Shown piece after piece: positions 1-64,000 of a stretch of DNA of 64,000 nucleotides; position 1 is the stretch's first letter; each line of letters begins with the position of its first letter. The notes below the pieces were generated by a model. It was not told where the DNA came from, did not search any database, and worked only from the letters and a program-made list of their open reading frames with translations. The stretch comes from Calditrichota bacterium. Lineage in GTDB: Bacteria; Electryoneota; AABM5-125-24; Hatepunaeales; Hatepunaeaceae. The DNA lies in contig VGIQ01000001.1 of the NCBI GenBank assembly GCA_016867835.1, positions 10,094 to 74,093 on the forward strand, in the 5' to 3' direction. Position numbers and translations under genes: made by a program.

Positions 1-238
1 CTGATCGAAAGGCATATCTAACTCCTTGATAATTGGGAATAAACGGTGAAGGTTGAGGCGCCATTGCCGGCATATGGTCCGGCCGGGGTCAAGGCTGCAA
101 CTGCCGTGGAAGATGTCGCAAGGTAATGAACCGCACCTCGAAAATCAAGCCTCACTCTCACCTCTCGCAACGATGGGGCAACTCGGGGGATCGCGTCAGG
201 GACTTTGAAAGCAGCGACTCCTGTTCCTATCTTGAGAG

Positions 239-1150
239 GTGAACATCAAGCGCGGTTTGGGACAAGCCCTCCTATATGGAGCGGCGGCACTTGCCGGATG
301 GGCGTTGGCAGGTCTTTTTAGGCCTCCCGCTCCCGAACCGGATCCGCTCGCTCCAACCCCGGCGCTCGGTCGAGCCATCGCCACAGCACTGCATCAAGTC
401 CTGACCGATGCCTATTTTGCGCCGTTGGAACGGCTCTCGGCTTACATGCTCGAGCACCCCGATCGAGGCGAGGTCAACATCGACCAAATGGCCAAGTGGG
501 CACCCGATGACGACCTCCCGACCTGCTTCGTCTGGTGGACCGACGGCAGCCGTCTCGCCACCGACCATCCGGTCGATCCCGACGCGATGCAGATAGTGCT
601 CGACAATCTGCGGAGCACCTTAGGTGAAGGCCTCCGCCCGGGTCAACTCTTCATACGTACCTTTAAAGCGCACGGTGAGCGCCACTGGCTTGGATTCCTG
701 CCGGTGCCGATGACGAATCTGATGCCTTACCAGTTCGCCGGCTGCTTCTTTTCCATCGACCGTTATCTGGAGAAGGACGTCCCCCGCCTGATCGACGGGT
801 TCATCGACCGGCCGCGCTTCCCGCTGGCGGAGTTCGAGAGCGATCATCCGGGAGTCCGCCCGGACGGACATGTCGCGCTGCGAATCCTGAACGGCGACGA
901 TGAGGTCTTCCTGGAGCGGGGCCGGACATTTACGCCGGAACAGTTGCTCTATTCCGAGTCGAAGTCCAATCCCGGGCCGGTGATTGTGGCTTTGCAGCGC
1001 AACTGGGACCTCGAAATCTACAGTTCCCGTTACCGGCAGACCACCCCGGCGCCTTCACCTATTCCGGCATACGCGGCTCTTATGTTGGCTATGGTAATGG
1101 CCATTACCGGGTTTCTGCTGCTTCGCACTGTCTCGCGTGTCGGTACATGA
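239..1150 (+). CDS. hypothetical protein with a hydrophobic N-terminal (signal/TM) segment and a C-terminal TM helix
   Basis: 303-aa ORF with GTG start. N-terminus LLYGAAALAGWALAGLF and C-terminus AALMLAMVMAITGFLLL are hydrophobic. No catalytic motif recognised. Confidence 0.45.
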   Translation: MNIKRGLGQALLYGAAALAGWALAGLFRPPAPEPDPLAPTPALGRAIATALHQVLTDAYFAPLERLSAYMLEHPDRGEVNIDQMAKWAPDDDLPTCFVWWTDGSRLATDHPVDPDAMQIVLDNLRSTLGEGLRPGQLFIRTFKAHGERHWLGFLPVPMTNLMPYQFAGCFFSIDRYLEKDVPRLIDGFIDRPRFPLAEFESDHPGVRPDGHVALRILNGDDEVFLERGRTFTPEQLLYSESKSNPGPVIVALQRNWDLEIYSSRYRQTTPAPSPIPAYAALMLAMVMAITGFLLLRTVSRVGT

Positions 1151-2294
1151 CTTCCTACCCGCTGAAGTCCCAAACTTACAACACTGTTCCTTGACCGCTC
1201 ACTCACTTTACACCCGTGCCCGCCCCCGACTTGCCGAGATCGCTCCCTACGAACCGGGCAAGCCGATCGCCGAGGTTGAGCGCGAGTTAGGCCTCACCGG
1301 CGTGGTGAAACTGGCCTCCAATGAGAACCCTCTCGGACCATCACCGCGAGCGCTGGAGGCTGTCGGAGAGGCTCTTCGCGGCTTGCACCGCTACCCCGAC
1401 GGTGCGGCATTTGAACTGCGGTCGAAACTGGCTGTACGGCACGGCGTCTCCTTTGACTCGGTGGTTATGGGCAACGGCTCGACGGAACTGGTGGAACTGG
1501 TAGCCGAAGCCTTTATCGGCGACGGCGAGGAGGCGGTTATTGGGCGCTATGAGTTCTTCAAATACCGCATTGCAGTCCAGATCATGAACGGCGTCGTCTG
1601 CTGGGCCGAAATGCCGGGTCTAGGTTACGATCCTGATGCGCTTCTGAGGGCTTTGACTCCGCGGACTAAGGTGCTCTTCATCGCCAATCCTAACAACCCG
1701 ACCGGGACCTTGCTTGACCGGGATGGCACGGACTATCTGATAAACCGGGTGCCCGGCGACCTGATCGTCGTTTTCGATGAAGCCTACTACGACTATCGCG
1801 TTCCGGAGGTCTATCCCGACACCCTCACATATGTTCGTGAGGGCCGTCCGGTGATCGTCTTTCGCACTTTTTCCAAATCCTATGGACTGGCCGGCCTGCG
1901 CGTCGGCTATGCCATCGCCCCGTTGCCCCTGGCGAACGCCCTGCAGCGGGTTCGCGAGACCTTCAATGTCAACTCGTTAGGTCAGGCGGCGGCACTAGCG
2001 GCGCTTGACGACGACGACTTTCTGGCCCGCAGCATCGCCCTCAATCGCGAGCAGATGATGGTCTTCGAGTCGGAACTGCTCCGATTGGGGCTTAAGTTTG
2101 TCCCGAGTGCTGCGAATTTCCTGCTCGTCCGGACGCTGCTGCCGGGACGGGAGTTGTTCAACCGCTTGCTGCGACTTGGCGTTGTCGTCCGGCCCGTCGA
2201 TTCCTATGGCCTTAACAATTACGTCCGGGTCTCGATAGGACTTCCGGAAGAGAATCGACGCTTCTTCGACACCTTGGGCGAGGTCGTTGGATGA
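1137..2294 (+). CDS. hisC: histidinol-phosphate aminotransferase (class II PLP aminotransferase)
   Basis: N-terminal KLASNENPLGPSP motif typical of HisC. Length (385 aa) and PLP-lysine region (FSKSYGLAGLRVGY) are consistent. Overlaps the upstream ORF by 14 bp. Confidence 0.8.
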   Translation: MSVHDFLPAEVPNLQHCSLTAHSLYTRARPRLAEIAPYEPGKPIAEVERELGLTGVVKLASNENPLGPSPRALEAVGEALRGLHRYPDGAAFELRSKLAVRHGVSFDSVVMGNGSTELVELVAEAFIGDGEEAVIGRYEFFKYRIAVQIMNGVVCWAEMPGLGYDPDALLRALTPRTKVLFIANPNNPTGTLLDRDGTDYLINRVPGDLIVVFDEAYYDYRVPEVYPDTLTYVREGRPVIVFRTFSKSYGLAGLRVGYAIAPLPLANALQRVRETFNVNSLGQAAALAALDDDDFLARSIALNREQMMVFESELLRLGLKFVPSAANFLLVRTLLPGRELFNRLLRLGVVVRPVDSYGLNNYVRVSIGLPEENRRFFDTLGEVVG

Positions 2295-2405
2295 CGATAA
2301 CGGCGGTTTCTGCGGTTCGGGGTGAGATTGCCTAGGCAAGCGTGTCATGGGCGATCTTATTCGTCTTATGATGGATGCTGACCTTCGTCAGCATGATGCA
2401 GGTGA

Positions 2406-3326
2406 TTGATGCTGACCTTCATCAGCATGATGCAAGACCATACAGTGATGGACCTCTTCAACCGCATCCTGCTTTCCCTTCTCTATCTTCTGACTATCAC
2501 GGTCGTCGTTTTCGTCGCAATAGACGCATGGGACTATTGGGCGACGCCGGGCATCGAGCGACCTTATCACCCCCGTCATTCGGATTATAAGCCTTCAGGC
2601 CGGATCGCTCACGGATTAGGGATTGCCGGATCGTCCTTGATGGTGGCGCTGCTCACCTATTCCGCACGTAAGCGGCTGCGAATCTTCCACGGCCGAGGCA
2701 ACATTCGCTGGTGGCTCAACTACCATATCTGGATGGGAATCACCGGCCCTCTTTTAGTCGTCCTGCACACATCGTTCAAGATCGGGGGGATAGTCGCGGT
2801 TTCGTTCTGGTCGATGGTCGGGGTGGCGCTCTCGGGTATCCTCGGTCGCTACCTATACCTGCAAATCCCGCGCACCCGGACCGGCGTTGAATTCCCACTT
2901 AAAGACCTGCAGAACGAAGAGATCCGTATGACAGCCGATCTAATGGATCGGTTTAACCTATCCGGAGACTCACTGGCGGCGGTGCAGGACTTCGAAGCAG
3001 GTCGAGCCAGGAGTGGGCTGCCCGGCCTATTCGGTATGCTTCTCGACAGCATTACCCGACCTTACCGACTGCACTTGCTCAGGAGGCGTTTGCAATCCGG
3101 GGGGAATCTCGACCGCTCAACTTTTCAGCAAGTGCTGCGTCTCGTCCGACGTCGGGTACTGCTATCCCGTCGCATTCGGTTCCTTGACACGGCACATCAG
3201 TTGCTGCATCACTGGCACGTTATCCACCGCCCGTTCGCAGTGGTGATGTTGGTGATTATGGTGATTCACATTGTCGTGGCGCTCCTGTTCGGCTACGTCT
3301 GGCTGCTTGGGCCTGAGGGCTCATGA
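2406..3326 (+). CDS. hypothetical polytopic membrane protein
   Basis: 306-aa ORF with several hydrophobic helices (LLSLLYLLTITVVVFVAI, LGIAGSSLMVALL, ITGPLLVVL, VAVSFWSMVGVALSGILG, VVMLVIMVIHIVVALLF). No known catalytic motif. Confidence 0.5.
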   Translation: MMLTFISMMQDHTVMDLFNRILLSLLYLLTITVVVFVAIDAWDYWATPGIERPYHPRHSDYKPSGRIAHGLGIAGSSLMVALLTYSARKRLRIFHGRGNIRWWLNYHIWMGITGPLLVVLHTSFKIGGIVAVSFWSMVGVALSGILGRYLYLQIPRTRTGVEFPLKDLQNEEIRMTADLMDRFNLSGDSLAAVQDFEAGRARSGLPGLFGMLLDSITRPYRLHLLRRRLQSGGNLDRSTFQQVLRLVRRRVLLSRRIRFLDTAHQLLHHWHVIHRPFAVVMLVIMVIHIVVALLFGYVWLLGPEGS

Positions 3327-3476
3327 TGCCAGACGGGCACTTTTTTGAAGGATAGTTGCGAATGTTAACTTTTGCTATTGCAACTATCGGTCAAAGACGC
3401 TAAATTCAACTCGTGATGTCATCGGACCTGACTGGACATCACCTTCAGCCCGGCCTTTACCCTAAGGAGAGTTGGA

Positions 3477-3524
3477 TGCCTCGTAAGTCGTCTTTAGCGG
3501 GCGCTCGATGCCGAAGATAGCCGT
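3477..3524 (+). other. 15-codon upstream ORF (MPRKSSLAGARCRR) whose stop overlaps the leuB start; possible translational-coupling uORF
   Basis: Strong SD-like AAGGAGAG sits 6 nt upstream of this ATG, not of the leuB ATG at 3508. It is in a different frame from leuB. It is not leucine-rich, so it is not a classic leu leader peptide. Confidence 0.3.
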
Positions 3525-4551
3525 CATACCCGGGGACGGGATCGGTATCGACGTTACCCGTGAGGCTTTGAAGGTTCTCGCCGCTATTCGCGACCAGGGC
3601 GTCGATTTGACCTGGGATGAGTTCGATTACGGCGCCGAGAAGTATCTCGCCACCGGAATCACCCTCCCCGATGCCCAGATCGACGAGTTTCGCCGCCACT
3701 ACGACGCTGTCTATGTCGGCGCGGTCGGCGACCCTCGCGTCCCCGATATGAAGCATGCTGCCGACATTCTGCTCGGTCTCCGATTCAAACTCGACCTCTA
3801 CGTCAACTACCGTCCCTGCCGACTGCTCGACGAATCGCTCTGCCCTCTGAAGGGCAAGCGCCCTTCCGATGTCAACTTCGTCGTTTTTCGTGAGAACACC
3901 GAGGGAATGTATGCCGGCGTCGGCGGGCACCTGAAGAAGGGCACTGCCGACGAGGTGGCGCTTCAGACTTCGATCAACACCCGCAAGGGCGTCGAGCGGA
4001 TCATTCGCCACGCCTTCGAGTATGCCAGGACATTCGGCCTAACCCGGGTGACGATGTCCGACAAGTCGAACGCGATGCGCTTCGAGGGTGACCTTTGGCA
4101 GCGGACGTTCTACGAGGTGGCTGCCGAATATCCGGACATCGAAGCTAACCATTGGTACATAGACGCGCTCCTGATGCAGATGGTGAAGCGACCCGAGCAG
4201 TTTCAGGTGATCGTCACGTCCAATATGTTCGGCGACATTGTAACCGATATGGGCGCGCAGATTTGCGGCGGGCTCGGTCTGGCGGCATCGGGGAACATCC
4301 ATCCCGGGCGGGTGTCGCTCTTCGAGCCGGTGCACGGCTCGGCGCCGAAGTATGCCGGCAAGGATGTAGCCAATCCCCTGGCTGCGATCCTGACCGCGGG
4401 ACTGATGCTGGAGCACCTTGGCCATCCGCAATGGACCTGGCAGCTTGAAGATACTGTCAAGGAGATGATTGCTTCCGGCGAAGTGCCGGTCGATATGGGA
4501 GGGAAGTTGGGGACGGCGGCGACAGGGGATAGGGTGGTGAGGGGGCTATAG
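3508..4551 (+). CDS. leuB: 3-isopropylmalate dehydrogenase (isocitrate/isopropylmalate dehydrogenase family)
   Basis: N-terminus MPKIAVIPGDGIGIDV and the NMFGDIVTDMGA and GSAPKYAGKD motifs of beta-decarboxylating dehydrogenases. 347 aa. Sits adjacent to leuC/leuD. Confidence 0.8.
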   Translation: MPKIAVIPGDGIGIDVTREALKVLAAIRDQGVDLTWDEFDYGAEKYLATGITLPDAQIDEFRRHYDAVYVGAVGDPRVPDMKHAADILLGLRFKLDLYVNYRPCRLLDESLCPLKGKRPSDVNFVVFRENTEGMYAGVGGHLKKGTADEVALQTSINTRKGVERIIRHAFEYARTFGLTRVTMSDKSNAMRFEGDLWQRTFYEVAAEYPDIEANHWYIDALLMQMVKRPEQFQVIVTSNMFGDIVTDMGAQICGGLGLAASGNIHPGRVSLFEPVHGSAPKYAGKDVANPLAAILTAGLMLEHLGHPQWTWQLEDTVKEMIASGEVPVDMGGKLGTAATGDRVVRGL

Positions 4552-5323
4552 TAATCCTAGATCTCTAAGCCTTGCCCTTAATGAGGCATCTCTTCCTATG
4601 TATTTGAAACCATGAATTTTAACAGACCTATTGTCAGGCATGATTTCGGAATCAAAGTAAGGTGCAATAGGCTGGAGATGATCGATAATGCCATTTTCTG
4701 CAAATTGAAAGACAACGCCTGCCAGGTGATCTGCCAACTGTAAGATGCGAGTGTCGTGGGAGGGACGGCAAGGTGAATACGGTTTCAATGACATTATCCA
4801 ACGGTGCCCAGCGATGCCCCTGCTGCTGGAAAGTCCTTTGCAAGCTTTGCAATATTCGGTCTTGAGTAGTTGTCCGTCGGTCGAACACAATGATTCCCTT
4901 ATGCCAAAACCCTTCGGCCCATCTCCGCTTCAAAAAGAGATTGAACCTTGAACTGAGCTGTTCGAACACCTCGTGCTCGATGGTGCTTTTCAGCGGACCA
5001 CAGGTATGCTTATCAATGATGACGCAAAAAGAACTGAAATCCCTGTGATGAAGTTGCCAAACCGACTCAATACGAGTCCATAGTGCGTTGCGATCATCGT
5101 GTGTCAGGTGCGAATAAACACCCTTTCCATGCCGCAGGTGCTTGAAATGAAACTCGACCCGTACTCCTGCATCCGGAAAGAAATCTCGTTGGATGTTTTC
5201 GATGTATTCAGTGACTTTTCGCCAGGCGCCTTCAAAGAGTGCTATGCCAGCCAGAACGTAGTGTCTGGTCGATTCCGCCCCCAAACCGGTATCACCGGAT
5301 TCATCTACGTAGAGGATATACAT
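4546..5323 (-). pseudogene. DUF3800-family protein gene, apparently frameshifted (N-terminal part in ORF 4652..5323, C-terminal part in ORF 4546..4890)
   Basis: N-terminus MYILYVDESGDTG is the DUF3800 hallmark. The conserved C-terminal segment (RILQLADHLAGVVFQF...) continues in a different frame after a C/G-tract near 4755-4770. The region is visibly lower in GC than its flanks. Confidence 0.5.
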
Positions 5324-5462
5324 TGGTTATCTCGGATAGAGTAAACGCTGGGTGGTTTCCCAACGAGGCCCCCTACGAAGCCTCTCCCAGCGTTGATATA
5401 GGATACGAAACGACTTTGTCAAAGTCAAGCAAAATCGAATCCAATGAGGTTCGCTTAACAAA

Positions 5463-6737
5463 TTGACCCTCGCTGAGAAGATCCTCGCCCGCCATTCGGG
5501 TCGCGACCGCGTCAAGCCCGGCGACCTAATGATGGCGAAGGTCGATATGGTGCTCGGCACCGACGTCACCGTCCCGCTCTCGGTCGAGGTTTTTCGCTCG
5601 ATGGGCGCGACGCGCCTTTTCAATCCGGCGAAGGTCGTCCTCGTCAACGACCACTTCGTCCCGGCCAAGGACGTCCAGGCCGCGACGCTCTCGCAGACGA
5701 TGCGCAACTTTGCCCGCGAGCAGGGTGTCGTTCATTACTACGAGGTCGGAAGGTCGGGGATCTGCCATTCGCTTCTGCCCGACGAAGGCCTCGTCGCACC
5801 GGGGGACCTCGTTGTCGGCGCGGACAGCCATACCTGCACTTACGGCGCGTTAGGCGCCTTCTCAACCGGCATCGGCTCGACCGATATGGCTTGCGCCTGG
5901 GCATTGGGGGAACTCTGGTTCCGCGTTCCGGAGACGATCCGGATCGACCTCTATGGTGAACCGGCTCCCTATGTCGGGGCCAAGGACATCATCCTAAACG
6001 TTATCGGAACACTTGGCGTCGATGGCGCGATCTATCAAGCACTTGAATTCGGCGGTGAAGCAATCCGCCAAATGACCATGGACGGACGGATCACGCTCTG
6101 CAATATGGCTATCGAAGCCGGCGCCAAAGCCGGCCTGATCGAACCGGACTGGACCACCGCAGCCTATATTGATGAAATCCGTCGCCGCAAGGGGCGTCCG
6201 GCGATGCCCGAAGCAGCCCTCGACCTGACCAGCGATCCCGATGCGCGTTATACGCGGCGGCTTGCCTTCGACGTCGGCTCCATCCGGCCTACCGTGGCGG
6301 TTCCCTACCTGCCATCGAACATTGCACCGGCGGCTGCGTTGGGTGACATCAAAGTTGATCAGGTAGTGATTGGCTCCTGCACCAACGGACGGATCGAGGA
6401 CTTCCGTATCGCTGCCGAAGTGTTGGGCGAAAGGCCGGTTCATCGGGAAGTTCGGCTGCTCATCATCCCGGCTACGCCTGAAATCTATAAAGCGCTCATC
6501 AGCGAAGGTCTTGCCGCGCAATTTATGGAAGCCGGAGCGGTTATCACGCCACCTACCTGCGGGCCTTGCATCGGCGGGCATATGGGGGTTCTGGGTGCCG
6601 GTGAGACCGGCCTCTTCACCACCAACCGCAACTTTCACGGCCGCAACGGGCATCCCGATTCACGGGTCTATCTGGCTGGACCGGCAGTGGCCGCGGCGAG
6701 CGCGGCAGCCGGGAGGATCGTTGAGCCGGAGAGATGA
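5463..6737 (+). CDS. leuC: 3-isopropylmalate (or homo-)aconitase-type dehydratase large subunit, archaeal-type (~420 aa)
   Basis: TTG start. Aconitase-family motifs are present (MTLAEKIL..., DSHTCTYGALGAF, CTNGRIED, PPTCGPCIGGHMG). 424 aa matches the LeuC/HacA type. Confidence 0.8.
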   Translation: MTLAEKILARHSGRDRVKPGDLMMAKVDMVLGTDVTVPLSVEVFRSMGATRLFNPAKVVLVNDHFVPAKDVQAATLSQTMRNFAREQGVVHYYEVGRSGICHSLLPDEGLVAPGDLVVGADSHTCTYGALGAFSTGIGSTDMACAWALGELWFRVPETIRIDLYGEPAPYVGAKDIILNVIGTLGVDGAIYQALEFGGEAIRQMTMDGRITLCNMAIEAGAKAGLIEPDWTTAAYIDEIRRRKGRPAMPEAALDLTSDPDARYTRRLAFDVGSIRPTVAVPYLPSNIAPAAALGDIKVDQVVIGSCTNGRIEDFRIAAEVLGERPVHREVRLLIIPATPEIYKALISEGLAAQFMEAGAVITPPTCGPCIGGHMGVLGAGETGLFTTNRNFHGRNGHPDSRVYLAGPAVAAASAAAGRIVEPER

Positions 6738-7285
6738 TGCGCTCACTGACTCTCTCGCCTGCCAATAGAGCAAAGTTCACTATGACCAACGATAGAGAAG
6801 AGCGGATCACCTTCGAACGGCTCTCCGACAGCCTCGGTTTCCGGGTCAACTATCTGGCGCGGCTGATGCGCAGTGAACTGGAGTTTCGCATCAAGCCGTT
6901 TGGGTTGAACGGCACTACCTGGCCGGTGATGGTTGCGCTCTACGAACAGGACGGTCAGTCCCAAAGCGATATTGGCGACCGCACCGGAATGGACGCGCCG
7001 ACGATGACCCGGGCTCTCGACAACCTCGAAGCGAGACGCTACATCGACCGCTACCGCGACGACCACGACCGCCGGGTGCAATTGATCCTGTTGACCCGCG
7101 AAGGTCGCAGCGTCGCCATCCGCGCAGCGCAAATCGGTGAGGAAATCAACCGCGAAACAGTCCAGTTGCTGTCGGAAGAGGAGCGGGAGATTCTTTGGAG
7201 CAGCGTCTCGCGAATCGAGACTGCTCTGAAGAGCCTGATCGAAAAACGGGTGGATTATTATGCTGACGAGGCGAGTCGGGTATGA
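6734..7285 (+). CDS. MarR-family transcriptional regulator
   Basis: Winged-helix region (LTRALDNLEARRYIDRYRDDHDRRVQLILLTREG) typical of MarR. ATGA overlap with the leuC stop. Inserted between leuC and leuD. Confidence 0.7.
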   Translation: MMRSLTLSPANRAKFTMTNDREERITFERLSDSLGFRVNYLARLMRSELEFRIKPFGLNGTTWPVMVALYEQDGQSQSDIGDRTGMDAPTMTRALDNLEARRYIDRYRDDHDRRVQLILLTREGRSVAIRAAQIGEEINRETVQLLSEEEREILWSSVSRIETALKSLIEKRVDYYADEASRV

Positions 7286-7354
7286 CCATTGTGTGGGTTA
7301 GCGGGCAAGCGAGTAGACGGGTAAGCGAGTAGCGGGCTTCAGAATTAGGGAGGT

Positions 7355-7852
7355 TTGTTGGGAGTTGCTTTCAAATACGGCGATTCGGTCGATACCGACG
7401 TCATCATTCCGGCGCGTTATTGCACCCGGTTCGATGCGGTTTATCTGGCGCAGCACTGCCTCGAAGACCTCGACGCGACATTTGCCAGCCGGGTCCGCCC
7501 CGGAGACATCGTCGTGGCAGGCGAGAACTTTGGCTGTGGCTCGTCGCGCGAGAACGCGCCGATTGCCATCAAAGGCGCCGGTGTTGCGGCGGTTATCGCA
7601 AAATCGTTCGCCCGCATTTTTTACCGCAACTCGATCAACATCGGCCTGCCGATCCTGATCTGTCCCGACGCCGTTGAAGGCATTCAAGACGGTGATAAAG
7701 TCGAGGTCGCACCCGCCAACGGGACGATTCGCAACCATACCCGGGGCGGGGAGTGGCAGGCAGCGGCGTTTCCGGCCGAGATCCAGGGCATCATCGAAGC
7801 CGGGGGACTGGTTGGCTATGTACGAGCCAGACTCCAAAACGCAGCCTCTTGA
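7355..7852 (+). CDS. leuD: 3-isopropylmalate dehydratase small subunit (LeuD, short archaeal-type)
   Basis: [22 protein letters not shown] and [14 protein letters not shown] are LeuD swivel-domain motifs. 165 aa. Confidence 0.8.
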
Positions 7853-8053
7853 CGCTCGTGGAGGGCGGGTTTCAACCCCCCAATAACGGATAGGAATGTC
7901 TGCCCTTCTGCACGGGCGACGCTGTGCAAAATCACCCAATCAAACGTCGGATACTGTGCCAAACCACACCTATACTGCATCAGTCCGTCCGGTATAGGCC
8001 AATAGCCTTGTAGATAGCCCGTTAGAATCACGTAAGTATCTAATAATCAGTTA

Positions 8054-8069
8054 TGGAACGATATTTGCA
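8054..8069 (+). promoter_or_regulatory. candidate sigma-54 (-24/-12) promoter TGGAAC-N5-TTGCA upstream of the catabolic operon
   Basis: TGGAACgatatTTGCA matches the TGGCAC-N5-TTGC spacing (GG and GC 10 nt apart). It sits about 55 nt upstream of the 8125 start in an AT-richer intergenic region. A sigma-54 activator is encoded in the window. Confidence 0.4.
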
Positions 8070-8124
8070 AATGCGACCTTTACAGATACAAGTGTGTGCA
8101 AAAATTGCATAACAGGGCATTTTA

Positions 8125-9399
8125 ATGACTGGTATCGTGCCTGACCATAAGCCCGGATCAGGTCCTTATGGTGCGGCTTACATCCCTTATGGCGCCTGGG
8201 GCGGCAGTTGGTTTCCGGCCTGGCACACCAGCGCGTTGGCTGAGATCGATATCGGACGGTTCGCCGCTGAGGCTTTTGCCTTTGTCCTTGGGCAGCGCGG
8301 CATCCGCACTGTCGACCTCGACTACCTGATCAGTGGCTCGACGATTCCCTGGCTTTTCAAGTTCTGGGGTTCGCCCTATCTGTCGCATCTCTTCGGCAAA
8401 CGACTGCCCGGTTTTCACCTCGAGCAGGCCTGTGCGACGGGATTGCAGGTGATCGTCAAGGCGACCGCACAGGTTGCCTCGGGCAGCCACCGCGCGGTCG
8501 GGGTGCTCGCCTTCGACAAGACGAGCAACTCGCCGGCTTCGATCTTCCCAAACCAAGGCAGTTACCGCCGGACGGAAGTCCAAAGCGACGTGTGGGACAA
8601 TTTCGGCTTCGACCCGTCGGCGGGAGCCTCCGGACGGGCGCAAGCCTCCGGCGAGACTTCGATGATTGCTTGCGCCGGGCGAGCCTGCCGTCAGTTTAAA
8701 TTGGACTTCAGCGAGATTGCCGATCTCGCCTGGCATCGTTATCAGCAGTATTTCGACGCCAGGTCCTCGGGCTGGCTGGACCGGATTCTCTTCCCGATGT
8801 CGGTTCTCGACGTGCGTGGGCAGAAGATCGGAACCGTCGATGAAGACACCGGCGTCCGACGCTACGAATCGGCGGATCAGATCCGAGCCGAGCGGCAGAT
8901 CGACGCCGGGGTCAGCGCCGGAACCCAGACCCACGCCTCGGACGGAATGTTCGGGATGGTCGTAACCGACCGGGAGGGTTTGTCGCAATTCAGTTCCCGC
9001 CCTGAGATCGCGATTCAACTGCTTGGCGCAGCCGAATATCGCACCGCGCTTGGAATGATGCCCGAAGCCCCCGCGTTAGCCGCCGCGCAACTCCTGAACC
9101 GGCTCGGCCTGAAGATCGGCGATGTTACGACCTTCTACGACCACAATCCATTCGCTGTTAACGACTTGATCTTCGCGCGGCACTTCGGGATAGATTGGCA
9201 CCCGATGAACGAGACCGGCTGCCCGCTTGTCTATGGCCATCCGCAAGGTCCAACATTGGTGCGGGTCACCGTCGAAGCCCTTGAAAGAACCGTTGAAAAG
9301 GGCGGCGGACTCGCCCTGGTCTTCGGCTGTGCAGCCGGTGATGTCGGGATAGCCGCACTCTTTCGGGTCGATGATCATAAAGCGGGGGGATCAAAGTGA
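8125..9399 (+). CDS. divergent thiolase-family protein
   Basis: Active-site-like EQACATGLQV (thiolase N-terminal Cys region) and C-terminal GHPQGPT ... FGCAAGDVG resemble thiolase His/Cys signature regions. GTGA overlap with the next gene. Confidence 0.55.
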   Translation: MTGIVPDHKPGSGPYGAAYIPYGAWGGSWFPAWHTSALAEIDIGRFAAEAFAFVLGQRGIRTVDLDYLISGSTIPWLFKFWGSPYLSHLFGKRLPGFHLEQACATGLQVIVKATAQVASGSHRAVGVLAFDKTSNSPASIFPNQGSYRRTEVQSDVWDNFGFDPSAGASGRAQASGETSMIACAGRACRQFKLDFSEIADLAWHRYQQYFDARSSGWLDRILFPMSVLDVRGQKIGTVDEDTGVRRYESADQIRAERQIDAGVSAGTQTHASDGMFGMVVTDREGLSQFSSRPEIAIQLLGAAEYRTALGMMPEAPALAAAQLLNRLGLKIGDVTTFYDHNPFAVNDLIFARHFGIDWHPMNETGCPLVYGHPQGPTLVRVTVEALERTVEKGGGLALVFGCAAGDVGIAALFRVDDHKAGGSK

Positions 9400-11450
9400 A
9401 GACGATGCGACAGGCGACAACGGAGACGCTCGGACTGGGTCATCCGCTCGCCTTCTTCAAAAATGGCCGGCTGCCGGTTACCGCGGCTGAACTGGTTGAA
9501 CGAGTCTTTGGCGGCGCCACTGGCCGCGGCGCGCTCGTCATCAGCGGCGGAAACGGGATCGTCGGGTCGGGCAAGGCGATGCAGTTGGGAGCGCGGCTGC
9601 TCGATTACGGTGTGCCGGTAGTGACCCTCGACCTGCCTGATGCTCCACCCGGGCTGAAAGGGCAAATGGACGGCCTCATCCGGTCGTTCGGGCCAGCCGG
9701 GGCTGCTGCCATTGCAGCCAATATCGTCCAAATGACTTACGACGGCAGGCGCCTACCCGCGACCTTGACCCGGTTCAACCCACGATTCGTCCTCGAGGCG
9801 ATTCCCGAAGTGCTCGCCATCAAGCGGGCGCACTATGCGCTCTGGCGCGAGGTCTATCCAGAGATCACCATCCGGTCGGTTACGTCCGGCTTCCCGAGCC
9901 GGGAACTCGGGGTGGGGGTCTTCCATCCCTCGTTTCCGCATCCGATCAACAAGGTCTGGGAGGTGGTAGAGGATTCCCCATCCGATGCGGCACGCTTGCT
10001 CTGGGCGCTCGGGCTGGTGCCGGTGCCGGTGGGGGATTACTGGTCGTTCATTCTCGATGTGCTCTTCTGCGGTGTAACGCTTGCGGCACTCCGGTTTCAG
10101 GAAGCGGCAAATATGCCGGCCTGGAAGGTAGATAAACTGGTACGGCTATTGGTGGGACCGAATCCCCTCCGGGCGCATGATGCCATTGGCGCGGGGGCGT
10201 CGTTCCTCACCTGGTCGTGCCTCTATCATCTGGCCGGGGAGTATGGCGACCTCTTTCAACCGGCGGCGGAACTCGAACGCCGCAAGGCTTCGGGCGAGAC
10301 GTGGTATTCCTCGTTTAGGCCGGTAGTGGACCGGCCGTTCACGGACGGCGATCGCCTCGAAGCCTGGATTCTGGGGCCGTTGCTGCAGATGACGAGCCTC
10401 ATCCTGCGCGAGTCGCGAGCCCACCTGGCACACATCAACGCCATCGGGGAAATGTGTGCACAGTTCACCAGAGGAGTTCCGGTGCTGGCACGGTCGTTAG
10501 GAACGACAAGGGTAATCGAAATAGTAGAGCGATATCACCGTCTCCATCCCGAGGCTGCCACGAGGGCGTGGCATCCCGAGGCTTTTTTGGCGCTTGAAAG
10601 CCCCGAAGGCGCGATGCTCTATGTCAACGCCGGGCACGACGGGACGGTCGGAGTGGTGACGATCAGCCGGGAGGCGCTGAACGGCGATGTCATCGCCGAA
10701 TTGAACCGCGCTTTCGACTGGTTGATCGCAGAGGGTATCGAACGGGTGATCCTGTCCGGCGACTTCCACCTTTCGACGCAGATGATCGGCGCCGATACCG
10801 GCGAATTCTATCCAGCCCTTACGGACGAGCAAGCCGGCTTCAACCTCTCCAGCGAGTGGACCCGCACCGCGCGGCGGCTCTTCGATGGATTCAAGGTCAG
10901 TGTCGGTTTCATCGGCGGCAAGCGATGCCTCGGCGGGATGCTCGAACTGATGGAACATTGCCACTTCGTAGTCGCGGAGCGGGATACTCAGTTGGGACTG
11001 CCCGAAGTGACTCTGCCGGTCGTGCCGGGAATGGACGGGACGCATATTCTCTTTCGCCGCGCAAAAGAAGCCGATTGGAGCCGTGTGGCGCAACTCTTGA
11101 TGACCGGCAAGGCGGTGAAAGCGGCTGATGCCGTCGGATGGCTCTGCGACCGGGTCGGGACGACGGACGAAGCGCTAGCCCAAACGTGGGGGTTGGCTAT
11201 GAATGGATCAGCGCCGGAACGATCCTTGCGCCGGGAGAGCCTCAAACTGTCGGCCGGACTGTTCGAAGCGGTGGAGGCATCAACTGGTGCTGCAGGACGA
11301 CAGGCGATTGCCGAGTCGGCACGGGACTGCGTGGGAATCGATTATGAAACTGCACTCGAACGACAAGCGCGACATTCTGCCGGTTTTATGATCGGTGAGG
11401 CATGTCGGAAAGGGGCGGTGGGATCCGCCGCCAGGCGGGTGCTGGGATAA
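9396..11450 (+). CDS. fused 3-hydroxyacyl-CoA dehydrogenase (N-terminal) / enoyl-CoA hydratase (C-terminal) protein
   Basis: N-terminal Rossmann region (ISGGNGIVGSGKAMQLGARLL). C-terminal crotonase-like region (GVVTISREALNGDV ... GGKRCLGGMLELMEHCHFVVAE). 684 aa. Confidence 0.65.
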   Translation: MKTMRQATTETLGLGHPLAFFKNGRLPVTAAELVERVFGGATGRGALVISGGNGIVGSGKAMQLGARLLDYGVPVVTLDLPDAPPGLKGQMDGLIRSFGPAGAAAIAANIVQMTYDGRRLPATLTRFNPRFVLEAIPEVLAIKRAHYALWREVYPEITIRSVTSGFPSRELGVGVFHPSFPHPINKVWEVVEDSPSDAARLLWALGLVPVPVGDYWSFILDVLFCGVTLAALRFQEAANMPAWKVDKLVRLLVGPNPLRAHDAIGAGASFLTWSCLYHLAGEYGDLFQPAAELERRKASGETWYSSFRPVVDRPFTDGDRLEAWILGPLLQMTSLILRESRAHLAHINAIGEMCAQFTRGVPVLARSLGTTRVIEIVERYHRLHPEAATRAWHPEAFLALESPEGAMLYVNAGHDGTVGVVTISREALNGDVIAELNRAFDWLIAEGIERVILSGDFHLSTQMIGADTGEFYPALTDEQAGFNLSSEWTRTARRLFDGFKVSVGFIGGKRCLGGMLELMEHCHFVVAERDTQLGLPEVTLPVVPGMDGTHILFRRAKEADWSRVAQLLMTGKAVKAADAVGWLCDRVGTTDEALAQTWGLAMNGSAPERSLRRESLKLSAGLFEAVEASTGAAGRQAIAESARDCVGIDYETALERQARHSAGFMIGEACRKGAVGSAARRVLG

Positions 11451-11533
11451 GGGAAGGAAGCACCTGGCGGGCTGACTCCTCCAGGTGTTAAAGTGGGCGG
11501 GAATGATCCCACCCTCCAAGAGCCATCGGCAAG

Positions 11534-12979
11534 TTGGAAATCGGGAGCATCGTGGAGTTTCGCGAACCGATCGACCAGTTGGTGAACAGCCCGCAAAGGT
11601 TCACCTCACAACTCAAGTTCCCTGTGCCGGAGCGAATCAAAATCTACGATTCGACCCTGCGCGACGGCGAACAGATGCCGGGCGTCGCCTTTTCGCCGGG
11701 GCAGAAGTATCAGGTCGCCAAGGCGCTCTCGGAGATCGGCTGCGACATCCTCGACCTCGGTTTCCCCTATGCTGCGCTCTCCGATCGCTATGCACTACAG
11801 ATGATCGTCCAAGCCAAGCGGCTCGGCGAAATCCGCAAGGAGGTCGATCTGCTGGTGATGTGCCGTTCGACCCAGCAGGACATCGACGCGACCATTCAAT
11901 CGCTGCGCGACATCGACGTCGATATCAACGAGGTGACTTTCTTCATTTTCACCTCAGGCTCCGACCTGCACCTGAAGTATAAGATTGGCAAGACGCTCCT
12001 GAAGCGGGATGGGATCGATCCGGCGAAGTGGCTCGATCAGCCGGTCTCCTACTATCGCGATGCCAATATCCGGATGCAGTGCGACGCGATCCGGTATGCT
12101 CGCGAAAGAGGCGTCGAGCGGATTGAATTCGGCGGCGAAGACGGCTCCCGCGCCGACCTCGACTATACCATCGAACTTGCAAAGGCCGGCTACGATGCCG
12201 GCGGGACGCGCTACAGTTTTCCCGATACGGTCGGCTGCTTCACTCCGGAAGGCGTCGATTATTACATTCCGCGCATCGTCGCCGAGTTCCCGAATCGCGA
12301 TCTGGTCTGCCACTTTCATAATGACTTCGGTCTCGCGACGATCAACACCTTGCGCGCGATGTCGCATGGCCTCAACGTCCCGACCTGCACCGCCAACGGA
12401 ATGGGCGAACGGGCTGGAAACGCGCCGCTGCATCAGGTTACGGTTGCGTTGAAACTGCTCTACGGCGTTCACCTGCCACGTTTTCGTTACGAGAAGTTGC
12501 GTGAACTGAGGCAACTGGTCGAGGAGTTTTCGGGAATCCCGGTCTCGGCGCACGAGCCGGTCATAGGTGAGGGGGTCTTTACCCACGAGTCGGGCATTCA
12601 CACCGCGGGACTCTTAATCGACGCCTCGATCTATCAGGTGATTCCACCGGAATTAGTCGGTGCGCGCATCCGGTATGTCTTCGGCAAGCACTCCGGGCTG
12701 GCTGCGGTTAAGGCAGTGCTTGAGAAGCCCGAGTACCGGTCTGGCCTTGAGCGGGACGGAGTCGAAGTGAACGACGACCTGATCGAAGCGGTTACGCTCT
12801 TCGTCAAGGATGCCCGCCAGAAGCGGACCCGGAGCGACCAGTTCACCTCGATCACCGAGGCCTACTACCGCGAATACGACCGACTCGGCATATCGGAATT
12901 GCGGCTGGTGGAACTCGCTTCGACTATCGGGCGGCTGCTGAAAGAAGGCCACTTCAACCATGTGGAGAGGAAGAAGTAG
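11534..12979 (+). CDS. 2-isopropylmalate / citramalate / homocitrate synthase-family (DRE-TIM metallolyase) enzyme
   Basis: IYDSTLRDGEQMPGVAFS is the LeuA/CimA/NifV hallmark. HFHNDFGLATINTL is the metal-binding HxH region. 481 aa. The true start may lie upstream of 11534. Confidence 0.7.
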   Translation: MEIGSIVEFREPIDQLVNSPQRFTSQLKFPVPERIKIYDSTLRDGEQMPGVAFSPGQKYQVAKALSEIGCDILDLGFPYAALSDRYALQMIVQAKRLGEIRKEVDLLVMCRSTQQDIDATIQSLRDIDVDINEVTFFIFTSGSDLHLKYKIGKTLLKRDGIDPAKWLDQPVSYYRDANIRMQCDAIRYARERGVERIEFGGEDGSRADLDYTIELAKAGYDAGGTRYSFPDTVGCFTPEGVDYYIPRIVAEFPNRDLVCHFHNDFGLATINTLRAMSHGLNVPTCTANGMGERAGNAPLHQVTVALKLLYGVHLPRFRYEKLRELRQLVEEFSGIPVSAHEPVIGEGVFTHESGIHTAGLLIDASIYQVIPPELVGARIRYVFGKHSGLAAVKAVLEKPEYRSGLERDGVEVNDDLIEAVTLFVKDARQKRTRSDQFTSITEAYYREYDRLGISELRLVELASTIGRLLKEGHFNHVERKK

Positions 12980-12981
12980 TA

Positions 12982-13050
12982 GGACAGGCATTCCTGCCTG
13001 TCCGGAATTTGGCATGGGGATGGGACGGGACAGACAAGAATGTCTGTCCT
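12982..13050. repeat. composite REP-like element: paired hairpins GGACAGGCATTCCTGCCTGTCC and GGGACAGACAAGAATGTCTGTCC nested in an outer palindrome
   Basis: Perfect 9-bp stems with 4-nt loops. The same family recurs at 32420-32476, 32556-32640 and 40383-40455. Confidence 0.7.
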
Positions 13051-13077
13051 ACTGTACAGATTAGATAGGAGTTCACA

Positions 13078-14232
13078 ATGTCGCTTGACTGGCTGCCTCG
13101 CGAAGGGGGATTGAAGGACCATGACCTCTGGGGGGATGAGTTCTTTGGCGGTGAAGCCCCCACCGTCCGTTATGAACTGAAACCGGTTACAGCCCCTGAC
13201 GGCAACGTTGCCGAAGGCTTGTTCACGGCCTGGATCACGCTCGATAACCCGGCGCAGTTCAATTCCTACACCACGCACATGGTGAAGGGCGTCATCGCCG
13301 GGTTTCACAAAGCCTCGATGGATCGGCGGGTGGTGGCGATCGTCTTTACCGCGGTCGGCGAACGCGCCTTCTGCACCGGCGGGAATACCCGGGAGTATGC
13401 CGAATACTACTCCGGCCGGCCGCAGGAATACGGCCTCTATATGGACCTCTTCAACGCGATGGTCGATGCCATTCTGAACGCCAAGAAGCCGGTCATCTGC
13501 CGGGTCAACGGGATGCGCGTGGCGGGCGGTCAGGAGATCGGAATGGCCTGCGACCTCACCATCGCAGCCGATACGGCCGTCTTCGGCCAGGCCGGTCCGC
13601 GACACGGTTCGGCGCCGGATGGCGGATCGACCGACTTCCTCCCCTGGATGCTGCCACTCGAGCAGGCGATGTGGAGCTGCATCAGTTGCGAACTCTGGAG
13701 CGCTTACAAGATGGCGCGCTACGGCCTGGTGTCGAAGGTTGCGCCGGTGCTGGTTCGCGCGTCGGGATCGGAATCCCAACCTGCGCGCGAAAAGTTCATC
13801 CGCAACCCTTTGGTCATCACCGACCGCTATGTCGAAGAGGGCGAGATCGTCTATGGCGAACCGGTCACCGGCGCTGCTGCAGCGTTGGCTAAAGAGCAGT
13901 TTAAGGCAGCGACCTACGACTTCAGCCGGCTCGACGCCGAGGTCAACAGACTGGTCTGGACCTTCACTAACCTTTTCCCGGGCTGCCTCATCAAGTCGAT
14001 CGACGGCATCCGGCAGAAGAAGAAGTTCTGGTGGGATCAGACCAAACTTGCCAACCGGCACTGGCTGGCGACGAATATGATGGGCGAAGCGTTCCTCGGC
14101 TTCCACGCCTTCAATACCAAGAAACAGACCGGGAAGGACACTATCGATTTCATCAAGTTCCGGCAGTTGCAAGCGGAGGGGCATCCGTTCGACGCGGAAC
14201 TGATGGAAGCCGTGTTGGGAAAGAAAATCTAA
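13078..14232 (+). CDS. crotonase-superfamily enzyme of ring-hydrolase length (candidate 6-oxocyclohex-1-ene-1-carbonyl-CoA hydrolase-like; specific function unproven)
   Basis: Crotonase core (AFCTGGN ... KPVICRVNGMRVAGGQEIGMACDLTIAAD). 384 aa is much longer than canonical 260-aa hydratases and matches the long ring-cleaving members. The 460-aa minus-strand ORF 12865..14247 is its shadow. Confidence 0.55.
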   Translation: MSLDWLPREGGLKDHDLWGDEFFGGEAPTVRYELKPVTAPDGNVAEGLFTAWITLDNPAQFNSYTTHMVKGVIAGFHKASMDRRVVAIVFTAVGERAFCTGGNTREYAEYYSGRPQEYGLYMDLFNAMVDAILNAKKPVICRVNGMRVAGGQEIGMACDLTIAADTAVFGQAGPRHGSAPDGGSTDFLPWMLPLEQAMWSCISCELWSAYKMARYGLVSKVAPVLVRASGSESQPAREKFIRNPLVITDRYVEEGEIVYGEPVTGAAAALAKEQFKAATYDFSRLDAEVNRLVWTFTNLFPGCLIKSIDGIRQKKKFWWDQTKLANRHWLATNMMGEAFLGFHAFNTKKQTGKDTIDFIKFRQLQAEGHPFDAELMEAVLGKKI

Positions 14233-14299
14233 CCACAAAGAACACAAAGATCACAAAGATCATAGGGAATACTTGGTGTTCTTTGTGCTCTTCGTGGTG
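14230..14299. repeat. palindromic gene-junction repeat (AACTAACCACAAAGAACACAAAGA ... TGTTCTTTGTGCTCTTCGTGGTG), copy 1
   Basis: Imperfect 25-bp inverted repeat with an 18-bp loop. It begins within the stop codon of the upstream gene. The same family occurs at 16884, 17825, 18661 and 24202. Confidence 0.7.
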
Positions 14300-14310
14300 A
14301 AAAGGAAAAA

Positions 14311-15057
14311 ATGGGCATTCTGAAAGGGAAAACCGCCATTGTCACCGGCGGGTCGTTAGGGATCGGCGCCTCAGTCGCCCTCAAACTCGCCTCCGACGGC
14401 GCCGATGTGGCGCTCAACTACCGCAAGCATGCGGACGAAGCCGAAGCTGTCGCCGAACAGATCCGCACCATGGGCCGCCGGGCGCTGGTGATCCAGGCCG
14501 ACACATCGTCCTTTGCCGATGCCGAAGCGATGGTCGCTCGCGTCAAGGCGGAATGGGGCCGGGTGGACATCCTCGTCTGTAACGCGGGGATCACCAGAGA
14601 CGCGGTGCTCTGGAAGATGACCGAAGAGCAGTGGGACGCGGTGATCGGGACGAACCTGAAGGGCTATTTCAATTACGTCCGCGCGGCTGCGCCGGTGATG
14701 CGCGAGCAGAAGTACGGGCGGATCGTCTGCGTCACCTCGATCAATGGGCTGCGCGGCAAGTTCGGCCAGTCGAACTACGCGGCCTCCAAAGCCGGCATCC
14801 ACGGGCTGGTGAAGAGCGCCGCCAAGGAATTAGGGCGGTCGGGCGTCACCGTCAACGCCGTCGCGCCGGGGATGATCCTGACCGATATGATGGCTGCGCT
14901 GCCGGAGGAGGTCAAGCAGAAGGCGGTGGACGAGACGGCGGTGGGCAGATTGGGGGAGCCGGACGACATCGCGCATGTGGTCAGTTTCTTCTGCAGTGAC
15001 TTCGCAAAGCATGTGACGGGGGAGATTATCAAGGTGGATGGGGGGCAGTATATCTGA
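14311..15057 (+). CDS. short-chain dehydrogenase/reductase (3-oxoacyl-ACP reductase-like; candidate hydroxyacyl-CoA dehydrogenase)
   Basis: TGGSLGIGASVA (TGxxxGIG), NAG, and Y..K catalytic motif (SNYAASKAG). 248 aa. Confidence 0.85.
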   Translation: MGILKGKTAIVTGGSLGIGASVALKLASDGADVALNYRKHADEAEAVAEQIRTMGRRALVIQADTSSFADAEAMVARVKAEWGRVDILVCNAGITRDAVLWKMTEEQWDAVIGTNLKGYFNYVRAAAPVMREQKYGRIVCVTSINGLRGKFGQSNYAASKAGIHGLVKSAAKELGRSGVTVNAVAPGMILTDMMAALPEEVKQKAVDETAVGRLGEPDDIAHVVSFFCSDFAKHVTGEIIKVDGGQYI

Positions 15058-15069
15058 CTTGATCTCCAT

Positions 15070-15250
15070 TCGCCCCCCCTTTGATTCCCCCCCGCAGAGC
15101 GGGGGGGAGAGAAGGCAGAAGCGCGCCTGCGACTATTACTCCCCCGCGCAAAGCGGGGGGGAGTGAAGATGGAACGTTGTAGTGTATTCGCAACCGCCTG
15201 ACAAGGGGGCAAGACGCTCTACTCCCCCGCGCAAAGCGGGGGGGAATTAA
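15070..15250. repeat. three GC-rich hairpin repeats (CCCCCGC-N4/5-GCGGGGG), two of them near-identical 27-mers (TACTCCCCCGCGCAAAGCGGGGGGGAG)
   Basis: Hairpins at about 15083-15103, 15138-15162 and 15220-15244. The same hairpin core occurs 4x in tandem inside the CDS at 19552-19712. Confidence 0.7.
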
Positions 15251-15264
15251 AGGGGGGGCTGGAT

Positions 15265-15702
15265 GTGCATTGGAGTGGAATTAGGGATGGAAAATCCCCA
15301 ATGAGAGCAATCCCAAAGCGCTTGCCTAAAACTAAGCCTCATTCCGTCAATTTCGCCCGCAGCCTACGCCGTAAGATGACTGACGCCGAGCGGCGGCTGT
15401 GGGCAAGGCTGCGGTCAGGGCGAATAAGCGCCAAATTCCGGCGTCAGGAGCCTATCGGATCTTACATCGTGGACTTTGCTTGCATAGAAAGAGGATTGGT
15501 CATAGAACTTGACGGCTCGCTGCATTACACCGATGAAGGCAAGAAGAGGGATGAAGTTCGGGACGCCTACCTGCGGTCGTTGGGATTCATGGTGTTGAGG
15601 TTCTCAGATCGGGATGTGATGAACAATATCGAGGGGGTATGTCAGGCGATCCTTGAGCAAGTTCAATGGAAAAACGAAGAAAAGGAAGAGTCAGGAAAAT
15701 GA
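15265..15702 (+). CDS. DUF559 / Vsr-like endonuclease-domain protein
   Basis: MTDAERRLWARLR ... KFRRQEPIGSYIVDFACIERGLVIELDGSLH is the DUF559 signature. Lower GC than neighbours. The start could be M at 15301. Confidence 0.7.
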   Translation: MHWSGIRDGKSPMRAIPKRLPKTKPHSVNFARSLRRKMTDAERRLWARLRSGRISAKFRRQEPIGSYIVDFACIERGLVIELDGSLHYTDEGKKRDEVRDAYLRSLGFMVLRFSDRDVMNNIEGVCQAILEQVQWKNEEKEESGK

Positions 15703-16886
15703 GTAACATCCTCGCCCTATCCGCTTGCCGGACTCCGATGGGGTCGTTCGGCGGGACGCTGAAGGATATGGCATCCTACGACATCGGAGCCGTGGCTGTG
15801 AAGGCCGCCGTCGAGCGCGCCGGACTGACGCCGGAGCAGATCGACGACGTGATCCTTGGCTCGTGCCGTCAAGCCGGCAATGGGCCTAATCCGGCTCGCA
15901 CGGCATCCGTCCGGGGCGGCATCCCGACCTCGGTGCCGGTCATCACCCTCAATATGGCATGCCCGTCGGGGATGCGAGCCATCCAGTTCGCGGCTAATGA
16001 AATCGCCTCCGGGATGGCTTCCACGGTGCTGGTCGGCGGCTTCGACTCGATGAGCACCATCCCCTATCTCCTTAAGGGAGCGCGCTGGGCTGGGTTCAAG
16101 ATGGGCGACCGCAAACTGGAAGACGGCTGGTCCGACGCCACCGACCCGCTCATCGGGCAGGGCATGGGCGCCACCGCTGAAAACCTCTTCGACAAGTGGC
16201 AGATCCCCCGCCGCGACCAGGATGAGTACGCGGCAGCCTCGCACATCAAGGCGCATACCGCGTGGGAGAACGGCTGGTTCGACGAGGAGGTTGTCCCCAT
16301 CACCTTCCCGCCCGACAAGAAGACCGGTGAGTCGGTGGTCTTCGCCAAAGACGAGACGATCCGCTTCCCTGTGGATGCCGAGAAGATGGGGAAACTGCCG
16401 CCGGTTTTCCGTAAGGACGGGACGGTAACAGCGGGCAATGCCTGCGGGATGTCGGACGGGGCTTGCGGGTTGGTGCTGACGTCATCAGAACGCGCTTCGG
16501 AACTGGGCGCCAAACCGCTCTTTTCGGTGGTCGAGATGGCATTCACCGCCACCGAACCGGCAACTATGGGCGAAGGTCCCGGCATCGCTATCCCTGCGGT
16601 GCTGAAGAAAGCCGGGATGACCCTTTCCGACATCGACCTGATCGAAGTCAACGAAGCCTTCGCCATTCAGGTGCTGGTGAACGAAAAGATGGTCGGCTGG
16701 GACCGGGATAAACTGAACATCCACGGCGGAGCCATCGCGTTAGGGCATCCGACCGGCATCTCGGGCGCGCGGATCGCGGTGACGCTCTATCATGCGCTGA
16801 AGCGGCTGAATAAGGAGATCGGGCTGGCTTCAATCTGCGGCGGAGGAGGTGTGACCGGGGCAATGATCATCAAGAGGGAAAACTAA
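15699..16886 (+). CDS. acetyl-CoA C-acyltransferase (thiolase II)
   Basis: MSNILALSACRTPMGSFGG at the N-terminus. Cys region NMACPSGMRAI. C-terminal GHPTGISGARI and ICGGGGVTGAM. Preferred start is ATG at 15699 (GGAAGAG/AGGAAA upstream) rather than 15666. Confidence 0.85.
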   Translation: MSNILALSACRTPMGSFGGTLKDMASYDIGAVAVKAAVERAGLTPEQIDDVILGSCRQAGNGPNPARTASVRGGIPTSVPVITLNMACPSGMRAIQFAANEIASGMASTVLVGGFDSMSTIPYLLKGARWAGFKMGDRKLEDGWSDATDPLIGQGMGATAENLFDKWQIPRRDQDEYAAASHIKAHTAWENGWFDEEVVPITFPPDKKTGESVVFAKDETIRFPVDAEKMGKLPPVFRKDGTVTAGNACGMSDGACGLVLTSSERASELGAKPLFSVVEMAFTATEPATMGEGPGIAIPAVLKKAGMTLSDIDLIEVNEAFAIQVLVNEKMVGWDRDKLNIHGGAIALGHPTGISGARIAVTLYHALKRLNKEIGLASICGGGGVTGAMIIKREN

Positions 16887-17366
16887 CCACAAAGGCACAA
16901 AGAACACAAAGACTTTCTTGTCATAAATGATAGAGATCATTCCTGAGGATATAGACCTGACCGGCAAGAATTTGTTGATGCGGCCTTTCAGGTTCACAAA
17001 GCGCTTGGGTCGGGGCTTCTTGAATCAGCCTACGAATCCTGCATCGCGCATGAGATTGTGTCGCGAGGGCTCGATGACAAGACGCAGGTGATTCTTCCCG
17101 TCATCTACAAAGGAGTCAGGATCGATGCGGGATTTCGATTGGATTTGGTCGGCGAAGACAAGGTCATGTCGAACTGAAGGCGGTAGAAGAACTCCACCTG
17201 ATTCGTGAAGCACAATTGATCACATATCTTCGACTCTCGGGCATTCGGCTTGGTTTCCTAATGAATTTCAACGCTAAACTTATTAAGAACGGAATTAGGC
17301 GAATTGTAGTATGATAAGTTTCCTCGAAACATATTCTTAGTGTTCTTCGTGCTCTTTGTGGTAACA
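16884..17366. repeat. palindromic gene-junction repeat, copy 2, with halves split by a ~420-bp insertion (GxxExxY pseudogene)
   Basis: Left half ACCACAAAGGCACAAAGAACACAAAGA at 16887-16913. Right half TTAGTGTTCTTCGTGCTCTTTGTGGTAAC at 17338-17366. The two halves are reverse complements. Confidence 0.65.
16927..17330 (+). pseudogene. GxxExxY-family (PD-(D/E)xK nuclease-like) gene disrupted by at least two frameshifts
   Basis: Frame 1 gives AAFQVHKALGSGLLESAYESCIAHEIVSRGL ... RIDAGFRLDLVGEDKV, then a stop. The conserved continuation VELKAVEELHLIREAQLITYLRLSGIRLGFLMNFNAKLIKNGIRRIVV is in another frame. The N-terminal DLTGK... is also out of frame. Confidence 0.6.
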
Positions 17367-17371
17367 TCCCG

Positions 17372-17827
17372 ATGGAAATCTACGAACGCAATATAAACGC
17401 TGCGGTCCGGCGCGACGGAGACGATCATATCGTCACCAAAGCCTCGCTGCTTGACCTGAACCACAACATGCGAGTCGAAATCCGCGTCTGCATCGCCAAC
17501 CGGACGGTCGTCGCAGCCGAGGCGCAAATGGTGAAAGCCCCCTTTGGCATCTGCGACCAGACCGCCGCCTTTGCCCGCAATTTGACCGGACTCAGGATCG
17601 AGCGGGGCGTAACGCGCAAAGTCGCCGAAGTGATGGGTCGGTCGTCGGGCTGCACCCACCTTTACGAACTGGCCATCGAAGCCGTGCGCCTATCATCGAA
17701 TGTGCTGTTAGGCTTCGAAACCGGCGACCGCGAATGGCGTGAACGGCGCTTGACAGACGAGGAGTTCATCGAGCGGGCGAAGGGATTCCTGGCCAACTCT
17801 TGCCTGCCGTTTAGAATTGAAAACTAA
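17372..17827 (+). CDS. hypothetical protein (possible DUF2889-like; SGCTHLYEL motif)
   Basis: 151-aa ORF between two palindromic junction repeats. Family assignment is from memory of a Cys/His motif only. Confidence 0.4.
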   Translation: MEIYERNINAAVRRDGDDHIVTKASLLDLNHNMRVEIRVCIANRTVVAAEAQMVKAPFGICDQTAAFARNLTGLRIERGVTRKVAEVMGRSSGCTHLYELAIEAVRLSSNVLLGFETGDREWRERRLTDEEFIERAKGFLANSCLPFRIEN

Positions 17828-17875
17828 CCACAAAGAGCACAAATAGCACAAAGAAATGTGATTTTGTGATCTTTA
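17825..17875. repeat. palindromic gene-junction repeat, copy 3 (degenerate right half)
   Basis: AACTAACCACAAAGAGCACAAATAGCACAAAGAAATGTGATTTTGTGATCTTT. Confidence 0.5.
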
Positions 17876-17899
17876 AGCGCCTTGTAATGGAAGAAAAGA

Positions 17900-18667
17900 A
17901 TGGATTCCCATTATATCAAGATCGATCCGGACGACCACCGCCTCGACATCATTCTCTCCCATCCACCCGTCAACATTCTGACTGGCGCGGTGATGAAGGA
18001 GATGATCCGAGTTTTGCAGGACGCCTCCTCCGATCCCCACCTGCGAGCCGTCGTCATTCGGTCTGAGGGGAAAGCCTGGTCGGCCGGGGCGGACGTGAGT
18101 GAACACCTGCCCGGGCAGTTTGAACCCATGCTCGACACCTTCGGCGAATTGTGCGAACTGGTGCGCACCTATCCGGTGCCAACCGTTGCTGCGGTGGACG
18201 GGCTCTGCCTTGGCGGCGGCTGTGAACTGGCGCTAATGTGCGATTTTGTACTGGCGTCGGAGCGCGCCAAGTTCGGTCAGCCGGAGATCAAAGTCGGTGT
18301 CTTCCCTCCCGCGGCTTGTGCCCATTTCGCGATGAAGATGGGCTGGCAGAACGCGATGGAGGTGATCCTGACCGGGGATGTCTTCAGTGCAGAAGACGCA
18401 GCAAAAATGAAATTGGCAACGAAGGTGTTTCCGGTGGATCGTTTTTCGGACGAAGTGGACCGATTCGTTGACCGGATCATTTGCAACAGTGGAGTTGTCC
18501 TTCGAGTGGCAAAGAGAGCGGCGCTCGAAGGGATGCGCCTTTCGCCCGAAATGGCGGCACAGGAATCGGATCGCATCTATCGGCAGGAACTGATGACGAT
18601 GGCGGACGCGGTCGAGGGGCTAAACGCCTTTATGGAAAAGCGCGAACCAAACTGGAAAGACAACTAA
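17900..18667 (+). CDS. enoyl-CoA hydratase/isomerase (crotonase family; candidate dienoyl-CoA hydratase)
   Basis: RAVVIRSEGKAWSAGADV and GLCLGGGCELALMCDFVLASE are crotonase oxyanion-hole motifs. 255 aa. Confidence 0.8.
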   Translation: MDSHYIKIDPDDHRLDIILSHPPVNILTGAVMKEMIRVLQDASSDPHLRAVVIRSEGKAWSAGADVSEHLPGQFEPMLDTFGELCELVRTYPVPTVAAVDGLCLGGGCELALMCDFVLASERAKFGQPEIKVGVFPPAACAHFAMKMGWQNAMEVILTGDVFSAEDAAKMKLATKVFPVDRFSDEVDRFVDRIICNSGVVLRVAKRAALEGMRLSPEMAAQESDRIYRQELMTMADAVEGLNAFMEKREPNWKDN

Positions 18668-18725
18668 CCACTAGGCACGCAAAGAGCGCCAAGAATTCTT
18701 TGTGGTCTTTGTGTTCTTGGTGGTA
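18661..18725. repeat. palindromic gene-junction repeat, copy 4
   Basis: AACTAACCACTAGGCACGCAAAGAGCGCCAAGAA ... TTCTTTGTGGTCTTTGTGTTCTTGGTGGT. Confidence 0.6.
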
Positions 18726-18738
18726 AAAAGAGGCCGAA

Positions 18739-20025
18739 GTGTTTTCTCAATTCAAATCCTGGTATGAAGAACGGCACGCTTACGCTAAAGGGTGGAAGGC
18801 GCGCACCGGCGGCAAAGTGATGGGCTGCTTTTGCAGTTATGCCCCCGAGGAAATCCTCGTCGCGGCGAACTGGCTCCCGGCGCGCGTGTTAGGCGGTCAC
18901 CAGCCCCAGGACGTCGCCGAAAAATATATGTTCGGGATGTATTGTCCCTTTTCCCGCGACGTCCTGGCGCAAGGGCTTAAAGGGCGCTACGACTATCTCG
19001 ACGGCATCCTGCTGACGCAAAGTTGCATTCACCTGCGGCAGTCGTTCAACTCATGGCAGATGCACGTTCCGGTGCCGTTCAATTACTACATCTATATGCC
19101 GCAGAAGGTTCAGACGCCTCATGCAGTGCCCTATCACCGGAGCGAACTGGCGAAGTTTCGCGCGGCTCTGGAGGCCTACGACGGGACAACGCTAAGTGAA
19201 GACGACCTGAACCGCGGCATCGCCGTCGTCAACGAGAACCGCCGCTTGATGCGCGAAGTCTATGAGTTTCGCAAAGGCGACAGCCCCAAGGTGACCGGCA
19301 CCGAAGCGATGTGGATGACCACCTCGAGCATGTGGGTTGATAAGGAGGAACATTCCGCCGAACTGCGGCGGGTGCTGAAGGAACTGCCCAACCGAAGCCT
19401 TACCCGCCAGACCGGGGCGAAATTGATGATCATCGGCTCGGAGAACGACGACATCCCGTTCATCGAGATGGTCGAAAAGGTCGGCGCGACGGTGGTGATG
19501 GACGAACACTGCACCGGGACGCGGTATTTTTGGAATCAATGTGAGGTTCCCCCCCTTCAATCCCCCCCGCTCAGCGGGGGGGAAGTGCGCGAGGATAAAT
19601 CCCCCCCGCTTAGCGGGAGGGAAGTGCGCGAGGATAAATCCCCTCCGCTTAGCGGGAGGGAAGTGCGCGAGGATAAATCCCCCCCGCTTAGCGGGGGGGA
19701 CGAGAAGGGGGGGCGCGACCTGATGACCGCGATCGCCCAGCGCTACATCGACCGCCCGACCTGCCCGGTGAAAGACTGGGAGGATCGCACCCGCTTCGAG
19801 CATATCCTGCGTCTGGCGCGGGAGTGGGAGGTGCAAGGCGCCATCATCATCCAGCAGAAGTTCTGCGACCCGCACGAGTGCGACATGGTGCCGCTAAGAG
19901 CCTTCCTGAACGAGCACGACATCCCGAACCTGATGCTCGAGTTCGACGCTACCACGCCGCTGGGGCCGTTTAGGATCAGGGTAGAAGCGTTCTTGGAGAT
20001 GATCGGGCAGGAGGAGTTGTTTTGA
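18739..20025 (+). CDS. 2-hydroxyacyl-CoA dehydratase / benzoyl-CoA reductase subunit family protein (HgdB/BcrB-like), carrying an in-frame 4x13-aa repeat insertion
   Basis: GTG start. Family-typical Cys-containing N-terminal region (GCFCSYAPEEIL ... LTQSCIHLRQS) and C-terminal FCDPHECD. 428 aa. Confidence 0.65.
   Translation: MFSQFKSWYEERHAYAKGWKARTGGKVMGCFCSYAPEEILVAANWLPARVLGGHQPQDVAEKYMFGMYCPFSRDVLAQGLKGRYDYLDGILLTQSCIHLRQSFNSWQMHVPVPFNYYIYMPQKVQTPHAVPYHRSELAKFRAALEAYDGTTLSEDDLNRGIAVVNENRRLMREVYEFRKGDSPKVTGTEAMWMTTSSMWVDKEEHSAELRRVLKELPNRSLTRQTGAKLMIIGSENDDIPFIEMVEKVGATVVMDEHCTGTRYFWNQCEVPPLQSPPLSGGEVREDKSPPLSGREVREDKSPPLSGREVREDKSPPLSGGDEKGGRDLMTAIAQRYIDRPTCPVKDWEDRTRFEHILRLAREWEVQGAIIIQQKFCDPHECDMVPLRAFLNEHDIPNLMLEFDATTPLGPFRIRVEAFLEMIGQEELF
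19552..19712 (+). repeat. 4 tandem copies of a 39-bp unit (AAGTGCGCGAGGATAAATCCCCCCCGCTTAGCGGGAGGG) inside the CDS, each containing a CCCCCGC-TTAG-GCGGG hairpin
   Basis: Translates in frame as SPPLSGGEVREDK / SPPLSGREVREDK x4. Copies differ at 1-2 positions. The hairpin core is identical to the intergenic repeats at 15070-15250. Confidence 0.8.
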
Positions 20026-20026
20026 A

Positions 20027-20068
20027 TGTAGAATGCAGAATGTAGAATGTAGAATGAGGAACGAGGGT
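20027..20068. repeat. short tandem repeat (GAATGTAGAAT)n
   Basis: gaatgtagaatgcagaatgtagaatgtagaatgaggaacgagg lies directly after the stop of the preceding gene. Confidence 0.6.
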
Positions 20069-20137
20069 TATTGCTTTGGAGGGGTATAGGTGTTATCTTT
20101 CAGAAAATCAGAATTTCTGAACGGTAGAGGGATTACA

Positions 20138-20407
20138 ATGAAAGTTCAACTACGTTCGAGACGCCAGATCACGCTTCCGGAAGAGGCGGTCAGCGAGTTG
20201 GGAATCAATGAGGGGGATGAGTTCATCGTGAAAGTCGAGGGCGATTCGCTGCGCCTGCTGCCGGTCGTTACCATTCCTCGGGATGAAGCCTATCTCTTCA
20301 CACCGGAATGGCAGAGGGCGCTTCAAACCGCCGAGAAGGAACTGCGCGAGGGCGAATACGAGACCTTCGCGAGCGTCGATGACCTGCTGAAGGACCTGAA
20401 CGACTGA
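20138..20407 (+). CDS. AbrB/MazE/SpoVT-family antitoxin
   Basis: MKVQLRSRRQITLPEEAVSELGINEGDEFIVKVEGDSLRLLPV is a swapped-hairpin AbrB-type motif. The ORF could start at 20090. Its stop overlaps the next start (ATGA). Confidence 0.6.
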   Translation: MKVQLRSRRQITLPEEAVSELGINEGDEFIVKVEGDSLRLLPVVTIPRDEAYLFTPEWQRALQTAEKELREGEYETFASVDDLLKDLND

Positions 20408-20673
20408 TGCAGATCATCCGGCTGAGTCAATTCAAGCGGATGTGGAAGAAACTGCCTGCGGACGTTCAGGCGAGGGCAGCGAAAGCGATCCGCCTGCTTG
20501 CCGCCGACCGGTCGCATCCGTCGCTTGGCTTGAAGCGGCTGCAACGGCTGCCTCAATACTTGGAGGTGCGCATCGACCGCGACCACCGGTTGATATGCCA
20601 GATGGGGAGCGAGGTTATCGTGCTGGTGGCGGTAGGGAGGCATGAGGTGTTGGGGAGGGTGAGGCAAAAGTGA
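20407..20673 (+). CDS. RelE/ParE-superfamily toxin (type II TA)
   Basis: 88-aa basic protein translationally coupled to the antitoxin. The pattern LPADVQARAAKAIRLLAAD ... YLEVRIDRDHRLI ... VLVAVGRHE resembles the RelE/ParE fold. Confidence 0.5.
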   Translation: MQIIRLSQFKRMWKKLPADVQARAAKAIRLLAADRSHPSLGLKRLQRLPQYLEVRIDRDHRLICQMGSEVIVLVAVGRHEVLGRVRQK

Positions 20674-20737
20674 AGCTAAACATCATCATTCCTTCGGAAG
20701 ATGGAATTCAGATCTACATTTCTTTGTAAAAACAGGA

Positions 20738-21742
20738 ATGAAGGCACTTTATTCAAATTGCATTTTCTGCGGCTGCGACTTAGACGAGACCAATAGATCT
20801 CGCGAGCATATCGTTCCACAGATCATAATGGGATCATTCATCAGTCAAGATGTCTGCAGATGCTGTAACAGCAAATTGAGCGAGGCGGATAAGCTTATAC
20901 TGAATGATCCACGGATTATTCAAGCTATAAACTGTCTTGAACTTTCTGATATTCAAAATAACATCCTGAGAATAGGTGAAACCATAGGAACAGATACACA
21001 GGATGGCGCCGAAAGAAGGTTTCATATGAAGGATGGGCACCCTATACTTATTCCCAAGCCATCTTTTACGGGTGAAAGAGTCGCGGATATAGATAACACC
21101 TTGCCTCTACTGCGCACATTGTTATCCAGAGACAAGGAGCTGAATTGGCCAAACGAAAAGGCAGGCCGATACATCGGTGAAATCGTAACGCCAGAATTTC
21201 TCAAACTCAAGCCGCATGAGAGTATCGATCTTCGAGAAGCGGGATACTCAATCGAAATGAGGCAGATTGGAAACATAGAGACACATTTTCCTGCCATTTC
21301 GTTTCAAGATCATAGATTGATCGCTAAAATAATATACGAGATCAGTTTCTATCTGCTTTCGCCCGAGATCGCTGAGTCAGCGATGAAAGATCTTGACTAT
21401 TATAGAGATGTAGCTTACGGAAGTATTGAAAGAGAAGAAGGCAGATTGTTTACAAGATCGGTGGAGCTTCTTAACGAACCCAACTATCTTCATAGGATTC
21501 AGATCTCATTCTCTGCCTCAAGCTTTCTTACGGTTGACATCGACCTCTTTGCAAGTGTAAACTATCACGCTATCATCAGAACTGATAGAACCTATCCGCT
21601 GCCAATTCTAAATTCCCGGCAGGTTACCGCTGTCGGGTTGGGGATGACCTTTAACGATACATCGAATAGACACTTTGCGATAAGGTACTTCAATGATGCA
21701 GATTGGGCGGTCGAAAGATTCGATGACGGAGAAGAACAGTGA
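20738..21742 (+). CDS. HNH-endonuclease-domain protein with ~270-aa uncharacterised C-terminal region
   Basis: CIFCGCDLDETNRSREHIVPQ ... CRCCNSKLSE is the HNH motif (CxxC, catalytic His in EHIVP, second CxxC). 334 aa. The region is markedly AT-richer than the window. Confidence 0.65.
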   Translation: MKALYSNCIFCGCDLDETNRSREHIVPQIIMGSFISQDVCRCCNSKLSEADKLILNDPRIIQAINCLELSDIQNNILRIGETIGTDTQDGAERRFHMKDGHPILIPKPSFTGERVADIDNTLPLLRTLLSRDKELNWPNEKAGRYIGEIVTPEFLKLKPHESIDLREAGYSIEMRQIGNIETHFPAISFQDHRLIAKIIYEISFYLLSPEIAESAMKDLDYYRDVAYGSIEREEGRLFTRSVELLNEPNYLHRIQISFSASSFLTVDIDLFASVNYHAIIRTDRTYPLPILNSRQVTAVGLGMTFNDTSNRHFAIRYFNDADWAVERFDDGEEQ

Positions 21743-22890
21743 CAATATCAACCCAAATGATCAATACTTGGACAGCTTCTTGGAAGCAACTGAGATACCT
21801 CGAGCGAGTGGGAGCATTACTTGCCATAGCAACTCTGACCGCCTCCTTATTTTATTGGGCGGGGAATGGATTCGCCGAGATACAAAATACACTTGGCTAC
21901 TATCCATCTGGAGTTGAAGAAGCGCTAGAGCAAAACCGCGAACTGGACCTAAAATATCCAACACGCCCGGGTCTAAGCAAGGATCTGGGAGAGGTTGCGG
22001 GAGTCTTGCTTTTCTTCATCGGAATTTGTCTAATCTTGTCATTGATTGATGCAGCCGTGAAATTGCCAATCTTGGCGGGATTGTTGGTCGCCCCAATATC
22101 TTTCCTATCGGGCAAGGGAACCACACATGAATACCTCATTCTATCCTTGCTCAACAATAACGCTATTGGTGGCAGAGGCGTGCTTTCACTTATCATGATA
22201 ACGCTTTCCGGAGTATTTGCGATGAGGGCTTTTCGGAAATCTTGGAGATTAAATTTCTCATTGCTAACTGCACTTGGAGTATTCGCGTCTTGGATAGGTA
22301 ATTTCATGGGTCAAGAATACAGCTATCGCGCCGGTATTTTGACGGCAGCTGCTGGAATTCTCCTTATCATAGCGCCAAAATCACTTAGGGATTCTTGTCT
22401 GACTTCCATCGAAGTGACTGGCGAAATATCTAAAGGTAGGCTTGACAGCTTGATTCAAAAAGCCACATTGTCTACCAGAATATTTGGCATTGCCTATTCT
22501 ATTCTTGGGCTTATTCTTGTTCTGGGAGTTGCAGGAACTATGGGAGATGAGTTTCTACAAGGAATCAAGAGAGGGGCACCTGTTAGTGATTCAAGCGGAA
22601 TCTTAGTGCTGGCCGTCATTCAGATATTGATAGGGATAGCTTTGCTTATGCTCTCTTTGATATCATCTAATCCAGCAATGCGGCGTCGATATCAGTTTTC
22701 CATCATCATAGGGATCATCTGGATCTTATTGCCTTATGAGGCACTTGACTTGTTAGCCCGATTGACCGATCCCGGCTTAAATGCTTTTGTAAAACTGTTG
22801 ACGTCTATTGGAATGATTATTGTACTCAAGACCGCAATTAGAGCTCGGGACGCCATTTATATGAATGTCAGCAATTCCAAGGAAACATAA
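21739..22890 (+). CDS. polytopic membrane protein (about 8-10 predicted TM helices), unknown function
   Basis: GTG start overlapping the upstream stop (GTGA). Repeated hydrophobic helices (VGALLAIATLTASLFYW, VLLFFIGICLILSLI, LPILAGLLVAPISFL, ILLIIAP, IFGIAYSILGLILVLGVAG, ILVLAVIQILIGIALLMLSLI, IIIGIIWILLPY, IGMIIVL). Low GC. Confidence 0.6.
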   Translation: MTISTQMINTWTASWKQLRYLERVGALLAIATLTASLFYWAGNGFAEIQNTLGYYPSGVEEALEQNRELDLKYPTRPGLSKDLGEVAGVLLFFIGICLILSLIDAAVKLPILAGLLVAPISFLSGKGTTHEYLILSLLNNNAIGGRGVLSLIMITLSGVFAMRAFRKSWRLNFSLLTALGVFASWIGNFMGQEYSYRAGILTAAAGILLIIAPKSLRDSCLTSIEVTGEISKGRLDSLIQKATLSTRIFGIAYSILGLILVLGVAGTMGDEFLQGIKRGAPVSDSSGILVLAVIQILIGIALLMLSLISSNPAMRRRYQFSIIIGIIWILLPYEALDLLARLTDPGLNAFVKLLTSIGMIIVLKTAIRARDAIYMNVSNSKET

Positions 22891-22911
22891 TCCGCATCAT
22901 TCGGAATACTA

Positions 22912-24204
22912 ATGTCCACCTACCCCACCGAACCCCTGAAGTGCTGGGCTAAAGCCAAGGAACTTCGGGATAACTACTATCGCGACTACGCCACCGCCCA
23001 CGAGTGCGGCGGGTTGCGCTGGACCGGCGGCGCTTGGTCGTTCGACGCCATCCCCGCCGGGCTAGGGCGCGACGTCTGGCCCATCACCGGCGAGCCTTAC
23101 GGCGCGTCGATGGCCTTCAACAAGCCATTCAGCCAGCGCGCCCTCGAAGCCGCCGAAGCCAAGGGCTGGGCGCGCGATCTCTGCAGTTATATGCGCAACT
23201 ACTGGGGGTCGATGTATCTCGACGAGTTCAACTTCGGCGGGAAGTATCCGAAGCCCGACTTCGCCTTTCAGGATCATATCTGCTGCTCCCACGCCAAGTG
23301 GTATCAGCATGTCGCGGAATACAAGCAGATCCCCTACTTTTGTATCGACGTTTCGGTCGGTCCCTATCACCTGATCGACGACCACAAACTGAACTTCGTC
23401 GTCGGGCAGATGCACGAGTCGATTGACTTCCTCGAGCGCATCACCGGCCGCCGCTACGACGACGAACTGCTGATCGAAGCGGTGCAGAACGAGACGCGAG
23501 CCACCTCCGCCTGGGCCGAGGTCTGTGCCCTCAACAAGGCGATCCCGGCACCGCTCGACGAAAAGACGATGTATTCGCTCTACGTCCTCGGGACGCTCAA
23601 CAAGTCGAAGAAGGAGTTCGCCGACTTCTACGAGGAATTGCGGGACGAGGTTGCCGACCGCGTGGCGCGCGGCATCGCTGCCGTTCCGAGCGAGCGTTGC
23701 CGGCTGATGTCCGATACCCAGCCGCCGTGGGGCTTCTTGAAGATATTCCGCTACCTCGAAGGCTTCGGCGCGGTCTCGGTCGGGAGCCTTTACACCTTCG
23801 CCCTAATCGGCATCTGGGAAGAGAAGCCGGACGGCAGTTGGGGCGCGCGGACAACTCCGATGGCCCTCGGCTTGCCGATGGATACCCGCGATCAGGCGCT
23901 CCGGATACTGGCGGACTGGAACCTCTCCAAACCCGAATGGCAGCATTTCTATGACGCAAGTTTGAAGTCGAAGATGATGCTGCGGATCGTCAAGGAATGG
24001 AAACTCGACGGCGTCATGCTGCACCTGAATCGCGGCTGCGAAGGCCTCTCCTGCGGCATAATGGAAAACCGCCTCGCCATCGCCGAAGCCGGCGTGCCGG
24101 TGATGACCTTCGAAGGCAATATGGGCGACGAGCGGGAGTTCGACGAAGCGAAGACCAAAGACCGCATGGATGCGTTCATGGAGACGCTGGGACTTAGGAA
24201 TTAA
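22912..24204 (+). CDS. 2-hydroxyacyl-CoA dehydratase / benzoyl-CoA reductase subunit family protein (HgdA/BcrC-like)
   Basis: [23 protein letters not shown] and [10 protein letters not shown] are Cys-motif regions typical of the HGD-D family. 430 aa. Confidence 0.65.
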
Positions 24205-24270
24205 CCACAAAGAACACAAAGATCACAAAGATATCCTGGTGCTCTTGGTGTGCTTTGTGGTGAGAATAAT
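24202..24270. repeat. palindromic gene-junction repeat, copy 5
   Basis: AATTAACCACAAAGAACACAAAGATCACAAAGA tatcc TGGTGCTCTTGGTGTGCTTTGTGGTGAG. Confidence 0.65.
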
Positions 24271-24286
24271 CATTAGGGATAGATAA

Positions 24287-25084
24287 TTGATTACAGCCGG
24301 ACTTGACCTGGGGTCGAAGACCACCAAGGTCGTCATCCTGCGCGACGGCGAAGTGCTGGCTCGCGTGAAGCGGTTTTCGGGGTTCGAACAAGAGGTCGTC
24401 GCGGCTGAAGCCTTGCGGGAAGCCTGCGCCCTCGCTGGCATCGCCGAGAGCGAACTGTCCCGTATCGCGGCAACCGGAGCCGGCCGCCGGGTAGCGCCAT
24501 TCGCGCAGGATCTCCTGACCGAGGTAGGCGCCGCGGCGCGGGGCGCCATCGCTCGCAACGACGCAGTGCGCACTGTGCTCGACGTTGGAGCCGAGGAAGG
24601 ACGCGCCATTCTGGTCAATCCCGACGGCCGGGTGAAGGACTTTGCGGTCAATGAGAAGTGCGCCGCCGGAGCGGGCACGTTTATCGAGTCGATGTCGCGC
24701 GCCCTCGAAGTGAAACTCGAGGAGTTCGGCCCGCTCGCGCTGACTTCGCAGCAGGCGGTGCCGATGAATGCCCAATGCGCAGTATTCGCCGAGAGCGAGG
24801 TGGTATCGCTGCTCCACGCCCGGACGCCGAAGCAGGACATCGCTCGCGCAGTGCTCGACGCCATCGCCAGCCGCATCGTCTCGATGGCCCGGCGAGTCAG
24901 CATCACACCGGCGGTCGTGCTAATGGGAGGGATGGCTCACAATACCGGCTTCATTGTATCGCTGAAGCGGACGCTCGAGATGGAGATCGAAATCCTATCC
25001 GATCCTGAGTTTGTCCCGGCCGAGGGAGCCGCGTTCCACGCCGCCGAGCGCTTTGCCGAAGCCGAAGTGCCGGCGGTGGCGTAG
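24287..25084 (+). CDS. BadF/BadG/BcrA/BcrD-type ATPase (dehydratase activator / reductase ATP-binding subunit), copy 1
   Basis: MITAGLDLGSKTTKVVIL is the acetate/sugar-kinase-fold N-terminus. NEKCAAGAGTFIE is the [4Fe-4S]-bridging Cys region. 265 aa. Non-ATG (TTG) start. Confidence 0.75.
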   Translation: MITAGLDLGSKTTKVVILRDGEVLARVKRFSGFEQEVVAAEALREACALAGIAESELSRIAATGAGRRVAPFAQDLLTEVGAAARGAIARNDAVRTVLDVGAEEGRAILVNPDGRVKDFAVNEKCAAGAGTFIESMSRALEVKLEEFGPLALTSQQAVPMNAQCAVFAESEVVSLLHARTPKQDIARAVLDAIASRIVSMARRVSITPAVVLMGGMAHNTGFIVSLKRTLEMEIEILSDPEFVPAEGAAFHAAERFAEAEVPAVA

Positions 25085-25085
25085 G

Positions 25086-25135
25086 AAGTAAGCGGGTAGG
25101 CGAGTAAGCGGGTAAGCGGGTAAGTGAACAGGCGG
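25086..25135. repeat. short tandem repeat (GTAAGCGG / GTAAGCGAG)n
   Basis: gtaagcgggtaggcgagtaagcgggtaagcgggtaagtgaac. An inverted copy of the motif lies at 25530-25550 (cttactcgcttactc). Confidence 0.6.
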
Positions 25136-25144
25136 GAGTAGAAA

Positions 25145-25521
25145 ATGGGGACGGTCTTCAGGAAGGTGGAGGATATAGAGGTCTGGAAGCGGGCATGCAG
25201 GCTTGCGGTCGATCTCTATTCCCTCTGCGATCAGGAGCCGCTCGCCAAGGATTGGGGGCTTCGAGATCAGTTGCGGCGTGCGGCAGTTTCCATTGCATCG
25301 AACATCGCGGAGGGATATGAGCGAAACTCGCAAGCGGAATTCAGGAGATATCTCTTGATCGCCAAAGGTTCCTGCGTGAATTGAAGACGCAACACTACAT
25401 CCTGCAGGCATCCGGTAAGATTAGCGAGGCAGATTTGACAACCCTGATCGAACGCTGCATAGAACTATCTCAGATGATCGGCAGCCTCGCCTCCGCCATT
25501 CGCAAACAACATCTTGCATAA
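25145..25521 (+). pseudogene. four-helix-bundle (23S rRNA intervening-sequence-type) protein gene with a -1 frameshift
   Basis: The ORF ends ...[16 protein letters not shown]. The conserved continuation [43 protein letters not shown] is in the next frame (shift at about 25375-25381). Confidence 0.5.
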
Positions 25522-25568
25522 TAACTAACGCTTACTCGCTTACTCATTCAAATCAACAACAGTCCGCA

Positions 25569-26459
25569 TTGGAGGAGTCAGCAATGTCAGTCGAATACTG
25601 GCGGTGGAAGGAATACAACTGGCGCAACGAAGCGGTCGATCCGCGCGGCGGAGGCATCCTCTCCGGAGGCGTCGATGTCGGATCGGTCTCATCGCAGGCG
25701 GTGGTGCTCTACGAAGGCAATCTCTACGCCTACAGCAATATGCGCACCGGCTCCGACTCGCCTGACAGCGCCCGCAAGGCGTTCGAGTGGGCGCTCGAAG
25801 GCACGGGACTGCAGGTTGGCGATATCCCCTTCATTGTCGGCACCGGTTACGGGCGGGTCAATGTGCCGTTTGCTCATAAAGCCATCACCGAGATTGCCTG
25901 TCATGCCCGCGGTGCCAATTATATGTATGGCCCGGCTGTCCGGACGCTGCTCGATATGGGCGGGCAGGACTGCAAGGCGATCCGCTGCGACGAACGGGGC
26001 AAGGTGACGAACTTCCTGATGAACGACAAGTGCGCTGCCGGGACCGGACGCGGGATGGAAGTCTTTGCCGATTTACTCGCAATCCCCATTGAGCAGGTCG
26101 GCGAAATGTCGTTCCAGGTCGAGAGCGAGCCGACGCCGGTCTCTTCGACCTGTGTCGTCTTCGCCAAGACCGAAGCCGCCGGGCTGCTCCGGTCCGGCTG
26201 GCCGAAGAACCTTGTCCTCGCGGCCTACTGCTCGGCGATGGCGCATCGCGTCGTTTCGCTGATCGAGCGGCTCGGTATGGAAGGCGGGTTCGCGATCACC
26301 GGCGGCATTGCCAAGAACAGCGGCGTCGTCCGGCGCCTCGAAAAGGAACTCGGCGTTACCTCGATGACCAGTTCCTACGACACTCAGATCGCGGGTGCGC
26401 TCGGCGCGGCACTATTTGCGAAGGCGCTGCTTGAGAAGGGCTTGGGGCTCAAGGCTTAG
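25569..26459 (+). CDS. BadF/BadG/BcrA/BcrD-type ATPase, copy 2 (distinct paralogue)
   Basis: GVDVGSVSSQAVVL and NDKCAAGTGRGME. 296 aa. The likely start is ATG at 25584 (MSVEYW). Confidence 0.75.
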   Translation: MEESAMSVEYWRWKEYNWRNEAVDPRGGGILSGGVDVGSVSSQAVVLYEGNLYAYSNMRTGSDSPDSARKAFEWALEGTGLQVGDIPFIVGTGYGRVNVPFAHKAITEIACHARGANYMYGPAVRTLLDMGGQDCKAIRCDERGKVTNFLMNDKCAAGTGRGMEVFADLLAIPIEQVGEMSFQVESEPTPVSSTCVVFAKTEAAGLLRSGWPKNLVLAAYCSAMAHRVVSLIERLGMEGGFAITGGIAKNSGVVRRLEKELGVTSMTSSYDTQIAGALGAALFAKALLEKGLGLKA

Positions 26460-26484
26460 GGCTCAAGATCACTCAAGGGGTGAG

Positions 26485-26870
26485 ATGATGTCAAGGGACT
26501 ACCGGAAACTTCGGGTATTTCGATCGGCGCAAAGTCTTGCCCTTATGGTCTATGAATCGACCAGACTATTTCCAAATGAAGAGTTGTTCGGAGCAACGAA
26601 CCAATTGCGCCGGGCAGCGCTATCAGTTCCAACTAACTCCGTTGAGGGCTCTCATCGCACCAGTCGCGGAGATTGCTTGAGATTCCTCGACGTTGCGATG
26701 GGGTCGCTTGCAGAAACTGGATACCTGATCGACTTCGCTGCCAGTCTCGGCCATTTGCCGCAAGACAAACGGGACAATCTGCTTGCCCAATAGACTGAAT
26801 GCGCCCAACTCCTCGGCGCGCTTATCAATTCACACCGCAGGGCGAATGATTCCAAAATTCTTAAGCCCTG
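26485..26870 (+). pseudogene. second four-helix-bundle (IVS-type) protein gene, interrupted by an in-frame TAG at 26791-26793
   Basis: MMSRDYRKLRVFRSAQSLALMVYE ... NSVEGSHRTSRGDCLRFLDVAMGSLAETGYLIDFA is the family core. The reading frame continues after the TAG (TECAQLLGALIN...) as the expected C-terminal helix. Confidence 0.45.
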
Positions 26871-26905
26871 AACCTTAAGCCTTAAGCCCTAAGCCATGAG
26901 CCTAA
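26860..26905. repeat. short tandem repeat (CTTAAGCC)n
   Basis: cttaagccctgaaccttaagccttaagccctaagccatgagcc. Confidence 0.6.
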
Positions 26906-26906
26906 T

Positions 26907-27188
26907 ATGATCGCCAACTACGGCTACACCGATGGATCGGGCAGTTACTACATCACTATCGACACCGACCGATGTGCCACCTGCGCCGAACACTCCTGCA
27001 CCCAAGCCTGTCCGGTTGGGATGTTCGTCGTCGAGCCGGACGACTATGACGATGACGTCGCCTCGATAGGCACCACCTTCCGGCACAACATCAAGTATGC
27101 CTGCGCACCCTGCAAGCCGGTAGCAAATCGGCCGCCGCTGCCTTGCGCAGCGGCTTGCAAAGCCGGCGCAATAAGCCACTCGTGGTAG
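26907..27188 (+). CDS. ferredoxin-like Cys-rich protein (8 Cys; probable 2x[4Fe-4S])
   Basis: CATCAEHSCTQACP plus CAPC ... CAAAC. 93 aa. Sits directly upstream of a ferredoxin-oxidoreductase-like gene. Confidence 0.55.
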   Translation: MIANYGYTDGSGSYYITIDTDRCATCAEHSCTQACPVGMFVVEPDDYDDDVASIGTTFRHNIKYACAPCKPVANRPPLPCAAACKAGAISHSW

Positions 27189-27189
27189 T

Positions 27190-27252
27190 GGCAAGTATTA
27201 AGTATCAAGTGCCAAGTATCAAGTATCAAGTGCCAAGTATCAAGTATCAAGT
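27190..27252. repeat. short tandem repeat (CAAGTATCAAGTG)n
   Basis: gtatcaagtgccaagtatcaagtatcaagtgccaagtatcaagtatcaagtgtcaagtg. The same motif occurs at 29735-29770 and 61823-61852. Confidence 0.7.
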
Positions 27253-27257
27253 GTCAA

Positions 27258-29732
27258 GTGGGCCGGATAACCATTGTTGTTGATGGGCGGGAGGTCGAGG
27301 TTCAGACGGGCGGCCGCCTGAGACTCGAACTGATCGCGTCCGGCATCTACTTGCCCGGACTGTGCGATCATCCCGACCTTGATCCATTTCGGCCCTTCCA
27401 ATGGTCTGAATCGGTCTGGCGGGGAAATGCAGAATACGGAATGAGGAATGAGGAAGGCGGACTTGATGATGGAACACTGCATTCCAGCCACCTCAATCCG
27501 CACTGCGACCTCTGTCTGGTCTCCATTGAGGGCGTCGGGCTGGTGCGGTCGTGCGATGCGATCGTCCGCGAGGGAATACGCGTCCGGACTAATGGCGACG
27601 ATATCACCCGGGCGCGTCGAGACGCTTTGAAGGCGATCCTCGCCCGTCATCCCCACGCCTGCCTTACCTGCGCCCAACGGCACGGCTGCGACCGACTCAG
27701 TTGCAGCATGAACGTTCCGGTCCTCGAACGCTGCTGTGAATTGCTGGGCCGCTGCGAGATCGGCCGGGTCTCGGAGTGGGTAGGCATCCCTCCTGATACG
27801 CCTCCCTATCGCAATGAAGGTCGTCCTGCCGTAATCGATGAACCGCTCTACCTGCGCGACTACGAACTTTGCATTAGTTGCACCCGCTGCGTCCGCATAT
27901 GCCGCGACGTCCGCGGCGTCGATGCGCTCGGCGCGTCGATCGTCAAATCGGGTGTTGTCGTCGGGACGAACGAACCGACACTTGCCGACTCGGACTGCCG
28001 CTTCTGCGGCGCCTGTGTCGAAGTTTGCCCCACCGGCGCCTTGCGCGACAAGCCCGGGATAGCGCCTCTGATAGAAGGGCAGGCGCCTTGCGTGGAATCG
28101 TGCCCGCTCGGTATCGACATCCCCGGCTACCTCGCTGAAATCGCGGCTGGTCGTCCTTTGAATGCGTTAGAGATCATTCGCGACCGCGCTGCGCTGCCGG
28201 GCGTGCTCGGCTACGCCTGCTTTCATCCCTGTGAAGCGAACTGCCGCCGGACGGCGCTCGGCGAGCCAGCCTCGATCTGCCTCCTGAAGCGGTTCGCCAG
28301 CGACGTTGCAAGCGAATGTGAAGTCCACGCGCCTAAAGTGCCTCCGTCCGGTCGCCGGGTGGCCATCGTCGGCTCCGGGCCGGCCGGTCTGGCCGCTGCC
28401 TATGACCTCTTGCGGATGGGCCATGCGGTCACGGTCTTCGACCGCAATGCCCGCCCCGGAGGGATGCTCCGTGAAGCGATTCCCAACTTCCGTCTGCCCG
28501 ATGCGGTCATCGACCGCGATCTGAAATATCTCAAAGACCTGGGAATGGGTTACCACCCCGGCGGGGAGTTGGGACGCGATTTCACTCCTGAAGACCTGCA
28601 CGATTTGAATTTCGACGCTCTGTTAGTGGCAATAGGGCTGAGTCAGACTGCCCGGCTCGGTGTGCCCGGCGAAGAGCATCCTGCAGTAATTAGAGGGCTT
28701 GACTTTCTAAGGTCCATTTCAAGCGGGAATCCCCCCGAACTGGAGGGTGATGTCATTGTGGTGGGCGGAGGCGCGGTGGCGGTCGACTGTGCGATGAGCG
28801 CGCTCCGGGTTGGCGCGTCGAATGTCCGCATGGTCTGCCTTGAAAGCCGTGAAGAGATTCCGGCGCATCCCGACGAACTCCGTCTGGCGCAGGACGAGGG
28901 GATCGCCATCGATTACGGCTGGGGCGTCGAGTCATTCAACGTCCGGGACGACGAATTGACCGGTATCCGACTGAAGAAGTGCACCCGCGTCTTCGACCCC
29001 GCCGGTCGGTTCAGCCCGCTCTATGATACTACGACCACGAAAGACCTCCCCGTCCGGAGTGTGATCGTCGCCATCGGGCAACGGCTTGGGATAGACCGCC
29101 GGTTTCTGACCGGTAAGGGATTGTTCACTTGCGGGGATATGGTTACCGGACCGACGACCATCGTCGAAGCGATGGCGGATGGACGTCGCGCCGCACGAGA
29201 GGTTGACCGGTTTCTGGGCGGCAAGGGCGAAGTGTCGAAGAGTATTGCCAGGTCAGCCGGGGGCAGCCTTGGTCGCATCGGCGGCTTTGCAAGCCTTGAC
29301 CGCTCACACCCTCTGGAACAGCCTGTTTCGGAGCGCACCACCAACTTCGACCCGATCCAGGTCGGCTTCGACGATAGTGCAGCCCGCCTGGAAGCAAGCC
29401 GCTGCCTGCAGTGCCATTTGCGCGCCAGGATCAGTCCCTCACCTTTGCCTCCGGATGAATGGCGCCGGTTCAAACCCGAAATGGTTGACGACGTGCCGGC
29501 ACTCGAGGGCGTCCTGATTCTTGCCGATGCCGACCGCAAGACGATTCGTATTAGCGGCGCCTCGGACCTGAGAACCCTCTTCCGTGAAGCCCACCACGAA
29601 AATCCCGATGCCGTATGGTGCCGGTGGGAGATAGATCCGCTCTATACCAAACGGGAGTCGGAACTCCTCGCGGCGCATCTGGCTGCGCACGGCGCGATGC
29701 CGGTGTCGGGGGAATTGGATGATCTCTTCTGA
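27258..29732 (+). CDS. multidomain iron-sulfur flavoprotein: NuoG/HoxU-like 2Fe-2S N-terminus + 2x[4Fe-4S] ferredoxin + GltD/NfnB-like FAD/NAD(P)H oxidoreductase (candidate ferredoxin:NAD(P)H oxidoreductase)
   Basis: GTG start. N-terminal GRITIVVDGREVEV ... CDHPDL. 4Fe-4S motifs CISCTRCVRICRD and CRFCGACVEVCPTG. Dinucleotide folds RVAIVGSGPAGLAAAYDL and VIVVGGGAVAVDCAMSA. 824 aa. Confidence 0.65.
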   Translation: MGRITIVVDGREVEVQTGGRLRLELIASGIYLPGLCDHPDLDPFRPFQWSESVWRGNAEYGMRNEEGGLDDGTLHSSHLNPHCDLCLVSIEGVGLVRSCDAIVREGIRVRTNGDDITRARRDALKAILARHPHACLTCAQRHGCDRLSCSMNVPVLERCCELLGRCEIGRVSEWVGIPPDTPPYRNEGRPAVIDEPLYLRDYELCISCTRCVRICRDVRGVDALGASIVKSGVVVGTNEPTLADSDCRFCGACVEVCPTGALRDKPGIAPLIEGQAPCVESCPLGIDIPGYLAEIAAGRPLNALEIIRDRAALPGVLGYACFHPCEANCRRTALGEPASICLLKRFASDVASECEVHAPKVPPSGRRVAIVGSGPAGLAAAYDLLRMGHAVTVFDRNARPGGMLREAIPNFRLPDAVIDRDLKYLKDLGMGYHPGGELGRDFTPEDLHDLNFDALLVAIGLSQTARLGVPGEEHPAVIRGLDFLRSISSGNPPELEGDVIVVGGGAVAVDCAMSALRVGASNVRMVCLESREEIPAHPDELRLAQDEGIAIDYGWGVESFNVRDDELTGIRLKKCTRVFDPAGRFSPLYDTTTTKDLPVRSVIVAIGQRLGIDRRFLTGKGLFTCGDMVTGPTTIVEAMADGRRAAREVDRFLGGKGEVSKSIARSAGGSLGRIGGFASLDRSHPLEQPVSERTTNFDPIQVGFDDSAARLEASRCLQCHLRARISPSPLPPDEWRRFKPEMVDDVPALEGVLILADADRKTIRISGASDLRTLFREAHHENPDAVWCRWEIDPLYTKRESELLAAHLAAHGAMPVSGELDDLF

Positions 29733-29780
29733 GACTCCAAGTATCAAGTATCAAGTGTCAAGTATCAAGAGCAGAGAGCA

Positions 29781-30272
29781 ATGAAACGTAAAGCGCCGCT
29801 TCCGCCCGGCCTCATTATTCGCAATCTGCGTCGGGAAGACAAGGTTCGCCTGATAGAACTCGACGCCCAATTGACCGGCCTCCGGCGCGACCTCTATTAC
29901 GACCGTAAGTTTCGCCGCTTCTTCGGGGAAGACGCGCCTATCCTGCTCGGCCTTGTGGCTGAAGCCGCAGGCCGGCTTGTCGGGTATATTCTGGGCGAAG
30001 TCAATACCGGCGAATATGGCATAATGCAGCCGGTCGCGTCGGTCGATACGATCGGCGTCGATCCGCAATATAAGCGGACCGGCGTCGGGCGGACGCTGCT
30101 CGAAGAATACTGCGCCGTCGCGGCCAAAGCCGGCGTCGAGACGATGACGACGCTCGTCTCTGAAGACTGGCCCGAAGTGATCTCCTTCTTTAAGGAGCGC
30201 GGCTTCCATCCGGCGAAACTGGTTGCGTTCGAGCGGGAACTCCCGCGTGAGGGGCTCTTTGGCCGCGGATAA
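29781..30272 (+). CDS. GNAT-family N-acetyltransferase
   Basis: IGVDPQYKRTGVGRTLLEEY is the acetyl-CoA-binding motif A. 163 aa. Confidence 0.75.
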   Translation: MKRKAPLPPGLIIRNLRREDKVRLIELDAQLTGLRRDLYYDRKFRRFFGEDAPILLGLVAEAAGRLVGYILGEVNTGEYGIMQPVASVDTIGVDPQYKRTGVGRTLLEEYCAVAAKAGVETMTTLVSEDWPEVISFFKERGFHPAKLVAFERELPREGLFGRG

Positions 30273-30354
30273 CCTGCAACCGCCCCGGGCAGCGCTGCTC
30301 GACGGCTGGGAGCCGAGGTTCATCGGCAGCGAACCGCGACTCAGCGAGGTCGCC

Positions 30355-30483
30355 GGAATGTATCGCGAAATCGGCTTCGAGGTGATGATCGTCCCTTTCG
30401 ACCCGGTAGAGTGCGAAGGCTGCTGCAAGGAGTGCTTCAGCGAAGGCGAGTCGGGGGCGATGGTAGTCTATACGAAGAAGTGA
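30355..30483 (+). CDS. small Cys-rich ORF (42 aa; CEGCCKEC) of unknown function
   Basis: MYREIGFEVMIVPFDPVECEGCCKECFSEGESGAMVVYTKK. A longer ORF from 30223 overlaps the GNAT gene in another frame. Weak call. Confidence 0.2.
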   Translation, partial: GMYREIGFEVMIVPFDPVECEGCCKECFSEGESGAMVVYTKK

Positions 30484-30590
30484 GCGAGTAAGTGAGTAAG
30501 CGAGTAAGCGAGACATTTTCGCCTATGCTCCCACAAACTCGGCTGCCCGCACACTCGTTCACTCGTCTACTCGCTCACTCGCACACTTTC
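30481..30590. repeat. inverted pair of (GAGTAAGC)n short tandem repeats flanking a 36-bp spacer
   Basis: gagtaagtgagtaagcgagtaagcgag ... cactcgttcactcgtctactcgctcactcgc. Confidence 0.6.
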
Positions 30591-30613
30591 CATATTATTA
30601 AGAGTAAGGACTT

Positions 30614-31648
30614 ATGAAGGCAGCAATTTTTTATGGGCCGCATCAACCTCTGCGCATCGAAGACGTCCCGATGCCGGTCGCCGGCCCGGGTGAGTTGTTG
30701 GTCAAAGTTGCCGCTTGCGGGCTTTGCCACACCGACCTACACTACCTCGACCACGGCGTCCCGACGTTCAAGACGCCGCCTCTGATCCTGGGTCACGAAG
30801 CATCCGGGACCGTCGCCGCATTGGGCACTGGCGTCAAGGGTTGGAACGAAGGCGACCGGCTCCTCCTGCCCGCCGTGTTAACCTGCGGCGTATGCCGGAA
30901 CTGCCGGGAGGGGCGCGAAAACATCTGCGACGATATGCGGATGTTCGGCAACCACCTCGACGGCGCCTTTGCTGAGTACGTGGTTGCGCCAGCTAAGGAC
31001 GCGCTCCATCTGCCCGACGCGGTGCCGCTGATCGAGGGGTCGATTATCGCCGACGCAGTTTCGACGCCATTCCACGCGGTGGTGAATCGTGGCGCCGTGA
31101 AACCAGGCGACCGGGTAGCGGTCTTCGGCTGTGGCGGGGTAGGAATCAACTGCGTGCAAATCGCTGCCGCGCAAGGAGCGGTCGTGGTAGCGGTCGATAT
31201 CGCGCCGGAGAAACTGGAACTGGCGCGGCAGTTCGGCGCGGCGCACACCATTGATGCTTCGACAGTCGAGGGCGGGCGCTTCGACAAAGCCATGCGGAAA
31301 CTTCTCGGCGACGGCGTCGATGTGGCGTTCGAGGCCATCGGCAAGCCGGAGACGATCCAGGCGGCGTTCTCGACCCTGCGCAAGGGCGGACGCTGCATCC
31401 TGATCGGTTACACCAATCAAACGGTCGAACTGCCTGCAGCGAAGATCATGTTCTTCGAGCAGGGCATCACCGGATCGCTCGGCTGCCGGCCGGTCGATTA
31501 TCCCCGCATCATCGACATGGCAGCAACGGGGCGAATCAAGGTGAAGGAACTGGTAACCGGTCGCTATCCGCTAGAACAGATCAATGAGGCGTTCGAAGAA
31601 CTGCGCCGCGGCGCGCCGCAGGTGATCCGGCTGGTGGCGGTTCCTTAG
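30614..31648 (+). CDS. Zn-dependent alcohol dehydrogenase (MDR family; candidate hydroxyacyl-CoA dehydrogenase)
   Basis: CGLCHTDLH is the catalytic Zn motif. The structural Zn Cys cluster (CGVCRNCREGRENIC) and GCGGVGIN cofactor fold are present. 344 aa. Confidence 0.85.
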   Translation: MKAAIFYGPHQPLRIEDVPMPVAGPGELLVKVAACGLCHTDLHYLDHGVPTFKTPPLILGHEASGTVAALGTGVKGWNEGDRLLLPAVLTCGVCRNCREGRENICDDMRMFGNHLDGAFAEYVVAPAKDALHLPDAVPLIEGSIIADAVSTPFHAVVNRGAVKPGDRVAVFGCGGVGINCVQIAAAQGAVVVAVDIAPEKLELARQFGAAHTIDASTVEGGRFDKAMRKLLGDGVDVAFEAIGKPETIQAAFSTLRKGGRCILIGYTNQTVELPAAKIMFFEQGITGSLGCRPVDYPRIIDMAATGRIKVKELVTGRYPLEQINEAFEELRRGAPQVIRLVAVP

Positions 31649-31664
31649 CGAGCGGAATAGAACC

Positions 31665-32165
31665 GTGTCCGACCAGCGACTCTCCGCCATTATGTTCACC
31701 GACATCGTCGACTACACAAGCAAGATTCGCATCGATGAAGCAAAAATGCTGCGCCTGCTGGAGGTGCACAACCGGATGCTGCGCGAGATTTTCGACCGGC
31801 ACGAAGGCGAGGTCGTCAAGGGCACCGGGGACGGCTTTCTGGCGCGCTTCAACAGCGCGACCAGCGCGGTTCTGGCGGCATTGGAGATCCAGAAGGACCT
31901 GACTGAATACAATCGGGGGAAGCCGGACCACGACCAGATTGAGGTGCGCATCGGCGTTCATCTGGGGGACATCGTCATTCGGGAGGGCGATGTTTTCGGC
32001 GACGGCGTCAACGTGGCGGCGCGGGTGCGGCCCCTCGCGGTGCCGGGCGGCATCTGCATCACTCGCGCCATCTACGATGTGGTGCACAAGAATATGGGGC
32101 AGGAAGTTTATCCGTTTGGTAAGAAACGTCTAAAAGGACTTGATATTACTGGGGGCAGTTTATAG
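31665..32165 (+). CDS. stand-alone class III adenylate/guanylate cyclase catalytic domain protein
   Basis: AIMFTDIVDYTS ... KGTGDGFLARF ... RIGVHLGDIV matches the cyclase homology domain. 166 aa, GTG start, no sensor domain. Confidence 0.7.
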   Translation: MSDQRLSAIMFTDIVDYTSKIRIDEAKMLRLLEVHNRMLREIFDRHEGEVVKGTGDGFLARFNSATSAVLAALEIQKDLTEYNRGKPDHDQIEVRIGVHLGDIVIREGDVFGDGVNVAARVRPLAVPGGICITRAIYDVVHKNMGQEVYPFGKKRLKGLDITGGSL

Positions 32166-32285
32166 TTGCCCTTTCCGAGAGTGGGTGTTCGCGTAGGGTC
32201 GGATTCCAATCCGACCATCTCTTGGGCGATTTGGAAATCGCCGCCGTTAATATTACCTGGTGCAATATATTGTGTCAAGAAGGGC

Positions 32286-32392
32286 GCTTGTCATGCTGAA
32301 CGCAGTGAAGCATCACGACCTAAGATGGACATTCCAGACGAGATCCTTCACTTCGTTCAGGATGACACTAATCGATGCACCCCTTAATGTTA
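32286..32392 (+). repeat. ~105-bp MITE-like dispersed repeat with internal ~25-bp terminal inverted repeats, copy A
   Basis: gtcatgctgaacgcagtgaagcatc ... gatccttcacttcgttcaggatgac. It is the near-exact reverse complement of 51722-51828. Confidence 0.75.
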
Positions 32393-32419
32393 ATGGGTGC
32401 AGATAATTGTGGTATTCTC

Positions 32420-32476
32420 CAGTAGGGCAGGCATTCCTGCCTGCCCTTTGGACGGACAAGAATGTCCGTCCTACTG
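32420..32476. repeat. composite REP-like element (GGGCAGGCATTCCTGCCTGCCC + GGACGGACAAGAATGTCCGTCC)
   Basis: Same hairpin family as 12982-13050. Confidence 0.7.
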
Positions 32477-32555
32477 ATGCTACTATTTGATGCCCCGATT
32501 AATAATAGGATTTTCCTCTCACCCAATCCTTATTAATAACTGCAGAAAAGCGTTG

Positions 32556-32640
32556 CCTTGGCAGGGGGCGGACATTCTTATCCGCCCCCTGCCAAGACGA
32601 GCTTCCAATTCAGGGCGGACAGGAATGTCTGCCCTCCAAG
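32556..32640. repeat. composite REP-like element (long hairpin CTTGGCAGGGGGCGGACATTCTTATCCGCCCCCTGCCAAG + GGGCGGACAGGAATGTCTGCCC)
   Basis: 16-bp perfect stem. Same family. Confidence 0.7.
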
Positions 32641-32750
32641 AACAACAATATGCACTCATTAATAAAGAGCGGATTCGGACCACACAGTGCTTTCCATTAG
32701 CCTTGTATTGAGCCAAGTGAGTAGTTTCGCTCGAACAGCCTTAATATCCC

Positions 32751-33926
32751 TTGCATAAAGTCCTCACCGGCAATTCCGCCGTCAGTCATGCCGTTCGGCT
32801 GGCGCGAGCCGAGGTGATCGCCGCCTATCCGATAACGCCGCAAACGTCCATCGTCGAAGAACTCGCCGAGATGTGTGCCGACGGCCGGTGCAGCGCGCGA
32901 TTCATCCACAGCGAATCGGAGCACTCCTCGATGTCGGCTTGCATCGGAGCGTCGGCGGCCGGTGCGCGGGCCTTTACAGCGACCTCGAGCCAGGGGCTTG
33001 CCTATATGCACGAGATGCTCCACTGGGCAGCCGGCGGCCGGCATCCGGTAGTGATGGCAGAAGTGAACCGCAGTCTTGCGCCGCCCTGGACGATCTATAC
33101 CGACCAGCAGGACAGTCTCTCGCAGCGCGACACCGGCTGGCTGCAGTTCTATTGCCGGGACAATCAGGAGGTGCTCGACAGCACTCTGCTCGCGTTCAAG
33201 GTCGCCGAGCGCGTCTCATTGCCGGCGATGGTGGTACTCGATGCGTTCGTCCTGTCGCACACCGTCGAACCGGTCGATATTCCCGATCAATCTCTGGTCG
33301 ATCGGTTCCTGCCCCGGCGGGAGGCGGCTTACCGGATCGATCCCGACCACCCGGCAGCCTTCGGTGGGATGAAGGGTGTTCAAGCCTGGATGGAGACGCG
33401 GGTAGAACTCGAACAGGTGATGGAAGCGACTCCAGATCTCATCGCCGAGGAAGCGGCGCTCTGGAAGTCCCTCACCGGACGATGCCTGAATGCCCTTCAA
33501 GCCTACCGGATGGAGGACGCCGAGGTGGCACTGCTGGCCGCTGGAACAGCCGCCATCACTATGACCCTCGCCGTCGATCACCTGCGGGAGGCAGGCATAA
33601 GGGCTGGAGCCCTCGGACTATGGCTCTTTAGACCCTTTCCCGTCGCCGATCTACGTCGGCGGTGCGAACGTCTCGAGCATCTCGTCGTCTTCGACCGGTC
33701 GTGCTCGTATGGGCATGGCGGCATCTTCGCAGCCGAATGCCGGTCAGCGCTTTATGACCTCCCGCAACGGCCCCGGGTGATCGGTCTGGCCGGTGGACTG
33801 GGCGGCCGGGAGATAGATCCGAAGACGCTTGCAGAGGAAACGGCGCGCAGGGTAGAAAGCAGAGGGCAGAAGTCAGGAAATGCGCTATTGGAGTGGTTCG
33901 GAGTGAGGGGAAGGGGGGGGCAGTGA
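32751..33926 (+). CDS. 2-oxoacid:ferredoxin oxidoreductase alpha subunit (PorA/VorA/KorA-like)
   Basis: AVSHAVRLARAEVIAAYPITPQTSIVEEL is the N-terminal domain signature of OFOR alpha subunits. TTG start, 391 aa. Confidence 0.65.
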   Translation: MHKVLTGNSAVSHAVRLARAEVIAAYPITPQTSIVEELAEMCADGRCSARFIHSESEHSSMSACIGASAAGARAFTATSSQGLAYMHEMLHWAAGGRHPVVMAEVNRSLAPPWTIYTDQQDSLSQRDTGWLQFYCRDNQEVLDSTLLAFKVAERVSLPAMVVLDAFVLSHTVEPVDIPDQSLVDRFLPRREAAYRIDPDHPAAFGGMKGVQAWMETRVELEQVMEATPDLIAEEAALWKSLTGRCLNALQAYRMEDAEVALLAAGTAAITMTLAVDHLREAGIRAGALGLWLFRPFPVADLRRRCERLEHLVVFDRSCSYGHGGIFAAECRSALYDLPQRPRVIGLAGGLGGREIDPKTLAEETARRVESRGQKSGNALLEWFGVRGRGGQ

Positions 33927-33931
33927 AGGTG

Positions 33932-34819
33932 ATGCCACAGTCGGCGGCGGGTTTTGCCAATACGGATGTCCTCTGCAGCGGGCATTTGGCCTGCCCCGGC
34001 TGTGGTGGAATACTCGCACTCCGGATGGCAGTCCGGGTGCTTGCGCCGGACTGCGTCTTTGTGATTCCCGCCTGCTGTATGGCAGTAGTTGACGGGCCCT
34101 GGCCGATTTCGGCGCTCGGCGCGGCGCTCTACCATACCGCCTTTGCGGCAACGGCCTCGACCGCAGCCGGGCTTTTGAACGGCCTGCGCTCCCAGGGACG
34201 GAGTGAGACCGTCGTTGTCGGCTGGGCCGGTGATGGGGGGACGTTTGACATCGGCCTGGCGGCAGTCTCAGCTTCGGCGTCGCGCAACGACGATATGCTC
34301 TATGTCTGCTATGACAACGAAGCCTATATGAACACCGGCATCCAACAATCGTCGGCGACGCCCTACGGCGCCTGGACGACAACGACGCCCGCCGGTTCGC
34401 CCAAGAACCGGCCCAAGAAGGACGCCCTGACTCTGATGTTGGCGCACGACATACCCTACATTGCCTCCGCGAATCCGGCCTATCCCGAAGACTTCGAGCG
34501 GAAGTTCCGGACTGCCAAAGGAATGCACGGCTTTCGGTTTATCCATGTCTTTTCCGCCTGTCCGCCGGGGCATAAGTCGGTCGAAGCCGATTCGATCGTC
34601 ATCAGCCGCCTTGCGACCGAAACCGGCATCTTCCCTCTATACGAGGTAGCAAACGGGCAGGGACGATTGACCCTCGACCCTCCGCGCCGGCCGGTTGGAG
34701 ACTACCTCGCTCTCCAGCGCCGGTTCGCCCATTTCAAAGAGGAAGACATCGTCCGCGCACAGGAGGACGTCGAACGGGGACATCAGCGGCTGCTGAAACT
34801 GCTCGCGCTGCAGGAGTGA
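33932..34819 (+). CDS. 2-oxoacid:ferredoxin oxidoreductase beta subunit (TPP-binding)
   Basis: GHLACPGCGG and the TPP region GDGGTFDIG. Start chosen at ATG 33932 (MPQSAAG) after a GA-rich SD. The ORF frame opens at 33893. Confidence 0.75.
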   Translation: MPQSAAGFANTDVLCSGHLACPGCGGILALRMAVRVLAPDCVFVIPACCMAVVDGPWPISALGAALYHTAFAATASTAAGLLNGLRSQGRSETVVVGWAGDGGTFDIGLAAVSASASRNDDMLYVCYDNEAYMNTGIQQSSATPYGAWTTTTPAGSPKNRPKKDALTLMLAHDIPYIASANPAYPEDFERKFRTAKGMHGFRFIHVFSACPPGHKSVEADSIVISRLATETGIFPLYEVANGQGRLTLDPPRRPVGDYLALQRRFAHFKEEDIVRAQEDVERGHQRLLKLLALQE

Positions 34820-34853
34820 CGACAATCGCCCGCCGAACTGAAAGCGTCGCGAG

Positions 34854-35447
34854 ATGACGCAACATCCAGCCTCTATCATGGCCGGTGGGAACTCGTTACG
34901 TATGGGCTTCCCGAAGGCAATGCTCACCAAAGAGCGCGAGCCGGTGCTCCGGCTGATGGCGGAGGCTCTGAAACGGTGCGGCTGGACGTTGTCGTCGGTT
35001 GTGGTCGCCACCGAAGACCTTGCCGAATGGGTGCACTGGACGCTCGACCGGCCTCTGGTCATCGTCAACGACCGGCCCGAGCGCGGCCCGATCAGTTCCT
35101 TACGGCTGGCTCTGAACTCCCTGCCGGCGGGAGCGCCCGGTTTGCTTATCTGGCCGGTCGATCACCCCGTCATCAAGGACGGGACATTGCTGAGCATTCA
35201 GCGCGCCGCCAATGCCGTCAACGCCGTCGTGCCGCTCTTCGCAGGTCGTCGCGGTCATCCGGTCTGGTGGGGACGGCAGACCTTTCGGCATCTGAAGAGC
35301 CGGATTGCCAATGGCGGCGCCCGCAAGGTGCTCTATCTGCCGGCAGTCAACGTCTGCGAGGTCGAGGTTGACGATCCGGGAGTTCTGGTCAACATCGACA
35401 CTTCGGAGGATGCGGAAAGGTATGGTCTTCAAGGGGCGAGCGAGTGA
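34854..35447 (+). CDS. MobA/MocA-like molybdenum cofactor nucleotidyltransferase
   Basis: IMAGGNSLRMGFPKAML matches the LAGGxSxRMG signature. 197 aa. Confidence 0.6.
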   Translation: MTQHPASIMAGGNSLRMGFPKAMLTKEREPVLRLMAEALKRCGWTLSSVVVATEDLAEWVHWTLDRPLVIVNDRPERGPISSLRLALNSLPAGAPGLLIWPVDHPVIKDGTLLSIQRAANAVNAVVPLFAGRRGHPVWWGRQTFRHLKSRIANGGARKVLYLPAVNVCEVEVDDPGVLVNIDTSEDAERYGLQGASE

Positions 35448-36235
35448 GCGAGTATTTGGTAGAAGTAGCGAGACGAATTGAGGCTGGGGAGCGGTTTGCG
35501 TTGGTAACCATCGTCAAAGCGACCGGCTCAACGCCGCGCAAGGAAGGCAGCCGGATGCTCGTCGATCCCGCCGGGGACGTCGTCGGGTCGGTCGGTGGAG
35601 CTGCGGTTGAACGGCTCGCCATCCTGAAGGCTCTCGAAGCCATGGCATCGGGGCAGATATCCCGGCTCGAACTAAGCCTGAATGACCTCGAAGCGGTTGA
35701 GACCGGCATGATCTGCGGTGGGCGGGTCGAATTGCTGATCGAGCCGTTCGGCACCGGTCCGGCTCTGCACCTCTTCGGAGCCGGACACGTCGCTCAGCCG
35801 ACGGCGCGGCTCGCCGTTGACCTCGGCTTATCGGTAACGATCTATGACGAGCGTCCCGAGTGGGCTTCCGCCGGGAGATTTCCCCGCTGCCGAATCGTAA
35901 CCGGCCGGTATGAAGACCTGGCCGATGCGCTAATGTCAGCACCCGATGACTTGATCGCCATAATGACCCATTGCCACGCCGACGACTACCGGGTCCTGAC
36001 GCGAGTGGCGCGAAAGCCCTGCCGATACCTCGGAGTCATAGGCAGCCCCCGGAAATCTCTGGAAATTAAGAAACGGCTTTCCGATGACGGCTTCTCAAAG
36101 GATGAAATTGCCCGCATCGAATGCCCCATTGGGCTCGACATAGGATCGCACACACCGGTCGAGATTGCCATTGCCGTCGCCGGGCGGCTGGTGCAAGTGA
36201 GGGCTTCAGGCTCTCAGCCGGTGGCTCTGGAATGA
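35444..36235 (+). CDS. XdhC/CoxI-family molybdenum hydroxylase accessory protein
   Basis: RFALVTIVKATGSTPRKEGSRMLV N-terminal domain. Rossmann-like LHLFGAGHVAQ. Confidence 0.75.
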   Translation: MSEYLVEVARRIEAGERFALVTIVKATGSTPRKEGSRMLVDPAGDVVGSVGGAAVERLAILKALEAMASGQISRLELSLNDLEAVETGMICGGRVELLIEPFGTGPALHLFGAGHVAQPTARLAVDLGLSVTIYDERPEWASAGRFPRCRIVTGRYEDLADALMSAPDDLIAIMTHCHADDYRVLTRVARKPCRYLGVIGSPRKSLEIKKRLSDDGFSKDEIARIECPIGLDIGSHTPVEIAIAVAGRLVQVRASGSQPVALE

Positions 36236-36441
36236 TTGAAATCTGCATATCAGTGTTAACGGCCTATTCGTTGTATACTTCTGTAATCAAAGGGTCGATA
36301 CCGTTCATTGGGATCAACCCTATGAATAAAAACTGTCACCCATCTCCCCGCACGTTTGTTACCCATCAGTCCGGTCTATACACCCCCCTCGAAGCAAGGG
36401 GGAGAATACAATAATAATCTGCACCCGGAAGTATATGACTA

Positions 36442-37386
36442 ATGCTGCCCAAGTTTGACATCCATAGACCGGCGACGCTCCCGGAGGCGCTCCGGTATCT
36501 CGCCGACCATCAGGATCGTCGCGTCAAGGTGCTTGCCGGAGGCACTGACCTGCTCGTCGATATGCGCCTGCCGGTCATTCCGAACGGCACCCGGCCGCCG
36601 CTTGGCCGTCCGCCGGAGGGCATCTGGGAAGCGCGTAGTTCCTCTGCCGGGCGCCCTGAGGTCCTTTGCGCGCTCTGGAGGTTGAATGAACTGCGCGGCA
36701 TTCGCATAGGGACGGGAGTTATTCGTATCGGAGCGCTTACGACGATCGCCGAACTCGAGCGTTCGCCAGTCGTCCGGGAGCATCTCCCGGCGCTTGGCGA
36801 TGGCGCACGGCAACTCGGCTCGGCACCGGTGCGCAACCGGGGAACTTACGGCGGCAACCTTTGCAACGGTCGGCCAGCCGCCGATACTGCCATCCCAACT
36901 ATCGCGCATCGGGGCCAGGTTCAGGCTGTCTCGCTACGAGGTGAAAGGAATATCCCGGCGGAAGATTTCATCATCGCGCCAGGAAGGACCGCCCTCGAAC
37001 CAGACGAGATCGTCTCCAACGTCATCTTCGATCTGCCGTCCGACTGCCGGATGCAGAGCCGTGGCGCATATCTCAAACTAGCCCAGCGCAAGAGCCTCGA
37101 GATTGCGGTCGTCGGAGTTGCAGGAGCGGTTTGGGTGGACCGAGTCGGGCAGGTGTCAGATGCTGTCATCGCCCTCGGAGCGGTCGGTCCCCGGCCATTG
37201 GTAGCAAGGCAAGCATCGGAAGCGCTTATCGGGTCGGAGATGGATGAGTCGCAGATGCTGAAAGCCGCAGTGTTGGCGTCGGAAGCCGCGACTCCGATTA
37301 CCGATTACCGGGGCGGAAAGGACTACCGGAGCAAAATGGTCGCCGTGCTGACGCGACGGGTTTTGGAGCAGATCTATGGCGCTTGA
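36442..37386 (+). CDS. molybdenum hydroxylase FAD-binding (medium) subunit (CoxM/XdhB/HcrB-like)
   Basis: FDIHRPATLPEALRYLADHQDRRVKVLAGGTDLLVDMRL is the FAD-binding domain. C-terminal CO-dehydrogenase flavoprotein domain. Confidence 0.8.
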   Translation: MLPKFDIHRPATLPEALRYLADHQDRRVKVLAGGTDLLVDMRLPVIPNGTRPPLGRPPEGIWEARSSSAGRPEVLCALWRLNELRGIRIGTGVIRIGALTTIAELERSPVVREHLPALGDGARQLGSAPVRNRGTYGGNLCNGRPAADTAIPTIAHRGQVQAVSLRGERNIPAEDFIIAPGRTALEPDEIVSNVIFDLPSDCRMQSRGAYLKLAQRKSLEIAVVGVAGAVWVDRVGQVSDAVIALGAVGPRPLVARQASEALIGSEMDESQMLKAAVLASEAATPITDYRGGKDYRSKMVAVLTRRVLEQIYGA

Positions 37387-37894
37387 GTCTCTTCCAGAGT
37401 CGCAGGGCGCCCTAAGAGCGCCAGGCAAAGTCCTGATGAGCCTCCGTGTCAACGGCATTGCCTATGACGTCGCCGTCGAACCGCGCCATATGCTGGTCGA
37501 ACTCCTGCGCGACGACCTCGGCTTGACCGGCACCAAGGTCGGCTGCAACATGGGCGATTGCGGTGCCTGCACGGTGTTGCTCGACGGCCTGCCGGTCTTC
37601 TCGTGCCTGGTGCCGGCGCTTGAGGTTGACGGACGCGATGTGACCACCATCGAAGGTCTGGCCGAAAACGGGCACTTGCACCCGCTGCAAGAGGCTTTCG
37701 TCGAGGTCGGCGCCATCCAGTGCGGCTTCTGCACCCCCGGCATGGTGCTCTCGTCGCTGGCGCTCCTGCGGGAGACGCCCGATCCAACGGACGAAGACAT
37801 ACGAAGAGCCTTGTCCGGCAATCTCTGCCGATGCACGGGGTATCAAAAGATATTCGAGGCGATACGGGAAGCGAGTAAGCGAGCGAGCGTTTAG
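37376..37894 (+). CDS. molybdenum hydroxylase [2Fe-2S] small subunit (CoxS/XdhA/HcrC-like)
   Basis: CNMGDCGACTV and CGFCTPGMV are Cys motifs. Confidence 0.8.
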   Translation: MALESLPESQGALRAPGKVLMSLRVNGIAYDVAVEPRHMLVELLRDDLGLTGTKVGCNMGDCGACTVLLDGLPVFSCLVPALEVDGRDVTTIEGLAENGHLHPLQEAFVEVGAIQCGFCTPGMVLSSLALLRETPDPTDEDIRRALSGNLCRCTGYQKIFEAIREASKRASV

Positions 37895-37898
37895 CCCG

Positions 37899-40289
37899 AT
37901 GAGCAAGTATCAGATTCTCAACAGCCGCGCGCCGCGGATCGATGCCCTTGACAAGGTAACCGGACGGGCGCTCTACACGGACGACATCGCCCGCCCGGGT
38001 GCGCTCCACTGCGCCATCCTGCATAGCCCCATTGCGCATGGCCGCATCCTTCGGATCGACACCTCGCGAGCCGAGCGGCTGCCCGGCGTCAAGGCGGTCA
38101 TCACCGGCAAGGATATCGGCAGCATAGTCTATGGCGTTTCTCCAGCCCGTTACGACGAGTCGATACTGGCTCGCGAACAGGTGCGCTATGTGGGTGACGA
38201 GGTGGCCGCCGTTGCCGCGATAGACCTCGACCGGGCTCGCGAAGCCGTCTCATTGATTGAAGTCGATTATGAGGAACTACCCCCGGTTCTGGATGGCCAG
38301 ATCGCAATGGACGACGGTCAGCCGCAATTGCACGACAAGTACCCGCGCAACATCTGCGCCGAGGTGCACTGGAACTTCGGAGATTGCGATGCCGCCGAAC
38401 GTGAGGCAGATTTCATTCGCACCGATCGGATCATTTCGAAAATGCAGGATGCCGCATTCCTCGAGCCGCAAGCGGTTCTGGCTGAAGTCGATGCCTCGGG
38501 GCGGCTCACGATGTGGTCATCGACGCAGGCTCCTCACTATGTCCAGCGGACGCTCGCAATGGCTTTGGGACTGCGTCCGGAGAAAGTCCGGGTGATCAAA
38601 CCGGCGGTTGGCGGCGGTTTCGGGCCAAAAGCCTCCTGCTCTACAGCCGAACTGGTCGTCTGTGCACTCGCGCTAAGAACCGGCAAGCCGGTGCGGATGA
38701 CCTTCGACCGCGAGCAGGTTTTTCTCCACTCCCGCGCCCGGCATCAGTTCTTCCACACGATGACGACCGGCGTCAAGCGCGACGGGACGCTCCTCTTCCT
38801 GCGCCATAAGTGCATTCTCGACGGTGGAGCCTTCGCCAGTTTCGGCATCGCGACGGTCTATTATGCCGGGTCGTTGTTAGGCGGCCCCTACCGGCTGAAG
38901 AATATGACCTACGACGGTTATCGGGTGGTAACGAACAAGCCCGCCTGCGGCGCTCAGCGCGGCCATGGCGCGGTCATCGCGCGGGCGCTCTTTGAGACGC
39001 AACTTGACCGGATCGCGGGAGAACTGCATATCGATCCCCTCGAACTGCGACTTCGCAATGTCATGGGGCGAGGCGAAACGACCTGCAACGAACTCTACAT
39101 GTCGAGCCTGGGGATGCGGGAGTGTCTTGAGGCAGTAAGGGATGTTGCCGGATGGGACTCGCAGCAAAACTTGGAGGGTGGGATTCTTCCCGCCCGCGAT
39201 GACAGCCGAGTTCGTCGCGGGCGCGGCGTCGCGTGCGGCTTCTTCGTATCGGGAGCCGGCTACCCGATTTACCGGTCGGAGACCTTCCACGCGACGGTCG
39301 TTACCCGCGTCAGCGAGACTGGCGGTCAGGTAATCGTCGAGTCTGGCGCCGCCGACATCGGGCAGGGTTCGGATACGATGCTGGCGATGATCACCGCCGA
39401 AGTGCTCGCCGTGCCCCTCGCCGATGTCAAAGTGGTCAGCGGCGACAGCGACCTCTCGGTCGATTTGGGGGCATACTCAAGCCGGACGACGCTGATGGCC
39501 GGAGCCGCCGCCCGGGAAGCCGCCGAAGCATGCCGGGACCAGATACTAACCGAAGTTGCCCGCCGCTGCGGCGTCGAGGCGGCTCATCTGCGCATCGAGC
39601 AAGGCTATGTCAAGTCGTCGAACGGGTCGCTCGACTTTGCAGCCATCCGCAAGGAGTTCGCCGCCGAGCATTTCAACTTCGGGGACATCCCCGATACGCC
39701 CGACCTCACCTTCCGCGAAGCTGCACGGATCGCCTACCTTGGGCGGGGGACGATCGTCGGAACGGGCAAATACAAACCGCCGAAATTGGGAGGTTCGTTC
39801 AAAGGCGCTACGGTCGGGACTTCACCAGCCTTCGGTTGCTCGGCGCAGATCGCCGAGGTCGCGGTCGATATGGAGACCGGCGAAGTGACTGTTGAGCGGG
39901 TGGTTGGAGCTCACGACTGCGGCTTTGCGATCAACCGTACGCAAGTCGAAGGGCAGATGCAGGGGTCGGTTTCGATGGGGATGGGCGAGGCTCTTTTCGA
40001 GCAGATACACTACGACCGACGGGGCAACATCCTGAATGCCAACCTCGCCGAATACAAGATTCCGACGGCGATGGACATTCCCAGGATCGAAGCCGTCGTC
40101 ATCGAGACCGACGAACCGAACGGCCCGTTCGGCGCCAAGGAGGTCGGCGAAGGCGCCATTATGCCGACGATCCCGGCTATTCTCAATGCTATCTACGACG
40201 CCGCCGGCGTCCGGATCGAAGAACTGCCCGCGACGCCGGAACGGATAGTCACCGGGTTGAAGGCAGAGGACTTAGGCGGTTGTAAGTAG
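37899..40289 (+). CDS. molybdopterin-binding large subunit of a xanthine-dehydrogenase-family hydroxylase (candidate 4-hydroxybenzoyl-CoA reductase-like alpha subunit)
   Basis: 796 aa. Ald_Xan_dh-type regions (VAAVAAIDLDRAREA, GGGFGPK, GQGSDTM, AVDMETGEV). Confidence 0.75.
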   Translation: MSKYQILNSRAPRIDALDKVTGRALYTDDIARPGALHCAILHSPIAHGRILRIDTSRAERLPGVKAVITGKDIGSIVYGVSPARYDESILAREQVRYVGDEVAAVAAIDLDRAREAVSLIEVDYEELPPVLDGQIAMDDGQPQLHDKYPRNICAEVHWNFGDCDAAEREADFIRTDRIISKMQDAAFLEPQAVLAEVDASGRLTMWSSTQAPHYVQRTLAMALGLRPEKVRVIKPAVGGGFGPKASCSTAELVVCALALRTGKPVRMTFDREQVFLHSRARHQFFHTMTTGVKRDGTLLFLRHKCILDGGAFASFGIATVYYAGSLLGGPYRLKNMTYDGYRVVTNKPACGAQRGHGAVIARALFETQLDRIAGELHIDPLELRLRNVMGRGETTCNELYMSSLGMRECLEAVRDVAGWDSQQNLEGGILPARDDSRVRRGRGVACGFFVSGAGYPIYRSETFHATVVTRVSETGGQVIVESGAADIGQGSDTMLAMITAEVLAVPLADVKVVSGDSDLSVDLGAYSSRTTLMAGAAAREAAEACRDQILTEVARRCGVEAAHLRIEQGYVKSSNGSLDFAAIRKEFAAEHFNFGDIPDTPDLTFREAARIAYLGRGTIVGTGKYKPPKLGGSFKGATVGTSPAFGCSAQIAEVAVDMETGEVTVERVVGAHDCGFAINRTQVEGQMQGSVSMGMGEALFEQIHYDRRGNILNANLAEYKIPTAMDIPRIEAVVIETDEPNGPFGAKEVGEGAIMPTIPAILNAIYDAAGVRIEELPATPERIVTGLKAEDLGGCK

Positions 40290-40382
40290 AGTTCCTTAAG
40301 ATAATGGTGGATCTATTCGCTCCATTATCTTCCCCCCACCGCTCGCCTCTTATACTACTGGCAGATTGTAGTTGCCATTCCT

Positions 40383-40455
40383 GGAGGGCGGACATTCCTA
40401 TCCGCCCTGATTCAGTATTCCTTTCCAGAAGGGCGGACAGGAATGTCCGCCCTCC
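40383..40455. repeat. composite REP-like element (GGAGGGCGGACATTCCTATCCGCCCT + GGGCGGACAGGAATGTCCGCCCTCC)
   Basis: Same family, with outer palindrome GTTGCC...GGCAAC. Confidence 0.7.
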
Positions 40456-40486
40456 AAGGCAACTGTTTGTTAAACAGAATAATAGT

Positions 40487-40822
40487 TCACTCCTCCCCGG
40501 TCTGAAACCCGATGTTGCGCGATTCGTGCTTGTCGGACCCCATCTTGATCTCACCGTAACGTTCTTCATATCGGCGGATGTTCTCGTCGAGGGCCTTGAG
40601 CAGCGATTTGGTGTGAATCGGCGTCAGCACGATCCGCGCCTGCACGACCGCTTTCGGCATTCCGGGCAGCATTCGGGTGAAGTCGATGACGAACTCGGCT
40701 GATGAATGACTGATGAGCGCCAGGTTGGCATAGATGCCCTGACCGGTCTTCTCGTCGATCTGGACTTGAATCTGCTGGGAAGGTTGACTTTGGTTCATGG
40801 GATGGACTTTAGTTATAGACAA
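40487..40822 (-). CDS. small conserved hypothetical protein (DUF3467-like)
   Basis: GIYANLALISHSSAEFVIDF resembles the DUF3467 core. 111 aa. The start may be the internal Met. Confidence 0.45.
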   Translation of the reverse strand: MSITKVHPMNQSQPSQQIQVQIDEKTGQGIYANLALISHSSAEFVIDFTRMLPGMPKAVVQARIVLTPIHTKSLLKALDENIRRYEERYGEIKMGSDKHESRNIGFQTGEE

Positions 40823-40980
40823 AGAATTAATGCCAATGCCGAATAGGAATGCACAATGGAGATTCGGCTAAAATAACGTGACTTGAACACGCCGGACGAG
40901 GGCGTCCGGTATGCACAAGTTGAGGTTTTCAACAGATCATCAGAGCAATATCATCATCATCATTAGCATCATCATCGGCA

Positions 40981-41883
40981 TCACTTAACGATATTCTCTT
41001 TACGGTTCAAGTCGTCGAGAAAGAGCAGGTTGAGGCAGGGCGTTCCGGCTTCGAGAAAGTAGTCCATCACGCCGGGGGGATCACCCTTGACCGGTAGCGG
41101 CTCGTAGAACCAGCCGCCATGGGTGAAGCGGAGTTTGGCTCCGGCGCCGAGCGAGGCTTGGCTTCCGCCGACGTTGATATAGCAGAAATAGTCCTTGGGA
41201 TCGCCGTAGAGAGCCATTCGCTTGCGGATGGCATCGCGCAAGTGCGCCGGACGGATCAGGTCGAGGCCGCTCCGTTCGACGCAGCCGAGCGCCTGGCGTT
41301 GCGCATACTCATCCCACTCCGCGCCGCGGTCGCCGGTTCCGCCAAAGGTCACGGCCGTGGAGCCAATCTTCAAAACCCCCTCCTCGAACAGATAACGTTC
41401 CAGTTCCGGCCAGGTGAAGCCCGGCTCATTAGCGCCGAAACTGGAGGCCCCCACCGAGCAGATCCCCACCATCTTTACCTTAAGTTCCTGCAGTGCTGCC
41501 AATAGAGCCAGATTGAGCGCTGGGAATGAGCCGGTGAGCGAGACGGCGACTTTGCTCCCGGGCCCGATGTTGCGCGCCTTTAGTTCCTTCACCAGCCACG
41601 CAGCCCAGCCCGGTTTGGTCGCCAGTTCCTTCGCTTCTTCGTAGCCGACGGTGGTGGTAATGGACGTCCAGGGCAGCCCTATCAGACCGGTCTTGAACGT
41701 GTCGCGCATCGTGTCGGCGGTCTCCATCAACAGCCGGTAGTGCCAGACGCGCTCGTATCCACGCTTGACAGTAGCCTCAGCGCGCCCGGCTACTATTTCG
41801 ACCGCAGCAGCGCTGTCCGACTTCGATGCCAATGTCAATGAAAATGCCAATGCCAATGTCAAAATCACAGGATGGCGATCCAA
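40981..41883 (-). CDS. hypothetical secreted protein
   Basis: Signal-peptide-like N-terminus (ILTLALAFSLTLAS, encoded by a GCCAATG tandem repeat). 300 aa. No motif recognised. Confidence 0.45.
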   Translation of the reverse strand: MDRHPVILTLALAFSLTLASKSDSAAAVEIVAGRAEATVKRGYERVWHYRLLMETADTMRDTFKTGLIGLPWTSITTTVGYEEAKELATKPGWAAWLVKELKARNIGPGSKVAVSLTGSFPALNLALLAALQELKVKMVGICSVGASSFGANEPGFTWPELERYLFEEGVLKIGSTAVTFGGTGDRGAEWDEYAQRQALGCVERSGLDLIRPAHLRDAIRKRMALYGDPKDYFCYINVGGSQASLGAGAKLRFTHGGWFYEPLPVKGDPPGVMDYFLEAGTPCLNLLFLDDLNRKENIVK

Positions 41884-41960
41884 CTGGTTAGCTCAAAGGC
41901 TTGGAAACGATCTGTCTAACTTCACCATCAGCATCAGCATTAGCATCGGCATTCCTCACC

Positions 41961-43373
41961 TCAGTAGCCAAAACTGATCGTGAACGTCAGAGCCACCGCG
42001 CTTCCCGCTGGAACCGGCACCGGAAAGAGGACCCGGTCGGAGGCCTCCCGAATTGGCTCGACGGAATGGCCGCCCGCCTCGGCAGACTCCACAGTCGCAT
42101 AGCCATAAATACGCTGTTCGACATGCACTACGGCTTCGCGGGCTCCGCCGTTGCGCAGGTCGACGCGCCAGGTCTCAGAGTGGCGGTCGCGCGTAGGGCG
42201 GGATTGCGTAAGTCGCGTCCGCCGGGCGGTAAGATCGAAAGCGCCTCCGAGGTCGAGTTCGATCGTTCCCCCGGCCGGTGTGCCAGGGAGAAAATCCTGC
42301 CCGGCGAAGATGAGCGCTCCCGAATTGTCCCGGCGATAGAATCCGACATCACCCTCGGGCAAGGGGCGCGCAGACTTGCCTGTGCCGGCGCCGCTCTGAA
42401 ACGAGACCTTCACCCGCACTTCCCGGCTGTCGAGCAGATGCGGGAAGAGGTAGCGACGCTCATACTTGAATACAACAGGTTCGAATGCTGGCACCTGAAG
42501 CGTCTGCCCGGCCGATAGGCTGACCGGGCGGGGCAGAGTGTAGCGGTAGTATTCGTCGAATCGCTCCCCCGAAACTTGAGCTGCTGCCTCCGGTCGGCCA
42601 AATTTCTCCCGCCCTTCCGACGCTTCGTCGCCGCTTCCGCCTTCCGGGTCGTCGGACCGGTGCACTTTCCCGGCGACCAGCGTCACCGTCGCATCCTCCA
42701 AATCAAGTTCGAGGTCGTTGGCGATGGTGAAATTCGCACTCAGCGACAGCGTCTCGTCGCTTAGGTCTGCCCGGTAGTCGCACATCCAGGTGATGCCGGT
42801 GGTCAGGTAACTGATCTCGACAAGACGACCTTTGACGCCTTGAGCCGCATTGACTTCCCAGCGCAGCGTAGGTCGGGTGTAGAGGCCGTCGGGCAAGCGC
42901 GGGTAGAACATCTCCTTCAATTTACCTCGCTCAACGACCTGAACAATGACATCGCCGGTGTCGGGCTGCAGAAAAAGGTGCGTCGCGTCGAAGCGAAGCA
43001 ACCGGCCGGCATAGGTAGCATCGTCGGCGCTGAACGAGAACCACTGCCCGCGGTAGCGATCCATCAGTTTCTCCTGGCTAACCAGGTCGTAGTGGTAAGC
43101 GAGCGAGAGCGTGCGAATGTTTTCGCCGCCCCGTCCCGACGGCACCACGTTGGCGGTATGGCCGAAGATGCCGGGAGCGATGCCGGTGAAGTCGATCGTC
43201 TGACTGCCCCGCACCAGATCGACCTGCCTGGTGTCGCGAACCTGTGCCAAATCGCGATTATAGATGTCGATCGCAACGGTCGATTCGGGTGCACCTTTTA
43301 GGGAAGCCGGATCGACTGCAGCAATAAGAATGGCAAGGATTGCGGTCAGACGCATCGTGTCATCCTTTATCAT
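41961..43373 (-). CDS. hypothetical secreted protein (possibly DUF4139-like)
   Basis: N-terminal signal peptide (LTAILAILIAAV). 470 aa. Family guess is low confidence. Confidence 0.4.
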   Translation of the reverse strand: MIKDDTMRLTAILAILIAAVDPASLKGAPESTVAIDIYNRDLAQVRDTRQVDLVRGSQTIDFTGIAPGIFGHTANVVPSGRGGENIRTLSLAYHYDLVSQEKLMDRYRGQWFSFSADDATYAGRLLRFDATHLFLQPDTGDVIVQVVERGKLKEMFYPRLPDGLYTRPTLRWEVNAAQGVKGRLVEISYLTTGITWMCDYRADLSDETLSLSANFTIANDLELDLEDATVTLVAGKVHRSDDPEGGSGDEASEGREKFGRPEAAAQVSGERFDEYYRYTLPRPVSLSAGQTLQVPAFEPVVFKYERRYLFPHLLDSREVRVKVSFQSGAGTGKSARPLPEGDVGFYRRDNSGALIFAGQDFLPGTPAGGTIELDLGGAFDLTARRTRLTQSRPTRDRHSETWRVDLRNGGAREAVVHVEQRIYGYATVESAEAGGHSVEPIREASDRVLFPVPVPAGSAVALTFTISFGY

Positions 43374-44728
43374 AATGCCTCGTCCGGGCCGGCCGGATCG
43401 TAGTATTGTTCATCCAATTCGTTAGATTCATTTGCAAGGTGGTATTTGCTGCCGCGTCGGTCGCCGATCCGGACGAGGATGCCGGATTCGATAAGGCTTT
43501 GCAGCCGTCGCCGGGCGGTCGCTTCACTGCACTTAAACCGGCGTGCCCAGAGGCTGCTTGTCAGGCCGGCGGGATGTTCAAACAGGAACTGCTCCCATTC
43601 GGTCGGGATGTCGGGATAGCGCCTTGCCGGTTCGTCCGCAGAGGCGTCTCCCGCGATGCCGCCGTCGAAAATGATCGCCTTGGCCGGGATCGAGGTGCCG
43701 GCCGTAAGAATGAGCGCCCGGGCGATGACGTTCTCCAGTTCGCGGACATTGCCGGGCCAGACGTAAATATCGAGTCGGGCGAGGGCTTCGCGGAAGAGTG
43801 TCGCCCGGGGTCTTGCGGGATTGGCGGCGTTGAGCCGTTCAAGGATATGATTTGCGAGCAACGTTATATCACCGTTGCGACGACGCAGCGGCGGCAGATG
43901 TATCGGCAGGACAGCTATCCGGTAATAAAGGTCGCGGCGAAACCGGCCCGCGGCGACGGCTTCATCGAGTGGAGCATTGGCGATCGCTATGAGCCGAAAA
44001 CTGACCGCCTTGATCCCACCACCGACGCGCTGCAGTTCCCCCGTCTGGAGGACTCGCAGGAGCGCGGCTTGAGCCCGGGGCGAAAGTTCTCCAACTTCGT
44101 CCAGAATAACCGTTCCTCCGGCGGCAGACTCGAGCCGCCCCGAATATCCACCTTTGGCCGCACCGGTGAAGGCGCCGGCTTCGAATCCGAAAAGATCCGA
44201 CTCGATCAAGCCCTCCGGTATGGCGCCACAGTTGACGAACGTGCAGGGATTATTCGACCTACTGCTATGCCGGTGAATCAAGCGCGCAACCAATTCCTTA
44301 CCGGTGCCGGTTTCGCCCGCAATCAGAACCGGGAGATCGCTGGCGGCGGCGCGTCCTGTTAGTGCCAATGCCTGCCGCAAGAGCGGTGCACGACCTATCG
44401 CAATGCTGCTCCACTCGTCGATCTCAAAATGGCCGTCCCGCTGAAGAGCGCCGCTGTCGTAAAGCCCCATGCGCAGTGACTCGCGCACTTCACCGTCTGT
44501 CGGCTGATGGTCGGAGTGCACCGCGATAAGAATGTCGTCTGAAGGCGGTGTCAGCCGGGCTTCATTCAGATCGACACAGGTGAGCAGGTTATCGCAGACC
44601 CGGTGAACGGGATGACGAGCCGCCTTCGGACGGCGGGTTGATGGTATCCAGGAGTCGATCAGCGTCGGAAGTTCCCGTGCCAGATCCGGCGAGGTGCGCA
44701 AAAGAAACTCATAAGCATGAAGCCGCAC
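43370..44728 (-). CDS. sigma-54-dependent transcriptional activator (bacterial enhancer-binding protein)
   Basis: AAA+ Walker A GETGTGKELVAR. ESDLFGFEAGAFTGA is GAFTGA-like. Arg finger and C-terminal HTH present. ~130-aa N-terminal domain of unknown type. Confidence 0.8.
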   Translation of the reverse strand: MRLHAYEFLLRTSPDLARELPTLIDSWIPSTRRPKAARHPVHRVCDNLLTCVDLNEARLTPPSDDILIAVHSDHQPTDGEVRESLRMGLYDSGALQRDGHFEIDEWSSIAIGRAPLLRQALALTGRAAASDLPVLIAGETGTGKELVARLIHRHSSRSNNPCTFVNCGAIPEGLIESDLFGFEAGAFTGAAKGGYSGRLESAAGGTVILDEVGELSPRAQAALLRVLQTGELQRVGGGIKAVSFRLIAIANAPLDEAVAAGRFRRDLYYRIAVLPIHLPPLRRRNGDITLLANHILERLNAANPARPRATLFREALARLDIYVWPGNVRELENVIARALILTAGTSIPAKAIIFDGGIAGDASADEPARRYPDIPTEWEQFLFEHPAGLTSSLWARRFKCSEATARRRLQSLIESGILVRIGDRRGSKYHLANESNELDEQYYDPAGPDEAL

Positions 44729-44805
44729 GAGGTTGCGGGCTATCTCTTATTGCCCGGAATGGTCGGGACCGCCCCCCTGCATCACTCCGGCATCAGTTGT
44801 TGCCA

Positions 44806-45741
44806 TCAGCAGATTTCCACTCGGTTGCGACCGTTTTGCTTGGCTGCGTAAAGGCTTCGGTCGGCGGTTTCGAGAAGTTCTTCGCCGGTGCGCACCAACT
44901 GGTCGGGATAGACCGCACCGCCGATGCTGACTGTCACATGAGACGGCAGCGGCAGGTCGGACTCAAGCGCCGACAGGTCGCACTCCTCGATGCTGCGCCG
45001 GAGCCGCTCGGCGACGAAGGCGACGCCCTCGCATGCTGTCTCGGGCAGAAGGACGACGAATTCTTCCCCCCCGTATCTCCCGGCGGTATCGATCGAGCGC
45101 AAGGACTCCTTGATGAGGCGGGAGACCTCGACCAGTACCCGATCCCCGGCGAGGTGGCCGAAGCGGTCATTCACCTTCTTGAAGTGATCGATGTCGATGA
45201 TGAGCAACCCGAACCGGCCGCTGAACCGGATCGCGCGCGAAAACTCGGCGGTGAGCCGCTCCGACAGGTGCCGCCGGTTGACCAGTTTGGTCAGGCCGTC
45301 GGTTACCGACATCTCGTAGAGTTTCTTGTTCTCGCGGTTCAGGTGATCGCATTGCTGCTCGAGCGACCGATGGTGCAAACTGCGCTGAACACGGCCCAGG
45401 AGTTCCGTCGGCCCGGCCGGGCGAGGCAGGCAGTCGCTTACGCCCAGCCCCCAGAGCCGCTCGCTCTCGCGACCGGAATCGTCGGTTACAGCGATGATCG
45501 AGAGCCCGGCATCGTAGCCCCGGGCGCGAATGACCAATTCGACCGGGATGGCGGTGTCGCCCTGCCAGTCAAAGAGGATCAAATCGAGCGGCTTGCGGCC
45601 GATGACCTCAATCGCTTCAGCAGGATCTGTGGCTTCGACGACGTCGAGCCCCGGCGCATGCCGCAAGGCTTCCACTAAGCCGTCGTTCTTCAACGACGGC
45701 GATGCGATTAGTACGCTGCGTCTTCCCTCTTGTTCTGCCAT
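44806..45741 (-). CDS. response regulator receiver + GGDEF diguanylate cyclase
   Basis: Receiver (LIASPSL..., DLILFD). RYGGEEFVVLLPE is the GGEEF active site. Confidence 0.8.
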   Translation of the reverse strand: MAEQEGRRSVLIASPSLKNDGLVEALRHAPGLDVVEATDPAEAIEVIGRKPLDLILFDWQGDTAIPVELVIRARGYDAGLSIIAVTDDSGRESERLWGLGVSDCLPRPAGPTELLGRVQRSLHHRSLEQQCDHLNRENKKLYEMSVTDGLTKLVNRRHLSERLTAEFSRAIRFSGRFGLLIIDIDHFKKVNDRFGHLAGDRVLVEVSRLIKESLRSIDTAGRYGGEEFVVLLPETACEGVAFVAERLRRSIEECDLSALESDLPLPSHVTVSIGGAVYPDQLVRTGEELLETADRSLYAAKQNGRNRVEIC

Positions 45742-45825
45742 AAGTTGTATCGTTGCGAAGTGAATTCTTGACGGCTCTATTCGAACTAACTGAAGATGAA
45801 TTGGACTCCAAATCGAGAGGCATCT

Positions 45826-46497
45826 CTACTCTTCAAGTGCGCGTTTAGCATCTTCGAACACCTTGACCTGCGGCTGCGAAGCGTCGATCACCCGAATCCG
45901 ATGAGGTTCTTCACGTGCAATGGCAAGGTAGCCTTCGCGGACGCGGGCGAGGAACTCGAAGCCTTCACGTTCCATCCGGTCGACCGGACGGGGGATACGC
46001 TTTAGTGCAGAATCCGGCGTCAGGTCGAAGAGGAGCGTCCGCTCGGGGACCAGACCGCCCGCAGAATGCCGGTTGACGTTCCGGACAAACTCCCGGTCAA
46101 GCCCCCGCCCGAAGGCTTGGTAAGCGTCGGACGAATCGTAGAACCGATCGAGCAGGACGGTCCTGCCCTGGTCGAGCGCCGGTGCGATTACCTGCCGAAC
46201 CAGTGCCGCACGGGCCGCGCTGAAGAGGAGAAACTCCGTCATTGCGCCCGGAATATCATCTCTCGCGCCGGAAGTCTGCGCTGAGACTACATCGCCGAGC
46301 AGAATCTGCCGGATCGCTTCCCCGACCGGGGTGCCGCCCGGCTCGCGCAGAAGGACCACCTCATTGCCCTGCACCCTTAGATATTCTGCCAACGACGCGG
46401 CCTGGGTTGACTTGCCCGAGCCGTCGATTCCTTCGAGGGTGATCAGTTTACCCGGCACGGCGACCCGCCTTGCCGCCCTGCAAGAGATTGTAAACAC
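45826..46497 (-). CDS. tmk: thymidylate kinase
   Basis: LITLEGIDGSGKSTQ P-loop. DRF/DRY lid region. Confidence 0.85.
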   Translation of the reverse strand: MFTISCRAARRVAVPGKLITLEGIDGSGKSTQAASLAEYLRVQGNEVVLLREPGGTPVGEAIRQILLGDVVSAQTSGARDDIPGAMTEFLLFSAARAALVRQVIAPALDQGRTVLLDRFYDSSDAYQAFGRGLDREFVRNVNRHSAGGLVPERTLLFDLTPDSALKRIPRPVDRMEREGFEFLARVREGYLAIAREEPHRIRVIDASQPQVKVFEDAKRALEE

Positions 46498-47203
46498 CGA
46501 CGCCGATCATCAGAAGCGACCCCGCCATGCTGCCGGTGAAATGGACGCCCCCGACCTCGAAGAGGTTCAGCCGCGCATCATAGTGCCGGACGATCTCATT
46601 GAAGAACCTGAAGATACCGTAGAGAACCAGAAACAGGTGAAAGAGTTCTCCTTCGAAGCGGCGGTACGGTGTCCTTAGAATGAGTGCGATGCCGATCCCG
46701 GCGGCGTAAAGCGATTCGTAAAGTTGCGTAGGGTGGAGCGCTTTCCCCGGATAGACCGCCCCGGCGAGGCAAGTCTCAGGGAAGCGCAGACCCCAGGGCA
46801 GATCGGTCGGTGTGCCGAAGCAGCAGCCGTTGAGATGGCAGCCGATCCGTCCCAATGCCAGGCCAAAGGCGAGCGACGGCATCATCACATCGGCGACTTG
46901 CAGGAAACGGAGACCGCGCTTGCGTGTCTGCCAGATCACTATCGGAATCGCGGCGGCAACGCCTCCCAGGACGACCAGCCCGGCAATGCCGATGGTGCCG
47001 TCGCTCTGTATCGGGCTGATCGCGTCGAGCCACCGGCCTTCGAACTCCCGCCAATGCGCAATCACATAGGTAAGTCGAGCACCTGCCAGCGAGCCGACCA
47101 TAATCCAGAGCGTCAGATCGGATATCGCCTCGGTCGAAACGCCCATTGCCTTCCCCCGCCGAGCAGCCAGATAGAAACCGAAGACGAAGGCGAGCATCAC
47201 CAT
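46448..47203 (-). CDS. lgt: prolipoprotein diacylglyceryl transferase
   Basis: GRIGCHLNGCCFGTPTDLPWGL is the Lgt signature. Confidence 0.8.
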   Translation of the reverse strand: MVMLAFVFGFYLAARRGKAMGVSTEAISDLTLWIMVGSLAGARLTYVIAHWREFEGRWLDAISPIQSDGTIGIAGLVVLGGVAAAIPIVIWQTRKRGLRFLQVADVMMPSLAFGLALGRIGCHLNGCCFGTPTDLPWGLRFPETCLAGAVYPGKALHPTQLYESLYAAGIGIALILRTPYRRFEGELFHLFLVLYGIFRFFNEIVRHYDARLNLFEVGGVHFTGSMAGSLLMIGVGVYNLLQGGKAGRRAG

Positions 47204-47275
47204 GAGGCCGTAACTGTGAAGTTTGAAGGCGCCTATCTGAAAGATGACCGGATGCAGTTGAGTCCTTTCGTAAGA

Positions 47276-48046
47276 TCAGGCCGCCGGACGGCCGTAATGA
47301 ACATCGGTGTTGTAATCGATCCGCACCTTGCCCGAGCGCTCGAACCTTGCGAACGCGGTATCGACGGCTTTTAGCAGGTCGTGATAGTCCGGGTCATATG
47401 GAAGCGGCATATAGGAAGCCGAGAGTATCCGTGCCATAAGCCCTTCCCGGTTCAGGTCCTGGTGGTTTTGGAGCGACCGGGTCTCGAACCGCCCACTGAA
47501 GAACGCGTTCAAGCGGCCCTGATAGCGGAAGAAATCGTCGAGTGCTTCCATTCCGCGGCGAAAGCGAACGATTATTTCCTCATACGCTTCGTTGAAGCCG
47601 CCTTCCCGAATGCGCCGGTTCCAGAAGATGACCGTGCTCCCGGATGGCTTCAGAATGCGCGCGAACTCGATCCGGGCGCGATCGGCATCGAACCAGTGAA
47701 AGGCCTGACCGGCGGCGGCGCAGTCGAACTGCCCGCTCGCGAGCGTCGTCGCTTCGGCCGAACCGTCAACCGATGTCCAACTCAAGACACGGTAGTGACG
47801 TTCGGCTTCACGCCGCATTTCAGGATTCGGCTCGACAGCCCAGACCCGGCAGCCTAAGGCGAGGAACGGTTCGCAAGATAGCCCCGATCCCGACCCGACA
47901 TCGGCCACCATTGAGCCGGGTCCAAGTCCCAACTCGGCCTTTAGGAAGTCCTGCATCGCGAGCGGATAGCGCGGTCTCGCCGCGTGATAGAAGGGCGTCC
48001 GGGAACTGAACCGGCCTTTGGGATCAACTTCGGCGTTCAGGGACAT
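47276..48046 (-). CDS. class I SAM-dependent methyltransferase
   Basis: VADVGSGSG is motif I. Confidence 0.7.
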   Translation of the reverse strand: MSLNAEVDPKGRFSSRTPFYHAARPRYPLAMQDFLKAELGLGPGSMVADVGSGSGLSCEPFLALGCRVWAVEPNPEMRREAERHYRVLSWTSVDGSAEATTLASGQFDCAAAGQAFHWFDADRARIEFARILKPSGSTVIFWNRRIREGGFNEAYEEIIVRFRRGMEALDDFFRYQGRLNAFFSGRFETRSLQNHQDLNREGLMARILSASYMPLPYDPDYHDLLKAVDTAFARFERSGKVRIDYNTDVHYGRPAA

Positions 48047-48693
48047 CCGCCTACCACCAGGACGATCTCACCCTTCAAAGTCCGCTTGGAACAGATATCT
48101 CGCAGTTCACCGAGTGTCCCGCGGAAGACTTCCTCATGCAATTTGGTCAATTCACGGCAGAGGGCAGCGGGCCGATCCGATCCGAAAGCAGTTTCCATTT
48201 CCGAAAGCGTCCGTCCGATACGGTGCGGGGCTTCGAAGAAGACCATCGTCCGTTCTTCAGCCGCGAGTGCAGTCAGGCGCCCGGAACGTCCTTTAATCGG
48301 AAGAAAGCCCTCAAAGGCAAAGCGATGAAACGGCAATCCCGCGTGAAGCAAGGCCGTCGTGACTGCCGTAGGACCGGGGAGGACTTCGAGTGGGAGTCCG
48401 GCGTCGATTATGGAACGGATCACCCGATAACCGGGATCGGATAGCCCCGGCGTTCCGGCATCCGATACAAGGGCAATCTGCTCGCCCCTTGCAATGCGCT
48501 CGACGACGGTGGCCGCTACCTTGCTTTCGTTCTGGTCATTGCATGACTGAAGGCGTTTATGCAGGCTGAGGTGTTTGAGAAGCAAGCCCGTGCGTCGAGT
48601 GTCTTCGGCGAGCACCAGGTCGGCGTTCGCGAGGGCTTCGACGGCGCGCCGGGTGATGTCACCGAGATTGCCGATGGGAGTTGCCACCAGCAT
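48037..48693 (-). CDS. rsmI: 16S rRNA (cytidine1402-2'-O)-methyltransferase RsmI-like
   Basis: MLVATPIGNLGDITRRAVEALANADLVLAEDTRRTG is the tetrapyrrole-methylase-fold N-terminus typical of RsmI. Short at 218 aa. Confidence 0.65.
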   Translation of the reverse strand: MLVATPIGNLGDITRRAVEALANADLVLAEDTRRTGLLLKHLSLHKRLQSCNDQNESKVAATVVERIARGEQIALVSDAGTPGLSDPGYRVIRSIIDAGLPLEVLPGPTAVTTALLHAGLPFHRFAFEGFLPIKGRSGRLTALAAEERTMVFFEAPHRIGRTLSEMETAFGSDRPAALCRELTKLHEEVFRGTLGELRDICSKRTLKGEIVLVVGGCP

Positions 48694-48733
48694 CAGCGAA
48701 CCGGAACGTGAAGTGGAAGGTAGACCCAGAGTA

Positions 48734-49237
48734 TTATTGAAGACGTTTGATCATCTGAACGCAGGGACTATCAGCACCCCACAAGGTCGGAAACTCCTCC
48801 AATCTTCGAAAGCCCAAATCACAATAGAATGCACGGGTTTGTTTGTAGAACAAATCCGGATGGGTATCGGATAGGGTCTTTACCTGCAGGAACTCAACTC
48901 CGTGTTTTCGCAGATGGTTTTCGATAACCTCCATTAGTCTTCGACCTATCCCCTGACGATGATATGCCGATAGTACTCCCATCACCAACACTTCAGCCGC
49001 ATATTCGCCGGTCAGCTCTACGGTTAGAAATCCAATCGGGGTTTTATCCCTCCATGCCACCAGAGTCGGAAGTCGATCGATCTTGATCACAAAATCGCGT
49101 ATTGAGGATTCGATGCCGAACCACTCCGGAAGCGACCGCAGGATAGGCTCGCAGATTGCGGCCTGCCCGGTCACCGGGCCCTGGATGGTAATGTTCTGTT
49201 TCGACGACATCAGTTTGATCATGCCGTTGTTGGTCAA
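48734..49237 (-). CDS. GNAT-family N-acetyltransferase
   Basis: HRQGIGRRLMEVIENHL. Confidence 0.7.
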   Translation of the reverse strand: MTNNGMIKLMSSKQNITIQGPVTGQAAICEPILRSLPEWFGIESSIRDFVIKIDRLPTLVAWRDKTPIGFLTVELTGEYAAEVLVMGVLSAYHRQGIGRRLMEVIENHLRKHGVEFLQVKTLSDTHPDLFYKQTRAFYCDLGFRRLEEFPTLWGADSPCVQMIKRLQ

Positions 49238-49252
49238 CTCAAGATTGATGCT

Positions 49253-50146
49253 TCATCGGATAGGCCATATAACGAAAATGGCGACGTCCCAGACCGCATG
49301 CGAAATGAGCCCGGGCCATAGCGTGCCATAGTAGCGGAACATCGCCCCCCAGAATAGACCGCAGATCAGCGCTGCGCCGAGGAGCATCAGGTTGAAAGCC
49401 CAGACATGCACCAGTGCGTAGATCAGACTCCCTGCCAGCCAACCGGCGGTGTTTCCATATCGCTGCGCCATCCGGAGTTGCACGTAGCCGCGCCAGAATA
49501 TCTCCTCCGCCGGGCCGATCCACAAGCCGAGCAAGAGGCCTATCGCCACCGGCGAGGCTTGCGCCTTGGTGGCGTAAATGCCGGCGATCTCGGGTTTGGC
49601 GAAGTCGAAGAGCAGTGTTGCGATCCTGTCTCCGGCGAGGAACACGCCATAGAGCACTCCCGCCGAAACCAACCCGATTATCAGATGAACCGGCCGAAAA
49701 CGAAAGAGGGCGTTACGAGACGACCGGCTTAAGTAGAGACCGATAGCAGTCAGGGTTCCTGCTGCAACTGCCATCGCCAGCCAGAAGTTGACCGCCGTCT
49801 TGGTCCAGGGGCTGAAGAGGACGAACCAGAAGAGCGCCGCAACCGCGACGCTACCCCACAGCGCCCAGTTCCGGTTAGTGCCTTCAGTCGGCCGTCTATC
49901 TATGCTGACAATCTCCTCTCTTCCCCCCCCGATAAATCGGGGAACTACCGGCGGGATGGTTTTCGTCTTTAGAAGAACCTGCCAAGCACAATGGAGATCA
50001 TCAACAGGACGCCGAACATCAAATGATGCTGTGCAGTCAGGACATCGAGCATCGCGATCTCCTCTACCTGGTTCGGGCGGCTGGCCAGCATCTTGCCGAT
50101 ATTCTTCAATGCCGGCGGGAGCGAAAGCAAAACGAGGAGCGACCAA
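49253..50146 (-). CDS. CPBP-family (CAAX) intramembrane metalloprotease
   Basis: EEIFWRGYV and HAVWDV are CPBP motifs. The N-terminal ~60 codons overlap the next gene, so the true start is probably an internal Met. Confidence 0.6.
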   Translation of the reverse strand: MVAPRFAFAPAGIEEYRQDAGQPPEPGRGDRDARCPDCTASFDVRRPVDDLHCAWQVLLKTKTIPPVVPRFIGGGREEIVSIDRRPTEGTNRNWALWGSVAVAALFWFVLFSPWTKTAVNFWLAMAVAAGTLTAIGLYLSRSSRNALFRFRPVHLIIGLVSAGVLYGVFLAGDRIATLLFDFAKPEIAGIYATKAQASPVAIGLLLGLWIGPAEEIFWRGYVQLRMAQRYGNTAGWLAGSLIYALVHVWAFNLMLLGAALICGLFWGAMFRYYGTLWPGLISHAVWDVAIFVIWPIR

Positions 50147-50907
50147 AGCGGCAGGATACCGCCCATTGCCATCCAGACGACAGCGACAAATGCGCCGCCG
50201 ACGAGTAGTAAATACTCGATCTTGGCTCCGGAGTGCCCGATCAGACCGGCAAAAGTGCGGATGCGGGCTTCGCCGTCGTGACGGATGTCGCGAGTGTTAT
50301 TGGCGTGCAGGATCGCGGCGGTCAAAAGACCGATGGGGATCGAAACCAGGAGCGGGGTAGTCAGCGCCGGACGGGCGAACTCGCCGGTCAGCGCAGCGTA
50401 GGATCCGATCACCATCAGCGGCCCCATCAGGAGGAATACGCCGACGTCTCCGAGGGCTATATATTTGTATCCGACCGGCCGGCCCGTGTAGAGGTAGCCG
50501 CCCAGCAGGCCGATCACGCCAAGCGTCAGCATCGGAACTCCGCGCACCGCTACCAGCACCAGTCCAAGCGCGATGCCGATCCCGAAGGCGATCCAGCCGC
50601 CGCGGAGCACCTGGCCCGGTGTCAGGAGGCCATCGGCGATGACCCGGCTCGAGCCGAAGGTGTAATCCTTATCGACGCCGCGCTTCCAGTCGAAGTAGTC
50701 GCTGATCAGGTTGGTCGCAGTATGGTAGAGGATCGAGCAGATCACCACCAGCGGGAAGAGTTCCCAGGCGACCGGCCCTTCATAGGAGAAGGTGAGGAGA
50801 GCTCCGGTCAACACCGGGACGATGGAAGCCGGAAAGGCAAAGGCGCGGATCGCCTGCAGCCAGATGCTGAAACGGCTCCGCTCGAGGGGAACTGTATTGG
50901 CAGTCAT
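49969..50907 (-). CDS. UbiA-family prenyltransferase (MenA-like)
   Basis: NLISDYFDWKRGVDKD Asp-rich motif. 8-9 TM helices. 312 aa. Confidence 0.7.
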   Translation of the reverse strand: MTANTVPLERSRFSIWLQAIRAFAFPASIVPVLTGALLTFSYEGPVAWELFPLVVICSILYHTATNLISDYFDWKRGVDKDYTFGSSRVIADGLLTPGQVLRGGWIAFGIGIALGLVLVAVRGVPMLTLGVIGLLGGYLYTGRPVGYKYIALGDVGVFLLMGPLMVIGSYAALTGEFARPALTTPLLVSIPIGLLTAAILHANNTRDIRHDGEARIRTFAGLIGHSGAKIEYLLLVGGAFVAVVWMAMGGILPLWSLLVLLSLPPALKNIGKMLASRPNQVEEIAMLDVLTAQHHLMFGVLLMISIVLGRFF

Positions 50908-51040
50908 TTTAGGTCCTGAATTGAGGGATGGGTGGAAGAATTGGCGATGAAGAATCGAAGATCAGGCCCAATCCTTTAATATAGGATTTGAGCCGCGAGA
51001 GCACAAGTTGGGAATGGAATGCAAGGCAGACCGGTTCTTA

Positions 51041-51655
51041 CTACCTCCTGGTGATGCGGTGGCTGCCTTCGACAACATTTCCGTCCGGGGTCATTGTCGG
51101 GCGAGGCATATCGAAGGTGCTGGTGAGTCGTCCATAAGCCGGCCCTCCCAGCCGCGATATAGGCCGGTAGCGGTCGAGTTCTACGACCTTGCCGTCGGGC
51201 GTGAGGAGATCCTCGCGGATGTGAAACCGGACGACTTCGCCGATCACTACCGACCCGCCGAGGGGGGCGTCGGAGAGTTCAATCACCTGCCTAACCTTGC
51301 ACTCCATCGCCACCGGCGATTCGGCAACCCGGAAGGGATTCACCAGGTCCGACTTAAGCGGTGTGAAGCCGGCTTCGGCAAATTCACTCACCCCGTCGGG
51401 AAACTCGCCGGAGGCGTAGTTCATCGCTTCAGCCATATTCTCAAGCACCGTGCAGGCGACGAACTCGCGGGTCGATTTCGCGTTCAATAGCGAATGCTTG
51501 GCTTTCCCAAACCGGTTCCGATTGGGGCAGAAAAGAATCGTCGGCGGCACTGCGGAAACGGCTTGAAAGTAACTGAACGGCGCAAGATTTGGGACGCCTT
51601 CGAACGAGAGCGTCGAAATGAACCCGATCGGACGCGGAATGATGATCGATAGCAT
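51041..51655 (-). CDS. flavin reductase-like (FMN-binding split-barrel) protein
   Basis: PRPIGFISTLSFEGVPNLAPFSYF. Start chosen at the internal Met (MLSIIIP). The ORF extends to 51841 only by reading into the MITE-like repeat. Confidence 0.6.
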   Translation of the reverse strand: MLSIIIPRPIGFISTLSFEGVPNLAPFSYFQAVSAVPPTILFCPNRNRFGKAKHSLLNAKSTREFVACTVLENMAEAMNYASGEFPDGVSEFAEAGFTPLKSDLVNPFRVAESPVAMECKVRQVIELSDAPLGGSVVIGEVVRFHIREDLLTPDGKVVELDRYRPISRLGGPAYGRLTSTFDMPRPTMTPDGNVVEGSHRITRR

Positions 51656-51721
51656 CAAGCCGTGCCGGTCCGGCGGAGAAAGATCGGATGGATCGATGGT
51701 GCGGAACAAGTTCAACGATGT

Positions 51722-51828
51722 ACTAAGGGGTGCATTCGATGGTGTCATCCTGAACGAAGTGAAGGATCTCGTCTGAAATGCCCATCTTCGCGGGTCGAGA
51801 TGCTTCACTGCGTTCAGCATGACAAGTG
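51722..51828 (-). repeat. MITE-like dispersed repeat, copy B (reverse complement of 32286-32392)
   Basis: gtcatcctgaacgaagtgaaggatc ... gatgcttcactgcgttcagcatgac. Flanks also match (cttgtcatgc / gcaccccttaat). Confidence 0.75.
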
Positions 51829-51971
51829 CCCTGGTTGACACTCTTCACTCTACACTCTTCACACCAAGGCCTATAGATTCATGTGCCGGGTGGACGAGGA
51901 CGTCCACCCGCACCACATCTCCCCGTTACATGCCGGACGAGGACGTCCGGTTTACACGAGCATTCTACGCA

Positions 51972-52325
51972 CTAAGGCTTATAGGTTCCCAGCCGCTCCT
52001 TCTCCTTTTCCATTTCAGCCCGGCGGACTTTGGTCAACAGGAGTGCTTCCTCAGCCCAGTCTTTCGCTTCGGCGGCCTTGTCCCGCGCCTCGTTGACGTA
52101 GTTCACTTTTTCCAGATCCATCGCTTCGACGAACGCCTTCTGTGCCTTGCGATATTCCTTCTCGGCCCAGAACTCGGCGTTTAGTCGGTCGGCTTCCTTC
52201 AGATACTGCTCGGCTTTACGCAGGTCGGACTTGGCCGAGAAGTCACAACCGGCTGCGAAAGCAAAGAGGGCCGCGAGAGTTAGGCCGACCCAGCCGGAAG
52301 GGCGGCTACTTATGATTGCGCCAGG
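51972..52325 (-). CDS. hypothetical lipoprotein with coiled-coil region
   Basis: LAALFAFAAGC is a lipobox. Ala/Glu/Lys-rich helical repeat region. Start chosen at an internal Met to avoid overlap with tag. Confidence 0.45.
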   Translation of the reverse strand, partial: PGAIISSRPSGWVGLTLAALFAFAAGCDFSAKSDLRKAEQYLKEADRLNAEFWAEKEYRKAQKAFVEAMDLEKVNYVNEARDKAAEAKDWAEEALLLTKVRRAEMEKEKERLGTYKP

Positions 52326-52908
52326 CATCGCGCTGAAGTCGTTCGATCTCCTCATAGCGGTGGCAGGTGGTGATGTGATCGTTGACGAGGCCGACGGCTT
52401 GCATATGAGCATAGGCAATAGTCGGACCGAAGAACTTGAATCCCTGTCTTTTCATATCCTTCGCAAGAGCCTCCGCTTCCGGCATTACGGATGGGATGGC
52501 TGCGTCGCTGGCGCAGGGGACTTTCACTTTGGGACGATACGGGACAACAAATCGCGCAAACGAGCCATATTCGCGGCTCACCTGAAGGAGCGCCCGGGCA
52601 TTGCCAATGACCGCGGCGATTTTGGCCCGGTTGCGAATGATCCCGGAATCGCCGAGGAGCCGTTCGATATCCTTCTCGCCCCAGGTGGCAACAACCGCCG
52701 GATCGAACCCGGCGAATGCGTTCCGGAAGGCATCGCGCTTTTTCAAGATGGTCAGCCACGATAGGCCGGCTTGAAAGACCTCGAAGACGAGGTGCTCAAA
52801 CTGTTCACGGTCCGCGGTGCGCGGGACGCCCCATTCAGCGTCGTGATAATCGGTCAGGAGCGGATGCGCGAGGCACCACTGGCAGCGGGGCGGATATGAT
52901 TCGTTCAA
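52306..52908 (-). CDS. tag: DNA-3-methyladenine glycosylase I
   Basis: CQWCLAHPLLTDYHDAEWGVP and EHLVFEVFQAGLSWLTILKKR are Tag signatures. Confidence 0.8.
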   Translation of the reverse strand: MNESYPPRCQWCLAHPLLTDYHDAEWGVPRTADREQFEHLVFEVFQAGLSWLTILKKRDAFRNAFAGFDPAVVATWGEKDIERLLGDSGIIRNRAKIAAVIGNARALLQVSREYGSFARFVVPYRPKVKVPCASDAAIPSVMPEAEALAKDMKRQGFKFFGPTIAYAHMQAVGLVNDHITTCHRYEEIERLQRDAWRNHK

Positions 52909-52926
52909 TCTCGTAGGCGGTTGGAC

Positions 52927-53532
52927 TTACTTGCTGCCCATCATCCCGGCTTCGACAAGGTCGCAGATGGCGTGCCAGGCGCAGATGTGCAGTTCCTGAA
53001 TGCGCGCCGTGTTGTCGGCCGGAGCGATAAAGACGAGGTCGCAGAGGGTGGTCATTTTCCCACCGCTGCCACCGGTGAAACCGAGTGTTCGGGCGCCGCA
53101 TGACTTCGCCGCTTCGAGTGCGGCGAGGATATTGGGCGAATTGCCCGATGTCGAAATGCCGCAGACGAGGTCGCCCCGCCTGGCGAGCGCTTCCACCTGC
53201 CGCGCGAAGATACGGTCAAAGCCGTAGTCATTGCCGACTGCGGTCAGGATGCTCGTGTCGGTCGTCAGCGCTATCGCCGGCCAACCCTCCCGCTCGCGCG
53301 CAAAACGACCGACCAATTCGGCGGCAACGTGCTGGGCGTCGGCGGCGGACCCGCCGTTTCCGCAAAGCAACAACTTGCCGCTCGAACGAAGACACTCGAC
53401 GATTGCCGTCGCGATCTCGAGCAAGACCGGCTCCGATTCGGCAGCGAAGCGCTGGTGAGCCTCGCTCTGCGCGGTCAGGATCGCCCTAAGCGCTGTATGT
53501 TCAGAATGACTTTGCGTTCTTGCGCTCAACAA
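52927..53532 (-). CDS. gmhA: SIS-domain phosphoheptose isomerase (GmhA/DiaA family)
   Basis: [23 protein letters not shown]. Confidence 0.8.
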
Positions 53533-53661
53533 TAATGTAACGCCAGCATCTTGCTGGCACCATCTTGCCGCCAGGATGGCGGCGCTACGGCTGCACCTGT
53601 GGGGTGAGTGCTTTCATCAACTATATTGAAGGGAAGTTCTCATCCTAATACCTGGTCTTAC

Positions 53662-54273
53662 CTACAACCCACGAATACGATCCATGATCTGGTCGGCGAT
53701 AGCTTGATAGGCTTCCTTTTCGGAGCGTCCCGGTGGAAGATCGGGCCGGAAGGGTTCGCCGACGTCGATCCGCAGTTCACCGCGATGTCTTGTCAGGTAG
53801 AGCAAGCCGCTCAAGCCCTCCCGCAGATGATGTGTGCCGCTGACTCTAACCGGTAGAACCGGGCTACCTGTCCGCATGACCAGAAGCCCGATTCCAGGCT
53901 TGGCGCGCAGTTCGGAGCCGATGACCGAGCGGCGTCCTTCGGGCAGGATCACCAGAGCCTTGTCGCGATCAAGCAATTCGAGCATCGTCGCAAGCGACTC
54001 TCTATCGGCACCCCGCCGTCGCACCGGCAGGCAGTTCCAATAGCGCAGGAGCCACTTCAGCGGCCCAACGAAAGCCTCGATCTCGACTGCGAAGTGAACT
54101 TCCCGCGGCAGAAAAGCGCCGACCAATGGCCCGTCGGCACGGGAATAATGGTTGACGGCGATGATGAGTCGCCCGGTCCGGGGGACGCGCTCAAAGCCGG
54201 TTGCCCGGAGACCCCAGAGGACTTTTGCCAGCACTCGCGCGAACGCCTGTGAAAACGCATAGCCCCGCCTCAC
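53662..54273 (-). CDS. plsC: 1-acyl-sn-glycerol-3-phosphate acyltransferase
   Basis: NHYSRADGP (HX4D motif) and PEGRRS (PEGTR-like motif). Confidence 0.75.
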   Translation of the reverse strand: MRRGYAFSQAFARVLAKVLWGLRATGFERVPRTGRLIIAVNHYSRADGPLVGAFLPREVHFAVEIEAFVGPLKWLLRYWNCLPVRRRGADRESLATMLELLDRDKALVILPEGRRSVIGSELRAKPGIGLLVMRTGSPVLPVRVSGTHHLREGLSGLLYLTRHRGELRIDVGEPFRPDLPPGRSEKEAYQAIADQIMDRIRGL

Positions 54274-54301
54274 GCGAACCGGCTCCCGAGCGAGTAATTT
54301 C

Positions 54302-55948
54302 TCAGCCGCGACTCACATCCGCGACCGCATCGACCAACGCCGGCACAACCGGCATCACGAGATCGCCCGACTGCTCGCCCATCAGACAGATCTGCAGCCA
54401 GTTGCGGGCGACCAGGTAATAACTGCGGTAACTGAGCAAATAGCCCTTCTCCATCATCCGGTCGCCGACCTTGACGGAGTCGATCCCGGGCGGAAAGACA
54501 ATCGTAATAACCGCAGGGGAGTAGATCTGGTCCTCGCCGACGAGATTGAATCCCGCCGCCCGAAGTTCTGCACGAAGGCGGGTCGATAGTGCGCTTTTCG
54601 CGGTGGACGATTCGACATTACCGGCGGTCTCAAGAGCCCTCTTCAAGGCATAGACGAGGTTCGTCGAGATGGTGTAGGGAAGCCCCTGATGCTCCGCATA
54701 GTAGCCTATGTCGAGGTATCTCGGGAGGCGCTGCGGCTGGGGACGCACCCGGTGATTGTAAAAGATCAGGGCGAGACCGGGAAACCCGGCGAGGGCTTTA
54801 CCCGATACCGATGCCGCCATATAGACGCCGCGCAGATCAAGCGGCACCGCGCCGAGGCTGCTCATGCAGTCGAGGCAGAGTTTGATCCCGCGTTGACGAC
54901 AAATGCGTTTGACGCCGGGAAGATCGTTGACGATCCCTGACGAGGTCTCACAGTGCACCATCCAGAGCCACTTCACTGACCCCATCCGGTCGAGTTTGCG
55001 GGCGATCCGGTCGAGCGGCAGCGGCTCGCCCCATTCCGATTTAAGGACCTTATAATCGAGTTGCCAGCGACGGGCGTGATCGACCAACCGGCCTCCAAAT
55101 TCACCGTTGGTGACGACCAGTCCTCGTCCTTTCAAGCCTGCAATCTGACCGGCAACGGTGTCATTGCCAAGCGTTCCCGAGCCCATTAGAATCTCGACGA
55201 ACTTCGCCCCCGAAAGACGCCTTAGGGACTCCTTGATCAACTGGACATCGGCGACGAACTGAGCCCCGCGATGCGACACCGGCAGATCGGCAAAGACCCT
55301 CCGGACGTCCTGTGAGATCGCTACCGGGCCGGGCATGAGGTTGACTTTAGGCAGGAGCGCCACGTCGGCGGCGCCGTTGGGGGAGAATTCCGGCAGCCGC
55401 GTAGCAAAGTCCTCCAGGGTCAGCATCATCGGCTGGAACTGCGCTTCACCAGTCCCGACCAGATGCGCAAAGGGCTTGAACCCCAGATGGCGGTAAAGTT
55501 TGATCTGTCTGGTGGTGCCGGAAATGAGTGCGAGGTTGTAGCCTTTGGTGCGGGAGTACTCGATCAATTTCAGAATGAGCCCTTGCAGCAGCGTCGCGCC
55601 GCGGTGCGCCGGGTCGATGGTCAAAAGGCGGATTTCGCAAGCCGTCCGGCCGGGCGGGATGAAGGTATTCAGGTTGGATAACTTGGCATCGAGCGAAAAG
55701 GGGCGCTTGTCCCGCATCGCCAGCATTCCGATGACCTGCTGCTCTTTCACGGCGATGACGTAGGTGTTCTCGGTGTGAAACTTATCGACCAGAACGCCTT
55801 CGCCGTTAGGATTGTGCTGGGGTATCTCCTCTACAAACGCCCGGTAGTTGAGCCGGTGAATCTGCTCAAACTCCCACGGCTCGGTGGCGATCCTAAAGGT
55901 GAATCCGGTTGGCGTGGACATAGATGGAATCTTTTTGCTCAAGTGCAA
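54302..55948 (-). CDS. fusion of an N-terminal GNAT-like domain and a C-terminal class V (AGXT-like) PLP-dependent aminotransferase
   Basis: N-terminal ~170 aa is acetyltransferase-like. The C-terminal ~370 aa shows a class-V fold pattern (GSGTLGNDTVAG ... SSGIVNDL ... SGKALAGFPG). Confidence 0.55.
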   Translation of the reverse strand: MHLSKKIPSMSTPTGFTFRIATEPWEFEQIHRLNYRAFVEEIPQHNPNGEGVLVDKFHTENTYVIAVKEQQVIGMLAMRDKRPFSLDAKLSNLNTFIPPGRTACEIRLLTIDPAHRGATLLQGLILKLIEYSRTKGYNLALISGTTRQIKLYRHLGFKPFAHLVGTGEAQFQPMMLTLEDFATRLPEFSPNGAADVALLPKVNLMPGPVAISQDVRRVFADLPVSHRGAQFVADVQLIKESLRRLSGAKFVEILMGSGTLGNDTVAGQIAGLKGRGLVVTNGEFGGRLVDHARRWQLDYKVLKSEWGEPLPLDRIARKLDRMGSVKWLWMVHCETSSGIVNDLPGVKRICRQRGIKLCLDCMSSLGAVPLDLRGVYMAASVSGKALAGFPGLALIFYNHRVRPQPQRLPRYLDIGYYAEHQGLPYTISTNLVYALKRALETAGNVESSTAKSALSTRLRAELRAAGFNLVGEDQIYSPAVITIVFPPGIDSVKVGDRMMEKGYLLSYRSYYLVARNWLQICLMGEQSGDLVMPVVPALVDAVADVSRG

Positions 55949-56019
55949 AATGCTGAGTGCTCGAGTGTTGGTGCAAGGTGCTCAAGTGCTCCTTTGTTGA
56001 ATGCACGAGTGCCGGGCAC

Positions 56020-57159
56020 TCAGTCCTGCTGGCTGCCGCTCAGGAACCCGGCTGAGAACATCCGCTCCATCTCGGGATCGGTGAACCTGCCGTCTTTACG
56101 AATCAACTTGCCGTCGAACCAAACCTCGCCGCCGCCGTATTCGGGACGCTGAATAAGGACCAGATCCCAATGCACTGCCGACCGGTTGCCGTTGTCGGTT
56201 TCCTCATAAGCCTGTCCGGGGGTGAAGTGGAGCGAGCCGGCGATCTTCTCGTCGAATAGAGTATCCTTCATCGGGTGCAGGATGAAGGGATTCAGTCCGA
56301 GCGAGAATTCGCCGATGTAACGGGCGCCTTCGTCGGTGTCCAGGATGCGGTTCAATTTCTCGGTCTGCGGCCCGGCGGTCGCTTCGACGATCTTGCCGTC
56401 CTTAAAGACGAACCGGATATTCTCGTAGATATGCCCCTGGTAGAGCGACGGGGTGTTATACTGGATGGTGCCGTTCACCGACGTCCGCACCGGCGCGGTG
56501 AAAACTTCGCCGTCCGGGACGTTGCGGTGGCCGTCGCATTTGCGCGGGGGGACGCCCTGGATAGAGAACGACAGGTCGGTGCCGGGAGCGGTGATGCGCA
56601 CCTGATCGGTCGCGTCCATCAGGGCAAAGAGGCGGTCCTGCGCCGCCGACATCCGGTCGTAGTCGAGGATGCAGACCCGATAGTAGTAATCGGCGAAGGT
56701 CTCTTGAGGCTGCTGCGCAAGTTGCGCCATGGCGTTGTTGGGATACCTTAGGACGACCCAGCGGGTCTTTTTGACACGCTGTTCGAGGTGCACCGGGTGA
56801 TAGAAGAGGCGGTTGAACCGCTCGAGTTGCGCCGGCAGAATGTCAGCCAGATCGAATGGGTTGTCCGATCCACGCAGACCGATGTAGCAATCGGCGCGGG
56901 TCATCAGTTCGAGGTGCAGTTCCGCCTGCCGCTTCATCTGATCGTCCGTAGCCCCGGCGATGAATTGGCGCAGGAGCGACTCGTCGCTGTAGAACCAAAA
57001 GGGCGTCGCTCCGCGCTCGGTCGTCAGACGCAGAACGGACTTGGCGAGGTCGAGCGTCTCCCTACCCTTGACTTCGAGATAGAGCGTCTCGCCAGGCTTC
57101 AGGGCGAGTGAATAGTCGAGCAGGATGCTTGCGAGGCGGTCGTTGCGGGGATCAGGCAT
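56020..57159 (-). CDS. M29-family aminopeptidase (aminopeptidase T/S-like)
   Basis: MPDPRNDRLASILLDYSLALKPGETLYL N-terminus is typical of AmpS/PepS. Start chosen at the internal Met 57159; the ORF opens at 57282. Confidence 0.7.
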   Translation of the reverse strand: MPDPRNDRLASILLDYSLALKPGETLYLEVKGRETLDLAKSVLRLTTERGATPFWFYSDESLLRQFIAGATDDQMKRQAELHLELMTRADCYIGLRGSDNPFDLADILPAQLERFNRLFYHPVHLEQRVKKTRWVVLRYPNNAMAQLAQQPQETFADYYYRVCILDYDRMSAAQDRLFALMDATDQVRITAPGTDLSFSIQGVPPRKCDGHRNVPDGEVFTAPVRTSVNGTIQYNTPSLYQGHIYENIRFVFKDGKIVEATAGPQTEKLNRILDTDEGARYIGEFSLGLNPFILHPMKDTLFDEKIAGSLHFTPGQAYEETDNGNRSAVHWDLVLIQRPEYGGGEVWFDGKLIRKDGRFTDPEMERMFSAGFLSGSQQD

Positions 57160-57346
57160 AGGATATGAGTATCGAAGGACGATTAACGAATAACGAACCA
57201 CAACTCTCTTCAGCAAGTCAATATAAGCGCTCAAGCCCGGTTGGACAAGAGGACTTGAAGCCCAAGCCTGGGTATCTGTCATCCCGGCGTATCGTCATAA
57301 GAGGTGGCTTTGAATGGCGGGCGCTTGAAATTATATTAAAGGACTT

Positions 57347-57670
57347 ATGAAACTAACCGAGTGGAATCTGGAACAACTCGATCAAGCCCTTGCCGCCGAT
57401 TTAGGGCCGTTGCTCGCGGCCTTTATGGCACCGTGGTGCGAGCCGTGCCGCACCGTCGCTCCGCTGCTCGAAGGCGTTGATGAAGACTTTAACGGCCGGG
57501 TCCAACTGGTGCGAATCGACATCGAAGAGCATTCCTCCCTCGCGAGTCGTTATCGCATCCGCGCCATACCGACCTTGATCCTCTTCGTCAAGGGCGCCGA
57601 ACGAGGCCGCATTGTCGGAGCCGCCGCCCGGACGGAAATCGTCAAACGGGTGCGGAACCTGATGCTCTAA
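57347..57670 (+). CDS. trxA: thioredoxin
   Basis: FMAPWCEPCR (WCxPC). Confidence 0.85.
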   Translation: MKLTEWNLEQLDQALAADLGPLLAAFMAPWCEPCRTVAPLLEGVDEDFNGRVQLVRIDIEEHSSLASRYRIRAIPTLILFVKGAERGRIVGAAARTEIVKRVRNLML

Positions 57671-57795
57671 TGTTAGTGTTAATGCTAATGTCAACGATGA
57701 CAAGCCGGGGCTGCGGGGGGATTCCGGCGATCCCTGCCGATCTTATGTTTGGTGCTTGCCAATGAACCACTCGCCCCGATTCGGAACCGCCTGAA

Positions 57796-58755
57796 ATGCC
57801 GCGCGTTCGTCGGGTCGAACCGCGTCCTTCCCGACCCCCCCGGTCTCGCAAAGGCCGGTTCACCTACTTCCTCTTTCTTATCCTGATTGCCCTTCTGGCG
57901 CTCGATTGGCAGTTTCGCCTGACCGAACGTATCATTGGGCGGCATCTGGTGCGGCACAACGACGAGCGCGAGCCGTGGGGAACGCTCTGGACGATGGAGG
58001 AGAAAGCGCGCACTGCATCGCGTCGAATGGAGGAAGAGTCGGCTCAACTCGGCCTCTTGCGCGAACGGGCTGACCGTGCCGGGTCGTTCGGCGAGATTGC
58101 AGAACTGCTCGGCGACGGTGAAACCGTCGTCCTGTCGCCTTCCCGCTTCGTAAGCCTCTATTTGGCGCTGCCGGAGATGCTCCGGCCGGATTTGATCCCG
58201 CCCAAAGACCTCCTGGCGCATTACTATACCAGTGACTGGCGGCGCACGCTCCTGACCCGCCCGGGCGGGCTGGTAGCGGGCTGCCGCGCAGTGCTGCTCG
58301 ACGCTCACGACCAGCCGCTCCTGACACTTCACCTTGAGCCGCGATTTCTCTTCACTTCAGCAAAAGCCCGCACTTTGGCGACCGGCGGACTGGCGGCCGA
58401 TCCGGCATTCGCCGGTCGCATCTACCCCGGCGAGAAATTCATCCAGTATCTCTTCATTCTGCCCGAAGCCGACCGCAACAACCTTTTCCCGGACCCCGAG
58501 ATGCTCCTGTCGCTTCCCAAGCCGCTGCGCTATGTCGGATTGGCGCCCGAGCGAGGAGATGGGTTTGCGGTCATCGGATTCGAAGCCGCTGGCGAGGCGG
58601 GTCCGGTCGTCGCAACGCACCCGATCTCACCCCGCACCTTCGAACGGCTCGCATTTGCATTGACCTGGGAGGGCAGCGATACGCTCTTTGCGCCCTCGTC
58701 CGACGGCGGTGAAGCCTACCCTGTCGAGCCTGACGAATCCGAGGTCGGGGAGTAG
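57796..58755 (+). CDS. hypothetical membrane-anchored protein
   Basis: N-terminal TM (FTYFLFLILIALLALDW). 319 aa. No motif recognised. Confidence 0.45.
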   Translation: MPRVRRVEPRPSRPPRSRKGRFTYFLFLILIALLALDWQFRLTERIIGRHLVRHNDEREPWGTLWTMEEKARTASRRMEEESAQLGLLRERADRAGSFGEIAELLGDGETVVLSPSRFVSLYLALPEMLRPDLIPPKDLLAHYYTSDWRRTLLTRPGGLVAGCRAVLLDAHDQPLLTLHLEPRFLFTSAKARTLATGGLAADPAFAGRIYPGEKFIQYLFILPEADRNNLFPDPEMLLSLPKPLRYVGLAPERGDGFAVIGFEAAGEAGPVVATHPISPRTFERLAFALTWEGSDTLFAPSSDGGEAYPVEPDESEVGE

Positions 58756-58757
58756 CG

Positions 58758-60728
58758 ATGCGGCGGCTGCTCATAGTGGTCAACCTGCTGATACTGATCG
58801 TCATAGCGGGCGGTGTCGCAGCCTACTATCGACTGGCGCCCGGCATTCCGCGGTTGCCGGACGACCTGCGGCTTTTGGCTTCCACCCCTGCGACGGAAGT
58901 CTATAGCCGGGGCGGAGAACTGCTGGGCCGACTGGGTGGACGCCATTATATCGCCCTCGACCGAATATCGCCGCACTTCCTGAACGCTGTCGTTGCCGCC
59001 GAAGACCGGCGGTTCTTCGAGCATCGGGGCATCGACCGAATTGCGACGGTGCGGGCGCTGTGGCAGAATCTGCGGCAGCGCGGCGACGCCCCGGGCGGTT
59101 CGTCTATCACCCAGCAACTTGCCAAGAACCTCTTCTTCTCCTTCAAGCGGTCCTGGGAGCGCAAGGCGCTCGAAGCGCTCACCGCCTTCGCCATTGAGGC
59201 GCGATTCTCTAAGGAGGAGATCCTTGAAGCCTACTGCAATCTGGTCTATTTCGGGCGGTTTGCTTACGGCGTCGAACGGGCATCGCGCACCTATTTCAAC
59301 AAGCATGCCCGGCAGTTGGAACTGCACGAAGCGGCGCTGTTGGCCGGTCTCCCAAATGCCCCGGCGCGGCTCGATCCGTTCAGCAACCCGGATCAGGCGC
59401 GCGAGCGGCAGCGGCTCATCCTTGAGCGAATGGCCCGTGCCGGCTATATTGAGTGGCGACAGATCGACAGTCTGACTGCCCGGCCGGTGACGCTCTCAAA
59501 TGCCGCTCCGCCGCCGGAGAGGGGTTCGTTTGCCGTAGATGCCGCACTCGAAGGGGCTCGCGGCAGGTTGAGTGGCGACCTCGTCAATTACGGCGGGGTG
59601 AAGATTTACACCACCATTGACCCACGTCTGCAGCGGATTGCCGAGCGCAAGGTCGCAGCCGGCGTCGATCTCCTCGAGCGCAGCATTCGTCCTCCTAAGG
59701 TGGGTGAAGACCCCTCCGGCCGGCTCGAAGGCGGTCTCGTCGCCGTTGAAGTGAAGAGCGGCCAAATCGTCGCTCTGGTCGGCGGCCGCAACTACCTCGA
59801 CAGCCCCTATAACCGCGCCACCCGGTCGCGCCGCCAGCCCGGTTCAGCCTTCAAGCCGGTGATCTACCTAACCGCTCTTGAGCAGGGCAACATTACGCCG
59901 GCATCAGTCTATCGCGATGAACCGGTTGCGCTCAAGATCGACTCGCGACGCACCTGGAGGCCGACCAATTTCGATAAGCGCTTCACCGGCCCGGTGGTGC
60001 TGAAACTTGCGCTGATGAAGTCGATCAACACCGTTGCCGCGCAGTTGATAAGTGAGACCGGCCCCGATAAGGTGATCGCCACCGCCCGCCGACTCGGCAT
60101 TGAGTCGCCGCTCGAGCCGCATCTGTCGCTGGCACTCGGCTCGACCGGGCTCACCATGGTCGAAATGGCGACCGCGATTGCGACCATCGCTCGGGAGGGC
60201 TACTTCATCGAGTCGCGCCTCCTGTCGCGAATAGAGGGCCCCGGCGGCGAGACCCTGGCGTCGCTTGCATCTGCCGGTGAGCAGCGTTTCGACCCGGAGA
60301 CGACTTATATGCTTATCGATATGCTGTCCGGCGTCCTCGATAGCGGCACCGGGACAATTGTGAGGCGGCGCGGATTCAGCGGGACGGCGTTCGGCAAAAC
60401 CGGAACCTCGAGCGACTACCGGGATAGTTGGTTCGTCGGAGCCAGTCCGCATCTGGCTGTGGTCGCCTGGGTAGGCTACGACGACAACCGCAAGATGTAT
60501 CTGAAGAACGGCGTCGGCGTTACCGGCGCTTCGGGGGCAGCGCCAATCTGGGCCGACTTTATGATCGCCGCGACGGAAGGCGATCCGCCGCGCGAGTTTC
60601 AGGTGCCCGACGGTGTCGAACGTTCTTTCGTAGAACCTGTTACCGGGCGCGTCAGTCGCAACTATCTGGACGGGTATCTGCCGGTAATGCTCAAATCGGA
60701 GTCTAAATCGGGGTGGTTTGGGTTTTGA
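58758..60728 (+). CDS. class A penicillin-binding protein (GT51 transglycosylase + transpeptidase)
   Basis: VVAAEDRRFFEHRGID is the GT51 motif. SAFKP (SxxK), SIN, KTGTS. Confidence 0.85.
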   Translation: MRRLLIVVNLLILIVIAGGVAAYYRLAPGIPRLPDDLRLLASTPATEVYSRGGELLGRLGGRHYIALDRISPHFLNAVVAAEDRRFFEHRGIDRIATVRALWQNLRQRGDAPGGSSITQQLAKNLFFSFKRSWERKALEALTAFAIEARFSKEEILEAYCNLVYFGRFAYGVERASRTYFNKHARQLELHEAALLAGLPNAPARLDPFSNPDQARERQRLILERMARAGYIEWRQIDSLTARPVTLSNAAPPPERGSFAVDAALEGARGRLSGDLVNYGGVKIYTTIDPRLQRIAERKVAAGVDLLERSIRPPKVGEDPSGRLEGGLVAVEVKSGQIVALVGGRNYLDSPYNRATRSRRQPGSAFKPVIYLTALEQGNITPASVYRDEPVALKIDSRRTWRPTNFDKRFTGPVVLKLALMKSINTVAAQLISETGPDKVIATARRLGIESPLEPHLSLALGSTGLTMVEMATAIATIAREGYFIESRLLSRIEGPGGETLASLASAGEQRFDPETTYMLIDMLSGVLDSGTGTIVRRRGFSGTAFGKTGTSSDYRDSWFVGASPHLAVVAWVGYDDNRKMYLKNGVGVTGASGAAPIWADFMIAATEGDPPREFQVPDGVERSFVEPVTGRVSRNYLDGYLPVMLKSESKSGWFGF

Positions 60729-61822
60729 AGGGAAGGCGATTAAGTGCCGTGGGTCGGGCGATGATTCTGATCCTGCTGACCGCGAGCGTTTCGCTTGCTG
60801 CCGGACCTCCCTATATCTGCGCAGTCTGCGGCAAAGAGATCACCCGTCAAGCCGGCGTCGTCGATGGCAAACTCTACCATCCCGAGTGCTTCCGCTGCAC
60901 CACCTGCGGCGAAGCCATCCAGGGCGACTACTTCCGCGACAATGACGGGAAGTATCACCACAAGGGCTGTTTTGAAGCCCGCAACCGGCCGGTATGCGCC
61001 TGGTGCGGGCGCGTAATACTCGACCGCAAATACACCGGCTACCGGGGAAAGTCCTACCACAACGACTGCTTCAAGCGACGGGTGGCGCCGATTTGCGACA
61101 TCTGCGGCGAAGCCCTCACCGACTCCTCCATCACCGACTTCTGGGGCACCCAGTTTCATTCCCGACACGCCGGGGAATTCCCTATTTGCACGGTCTGCGG
61201 ACGGCTTATCGCTCGCGACGGACGGATTATCGCCAGGGGGCGGCATCTCTGCCCGATCTGCCTCGAAACGGCGGTCACCGATCCGGCCGCTGCCCGGGCG
61301 CTGCTTGAGGAAGTGCGCGAACAACTTGCCTCAATAGGGATCGTAGTGACGACGCTCGGTCTCCGGATCGAACTGGTAACCGGCGAATGGCTTGCCGCAA
61401 GCCGCAGCAGCGACGTCGTCGGGCCGCATCCTTACGCCGCGACGCGCTGGCAGGCCGGCAATCCCCGCGACGGCGACGAAACAGCAGTCATCTATGTCCA
61501 AACCAGCCTGCCCGAAGATCTAACGCGCGGCATCATTGCCCACGAGATGATGCATGTCTGGCAGCATGAACACCGTGCCGACAACCTCCCGTCAGACTTG
61601 CGCGAAGGCAGCGCCAACTGGGCTTCATCGCTGATCTACAATCGCTCCGGCACCGGTCGCGGGCGATTCTTTATCAACAACTTCGAGAAGTCGCCTGACC
61701 CGGTCTATGGCGAAGGCTATCGCAAGATCGGCAGGTATGCCGACAGCCGCGGCGTCGAAGGGGTGCTCGATCTGCTGCGCATCGAGAGCGCACTGGCAGG
61801 ATCGGGGCGAGGACGGAGATAG
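60713..61822 (+). CDS. LIM-like tandem zinc-finger protein with C-terminal DA1-like HEMMH zinc-peptidase motif
   Basis: Repeated CxxCG...H..CFxCxxCG units followed by AHEMMHVWQHEH. A signal-like MILILLTASVSLAAG suggests a start near 60761. Confidence 0.5.
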   Translation: MVWVLKGRRLSAVGRAMILILLTASVSLAAGPPYICAVCGKEITRQAGVVDGKLYHPECFRCTTCGEAIQGDYFRDNDGKYHHKGCFEARNRPVCAWCGRVILDRKYTGYRGKSYHNDCFKRRVAPICDICGEALTDSSITDFWGTQFHSRHAGEFPICTVCGRLIARDGRIIARGRHLCPICLETAVTDPAAARALLEEVREQLASIGIVVTTLGLRIELVTGEWLAASRSSDVVGPHPYAATRWQAGNPRDGDETAVIYVQTSLPEDLTRGIIAHEMMHVWQHEHRADNLPSDLREGSANWASSLIYNRSGTGRGRFFINNFEKSPDPVYGEGYRKIGRYADSRGVEGVLDLLRIESALAGSGRGRR

Positions 61823-61962
61823 CAATCAAGTATCAAGTGTCAAGTGTCAAGTGATCGAGAGTCCTGTTGTCAGTGATCGGGGTTGGAGGTTAAAAGACCT
61901 ACCGGCAAAAAAGTCCTCCCTCGGCTCCTTCCTTAATCCAGTAATTTCCACTACTTAAGCCT

Positions 61963-61977
61963 TACGTCCCGCTGGCA
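61963..61977 (+). promoter_or_regulatory. sigma-54 promoter TGGCAC-N5-TTGC upstream of flgB
   Basis: cTGGCACggcggTTGCTt, 47 nt upstream of the flgB start. Followed by a hairpin (ttgctttg...caaagcaa). Confidence 0.55.
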
Positions 61978-62023
61978 CGGCGGTTGCTTTGTTTCGCTGC
62001 GAAGGAAAAGCAAAGCCTGACCG

Positions 62024-62428
62024 ATGCTGAAAGAACTTCTTTTCGACGCGACGCACATCCCGATCCTGGGACGGGGCCTCGATGCCTACGCCCTCAGGCA
62101 GCGCGCTATTGCGTCAAACATCACCAATGCCGAAACACCCGGTTACGAGCGGCGCATCGTCAAGTTCGAGGACCAACTTCGGGAAGCGCTCGGCCAGAAG
62201 GCTCTCGCCGGTTCGGGCGACCGCCGCGGCTCGTCCGGGATGCGTCCCGATGCCGTCGAGCCGAAGATCGACTACGATCCCAAGCCGAGCGACATCAACG
62301 ACCTCAACAATGTCGATATCGACGCCGAGATGGCCGCACTCGCCGAAAACCACATGCAGTTCAACATGGCGGTGCGGCTACTGAAGCATAACTTCGAGAT
62401 GCTGAACCTCAGCATCCGCGGGCAGTAA
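62024..62428 (+). CDS. flgB: flagellar basal-body rod protein FlgB
   Basis: IASNITNAETPGYERR. Confidence 0.85.
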   Translation: MLKELLFDATHIPILGRGLDAYALRQRAIASNITNAETPGYERRIVKFEDQLREALGQKALAGSGDRRGSSGMRPDAVEPKIDYDPKPSDINDLNNVDIDAEMAALAENHMQFNMAVRLLKHNFEMLNLSIRGQ

Positions 62429-62429
62429 T

Positions 62430-62933
62430 ATGGAAAAAATTTCCGGCCTCTTCGCTTCGCTGAGGATAAGTTCATCCGGTCTGGCCGCTCAACGCCGGCG
62501 AATGAACATCATCGCCGAGAACCTCGCCAACGCCAACACCACCAAGACCGACGAAGGCGGGCCTTACAAGCGCAAGATCGTCCGCTTCTTTGAGCAATTG
62601 AAGAGCGCTGAAGTGCGGCGCGGTGCGGCAGAGCAGCGCGACGAGGGCTTAGAATCGACGAGCAGCGGGCATATCAGCGGCGGTTCCGGCAGCCAGGTGC
62701 TCCGGCGCACCTATTCCGGGGTTCGGATCGAAGTGGTGCAGGACAAGGCTGAGCCCGAGCGGGTCTATGATCCGACTCATCCCGACGCCGATGAAGCCGG
62801 ATACGTCGCTATGCCCAAGGTTGACACCATCGTCGAAATGGTCGATATGATCACCGCTGCGCGAGCCTACGAAGCCGGGGTCACGGCTATAAACACGGCC
62901 AAGGATATGGCACGCAAGGCTCTGGAAATATAG
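62430..62933 (+). CDS. flgC: flagellar basal-body rod protein FlgC
   Basis: RMNIIAENLANANTTKTDEGGPYKRK. C-terminal ITAARAYEAG. Confidence 0.85.
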   Translation: MEKISGLFASLRISSSGLAAQRRRMNIIAENLANANTTKTDEGGPYKRKIVRFFEQLKSAEVRRGAAEQRDEGLESTSSGHISGGSGSQVLRRTYSGVRIEVVQDKAEPERVYDPTHPDADEAGYVAMPKVDTIVEMVDMITAARAYEAGVTAINTAKDMARKALEI

Positions 62934-62936
62934 TCC

Positions 62937-63134
62937 ATGAATTCGACCGAACCGGTTCGTCCCGACTCCTCTGCAGTGCTTGCCTTACGCCGCGCAGCGC
63001 TTGAGGAGCAGACCGCCAGGGCTATCCAGCGGGCGCAGAAACAGTATCTGGCTAACAACTTGAACGGGAATTCGCCCCGCCTGCCGGCGCCTGGCCCGGC
63101 GCACCTCGGCTCGCGCATCGACGTGGAGGCATAG
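62937..63134 (+). CDS. small hypothetical ORF between flgC and fliE
   Basis: 65 aa, no motif. Tight spacing with neighbours suggests it is real but unproven. Confidence 0.3.
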   Translation: MNSTEPVRPDSSAVLALRRAALEEQTARAIQRAQKQYLANNLNGNSPRLPAPGPAHLGSRIDVEA

Positions 63135-63137
63135 CCC

Positions 63138-63452
63138 ATGGCTGACAACATCATCCGCCTCGACCAACTCCACCCCCCCCGGCTTCAACCCTCGGAGGTT
63201 AGGCCGCTCGCGACTCCGTCGCCTGCCGATCAACCCGGTTTTGGCGATGTCATCAAGAAACTGGTGAGCGACGTCAATTCTGCCCAGCAGTCGGCCGAGA
63301 CCGCGACCAACCAAATGATGACCGGCGAACTGGAAGACGTCCATCAGGTCGTAGTGGCTATGGAAGAGGCGCAGGTCAGTTTCCGGCTCTTGATGGAAGT
63401 GCGCAACCGGATGGTCGAAGCCTACAAAGAAGTGATGCGAATGCAAGTTTGA
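63138..63452 (+). CDS. fliE: flagellar hook-basal body complex protein FliE
   Basis: FGDVIKKLVSDVNSAQQSAETATNQMMTGE ... RNRMVEAYKEVMRMQV. Confidence 0.8.
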   Translation: MADNIIRLDQLHPPRLQPSEVRPLATPSPADQPGFGDVIKKLVSDVNSAQQSAETATNQMMTGELEDVHQVVVAMEEAQVSFRLLMEVRNRMVEAYKEVMRMQV

Positions 63453-63561
63453 TATATATGGCTTCAATCTTCTGGTCTTAGGCTTGAATGTCATGGCTTT
63501 AGGCTGATCCGACAACCGATCATTTGCTACGGCTCCAACTTCGTTTTTCAATTACGTTTCC

Positions 63562-64000
63562 ATGCCTTCATTTATCGCCCAAATCGTCACCCTCGTCCGA
63601 ACGCTCTTCCGCCGACTCCCGGCAGAGAAGCGAACCGGGATGATCGTCTCGTTCCTGCTCATTGCGGGCGCGACAGTGGCGCTCCTGATATGGGCCATCA
63701 GGCCGCAGTATAAGGTCCTCTACAGCGATCTATCGCTGGAGGATTCGGGGCAGATCGTCGAAGTCCTGCAGAAGGAAGCGATCCCGTTCAAGTTGGAACA
63801 GGAGGGCCGTCGCATCCTGGTGCCGTCGAGCGTCGTATATCAGACGCGTCTGAAGTTGGCGGCGTCCGAACTACCTCGCGAGCATGGCTCGGGTTGGGAA
63901 CTCTTCGACCGGTCGAATCTCGGCGTTACCGACTTCGTCCAGAAATTGAACTACCGTCGGGCGCTGGAGGGCGAACTGGCGCGTACGATATTGCAACTTG
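63562..64000 (+). CDS. fliF: flagellar M-ring protein FliF (N-terminal part; continues beyond window)
   Basis: TM helix then YKVLYSDLSLEDSGQIVEVLQKEAIPFKLE ... RRALEGELARTI. Confidence 0.8.
   Translation, partial: MPSFIAQIVTLVRTLFRRLPAEKRTGMIVSFLLIAGATVALLIWAIRPQYKVLYSDLSLEDSGQIVEVLQKEAIPFKLEQEGRRILVPSSVVYQTRLKLAASELPREHGSGWELFDRSNLGVTDFVQKLNYRRALEGELARTILQL

Follow-up and report, generated by a model that had tools for sequence, protein, structure and literature searches.

The window, the 64 kb stretch of DNA that was analysed, contains a + strand operon of benzoyl-CoA pathway genes, and all five copies of a short inverted repeat lie between genes of this operon. The repeats were identified at 14230, 16884, 17825, 18665 and 24202, in agreement with an initial annotation made from the sequence (Table 1). 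The core CACAAAGANCACAAAG, allowing up to two mismatches, matches the window 14 times compared with 0.03 matches expected, and these matches are confined to 14.2-24.3 kb. The left arms of copies 5 and 1 are identical across 31 nt. The simple, A-rich units and the origin of the sequence in a metagenome-assembled genome could suggest that the repeats arose by chance, reflect low complexity or result from misassembly, but the excess of core matches, the presence of the same sequence in two independent assemblies and the recovery of the family in more than 100 unrelated records leave this explanation with a negligible probability.

Table 1. Repeat copies and associated gene remnant in the 64 kb window.
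Feature	Position	Strand	Arms and state	Upstream gene, last codon and stop	Downstream gene
Copy 1, gene-less compact hairpin	14227..14301		left arm 14230-14260; right arm 14271-14301	enoyl-CoA hydratase; ATC; TAA 14230-14232	start 14311
Copy 2, left arm	16881..16913		arm proper 16884-16913	thiolase; AAC; TAA 16884-16886	
GxxExxY (PD-(D/E)XK) nuclease pseudogene	16927..17314	+	between copy 2 arms; two frameshifts; three-frame reading		
Copy 2, right arm	17334..17365				DUF2889 gene, start 17372; arm ends 7 nt before it
Copy 3	17822..17888		left arm intact; decayed right arm ~17859-17888	DUF2889 gene; AAC; TAA 17825-17827	
Copy 4, gene-less compact hairpin	18662..18727			cyclohexa-1,5-dienecarbonyl-CoA hydratase; AAC; TAA 18665-18667	start 18739
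Copy 5, gene-less compact hairpin	24199..24264			second HGD-D (benzoyl-CoA reductase-like) subunit; AAT; TAA 24202-24204	

In all five copies the TAA of the upstream + strand gene is carried by the repeat, where it directly precedes CCAC, and the next start is located ~7-25 nt past the right arm, as had been proposed. The accompanying claim that the five genes end in asparagine applies to the four upstream of copies 2 to 5 (AAC, AAC, AAC and AAT), while the gene at 13078..14232, upstream of copy 1, ends in isoleucine (ATC). The arms are 25-35 bp long and consist of three to four tandem nonamers, each comprising the heptamer CRCNRAG plus one or two free bases, and the stems are therefore interrupted every 9 nt. 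Each arm presents at least two to three CRCNRAG units, spaced by 8-9 nt, in complementary arrays. Copies 1, 4 and 5 are compact hairpins, with RNA folding energies of -26.5, -32.4 and -25.0 kcal/mol (z = -5.2, -7.2 and -4.5, respectively), and the arms of copy 2, when joined, fold with -34.1 kcal/mol (z = -9.2). The fold of copy 3 is no better than that of shuffled sequences (z = -1.1; 24/200 shuffles as good). Thus, the description of every copy as a hairpin holds for copies 1, 4 and 5, while copy 2 is split by ~420 bp and the right arm of copy 3 has decayed.

An imperfect hairpin placed directly after each ORF, sometimes with the stop inside and in one orientation throughout, is also the arrangement of integron-type attC sites marking gene cassettes. 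Such sites combine an inverse core, RYYYAAC, which the left end of copy 1 (ATCTAAC) resembles, with a second core site, GTTRRRY. However, the right ends of the copies read GGTGA or GGTAA and not GTTRRRY, the genes belong to a pathway operon with conserved synteny in at least six relatives rather than to cassettes, and no integrase is found among the annotated operon genes. As the same arms occur elsewhere as nonamer arrays around a nuclease gene, as described below, an attC origin is most improbable.

A gene between the arms is present in copy 2 only, as a pseudogene, copies 1, 3, 4 and 5 being gene-less. The frameshift-corrected product belongs to the GxxExxY family (TIGR04256, E = 1.7e-36; PF13366, E = 1.5e-35), and the pseudogene displays an identical state in two other assemblies (L001 and L002). 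No intact GxxExxY copy from this genome was seen, the best homologue being 64% identical. The possibility that the loops represent what a deletion left of the gene was considered and rejected, since only a few longer elements (L063, L023) retain pieces of the gene in their loops and the compact copies of the window retain none. Among the five repeats, copies 1, 4 and 5 are thus plain gene-less copies, copy 2 retains a decayed gene, and copy 3 is itself half decayed. Within the GxxExxY family the catalytic D, E and K residues are invariant or nearly so, and the AF2 model (pLDDT 96) displays a PD-(D/E)XK fold. A fold search returned weak, generic PD-(D/E)XK neighbours, namely Cas4 SSO0001 (E = 5e-3) followed by lambda exonuclease, Hjc and a splicing endonuclease; no solved structure for GxxExxY was found by sequence, and the PADLOC defence models matched neither GxxExxY nor IVP. 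In a Pfam survey the function of PF13366 is listed as unknown and multiple horizontal transfers are noted (PMC3424549). Flanking repeats are the topic of none of the handful of papers that name GxxExxY, PF13366 or TIGR04256.

The relation between gene and arms was examined in 76 GxxExxY genes (TIGR04256/PF13366) drawn blindly from metagenomes. Inverted-repeat brackets scoring at least 12 surround 65/76 of these genes, compared with 0/76 shuffled and 0/51 displaced controls, and 55/76 carry two or more CRCNRAG units on both sides. A complete element comprises a GxxExxY PD-(D/E)XK gene of ~125 codons inside two inverted arms that end outward in TNACC, and the G+C content of the ORF is ~8 points lower than that of its flanks. 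An arm profile (nhmmer) built solely from the brackets of unrelated GxxExxY genes matched, over the 64 kb, the eight arms of copies 1 (E = 0.019 and 0.001), 2 (left arm, E = 0.2; right arm, E = 0.0088), 4 (E = 0.0083 and 0.92) and 5 (E = 0.0064 and 0.022), i.e. at E = 0.001-0.92, while the next unrelated match appeared only at E = 5; the match of copy 3 is weak (E = 7). Arms of the CACAAAG type adjoin GxxExxY genes or their remnants in four unrelated genomes. GxxExxY genes are very common, a metagenome scan having returned at least 589 confirmed relatives. Gene-less hairpins are much commoner than gene-bearing ones. Arms and gene form one unit in many phyla, and the element family is widespread and apparently undescribed so far.

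The partner gene distinguishes these elements from REP, BIME and REPIN sequences mobilised by RAYT, an IS200/IS605-like Y1 transposase. Both systems comprise multicopy, short, imperfect intergenic palindromes located just behind stops, REP-type repeats being kept in trans by a single-copy gene, and a genuine REP-RAYT pair, in which GTCACGTGAC repeats flank a Y1_Tnp gene, was identified in the related locus L123. However, the L123 REP sequence differs and lacks nonamer arrays, and a tblastn search with the L123 RAYT gave no match in the window. CRCNRAG arms, which are 25-35 nt arrays of 9-nt units, accompany GxxExxY and not Y1_Tnp, and the gene lies inside the palindrome instead of beside REP doublets. 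Mobilisation of the window copies by a RAYT is therefore very unlikely.

In 59/60 elements the two arms agree at each of the two variable R positions, while agreement at the N and spacer positions is found in only 33-38/60. Within an element, unit type is 94% pure, and host G+C does not account for it. Protein identity is 60.5% among elements that share a unit type and 56.5% otherwise, a gap reached in 0/1000 permutations. Arms and gene diverge together, and in distant viral homologues the same architecture is built from entirely different units. Arm identity amounts to 0.77 and 0.75 within genomes, compared with 0.69 both between genomes and at orthologous sites.

Paired gene-less hairpins were found in Planctomycetota, Acidobacteriota, Chloroflexota, Bacteroidota, Verrucomicrobiota, Latescibacterota, Leptospiraceae and Gammaproteobacteria. 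Genome scan counts were restricted to paired arms, since ~1,100 single-arm chance matches are expected (15 fixed bases, 596 Gb, both strands). A gene end, defined as the stop of a long ORF, lies within 30 nt of 42/91 element ends, compared with 6.5% of random positions (p = 8e-26). Placement relative to gene ends is therefore nonrandom across genomes, and the pattern that the initial annotation had set against its own proposal, a motif located mainly inside coding sequence or without regard to gene ends, was not observed. In the Calditrichota lineage the outer end of the element beside the upstream gene reads (A)AYTAACC, and thus the last codon and the TAA of the host gene are inside the element. 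The stop position is unchanged in relation to orthologues, the last residue alone being different. The Dch gene of L123 ends in its native TAG, after which comes TAACTAACCAC, and this indicates that AACTAA belongs to the element. The earlier suggestion that the repeat includes the coding end is thus borne out for the final codon and the stop. An embedded stop is found in 11 of ~17 elements in Calditrichota operon loci, in contrast with 2/59 elsewhere. Rickettsia palindromic elements are repeats that become part of host reading frames; the CACAAAG family, in contrast, contributes the last codon and stop only and no internal peptide segments. A different repeat in the same operon, of a C7/G7 family, adds 54 in-frame codons to a reductase subunit gene.

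Orthologous junctions in related Calditrichota operons hold CRCNRAG-type or other tandem-unit hairpins. The DUF2889-to-Dch junction is empty in L123, where it measures 4 nt, contains an IVP element in L125 and L208, and contains copy 3 in the window. The thiolase junction presents a gene-less hairpin in L123, L125 and L208 and the gene-bearing form in the window. Elements come and go at orthologous operon junctions. These observations bear on the interpretation of the repeats as operon punctuation, which was advanced in the initial annotation. The nonrandom placement behind gene ends and the stop inside the repeat support that interpretation, but the occurrence of the same arms around a nuclease gene in many phyla argues against an operon-specific device, as do the junction that is empty in a relative and those that hold different elements.

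Punctuation could also have been selected by the host, stem-loops having been fixed because they determine how the mRNA of the benzoyl-CoA pathway genes is processed, stabilised or translated, with the sequence family as mere raw material. All copies are located in one + strand operon, 0 nt past the CDS and shortly before the next start, and three of them are very stable. Some tandem-unit hairpin is retained at the same junctions in nearly every relative, even where the sequence family is different, and this could mean that the host needs a hairpin there. E. coli REP hairpins no more than 15 nt from the stop stall ribosomes and lower upstream expression (Liang et al., cited in PMC12306157), and RNase III cleaves IVS stems of similar length (PMC4990558). 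The structures themselves point elsewhere. Fifteen Calditrichota hairpins show no folding advantage of the sense over the antisense strand, mismatch types are balanced (80 G.U compared with 67 A.C), and mismatches are concentrated at the free positions of the unit and have not been purged. RNA-level selection on the transcribed strand is thus unsupported by mismatch types and folding energies. No intrinsic terminator was identified at any copy, the stems lacking a subsequent T run (tails GAAAAGG, AACATCC, AAAAAGAGG and GAGAATAA), and Rfam 15 revealed no match at gathering thresholds in the window and none at E <= 1 at the hairpins (12.9-27.3 kb). In addition, copy 3 has decayed and its junction measures just 4 nt in L123, the arms of copy 2 are 420 bp apart, and the same arms surround a nuclease gene in unrelated contexts. 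Host-selected punctuation is accordingly considered unlikely; an effect of the hairpins on the transcript is possible and, if any, is most likely a by-product.

Taken together, these data make it likely that the five repeats are members of a selfish and probably mobile element family resembling MITEs and IVSs. The nonamer units would constitute recognition sites of the element's own nuclease, and copies may spread or be homogenised when the nuclease triggers copying from one hairpin to another (homing or gene conversion), or through an unknown type of transposition, gene-less copies being presumably maintained in trans. A transcribed copy is predicted to form an imperfect stem of ~25-29 bp that would place the stop codon close to the ribosome binding site that follows, which would render the insertion tolerable. 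As a side effect, the stem could provide cleavage sites for RNase III, block 3'-exonucleases or stall ribosomes at the stop. Several observations weigh against a selfish element. No transposition or homing event was caught among the loci compared, the only gene copy in the window is dead, and the excess of arm similarity within genomes is modest and derives from few copies. In at least five independent cases the TAA of the element coincides exactly with the position of the ancestral stop. We know of no PD-(D/E)XK protein of GxxExxY size that mobilises DNA alone. Target-site duplications are absent at the window copies and in the wider family, because the outer TNA triplets form palindromes instead of direct repeats. 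In the window these triplets are TAA at the left ends and either TGA or TAA at the right ends. A TAA...TAA duplication of the stop was considered and rejected, since the ends of the wider family are palindromic (TTCACC...GGTGAA) and right ends in the window and in L123 are mostly TGA.

Among known selfish sequences, MITEs such as Neisseria Correia elements, ERIC/IRU and cyanobacterial Nezha include members from which neighbouring genes acquire stop codons or other signals. CRCNRAG elements share with MITEs terminal inverted repeats, small size and many gene-less together with rarer gene-bearing copies, and the window copies display terminal inverted repeats, small size and several copies. In contrast with MITEs, the CRCNRAG family lacks target-site duplications, is found in many phyla with recognisably the same ends, and has a gene-bearing form whose product is a PD-(D/E)XK nuclease and no known transposase. 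CRCNRAG arms also resemble the STRR heptamers of heterocystous cyanobacteria, which Mazel et al. reportedly described in 1990 as direct arrays with no bracketed gene, in being intergenic arrays of 7-9 nt units, often directly after genes. They differ from these in that CRCNRAG arrays are paired in inverted orientation, either enclosing a nuclease gene or derived from one, and extend far beyond cyanobacteria. Calothrix genomes are among the family matches.

The intervening sequences (IVSs) of 23S rRNA that carry an S23p/PF05635 ORF, as in Coxiella burnetii and Leptospira, provide a further parallel, as an inverted-repeat stem surrounds a small ORF in both. IVSs comprise a ~120-codon ORF, terminal inverted repeats and a ~28 bp stem within 430-760 nt, and they are regarded as selfish, horizontally spread elements that are tolerated since the stem restores host RNA topology (PMC4990558). 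Copy 2, with ~480 nt and arms of ~30 nt, thus has IVS dimensions, and PF05635 genes in the window and its relatives are bracketed likewise. The major differences are that CRCNRAG elements reside in protein-coding operon spacers and not in helix 9, 25 or 45 of 23S rRNA, and that they contain a PD-(D/E)XK nuclease gene, nonamer-array arms and abundant gene-less derivatives. Conserved rRNA motifs were found next to the element in 0 of ~200 loci examined. Residence of the sampled elements in rRNA was likewise discarded, as the motif screen gave two chance matches, of which the one adjoining a hairpin (L065) contains no rRNA according to Rfam.

A wider proposal, put forward tentatively and with less than even confidence, is that GxxExxY genes and inverted nonamer arrays constitute a new cross-phylum class of mobile element, in which a minimal PD-(D/E)XK nuclease would recognise tandem 7-bp sites in its own arms and drive copying into hairpins behind stops, with sister classes built on Avd-like PF05635 ("23S rRNA IVS protein") and DUF559 genes. 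If this were true, rRNA IVSs would be just the rRNA-resident members of a larger population living mainly in operon spacers, and gene-less derivatives would represent a large share of intergenic hairpins, final codons and stops in some phyla. The anonymous GxxExxY family (TIGR04256/PF13366) appears to acquire a genomic role as cargo of hairpin-bracketed selfish elements and, by extension, so do free-standing "23S rRNA IVS protein" genes. In some lineages core metabolic genes obtain their last codon and stop from a repeat, which is relevant to gene calling, C-terminal comparisons and the assembly of metagenome-derived genomes. The effects of long stems at a stop codon on polycistronic mRNAs, from termination and coupling with the following gene to processing by RNase III, could also be studied in this system. 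Should the units prove to be bound by protein, the family would provide a natural set of pairs of nucleases and 7-bp sites with co-diverged specificities.

Matches to the repeat core, CACAAAGANCACAAAG, number 14 in the window at up to two mismatches against 0.03 expected, and all of them are confined to 14.2-24.3 kb. The repeat arms comprise three to four tandem 9-nt units, each made of CACAAAG plus two bases, and the stems are therefore periodically interrupted; the 31-nt left ends of copies 1 and 5 are identical. When the sites were read individually, CCAC was immediately preceded by TAA at all five, and in every copy a TAA within the repeat terminates a long plus-strand ORF, in agreement with the initial annotation, which had the upstream stop codon embedded in the repeat. 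The accompanying claim that five genes end in asparagine holds for four of the encoded proteins, while the fifth, upstream of copy 1, ends in isoleucine. Similarly, not every repeat is the hairpin that had been described: copies 1, 4 and 5 fold stably, but the right arm of copy 3 is decayed and folding of this copy is no better than that of its shuffles, and in copy 2 the left arm stands alone, split from its partner.

Table. Repeat copies and neighbouring features of the window, with upstream ORFs, last codons and RNA folding.
Feature	Position	Gene context	Last codon	RNA fold (kcal/mol)	z
Copy 1	14230	upstream ORF 13078..14232 (+), TAA stop in repeat	ATC	-26.5	-5.2
Copy 2	left arm 16884-16913; partner arm 17334-17365	upstream ORF 15666..16886 (+), TAA stop in repeat	AAC	-34.1 (arms joined)	-9.2
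Copy 3	17825	upstream ORF 17372..17827 (+), TAA stop in repeat	AAC	-11.9	-1.1
Copy 4	18665	upstream ORF 17900..18667 (+), TAA stop in repeat	AAC	-32.4	-7.2
Copy 5	24202	upstream ORF 22912..24204 (+), TAA stop in repeat	AAT	-25.0	-4.5
GGACAGGCATTCCTGCCTGTCC / GGGCGGACATTCCTATCCGCCC hairpins (third hairpin family)	12978-13053; 32450-32587; 40382-40456	first overlaps TAG stop of HMGL-like gene			
C7/G7 (CCCCCCCGCTNAGCGGGGGGGA) repeats	15072-15259	adjoin DUF559 (Vsr-like PD-(D/E)XK) ORF 15265..15702, SDR-thiolase interval			
CCCCCCCGCTNAGCGGGGGGGA units (separate repeat family), period 39 nt, in frame	19549-19713	in ORF 18739..20025 (first HGD-D subunit gene)			
ATGTAGA-type direct heptamer array	20026-20056	first base immediately follows TGA of HGD-D gene			
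Cargo between reductase subunit genes	20090-22890	MazE/AbrB-like gene, HNH_5 endonuclease gene (334 aa), 383-aa ORF			
Degraded second PF05635-like ORF within GAGTAAGCG arrays	25085-25556 (tblastn match 25160-25372)	arrays begin directly after TAG of first BcrAD gene			
PF05635/TIGR02436 four-helix-bundle (Avd-like) gene within inverted GGCTCAAG-type arrays	26437-26890 (ORF 26395..26793)	TAG stop of upstream BcrAD ATPase gene (26457-26459) inside left arm			
CAAGTAT-type direct heptamer array, about 9 copies	27194-27257	precedes oxidoreductase gene			
Gene-less hairpin, GAGTAAGCG unit family	30479-30579				

The two arms of copy 2 enclose an ORF with two frameshifts which, once corrected, matches TIGR04256 (GxxExxY; E = 1.7e-36) and PF13366 (PDDEXK_3; E = 1.5e-35). 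Its broken state is identical in two independent assemblies from the same organism. Across 43 homologues, residues D, E and K of the PD-(D/E)XK motif show no or almost no variation, and the G+C content of the GxxExxY ORF is ~8 points lower than that of its flanks. Sequence search revealed no solved structure matching the GxxExxY protein; confidence in the AF2 model is high (pLDDT 96), and its nearest solved folds, all of them weak matches, are Cas4 SSO0001, lambda-type exonucleases, Hjc and the splicing endonuclease. In a superfamily survey PF13366 is given as a family of unknown function, found in both viruses and prokaryotes and transferred multiple times (PMC3424549).

The decisive test of the association between arms and gene is the reverse one, proceeding from genes to brackets. 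Eighty metagenome GxxExxY genes were picked by protein patterns alone, 76 of them with sufficient flank. Of the 76, 65 are bracketed by an inverted repeat with a score of 12 or more, compared with 0/76 shuffled and 0/51 displaced controls, and 55 of the 76 display at least two units with the CRCNRAG core upstream together with at least two complementary units downstream. The arm order was reversed (R..F) in six of the 76. A profile HMM trained solely on these brackets matched both arms of copies 1, 2, 4 and 5 (E = 0.001-0.2), with no other match below E = 5 over the 64-kb window. The repeats in the window belong to the GxxExxY bracket family, as members that have decayed or carry no gene. A literature search revealed no paper in which flanking repeats are tied to GxxExxY genes. 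On viral contigs, distant GxxExxY homologues present the same architecture, with long inverted arrays of wholly different AT-rich units; in IMG/VR contigs L215-L219 the arrays extend over 50-56 nt and consist of unrelated units of ~11-12 nt (e.g. TTACTTAAAAT). At comparison locus L110 (4600-5420), three tandem CACAAAG hairpins lie directly upstream of an intact GxxExxY gene, and no arm lies downstream, a layout that departs from the usual bracket.

The bracket family is distributed across phyla and lies behind gene ends. An exact scan for CACAAAGANCACAAAGA, using one genome per species, revealed at least 120 loci. Among the matches listed, about 48 elements consist of a forward array followed by a complementary array; these paired elements belong to Planctomycetota, Acidobacteriota, Chloroflexota, Bacteroidota, Verrucomicrobiota, Latescibacterota, Leptospiraceae and Gammaproteobacteria. 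TTCACC...GGTGAA or TTAACC...GGTTAA is the usual sequence of their outer ends, and five of them, at four loci, adjoin or surround a GxxExxY gene or remnant, the others being gene-less. Complete genomes with the family include Calothrix, Pedobacter and Desulfacinum hydrothermale records. In the blind metagenome sample, a long-ORF stop was located within 30 nt of the first unit at 42 of 91 element ends versus 6.5% of random positions (p = 8e-26).

Embedding of the stop within the element terminus was observed in 2 of 59 cases of the blind sample and in 11 of ~17 elements of Calditrichota operons, where the embedded stop is in every case a TAA with CCRC or ACAC after it. The generic element terminates in TNACC at both ends, while those of Calditrichota operons display TAACC at the end facing the upstream gene and TCACC or TTACC at the opposite end. 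Comparison with orthologues shows that the stop has kept its ancestral position and that the last residue alone is altered, the C-termini of relatives and window being, respectively, ...KDE and ...KDN in the dienoyl-CoA hydratase (Dch), ...VDK and ...IEN in DUF2889, and ...LKS and ...LRN in HGD-D. In the related operon L123, TAACTAACCACC comes after the native TAG of Dch, and AACTAA is thus part of the element. The regular coincidence of the element TAA with the native stop possibly arose via conversion tracts that include AAYTAA, or through microhomology with A-rich gene ends.

The host genes constitute a benzoyl-CoA-type operon of the source Calditrichota MAG, encoding two HGD-D reductase subunits, two BcrAD ATPases, Dch, an SDR, a thiolase and further hydratases. 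Through hydratase homologues we reached six related operons (L123, L125, L126, L208, L209 and L211), and comparison with them reveals that the bracket family turns over at orthologous junctions. CRCNRAG-family elements occupy the junctions of enoyl-CoA hydratase (ECH) with SDR in L123, thiolase with DUF2889 in L123, L125 and L208, Dch with HGD-D in L123 and L208, and HGD-D with BcrAD in L211. The thiolase-DUF2889 junction contains the gene-bearing form in the window versus a compact gene-less hairpin in the relatives, while the DUF2889-Dch junction consists of 4 nt in L123, an element with a PF05635 gene in L125 and L208, and the decayed copy 3 in the window. Remaining junctions carry hairpins of the same architecture built from other units (CGCAGATTA, CAAGTCA, AGTGATCA and GAGTAAGCG). 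Arm similarity is 0.77 and 0.75 within genomes versus 0.69 between genomes, and arms at orthologous sites resemble each other no more than those at non-orthologous sites do (0.69).

That some hairpin persists at the same junctions in relatives is the best support for the initial annotation's proposal that the hairpins are operon punctuation, a minority alternative that we consider unlikely. The two arms of an element are 84% complementary in register and 35-49% when slid out of register, while arms paired with those of other elements reach 64%. Within an element, the two arms agree at each of the two variable purine positions of the unit in 59 of 60 cases, but only 33-38 of the 60 elements show agreement at the N and spacer positions. 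Unit type purity within an element is 94%, and unit type is not explained by host G+C. Mismatches are balanced (80 G.U versus 67 A.C), the mRNA strand of 15 Calditrichota hairpins folds no better than its complement, no T tail follows the stems of the window copies, and the hairpins have no Rfam match. Taken together, these observations suggest that unit identity is maintained on both arms, which is more in keeping with recognition sites or concerted copying than with a stem tuned for the transcript. Arms and gene also diverge together, protein identity being 60.5% within a unit type versus 56.5% between types, which 0 of 1000 permutations reach.

We propose that the GxxExxY nuclease acts on its own arms and would thereby drive their spread or homogenisation, either through homing or gene conversion among hairpins or through some form of transposition, with gene-less copies presumably kept up in trans. 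Insertion between coupled genes would be tolerable because the stem would place the stop codon close to the ribosome binding site of the following gene. By-product effects of the hairpins on the transcript are plausible by analogy, since 28-bp IVS stems are RNase III substrates (PMC4990558) and REPs up to 15 nt from a stop stall ribosomes (PMC12306157, citing Liang et al.).

Of the known systems, the ORF-bearing 23S rRNA IVS comes closest; it has the architecture and dimensions of the window elements, but its location, cargo and arm design are different. REP/RAYT elements, MITEs, cyanobacterial STRR repeats and integron attC sites have some features in common with the window elements, although each departs from them in at least one defining test. 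The finding belongs with small palindromic selfish repeats and IVS-like minigene elements.

Other repeats and cargo were identified in the region (Table). The in-frame CCCCCCCGCTNAGCGGGGGGGA insert contributes 54 codons (PPLSGGEVREDKS repeats), which the 374-aa orthologues of L123, L125, L208 and L211 lack; at the SDR-thiolase junction of L125 (5411-6545), a DUF559 gene has C7/G7 repeats on both sides (inverted-repeat score 27.5). Inverted arrays of tandem 7-9 nt units bracket 7/7 PF05635 ("23S rRNA IVS protein") genes in the window and related operons, and L123 contains an intact PF05635 gene with GAGTAAGCG-family arms (12419-12864). Hairpins similar to the GGACAGGCATTCCTGCCTGTCC / GGGCGGACATTCCTATCCGCCC family occur in L125, L126 and L211. 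Many of the direct heptamer arrays, which lie at gene boundaries, have stop codons rotating through all three frames, and the ATGTAGA-type array is also present in L209. The 383-aa ORF between the reductase subunit genes had no family match. Cargo at this junction is wholly different in relatives, comprising a RAYT with REPs in L123, lipase, HicA and others in L125, and an acetyltransferase and others in L211. L123 displays a classical REP-RAYT pair, with GTCACGTGAC-type palindromes around a Y1_Tnp gene (10337-10974), and a REP doublet in the HMGL-ECH interval (4164-4236).

Follow-up and report, generated by a model that had tools for sequence, protein, structure and literature searches.

The window, that is the whole stretch of 64,000 nucleotides analysed here, belongs to a Calditrichaeota MAG and carries a bzd-type benzoyl-CoA operon; the product of its thiolase gene matches P0241, a protein named as from a Calditrichaeota bacterium, at 100% identity. 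In this operon, a palindromic repeat element (E1) and an intact DUF559 nuclease gene lie between a short-chain dehydrogenase (SDR) gene and a thiolase gene, and a second element of the same family (E2) is found further downstream, inside a coding gene. The features considered below are the following.

14311-15057, + strand: SDR gene, upstream backbone gene of the bzd-type operon (Pfam adh_short_C2, E 1e-62)
15072-15259, no strand assigned: E1, discrete palindromic repeat element of 188 nt with 38-nt terminal inverted repeats
15072-15110, - strand: left end of E1, with C-arm, G-arm and mirror G-arm, class II intrastrand-triplex type (triplex-motif detector; matches the end pattern of the genome scan)
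15138-15164, no strand assigned: internal hairpin of E1, ACTC5GC-gcaaa-GCG7AGT, a 26-nt exact duplicate of the right-end hairpin
15222-15259, + strand: right end of E1, triplex-type motif on the gene strand, 41 nt 5' of the DUF559 ATG (triplex-motif detector)
15301-15702, + strand: DUF559 gene, intact, encoding a YcjD-like, Vsr-fold PD-(D/E)XK nuclease of 133 aa (Pfam PF04480; ATG at 15301)
15693-15702, + strand: AGGA ribosome-binding site of the thiolase gene, inside the DUF559 3' end, and stop/start overlap (direct sequence reading)
15699-16886, + strand: thiolase gene, downstream backbone gene (Pfam Thiolase_N and Thiolase_C)
19548-19714, no strand assigned: E2, same element family, in-frame in bzdN (18739-20025), with a net gain of 54 residues
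19548-19584 (- strand) and 19678-19714 (+ strand): triplex-type ends of E2 (triplex-motif detector)

The interval between the SDR and thiolase genes

E1 begins 14 nt past the end of the SDR gene (15057). The original prediction, made on the same DNA, had described three hairpins after this gene, two of them identical 27-mers. Three C5-7GC…GCG7 hairpins are indeed present (15086-15109, 15138-15164 and 15221-15245), and the second and the third share an exact stretch, which measures 26 nt and not 27 (15137-15162 and 15220-15245). Throughout the 64-kb window the pattern CCCCCGC-N3-9-GCGGGGG occurs five times (15089, 15141, 15224, 19564 and 19681); shuffled sequences gave an expectation of 0.01, and none of 100 shuffles reached five. 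The arms of the E1 inverted repeat, I1 (15072-15109 and 15222-15259), are 87% complementary, and the element reads GC7-tttgat-tC7GC-aga-GCG7 ... C5GC-gcaaa-GCG7-aattaaa-G7C. The folding energy of E1 as single-stranded DNA is -67.4 kcal/mol (z = -8.3), and that of E2 as RNA is -121.7 kcal/mol (z = -8.1). No terminator-like site was detected in the search for intrinsic terminators between 14800 and 15900, no Rfam family matches E1 or E2 beyond chance hits below threshold, and no direct repeats indicative of a target-site duplication flank E1, E2 or the DUF559 blocks shared between contigs that are described below.

The adjacent gene was predicted to be an intact DUF559 gene, richer in AT than its surroundings and abutting the thiolase start, and each of these points is borne out. 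Specifically, the ORF (15265/15301-15702) matches the Pfam DUF559 profile with E 2.7e-36 and 124 bits (cut-off 20.6) over positions 5-108 of 109; the ATG at 15301 is homologous to the start MSRAIKKRLP of relatives, an alternative in-frame GTG being found at 15265; and the GC content is 0.485-0.55 across the ORF versus 0.62-0.66 in the neighbouring genes. The TGA of DUF559 (15700-15702) overlaps the thiolase ATG (15699-15701) as ATGA. Because of this overlap, and of the thiolase AGGA lying within the DUF559 3' end, the continuity of the operon is preserved.

The protein scored 85 bits with the NCBIfam YcjD equivalog model, under the 218-bit cut-off, and is therefore a YcjD relative and not an equivalog. 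Its Pfam matches are limited to DUF559, MTES_1575 and DUF2726. There is no match to Vsr (PF03852), and the neighbours are the SDR and thiolase genes, with no adjacent cytosine-5 methyltransferase gene; membership in Vsr very-short-patch repair is accordingly not met. A sequence search of solved structures recovered PDB 3HRL (E 1e-21) as the only one, leaving Vsr (1cw0) and I-Bth0305I (3r3p) undetected. In an alignment of 20 sequences D58, E69, D71 and H75 are invariant; all are present in the window protein, which meets the expectation for Vsr-like active-site acidic and histidine residues. In the same alignment the near-invariant Q74 of the ELDGSQH motif is replaced by L in the window protein (15520-15522), and judging from this substitution the enzyme may be inactive, or its activity reduced or altered. 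A role as a defence system was considered and rejected, as PADLOC gave only a marginal DpdF match (E 9.5e-4).

The region is identical in contigs from two other samples (L001 and L002; independent assemblies), so the locus is not an assembly artefact. In related bzd operons the backbone genes are constant and the small accessory genes between SDR and thiolase differ: the slot holds an unknown 367-aa gene, HicAB with others, or DUF559. SDR orthologues in three of these operons (L035, L039 and L042) are 64-81% identical, and gap genes across the related operons comprise 23S_rRNA_IVP, TerB, HicAB, GNAT, IS elements and unknowns. The order SDR-[element]-DUF559 occurs in four operons, the window and three related ones, among which DUF559 is ~60% identical versus 72-81% for the backbone genes. 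By their backbone genes these four are not mutual closest relatives, and gain and loss of DUF559 are therefore indistinguishable; a single ancestral insertion common to the window and L042 was discarded, since the two are not sisters according to their backbone genes. No clean empty site could be identified. In the nearest relative (L135-L138, thiolase 89% identical), considered as a candidate for the window slot, the thiolase gene is preceded by IS elements or an unknown gene, and the SDR side is off-contig.

A small selfish insertion had been proposed at this place. The varying contents of the slot support an insertion, but on the evidence of the same arrangement in three other operons, at ~60% protein identity, it is old and not recent. 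The hairpin array is a complete element, E1, and not the end of a DUF559 transposon.

E1, E2 and solitary copies compared with known repeats

The hairpin family was also predicted to recur in the gene starting at 18739, and E2 does have the same end architecture. This gene is bzdN, encoding the bzd-type benzoyl-CoA reductase subunit N. The BzdN protein has 428 aa in the window versus 374 aa in homologues, and the 54 extra residues (...PPLQSPPLSGGEVREDK...) are placed between YFWNxCE and DRMTAIA, in a variable loop. The two closest homologues (P0122 and P0123, 85% identical) are without the insert, and two others have shorter inserts of 44 nt and ~50 nt at the same place. Within E2, a 39-bp unit is present three times (window 19585-19701), encoding SPPLSGREVREDK repeats. 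Internal tandem amplification was also observed in L003, L032, L042, L049 and L133; with tandem internal units in E2 and in several loci, these elements behave like variable-number tandem repeats.

A scan for the end pattern of E1 and E2, using one genome per species, retrieved 32 loci in Calditrichaeota, Anaerolineae, Chromatiaceae and others. None of the 32 has a DUF559 gene within the ~0.5-8 kb of flanking sequence per locus, and most motif copies are thus solitary. In the solitary elements the order is C-run/hairpin ... hairpin/G-run, a permutation of the flanks of the gene; the gene therefore lies between elements and not inside one. Several strict-motif matches (L006, L010, L015 and L018) lie at contig termini and contain long poly-G or poly-C stretches; they were disregarded as probable artefacts of sequencing or assembly.

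About a dozen of the solitary copies in other genomes sit within long ORFs without breaking the frame. In particular, in-frame C7/G7 elements were noticed in long conserved ORFs of other phyla (L016, 886-917; L017, 3763-3795; L020, 95-127; also L012, L013 and L027). The element of L016 interrupts a PurQ-like glutamine amidotransferase, and orthologous proteins of a Chromatiaceae genome and a Sedimenticola genome share the position of one C7/G7 element. Such in-frame copies, among them E2 with its 54 extra residues in a benzoyl-CoA reductase subunit, show that proteins can be remodelled by repeats of this class.

The hairpin class itself has already been described. BoxC/PIT/TMECO repeats have been known since the 1990s, with thousands of copies catalogued, and their lineage of description is said to run through Bachellier in the 1990s and Hoyne and Maher in 2000. 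BoxC of E. coli was described anew, first as PIT elements and later as TMECO "intrastrand triplex motifs", of which K-12 contains 23 and a set of 262 proteobacterial genomes 3610 (Holder et al. 2015, PMC4666352). According to the same study, single strands of the TMECO motif adopt a stable triplex in vitro, which was not detected in vivo; PIT/TMECO repeats have no promoter or terminator activity; and their sites are hot spots of local instability (PMC4666352). Its authors found no transposase, integrase or common flanking function near TMECO, and the paper is silent on ycjD, DUF559 or any endonuclease (PMC4666352). The TMECO consensus is CCCTCNCCC-N3-6-GGGNGAGGG-N3-GGGNGAGGG (PMC4666352). TMECO is reportedly absent from Salmonella.

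Like these repeats, the elements described here consist of a pyrimidine arm, a short loop, a complementary purine arm, a short loop and a mirror purine arm, and they are G/C-rich, present in many copies, often arranged as inverted 'palindromic' pairs and locally variable. Using a three-block detector, exactly four triplex-type sites were found in the window, namely the ends of E1 and E2, and all four have the three blocks that define the motif (pyrimidine arm, complementary purine arm and mirror purine arm). The literal TMECO consensus is not met: the window ends read C7GC-N3-5-GCG7-N5-7-G7, with C7/G7 homopolymer arms, a GC clamp and a second loop of 5-7 nt instead of CCCTCNCCC...N3. E1 and E2 are thus a G/C-rich triplex-type motif and not strict TMECO. 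The TMECO survey covered Proteobacteria, whereas the window variant extends beyond them, to Calditrichaeota, Anaerolineae and other phyla; it is also found in-frame in coding genes, while the TMECO copies of E. coli K-12 were reported to be intergenic without exception. Only hairpin folding was computed for these elements, and triplex formation would be an inference from the strand polarity of their third block, which fits purine-motif geometry.

In their in-frame location, E2 and the dozen or so solitary copies in ORFs resemble Rickettsia palindromic elements (RPE) and BRE, the in-frame repeats of Betaproteobacteria (PMC3110155). E2 meets the corresponding criterion, as a repeat within a conserved gene that keeps the frame and is absent from homologues. 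The sequence family is nevertheless different, and BRE of Bordetella was rejected as a member of the same family, sharing only a hairpin followed by a G-run. To our knowledge, neither RPE nor BRE has a nuclease partner. A further comparison concerns MITEs such as Chunjie in Geobacter uraniireducens, which is reportedly inserted in operons without disrupting them. E1 is likewise a small element with terminal inverted repeats between operon genes, with read-through preserved, and it satisfies the MITE criterion of inverted termini and small size (38-nt arms, 87% complementary, 188 nt). Unlike MITEs, it shows no target-site duplication, and no cognate DDE transposase was found for it; the criterion of a target-site duplication and a cognate transposase with matching ends is not met, the sole linked gene being the DUF559 nuclease, outside the element.

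Linkage of DUF559 relatives to the hairpin motifs

At all six loci of the nearest DUF559 relatives (L042, L043, L044-46, L133 and L134), elements adjoin the gene on both sides, and in L042 no such elements occur elsewhere in 8.8 kb. In L042, L133 and L134 an end of the form ...G7-aattaaa-G7-9 is located 5-9 nt before the ATG, and in L043 and L044 the DUF559 ORF runs into the downstream element (…PPFIPPREPGGR*). The window copy has no downstream element, and the tail of its ORF enters the ribosome-binding site of the thiolase gene. With this element missing, a longer pre-ATG spacer than in relatives and L in place of Q74, the window copy looks old and partly decayed.

The analysis was extended to 80 metagenomic loci carrying DUF559 relatives at 43-57% identity, with GC contents of 0.33-0.70. 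Perfect stems of >=8 bp were present upstream of the gene in 66% and downstream in 77% of these loci, compared to 4% of 2224 background windows. When pyrimidine-arm/purine-arm hairpins were counted, they appeared upstream of 58/77 DUF559 genes versus 2/120 other genes of the same loci (Fisher p = 1.5e-30), and downstream of 57/78 versus 6/151 (Fisher p = 4.4e-29). A three-block triplex detector, modelled on the definition in PMC4666352, found the motif just upstream of the gene and on the gene strand in 53/70 loci, and just downstream on the opposite strand in 54/72; elsewhere it occurs at 0.13 per kb. The literal TMECO pattern was found in 20 of the 80 loci, and about a quarter of the DUF559 relatives have no detectable motif.

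The flanks obey an orientation rule. The G-run follows the upstream hairpin, on its gene-proximal side, in 40/60 cases, often 4-28 nt before the DUF559 ATG, and a C-run precedes the downstream hairpin in 44/58. The right end of E1 has the position and orientation that are canonical for the motif upstream of DUF559 relatives. In addition, the upstream flank resembles the reverse-complemented downstream flank of the same locus (median score 36) far more than that of different loci (median score 19; p = 1e-18), and the loops of the two flanks of one locus are also mutual reverse complements. The flanking repeats belong to each host genome's own variety. Between genomes the stems differ by compensatory changes (C7GC/GCG7 versus C6-7GG/CCG6-7), and the structure is therefore under selection. 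Two otherwise unrelated contigs, L049 and L060, share only a 532-nt hairpin-DUF559-hairpin block, at 89.5% identity, and the pairs L104/L115 and L048/L083 behave in the same way, with shared blocks of 470-530 nt. Viral-contig loci repeat the pattern (11/17 upstream and 6/14 downstream). Phages as a vector were ruled out, only 23 relatives being found in 2.9 million viral contigs. The attribution of L105-type loci to E. coli was also rejected.

All together these data indicate that the association between DUF559 and the repeats is solid; its mechanism is inferred. The original prediction had left to be checked whether DUF559 genes are consistently flanked by the repeat, and this is the case for the 6/6 nearest loci and for most of the metagenomic relatives tested with the detector (53/70 upstream, 54/72 downstream). 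It had further called for a census of the motif, with ubiquity of the motif and absence of linkage to DUF559 together being regarded as a refutation. Here the answer is divided: the 32 end-motif loci are all without a nearby DUF559 gene, while the loci of this DUF559 subfamily are bracketed by repeats.

Some loci depart from this picture. In N. gonorrhoeae (L128), NGO0050, the only relative with a solved structure (3HRL), is flanked by two hairpin-containing repeat copies that are direct and not inverted. In Deinococcus proteolyticus (L129) the gene lies inside an element (C-run/hairpin upstream, hairpin/G-run downstream), the opposite of the canonical arrangement. Because of these two cases, the canonical arrangement has exceptions. 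At the Sinorhizobium dsbA-smc site, S. meliloti Ak57 (L132) keeps only the 5' third of DUF559 in comparison with Sinorhizobium sp. K101 (L131), the deletion of ~350 nt ending exactly at the hairpin of the downstream element. This suggests that the hairpins are deletion end-points. The Ak57 site had been considered as an empty site and was rejected, being a deleted DUF559 remnant.

The window protein and YcjD of E. coli share 47% identity. The E. coli gene conforms to the pattern: its ORF terminates within a degenerate hairpin, and ~190 nt further downstream there is an exact TMECO type A motif. ycjD is present in 3378 of 5426 complete E. coli genomes (62%), and the sapF-fabI site is occupied either by ycjD or by the eef efflux operon (L130 and L162). 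The ycjD-less genomes were excluded as examples of an empty site, as they have the eef operon there instead. In an evenly spread sample, TMECO-like places reached a median of 17 in genomes with the ycjD locus (range 11-26, n=37) versus 8 in genomes without it (range 1-13, n=23; p = 2e-9). This copy-number difference supports a link between ycjD and the repeats, but it is only suggestive, since it is confounded by phylogroup and uncorrected.

A proposed repeat-plus-nuclease module and its alternatives

The arrangement recalls the REP/REPIN-RAYT systems, in which a single- or low-copy nuclease gene is flanked by cognate palindromic repeats with many dispersed non-autonomous copies, the repeats often forming inverted pairs whose sequence varies by lineage with the architecture kept. 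Of the traits that define REPIN/RAYT, a flanked nuclease gene with many solitary repeats elsewhere is present and a HUH Y1 transposase is not: unlike RAYT, a HUH tyrosine transposase (Y1), DUF559 has a PD-(D/E)XK Vsr fold of ~115-135 residues, the window repeats are without the GTAG head of REP, and no activity has been shown for DUF559. By this analogy the DUF559-repeat system may, at most, work like REPIN/RAYT without being a member. As to fold clan, DUF559 is placed with Vsr (1cw0) and I-Bth0305I (3r3p), in the latter of which the Vsr-fold domain acts as a homing endonuclease (PMC3424549). The two proteins show that the domain can nick DNA and can be put to selfish use; in contrast to them, no cytosine methyltransferase gene adjoins DUF559, nor is it hosted by an intron or intein.

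We propose, with a probability of about 0.5, that a repeat-plus-nuclease module comparable to REPIN/RAYT has long occupied this locus, a variable slot of the Calditrichaeota bzd-type benzoyl-CoA operon. The anatomy, the family assignments, the statistical linkage, the orientation rule and the inverted-repeat symmetry are observed; that the nuclease acts on the repeats, and how, is inferred, and there is no biochemical or genetic evidence of binding or cutting. E1 is an inverted pair of G/C-rich hairpin-plus-G-run motifs of the BoxC/PIT/intrastrand triplex class, in its C7/G7 variant, and YcjD-like DUF559 genes in many phyla are bracketed by the motif on the gene strand upstream and by its reverse complement downstream. 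In the proposed scheme, the nuclease would recognise and nick the folded or extruded repeat, be it a hairpin, a cruciform or a triplex-like form. By nicking, it would set the spread, the tandem amplification and the turnover of the repeats in motion or sustain them, much as RAYT transposases do for REP/REPIN. The majority of the copies would then lack autonomy and be dispersed, some of them in-frame within proteins, such as E2 in bzdN. The window ORF has been fused to the thiolase start, so that the operon still reads through.

Several points speak against the module. A nuclease alone cannot carry out strand transfer, and copying would have to be borrowed from host replication or repair. There is no target-site duplication and no clean empty site, the gene lies between and not inside elements, and 0/32 strict end-motif loci have DUF559 within the locus. 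Roughly a quarter of the relatives lack the motif, Deinococcus proteolyticus has the opposite arrangement, and Q74 is L in the window protein.

A more general form of the hypothesis, which we put forward tentatively and with somewhat less than even confidence, is that YcjD-like DUF559 is the missing trans-acting partner of the BoxC/PIT/intrastrand-triplex repeats. These would form a pan-bacterial Vsr-fold repeat-nuclease system, parallel to REPIN/RAYT, with non-autonomous copies colonising genes in-frame, and the window would hold one nuclease and its cognate C7/G7 repeats. The DUF559 family is very large; a structure has been solved (3HRL), and we know of no role for it. Literature searches retrieved no paper linking DUF559 or ycjD to intrastrand triplex repeats. 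The link could explain the origin of the repeats: a strong physical connection across phyla gives the repeats and DUF559 a candidate partner each. It is directly testable in E. coli K-12, ycjD being non-essential and variably present.

The main rival explanation is that the gene targets pre-existing repeats. These would have spread for other reasons, and a separate selfish or homing-type DUF559 cassette would insert next to or between them, or recombine in through dispersed repeats serving as portable homology arms. Insertion beside repeats is known from IS1397 and ISKpn1 with BIMEs and from IS110-family elements with REPs. The gene does lie between complete elements and not inside them (L042, L044, L133 and L134), the repeats at its flanks are of the variety proper to each host genome, solitary repeats are in the majority, and I-Bth0305I shows the Vsr-fold domain in use as a homing endonuclease (PMC3424549). 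We nevertheless consider this explanation unlikely, as it does not account for the strict cross-phylum orientation rule (40/60 upstream, 44/58 downstream), for flanks that co-vary within a locus like the ends of one unit and not as after random landing, or for the presence of the hairpins in the ~0.5-kb blocks common to unrelated contigs.

Less probable again is a host-beneficial, structure-specific nuclease, a domesticated YcjD-like repair enzyme that would resolve or remove hairpin, cruciform or triplex structures, limit instability and stay linked to the repeats without any spreading. Vsr is a repair nickase of the same fold, and four diverged genomes have kept the gene intact at one and the same position of the operon; however, neither the bracketing of the gene by an inverted motif pair nor the movement of gene and hairpins as a 0.5-kb block is explained by repair. 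The local instability of TMECO sites (PMC4666352) would fit such an enzyme, but 38% of E. coli genomes do without ycjD, and their repeats are fewer, not more numerous.

Expression elements acting in cis find still weaker support, and we regard them as improbable. The hairpins would then be RNA-level features, either stabilising 5'/3' stem-loops or a G-run Shine-Dalgarno masked by a C-run, and the solitary copies remnants of lost cassettes. The G-run 4-28 nt before many ATGs, the purine arms resembling GGAGG and the location of the window hairpins in the operon transcript are compatible with this. RNA function does not require, however, that the flanks be reverse complements including their loops, and deletion of the gene would leave hairpin/G-run beside C-run/hairpin, the opposite of the solitary layout. 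Moreover, PIT elements are without promoter or terminator activity (PMC4666352), and E1 shows no terminator-like site and no Rfam family match. Both the repair and the RNA-level roles are less consistent with the inverted symmetry, the permuted solitary layout and the lower repeat counts without ycjD.

Coincidence of an unrelated tolerated repeat and a small ORF in the same slot, a permissive one that in relatives holds HicAB, TerB and 23S_rRNA_IVP genes, IS elements and unknown genes, is effectively refuted by the hairpin enrichment over other genes in the same loci (p ~1e-30) and by the triplex-motif counts, the pattern being replicated in the viral-contig collection and in cultured species.

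Further small genes were observed in other gaps of the window operon. Between bzdN and the next HGD-D subunit gene (22912-24204), positions 20090-22890 hold four accessory genes.

20090-20407: MazE-like antitoxin
20407-20673: ParE-like toxin
20738-21742: 334-aa protein with an HNH_5 endonuclease domain
21739-22890: unknown 383-aa protein

Operon gaps of this lineage generally collect selfish or accessory genes. The gap between the thiolase gene and the DUF2889 gene (16886-17372) is AT-rich, with a GC content of 0.39-0.48 and no convincing ORF, and may be a decayed remnant; in three relatives (L035, L038 and L135) the same slot holds a 23S_rRNA_IVP gene. Genes of the 23S_rRNA_IVP family recur in several gaps of related bzd operons (L035-L042 and L133-L138), with up to three per operon in L035, and seem to be a second small gene family colonising operon gaps.

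Follow-up and report, generated by a model that had tools for sequence, protein, structure and literature searches.

The small gene that lies between a thiolase gene and a DUF2889 gene in the window, the whole 64,000-nucleotide stretch of DNA that was analysed, is with high probability a decayed member of a conserved family of elements that combine a gene with a hairpin (Table 1). The reading that we favour, at a probability of roughly 0.55, is that it is the dead copy of a hairpin-bracketed GxxExxY cassette and that the wider family, selfish and widespread, shares its architecture with the ORF-bearing intervening sequences (IVSs) of 23S rRNA. Since the arms of the hairpin accompany GxxExxY genes across phyla and co-vary, gene and arms make up, judging from sequence comparison, a single element family, of which the short palindromes are the version without cargo. 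Since the same layout surrounds intact relatives in many bacterial and some archaeal phyla, the gene in the window would be a decayed copy of a widespread element.

Table 1. Positions of the GxxExxY pseudogene, its arms and the related hairpins in the window.
Feature	Position	Strand	Description
Cargo-less hairpin, 13-nt loop	14233..14297		Directly past the stop of gene 13078-14232; DNA fold z = -6.3
TAA stop codon of the upstream thiolase gene (15666-16886)	16884..16886	+	Abuts the left arm directly
Left arm, CCACAAAGGCACAAAGAACACAAAGA	16887..16912	+	Three tandem CACAAAG: 16888-16894, 16896-16902, 16905-16911
GxxExxY pseudogene, segment 1, reading frame 1	16927..16968	+	ATG start, MIEIIPEDIDLTGK
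Frameshift 1	16966..16973	+	1-nt deletion within AAGAATTTG, an A/T run; exact base not assignable
GxxExxY pseudogene, segment 2	~16968..17167	+	..FVDAAFQVHKALGSGLLESAYES...LDLVGEDKV; GxxExxY motif and catalytic Asp
Frameshift 2	17165..17168	+	1-nt deletion, third base of an Ile codon (GTC AT^ GTC GAA)
GxxExxY pseudogene, segment 3	17168..17314	+	VELKAVEELHLIREAQLITYLRLSGIRLGFLMNFNAKLIKNGIRRIVV (VELKAV...RRIVV*); TGA stop 17312-17314
Right arm, TCTTAGTGTTCTTCGTGCTCTTTGTGG	17335..17361	+	Reverse complement of three units (CTTAGTG, CTTCGTG, CTTTGTG); pairs with the left arm
Degenerate copy, left arm intact, right arm eroded	17828..17885		Past the stop of the DUF2889 gene
Degenerate cargo-less hairpin	18667..18724		Past the stop of the enoyl-CoA hydratase gene
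Cargo-less hairpin, 4-nt loop	24205..24260		Past the stop of gene 22912-24204; z = -5.4

The spacer that separates the stop codon of the thiolase gene (16884-16886) from the DUF2889 start codon (17372) holds two complementary arms, each made of three tandem CACNAAG units, that pair with two mismatches and one bulge. A preliminary description of this DNA had placed the two halves of a palindrome at this junction ~420 bp apart, with a gene in the loop of one member of a palindrome family; the inter-arm distance is indeed 422 nt, and the gene sits exactly between the two arms. The arm pattern matches six times in the window, against 0.00 matches expected from shuffled sequence. When 16880-17372 is folded as RNA, the arms form the closing stem, of ~27 bp, in both the minimum free energy (MFE) and the centroid structure. 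The outer stem of the family follows the consensus T-T-N-A-C ... G-T-N-A-A, with CTAAC on the left in the window copy. The element thus has the terminal inverted repeats, closing a long stem with tandem heptamers, by which IVSs are recognised.

The gene in the loop can be read only by joining frames, as the preliminary description stated, and the number of frames, given there as at least three, is exactly three. Translation and alignment against family members, which had been proposed as a check, located two indels, each of them a 1-nt deletion, so that what is left is not an uninterrupted ORF but a pseudogene of the family. The joined product of 129 aa matches TIGR04256 (GxxExxY; E 5.8e-38, 129.8 bits against a cut-off of 35, profile positions 4-116 of 116) and PF13366 (PDDEXK_3; E 3.1e-37, 127.9 bits against a cut-off of 22), and with both matches at E about 1e-37 the proposed GxxExxY (PD-(D/E)xK-fold) identity holds. 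It is colinear with intact homologues, to which it is 56-63% identical in a multiple alignment and up to 65% by BLASTP, and the N-terminus of segment 1 aligns with homologues such as P0005 (MNPIPENLNRIAHEIVDA). All family-invariant residues are kept in the alignment, and the conceptual translation has G30-L-L-E33-S-A-Y36, D73, E83 and K85. Segment 2 reads ..FVDAAFQVH...GEDKV, and the second frameshift falls one codon ahead of the E-x-K catalytic motif. The piece beginning VELKAV, described earlier, is present but extends on to the TGA stop codon. Programmed frameshifting was considered and rejected: two shifts would be needed, neither position has an X XXY YYZ slippery site, and intact homologues are unshifted. 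There is no second GxxExxY copy within the window; the best GxxExxY locus from a search of the genome contigs is 57-60% identical to the window gene.

That the frameshifts stem from misassembly and that an intact gene is present, the reading against which the preliminary description asked its claim to be tested, has almost nothing left to recommend it. In its favour, each of the two lesions is a loss of a single nucleotide, in one case within an A/T run. However, Logan assemblies of two other runs (SRR16108672 and SRR7990334), built by a different assembler, agree with 16870-17380 at every base, both deletions included, as does a JGI contig over the 3' part of this interval. The flanking genes are intact, and the two other nested small genes of the window are broken too, in a form that an independent assembly repeats exactly. 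Since independent assemblies of two sequencing runs share the deletions, the gene is truly a pseudogene, and the decay first suspected from the frames is borne out.

The family to which the product belongs is a predicted nuclease by its modelled fold and its catalytic residues. An AlphaFold2 model of a 65%-identical homologue (pLDDT 95.9) confirms the PD-(D/E)xK fold on that homologue, and the D, E-x-K and Q are invariant across the family, which argues for a nucleolytic role. More than 5,500 relatives are found at E <= 1e-10 (PF13366/TIGR04256). GxxExxY genes have been described as multi-copy and horizontally scattered, with many horizontal transfers and with their function listed as unknown (PMC3424549), and we found no paper that gives the family a function. 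A PDB sequence search with the family profile gave no match, and neither PADLOC nor PHROGs holds a family matching the GxxExxY protein. In the literature on GxxExxY, PDDEXK_3, TIGR04256, the IVS protein names and the arm sequences, nothing links GxxExxY with hairpins; in a paper on CPR rRNA insertions, 23S_rRNA_IVP is the sole such mention and GxxExxY does not appear.

The window holds five hairpin copies of one family in 64 kb, all just past stop codons, one of them filled and four unfilled. The left arms of the copies at 24205 and 14233 are identical, and the junction AAnCTAA/CCAC is found at four of the five copies, the fifth reading GAATTAA/CCAC. Two neighbouring elements of the window, 25085-25550 and 26446-26902, carry the IVS protein family PF05635. 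An Rfam scan of 13500-27500 (E <= 1) returned three weak matches below the gathering score, none of them at the hairpins. Within the window alone, one filled and four unfilled copies of a single palindrome family would fit a narrower reading, implied by the preliminary description, in which the palindromes are regulatory hairpins of the host, one of which an unrelated mobile gene hit by chance. Outside the window, this reading becomes very improbable. The same arm type surrounds homologues that are just 50-60% identical, in about ten phyla and archaea, and its units co-vary. A flanking inverted-repeat score of at least 14 is reached at 87% of 76 GxxExxY loci and at 0 of 374 shifted control positions (control maximum 13.5). 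The arms therefore track intact GxxExxY genes and are not independent host hairpins hit by chance.

Intact GxxExxY genes are typically bracketed by arms of three C-R-C-N-R-A-G units of 7-9 nt each. The loci come from Planctomycetota, Chloroflexota, Acidobacteriota, Bacteroidota, Proteobacteria, Verrucomicrobiota and Methanosarcinales/Methanothrix; the 80 that were taken as best tblastn matches are, for that reason, skewed towards intact genes. With the strict three-unit pattern, the arms stand in canonical order at 49 of 83 loci. By a tally of pattern strings, the innermost arms are nested in 55 of 84 loci, and in 35 of the 84 the layout is exactly one split hairpin that encloses the gene. About 14% of loci have a whole hairpin immediately upstream of the gene or one on either side of it; one of these, on a Calditrichota contig (L111), has a gene that is intact and 60% identical, and arms that are nearly the same as those in the window. 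In 39 of 61 elements elsewhere, no more than 16 nt separate the upstream stop codon from the first unit. Arm pairing amounts to 93.6% of cells; shuffling lowers this to 83% and sliding the partner to 23-53%. Both sides have changed in 12 of 21 unit pairs. Unit type is linked to protein similarity, if weakly (58.3% versus 54.7% identity, permutation p < 0.0005), and one genome (L067) has two paralogues with different units. One exact protein that occurs on 31 contigs (P0110) proved to be the same locus in different samples throughout.

Inter-arm distances are bimodal, being either 4-92 nt or 373-603 nt, and the flanks of other GxxExxY loci often hold cargo-less hairpins of this type. In an empty/filled pair at L030, compared, like the other such pairs, without identical outer flanks, 43 of 45 nt are shared on the left and 43 of 50 on the right, and the difference is an ORF of ~372 nt at the apex. 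The orthologous thiolase/DUF2889 junction has an empty CACNAAG hairpin in one related locus (L095) and is bare, with 19 nt, in another (L096), and elsewhere it holds other hairpin-plus-gene elements, for example a PF05635 (23S-rRNA-IVS-protein) gene between different heptad arms. A small unassigned ORF in L012 is a third cargo type. Different hairpin-plus-gene elements have repeatedly occupied the junctions of this operon in related organisms. The claim of the preliminary description that the gene is selfish fits these junctions, bare, hairpin-bearing or differently filled as they are. It had further called the case a clean example of targeting a hairpin followed by decay; the decay stands, but the targeting is inferred. 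It may be that the gene entered a pre-existing hairpin, or that short hairpins were derived from, or mobilised by, gene-bearing copies. No conserved sequence of the recognition type was found in the loops or apices of the empty hairpins. A CATAGGG loop motif is shared by the 14233 copy and L003 but is not general among them.

How could such a cassette spread? It comprises a gene of ~125-130 codons in the loop, on the strand of the host operon, and sits immediately past a host stop codon. The gene, which has no detectable promoter of its own, would probably be expressed by read-through from the host operon, and its product would be a small predicted nuclease, akin to Cas4, restriction enzymes and Hjc, that acts on the hairpin DNA of its own family. 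Cargo-less hairpins would, most likely, be broken at or near the apex, and the arms would supply the homology for repair from a gene-bearing copy, in the course of which the gene is copied in. In RNA, the ~27-bp stem may be a substrate of the RNase III type, by analogy with the rRNA IVSs. In the window copy, the two 1-nt deletions have killed the predicted nuclease, and what is left amounts to a hairpin repeat whose loop is 422 nt long. The homing step in particular, our first choice of mechanism, is offered tentatively, and we hold it to be somewhat less probable than its absence. Several points speak against the cassette reading: the whole-hairpin layouts, as in L111, fit an arrangement like that of REP sequences and their RAYT genes equally well, the loops and apices of empty hairpins lack a conserved recognition sequence, unit type follows protein similarity only loosely, and the arm mismatches, taken up below, show no excess of G·U.

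Perhaps, then, the short hairpins are themselves the mobile, non-autonomous units, with GxxExxY as a trans-acting enzyme that mobilises or maintains them and a gene that does not itself home. The window gene would be flanked by the repeats that it acts on, as RAYT genes are by REPs, and the window copy would be a lost mobiliser. Five hairpin copies in 64 kb with only one gene would be expected on this account, as would the empty hairpins in the flanks of other loci and the [hairpin]-gene-[hairpin] and hairpin-gene-arm layouts at ~14% of loci, the Calditrichota contig included. Two paralogues with two unit classes in one genome would also be in keeping, multiple RAYT/REP classes having been seen elsewhere in REPINs. 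However, we know of no PD-(D/E)xK nucleases that cut and paste hairpins, and the dominant layout is the single split hairpin (35/84 exactly, 55/84 by innermost arms). RAYTs, moreover, are single-copy and vertically inherited. GxxExxY genes, unlike them, are multi-copy and horizontally scattered (PMC3424549). We regard such a REP/RAYT-like arrangement as rather unlikely.

It is also conceivable, although less likely still, that the element works at the level of RNA, as an IVS does, with GxxExxY as a passenger that serves as a toxin, in defence or in RNA processing. RNase III would cut the stem and thereby excise or insulate the insert, and for its movement the element would depend on host recombination or on some transposase. 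The layout matches that of the rRNA IVSs, in which RNase III acts on the stem (PMC4990558). In the RNA fold, a stem of ~27 bp is closed by the arms, and the GxxExxY gene is strongly co-oriented with host transcription (with both neighbours in 42 of 46 cases and opposed to them in 4, counting stop-to-stop ORFs). The same kind of hairpin carries PF05635 in the window and at orthologous junctions, and the small ORF in L012 is a further cargo. Selected RNA helices normally show an excess of G·U over A·C mismatches; however, on the sense strand the arm mismatches are 82 G·T and 86 A·C. In the absence of a G·U excess, selection on the stem at the RNA level is unsupported, and the arms may be complementary because they were copied, not because selection keeps them so. 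Neither an Rfam family for the hairpins nor a PADLOC or PHROGs family for the protein was matched, and the family-wide invariance of the nuclease residues points to a nucleolytic role. Nor would this account explain how the element spreads. A reading of the hairpin as an intrinsic terminator was rejected, since a promoter/terminator scan found no such site at the element.

A wider scenario, which we consider doubtful, would make GxxExxY proteins the nucleases by which a pan-prokaryotic family of hairpin elements, with arms of three tandem C-R-C-N-R-A-G units, homes or is mobilised; the ORF-bearing 23S rRNA IVSs, and the four-helix-bundle IVS-protein cassettes found in mRNA spacers, would be sister branches in one element class. 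If true, PF13366 would gain a function and the spread of IVS-type elements would be explained; the elements would be a new kind of mobile element, aimed at hairpin apices directly past stop codons. We found no description of a gene-in-hairpin element class in the searchable literature. The window copy, dead as it is, points to a conserved association of intact GxxExxY genes with triple-heptad hairpin loops. The arms offer the GxxExxY protein a concrete candidate substrate, and with it a hypothesis for how IVS-like elements could move. For annotation, such elements explain some of the recurrent ~450-nt 'intergenic' gaps and small broken ORFs in operons; there are three such gaps in the window and about a dozen at orthologous junctions.

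Among known systems, the inverted repeats recall a MITE or a transposon with TIRs, but by inspection there is no flanking direct repeat (target-site duplication); the outermost 5 nt are mutually complementary (TTCAC/GTGAA, TGAAC/GTTCA, TTAAC/GTTAA). In contrast to an integron attC site, the element has its gene inside a split hairpin and no GTTRRRY core site in the arms, and no integron-type array was seen among the ORFs inspected. With Cas4 and minimal PD-(D/E)xK proteins (SSO0001, Pcal Cas4, Hjc) the GxxExxY protein shares an aligned core of ~83-94 residues at just 19-21% identity; the Cas4 match covers about half of chains of roughly 200 residues, and the window has no CRISPR context. Homing endonuclease genes, among which I-Ssp6803I is a PD-(D/E)xK enzyme, offer a parallel in that a small nuclease-type gene would occupy the middle of a site that also occurs unoccupied; the insertion would split a palindromic site, the arms would be the flanking homology for repair, and there would be a cycle of invasion, decay and loss. 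Unlike them, the GxxExxY gene is not housed in an intron or intein (none was detected at the pseudogene, which is an intergenic locus), and its target would be a hairpin repeated at many loci and without a conserved apex sequence.

REP/RAYT systems (REPINs) share with the GxxExxY family dispersed intergenic palindromes just 3' of genes, a small gene flanked by copies of them, and several repeat classes in one genome. However, GxxExxY is not a Y1/HUH transposase, the only family matched being PD-(D/E)xK. Its gene usually lies inside one split hairpin and not between whole REPs, and the family is multi-copy and horizontally scattered, with repeats of three tandem heptads.

The closest known thing to the GxxExxY element is the ORF-bearing 23S rRNA IVS, as found in Leptospira, Coxiella and Xanthomonas. 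Both are selfish inserts of ~430-490 nt with a stem formed by terminal inverted repeats, about three tandem heptamers in that stem and, in the loop, an ORF of ~120-130 codons on the strand of the host transcript; both are distributed sporadically and horizontally, exist in short ORF-less versions and have an ORF prone to decay. The two differ in location, since the GxxExxY element sits between the protein-coding genes of operons and outside rRNA, with no rRNA signature motif within 4 kb of any of the 111 GxxExxY loci examined. They differ also in cargo, which is PD-(D/E)xK (PF13366) in the one and the four-helix-bundle S23p (PF05635) in the other, and in the unit class of the arms, C-R-C-N-R-A-G in the GxxExxY element. 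The origin and mobility of rRNA IVSs are still described as unclear (PMC4990558). In Coxiella, the 23S IVS is a 428-nt selfish element with a small decaying ORF, upstream of which the heptamer GACAGAT stands three times in tandem; the RNase III cut falls where the first of these repeats begins (PMC4990558).

When three frames are joined (16927-~16968, ~16968-17167 and 17168-17314), and at least three had been called for in the preliminary description, the insert between the thiolase and DUF2889 genes reads as a GxxExxY gene. The joined product of 129 residues matches both NCBIfam TIGR04256 'GxxExxY protein' (E 5.8e-38) and Pfam PF13366 PDDEXK_3 (E 3.1e-37) over essentially the full model length, in agreement with the family assignment first made, and is colinear with intact homologues (56-63% identity in a multiple alignment, up to 65% by BLASTP). 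It retains every family-invariant residue, including G-x-x-E-x-x-Y, the catalytic Asp and E-x-K, and deviates at only two nearly invariant positions, A13G and P92L. Translation and alignment against family members, as had been proposed, located two 1-nt deletions. That the frameshifts might be assembly errors is ruled out, as both lesions recur in contigs assembled independently from SRR16108672 and SRR7990334, two other runs, which match 16870-17380 exactly; a JGI contig also agrees over the 3' part. Thus, the pseudogene, which belongs to a metagenome-assembled genome of Calditrichota, is real.

Table. Coordinates of the split hairpin, its relatives and the other nested elements in the window.
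Feature	Position	Description
Thiolase stop codon	16884-16886	TAA
Left arm	16887-16912	CCACAAAGGCACAAAGAACACAAAGA; directly after thiolase stop codon
Lesion 1	16966-16973	single-base deletion within AAGAATTTG
Lesion 2		GTC AT^ GTC GAA; third base of Ile codon deleted, one codon before E-x-K
Right arm	17335-17361	TCTTAGTGTTCTTCGTGCTCTTTGTGG
DUF2889 gene	17372 (start)	PF11136
Palindrome copy	14233-14297	short hairpin, intact
Palindrome copy	16887-17361	split; GxxExxY gene in loop
Palindrome copy	17828-17885	eroded
Palindrome copy	18667-18724	eroded
Palindrome copy	24205-24260	short hairpin, intact
Second nested element	25085-25550	inverted arrays of GTAAGCG units; 23S_rRNA_IVP (PF05635-like) gene ~25147-25510, 1-nt deletion at ~25375 (Gly codon, KGSCGEL motif)
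Third nested element	26446-26902	inverted GCTCAAG/GCTTAAG heptad arrays; PF05635 gene 26485-26880 (Pfam E 9e-26), in-frame TAG at 26791-26793

The arms around the pseudogene, estimated at ~420 bp apart, are separated by 422 nt; each is made of three tandem CACNAAG units, and they are complementary except at two mismatches and a single bulge. They make up the closing stem of the 16880-17372 RNA in its MFE and centroid folds alike. The arm pattern has six matches in the window versus 0.00 expected from shuffles, corresponding to five copies of one palindrome family, all of which (5/5) start at the stop codon of the upstream gene.

Other palindromes are present in the window. A further intergenic, GGACAGGCATTCCTGCCTGTCC-like family (12978-13053, 32450-32587 and 40382-40456; arms up to 27 nt, 96% complementary) has no sequence kinship to the heptad hairpins. 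C7GC...GCG7 palindromes with 38-nt arms (87% complementary) lie at 15072-15259, just 5' of a DUF559 gene (15265-15702; Vsr-like endonuclease fold, PF04480, E 2.7e-36) that overlaps the thiolase gene start and is another small nuclease-type gene beside dispersed palindromes. An in-frame array of C7GC...GCG7-type palindromic repeats (19541-19723), within which independent contigs end, encodes SPPLSGGEVREDK repeats between the two domain halves of a 2-hydroxyglutaryl-CoA dehydratase D-component gene (PF06050; ORF 18739-20025).

The preliminary description correctly placed the gene in the loop of a palindrome. That the hairpin is a separate host feature hit by chance must be rejected because the same arm type surrounds intact relatives. 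The first two homologues examined, P0027 and P0036 (~60% identical, on unrelated contigs), have the arms ACCACGAAGGGACGAAG...CTTCGTCCCTTCGTGGT and ACCACCAAGACACCAAG...CTTGGTGTCTTGGTGGT. A one-genome-per-species scan gave 80 loci, which are the best tblastn matches and hence biased towards intact genes, from Planctomycetota, Chloroflexota, Acidobacteriota, Bacteroidota, Proteobacteria, Verrucomicrobiota and Cloacimonadota as well as three archaeal (methanogen or ANME) bins. Of the 76 loci whose flanks were long enough, 87% have an inverted repeat scoring at least 14 that spans the gene, versus 0/374 control positions placed 1.6-3.2 kb away within these loci (maximum 13.5). The anatomy is conserved: the arms are always one kind of object, an outer stem TTNAC...GTNAA followed by three (sometimes four) tandem C-R-C-N-R-A-G units with a period of 7-9 nt, and the complement opposite. 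Three of the seven unit positions are fixed in the pattern that defines the arms, and the variable positions change from lineage to lineage (CACAGAG, CGCGAAG, CACCAAG, CGCGGAG, CACGACG and others). Both sides have changed in 12 of 21 unit pairs, so the arms co-vary, and pairing cells reach 93.6%, where shuffles give 83% and sliding the partner gives 23-53%. Protein identity is slightly higher with a shared unit type (58.3% vs 54.7% otherwise; permutation p < 0.0005), mean G+C is nearly equal for CAC-type and CGC-type units, and the units of two GxxExxY paralogues in one genome (L067) differ. Bracketing by the same arm type, arm co-variation and the association of unit with protein therefore establish gene and arms as one conserved unit; copying, like selection, can keep the arms complementary. 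The window copy is an ordinary decayed member, and the interest sits in the class that it reveals.

Elements of this general design have colonised the same junction in relatives. The thiolase-DUF2889-enoyl-CoA-hydratase (ECH) arrangement is found in 22 metagenomic loci with DUF2889 proteins 58-80% identical. The thiolase/DUF2889 junction is bare in L096 (19-nt spacer), has a short spacer and no hairpin in L102 and L105, holds an empty CACNAAG-type hairpin (TGAACCACCAAGACACGAAGACACCAAG...CTTCGTGTCTTTGTGTCTTTGTGGTGA) in L095, and in L089, L093, L097, L098, L099, L101, L104, L107 and L109 contains a ~440-535-nt insert with a 23S-rRNA-intervening-sequence-protein gene (PF05635, E 9e-38) flanked by inverted arrays of other heptads (ACAAGTT, ATCAAGT, GAATGTTT, GTGTTGG). 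Because ATCAAGT-class arms, with a similar cargo protein, are also found at the following junction (DUF2889/ECH) in L093, L095 and L103, arms and cargo of this class have appeared together at different sites. Junction cargo genes are broken by frameshifts in L089 and L095b and by a nonsense codon in L098. The match to the L095 thiolase gene (1255-2422) is split over two frames (residues 8-339 and 348-406), through either a frameshift in the host gene or an error in the contig, and the broken cargo gene of the same contig therefore calls for caution. In nearly all occupied junctions of L089-L110 the first unit lies 0-2 nt from the host stop codon (TAG/CAAGT..., TGA/ACCAC..., TAA/CCAC...), even though the bare spacer measures 19 nt. 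The pattern points to the stop codon as either the target of insertion or the place where insertions are selected, and the stop may contribute to the outer stem of the element.

The two further nested elements of the window (Table) lie in a stretch, 24884-27159, that is identical in an independent Logan assembly, and the Gly codon affected in the second also carries a deletion in a related L095 element (2945-3388). Taken with the GxxExxY frameshifts, their lesions make all three nested small genes of the window pseudogenes. Thus, the spacers of this operon are repeatedly colonised by hairpin-plus-small-gene elements, which then decay. The window also holds a cargo-less hairpin (30479-30579; 37-nt loop) with GTGAGCG/GTAAGCG heptad arms, the unit class of the second element, so four-helix-bundle elements also have empty counterparts in the genome.

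No PDB chain matches the GxxExxY protein in a sequence search. The AlphaFold2 model of P0003, a 65%-identical homologue, is confident (pLDDT 95.9) and shows a nuclease fold: the nearest solved folds are all PD-(D/E)xK nucleases (Cas4 SSO0001, 10.2; BpuSI nuclease domain, 8.6; Pcal Cas4, 8.5; Hjc, 6.7), and the family-invariant residues are D, E-x-K and Q. The protein matches no PADLOC or PHROGs family, and a superfamily survey, which attributes multiple horizontal transfers to PDDEXK_3, enters its function as 'unknown' (PMC3424549).

Adjacent arm pairs are bimodal, 4-92 nt apart without a gene or 373-603 nt with one inside, and the flanks of many loci, archaeal included, hold empty hairpins of matching unit type. 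In L030 an empty and a filled copy agree at 43/45 nt to the left and 43/50 nt to the right; what separates them is the ORF of ~372 nt, placed precisely at the apex, with the start codon inside the innermost unit. The version that we prefer, at a probability of about 0.35, is that the GxxExxY gene homes into empty hairpins. Expressed through host read-through, its product would act on hairpin DNA of its family; the apex of an empty hairpin would be broken, and repair would use a filled copy as template, the 25-50-bp arms supplying the homology. Homing would explain the precise presence or absence at the L030 apex, protection of the site by insertion (the palindrome being split), within-genome homogenisation of arms and the invade-then-decay pattern. 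The selfish gene first proposed, targeting a hairpin and then decaying, is borne out in its decay, and its targeting stays tentative.

By a tally of pattern strings, 35/84 loci have the simple nested layout, exactly arm-gene-arm; innermost arms are nested in orientation in 55/84, counting these 35, and a complete hairpin lies directly 5' of the gene in 12/84. An example of the last layout is L111, a Calditrichota-annotated contig, where an intact 60%-identical gene is flanked on either side by a whole hairpin with arms nearly the same as those of the window's empty copies. The main rival to homing, which we regard as unlikely, is a REP/RAYT-like arrangement in which short hairpins are mobile and the protein mobilises them in trans; it accords with the loci that have whole hairpins next to the gene. 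Elements sit close to the 3' ends of genes, with the upstream stop codon at most 16 nt from the first unit in 39/61 and within the outer stem, as TAAC or TGAAC, in 11/61. There is a strand bias, the GxxExxY gene being co-oriented with its neighbours in 42 of the 46 cases where both share direction, as judged from stop-to-stop ORFs. No promoter-like or terminator-like sites were found at the window element. In L012 (4006-5102), two more hairpins with CGCAGAG/CACAGAG arms each enclose an opposite-strand ORF of ~75-110 aa that has a hydrophobic C-terminal segment and matches no Pfam family, so the cargo of this arm type comes in at least two kinds.

In the searchable literature we found no paper linking GxxExxY genes to hairpins or giving them a function, though curators may know of this informally. 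An RNA-level role, compatible with homing or a REP/RAYT-like arrangement, may exist, with RNase III processing in rRNA IVSs as precedent (PMC4990558). However, the mismatch spectrum is unsupportive (82 G·T vs 86 A·C in the sense strand), and no Rfam family matches the window hairpins. In Coxiella, the IVS is a selfish element of 428 nt whose small, decaying ORF follows three tandem GACAGAT heptamers; RNase III excises the element, and where it came from and how it moves are described as unclear (PMC4990558). Such an ORF-bearing 23S rRNA IVS is the closest described object and has its architecture in common with the window element. However, the window element departs from an IVS in two defining features: it lies outside rRNA, and it carries a PD-(D/E)xK nuclease in place of S23p.
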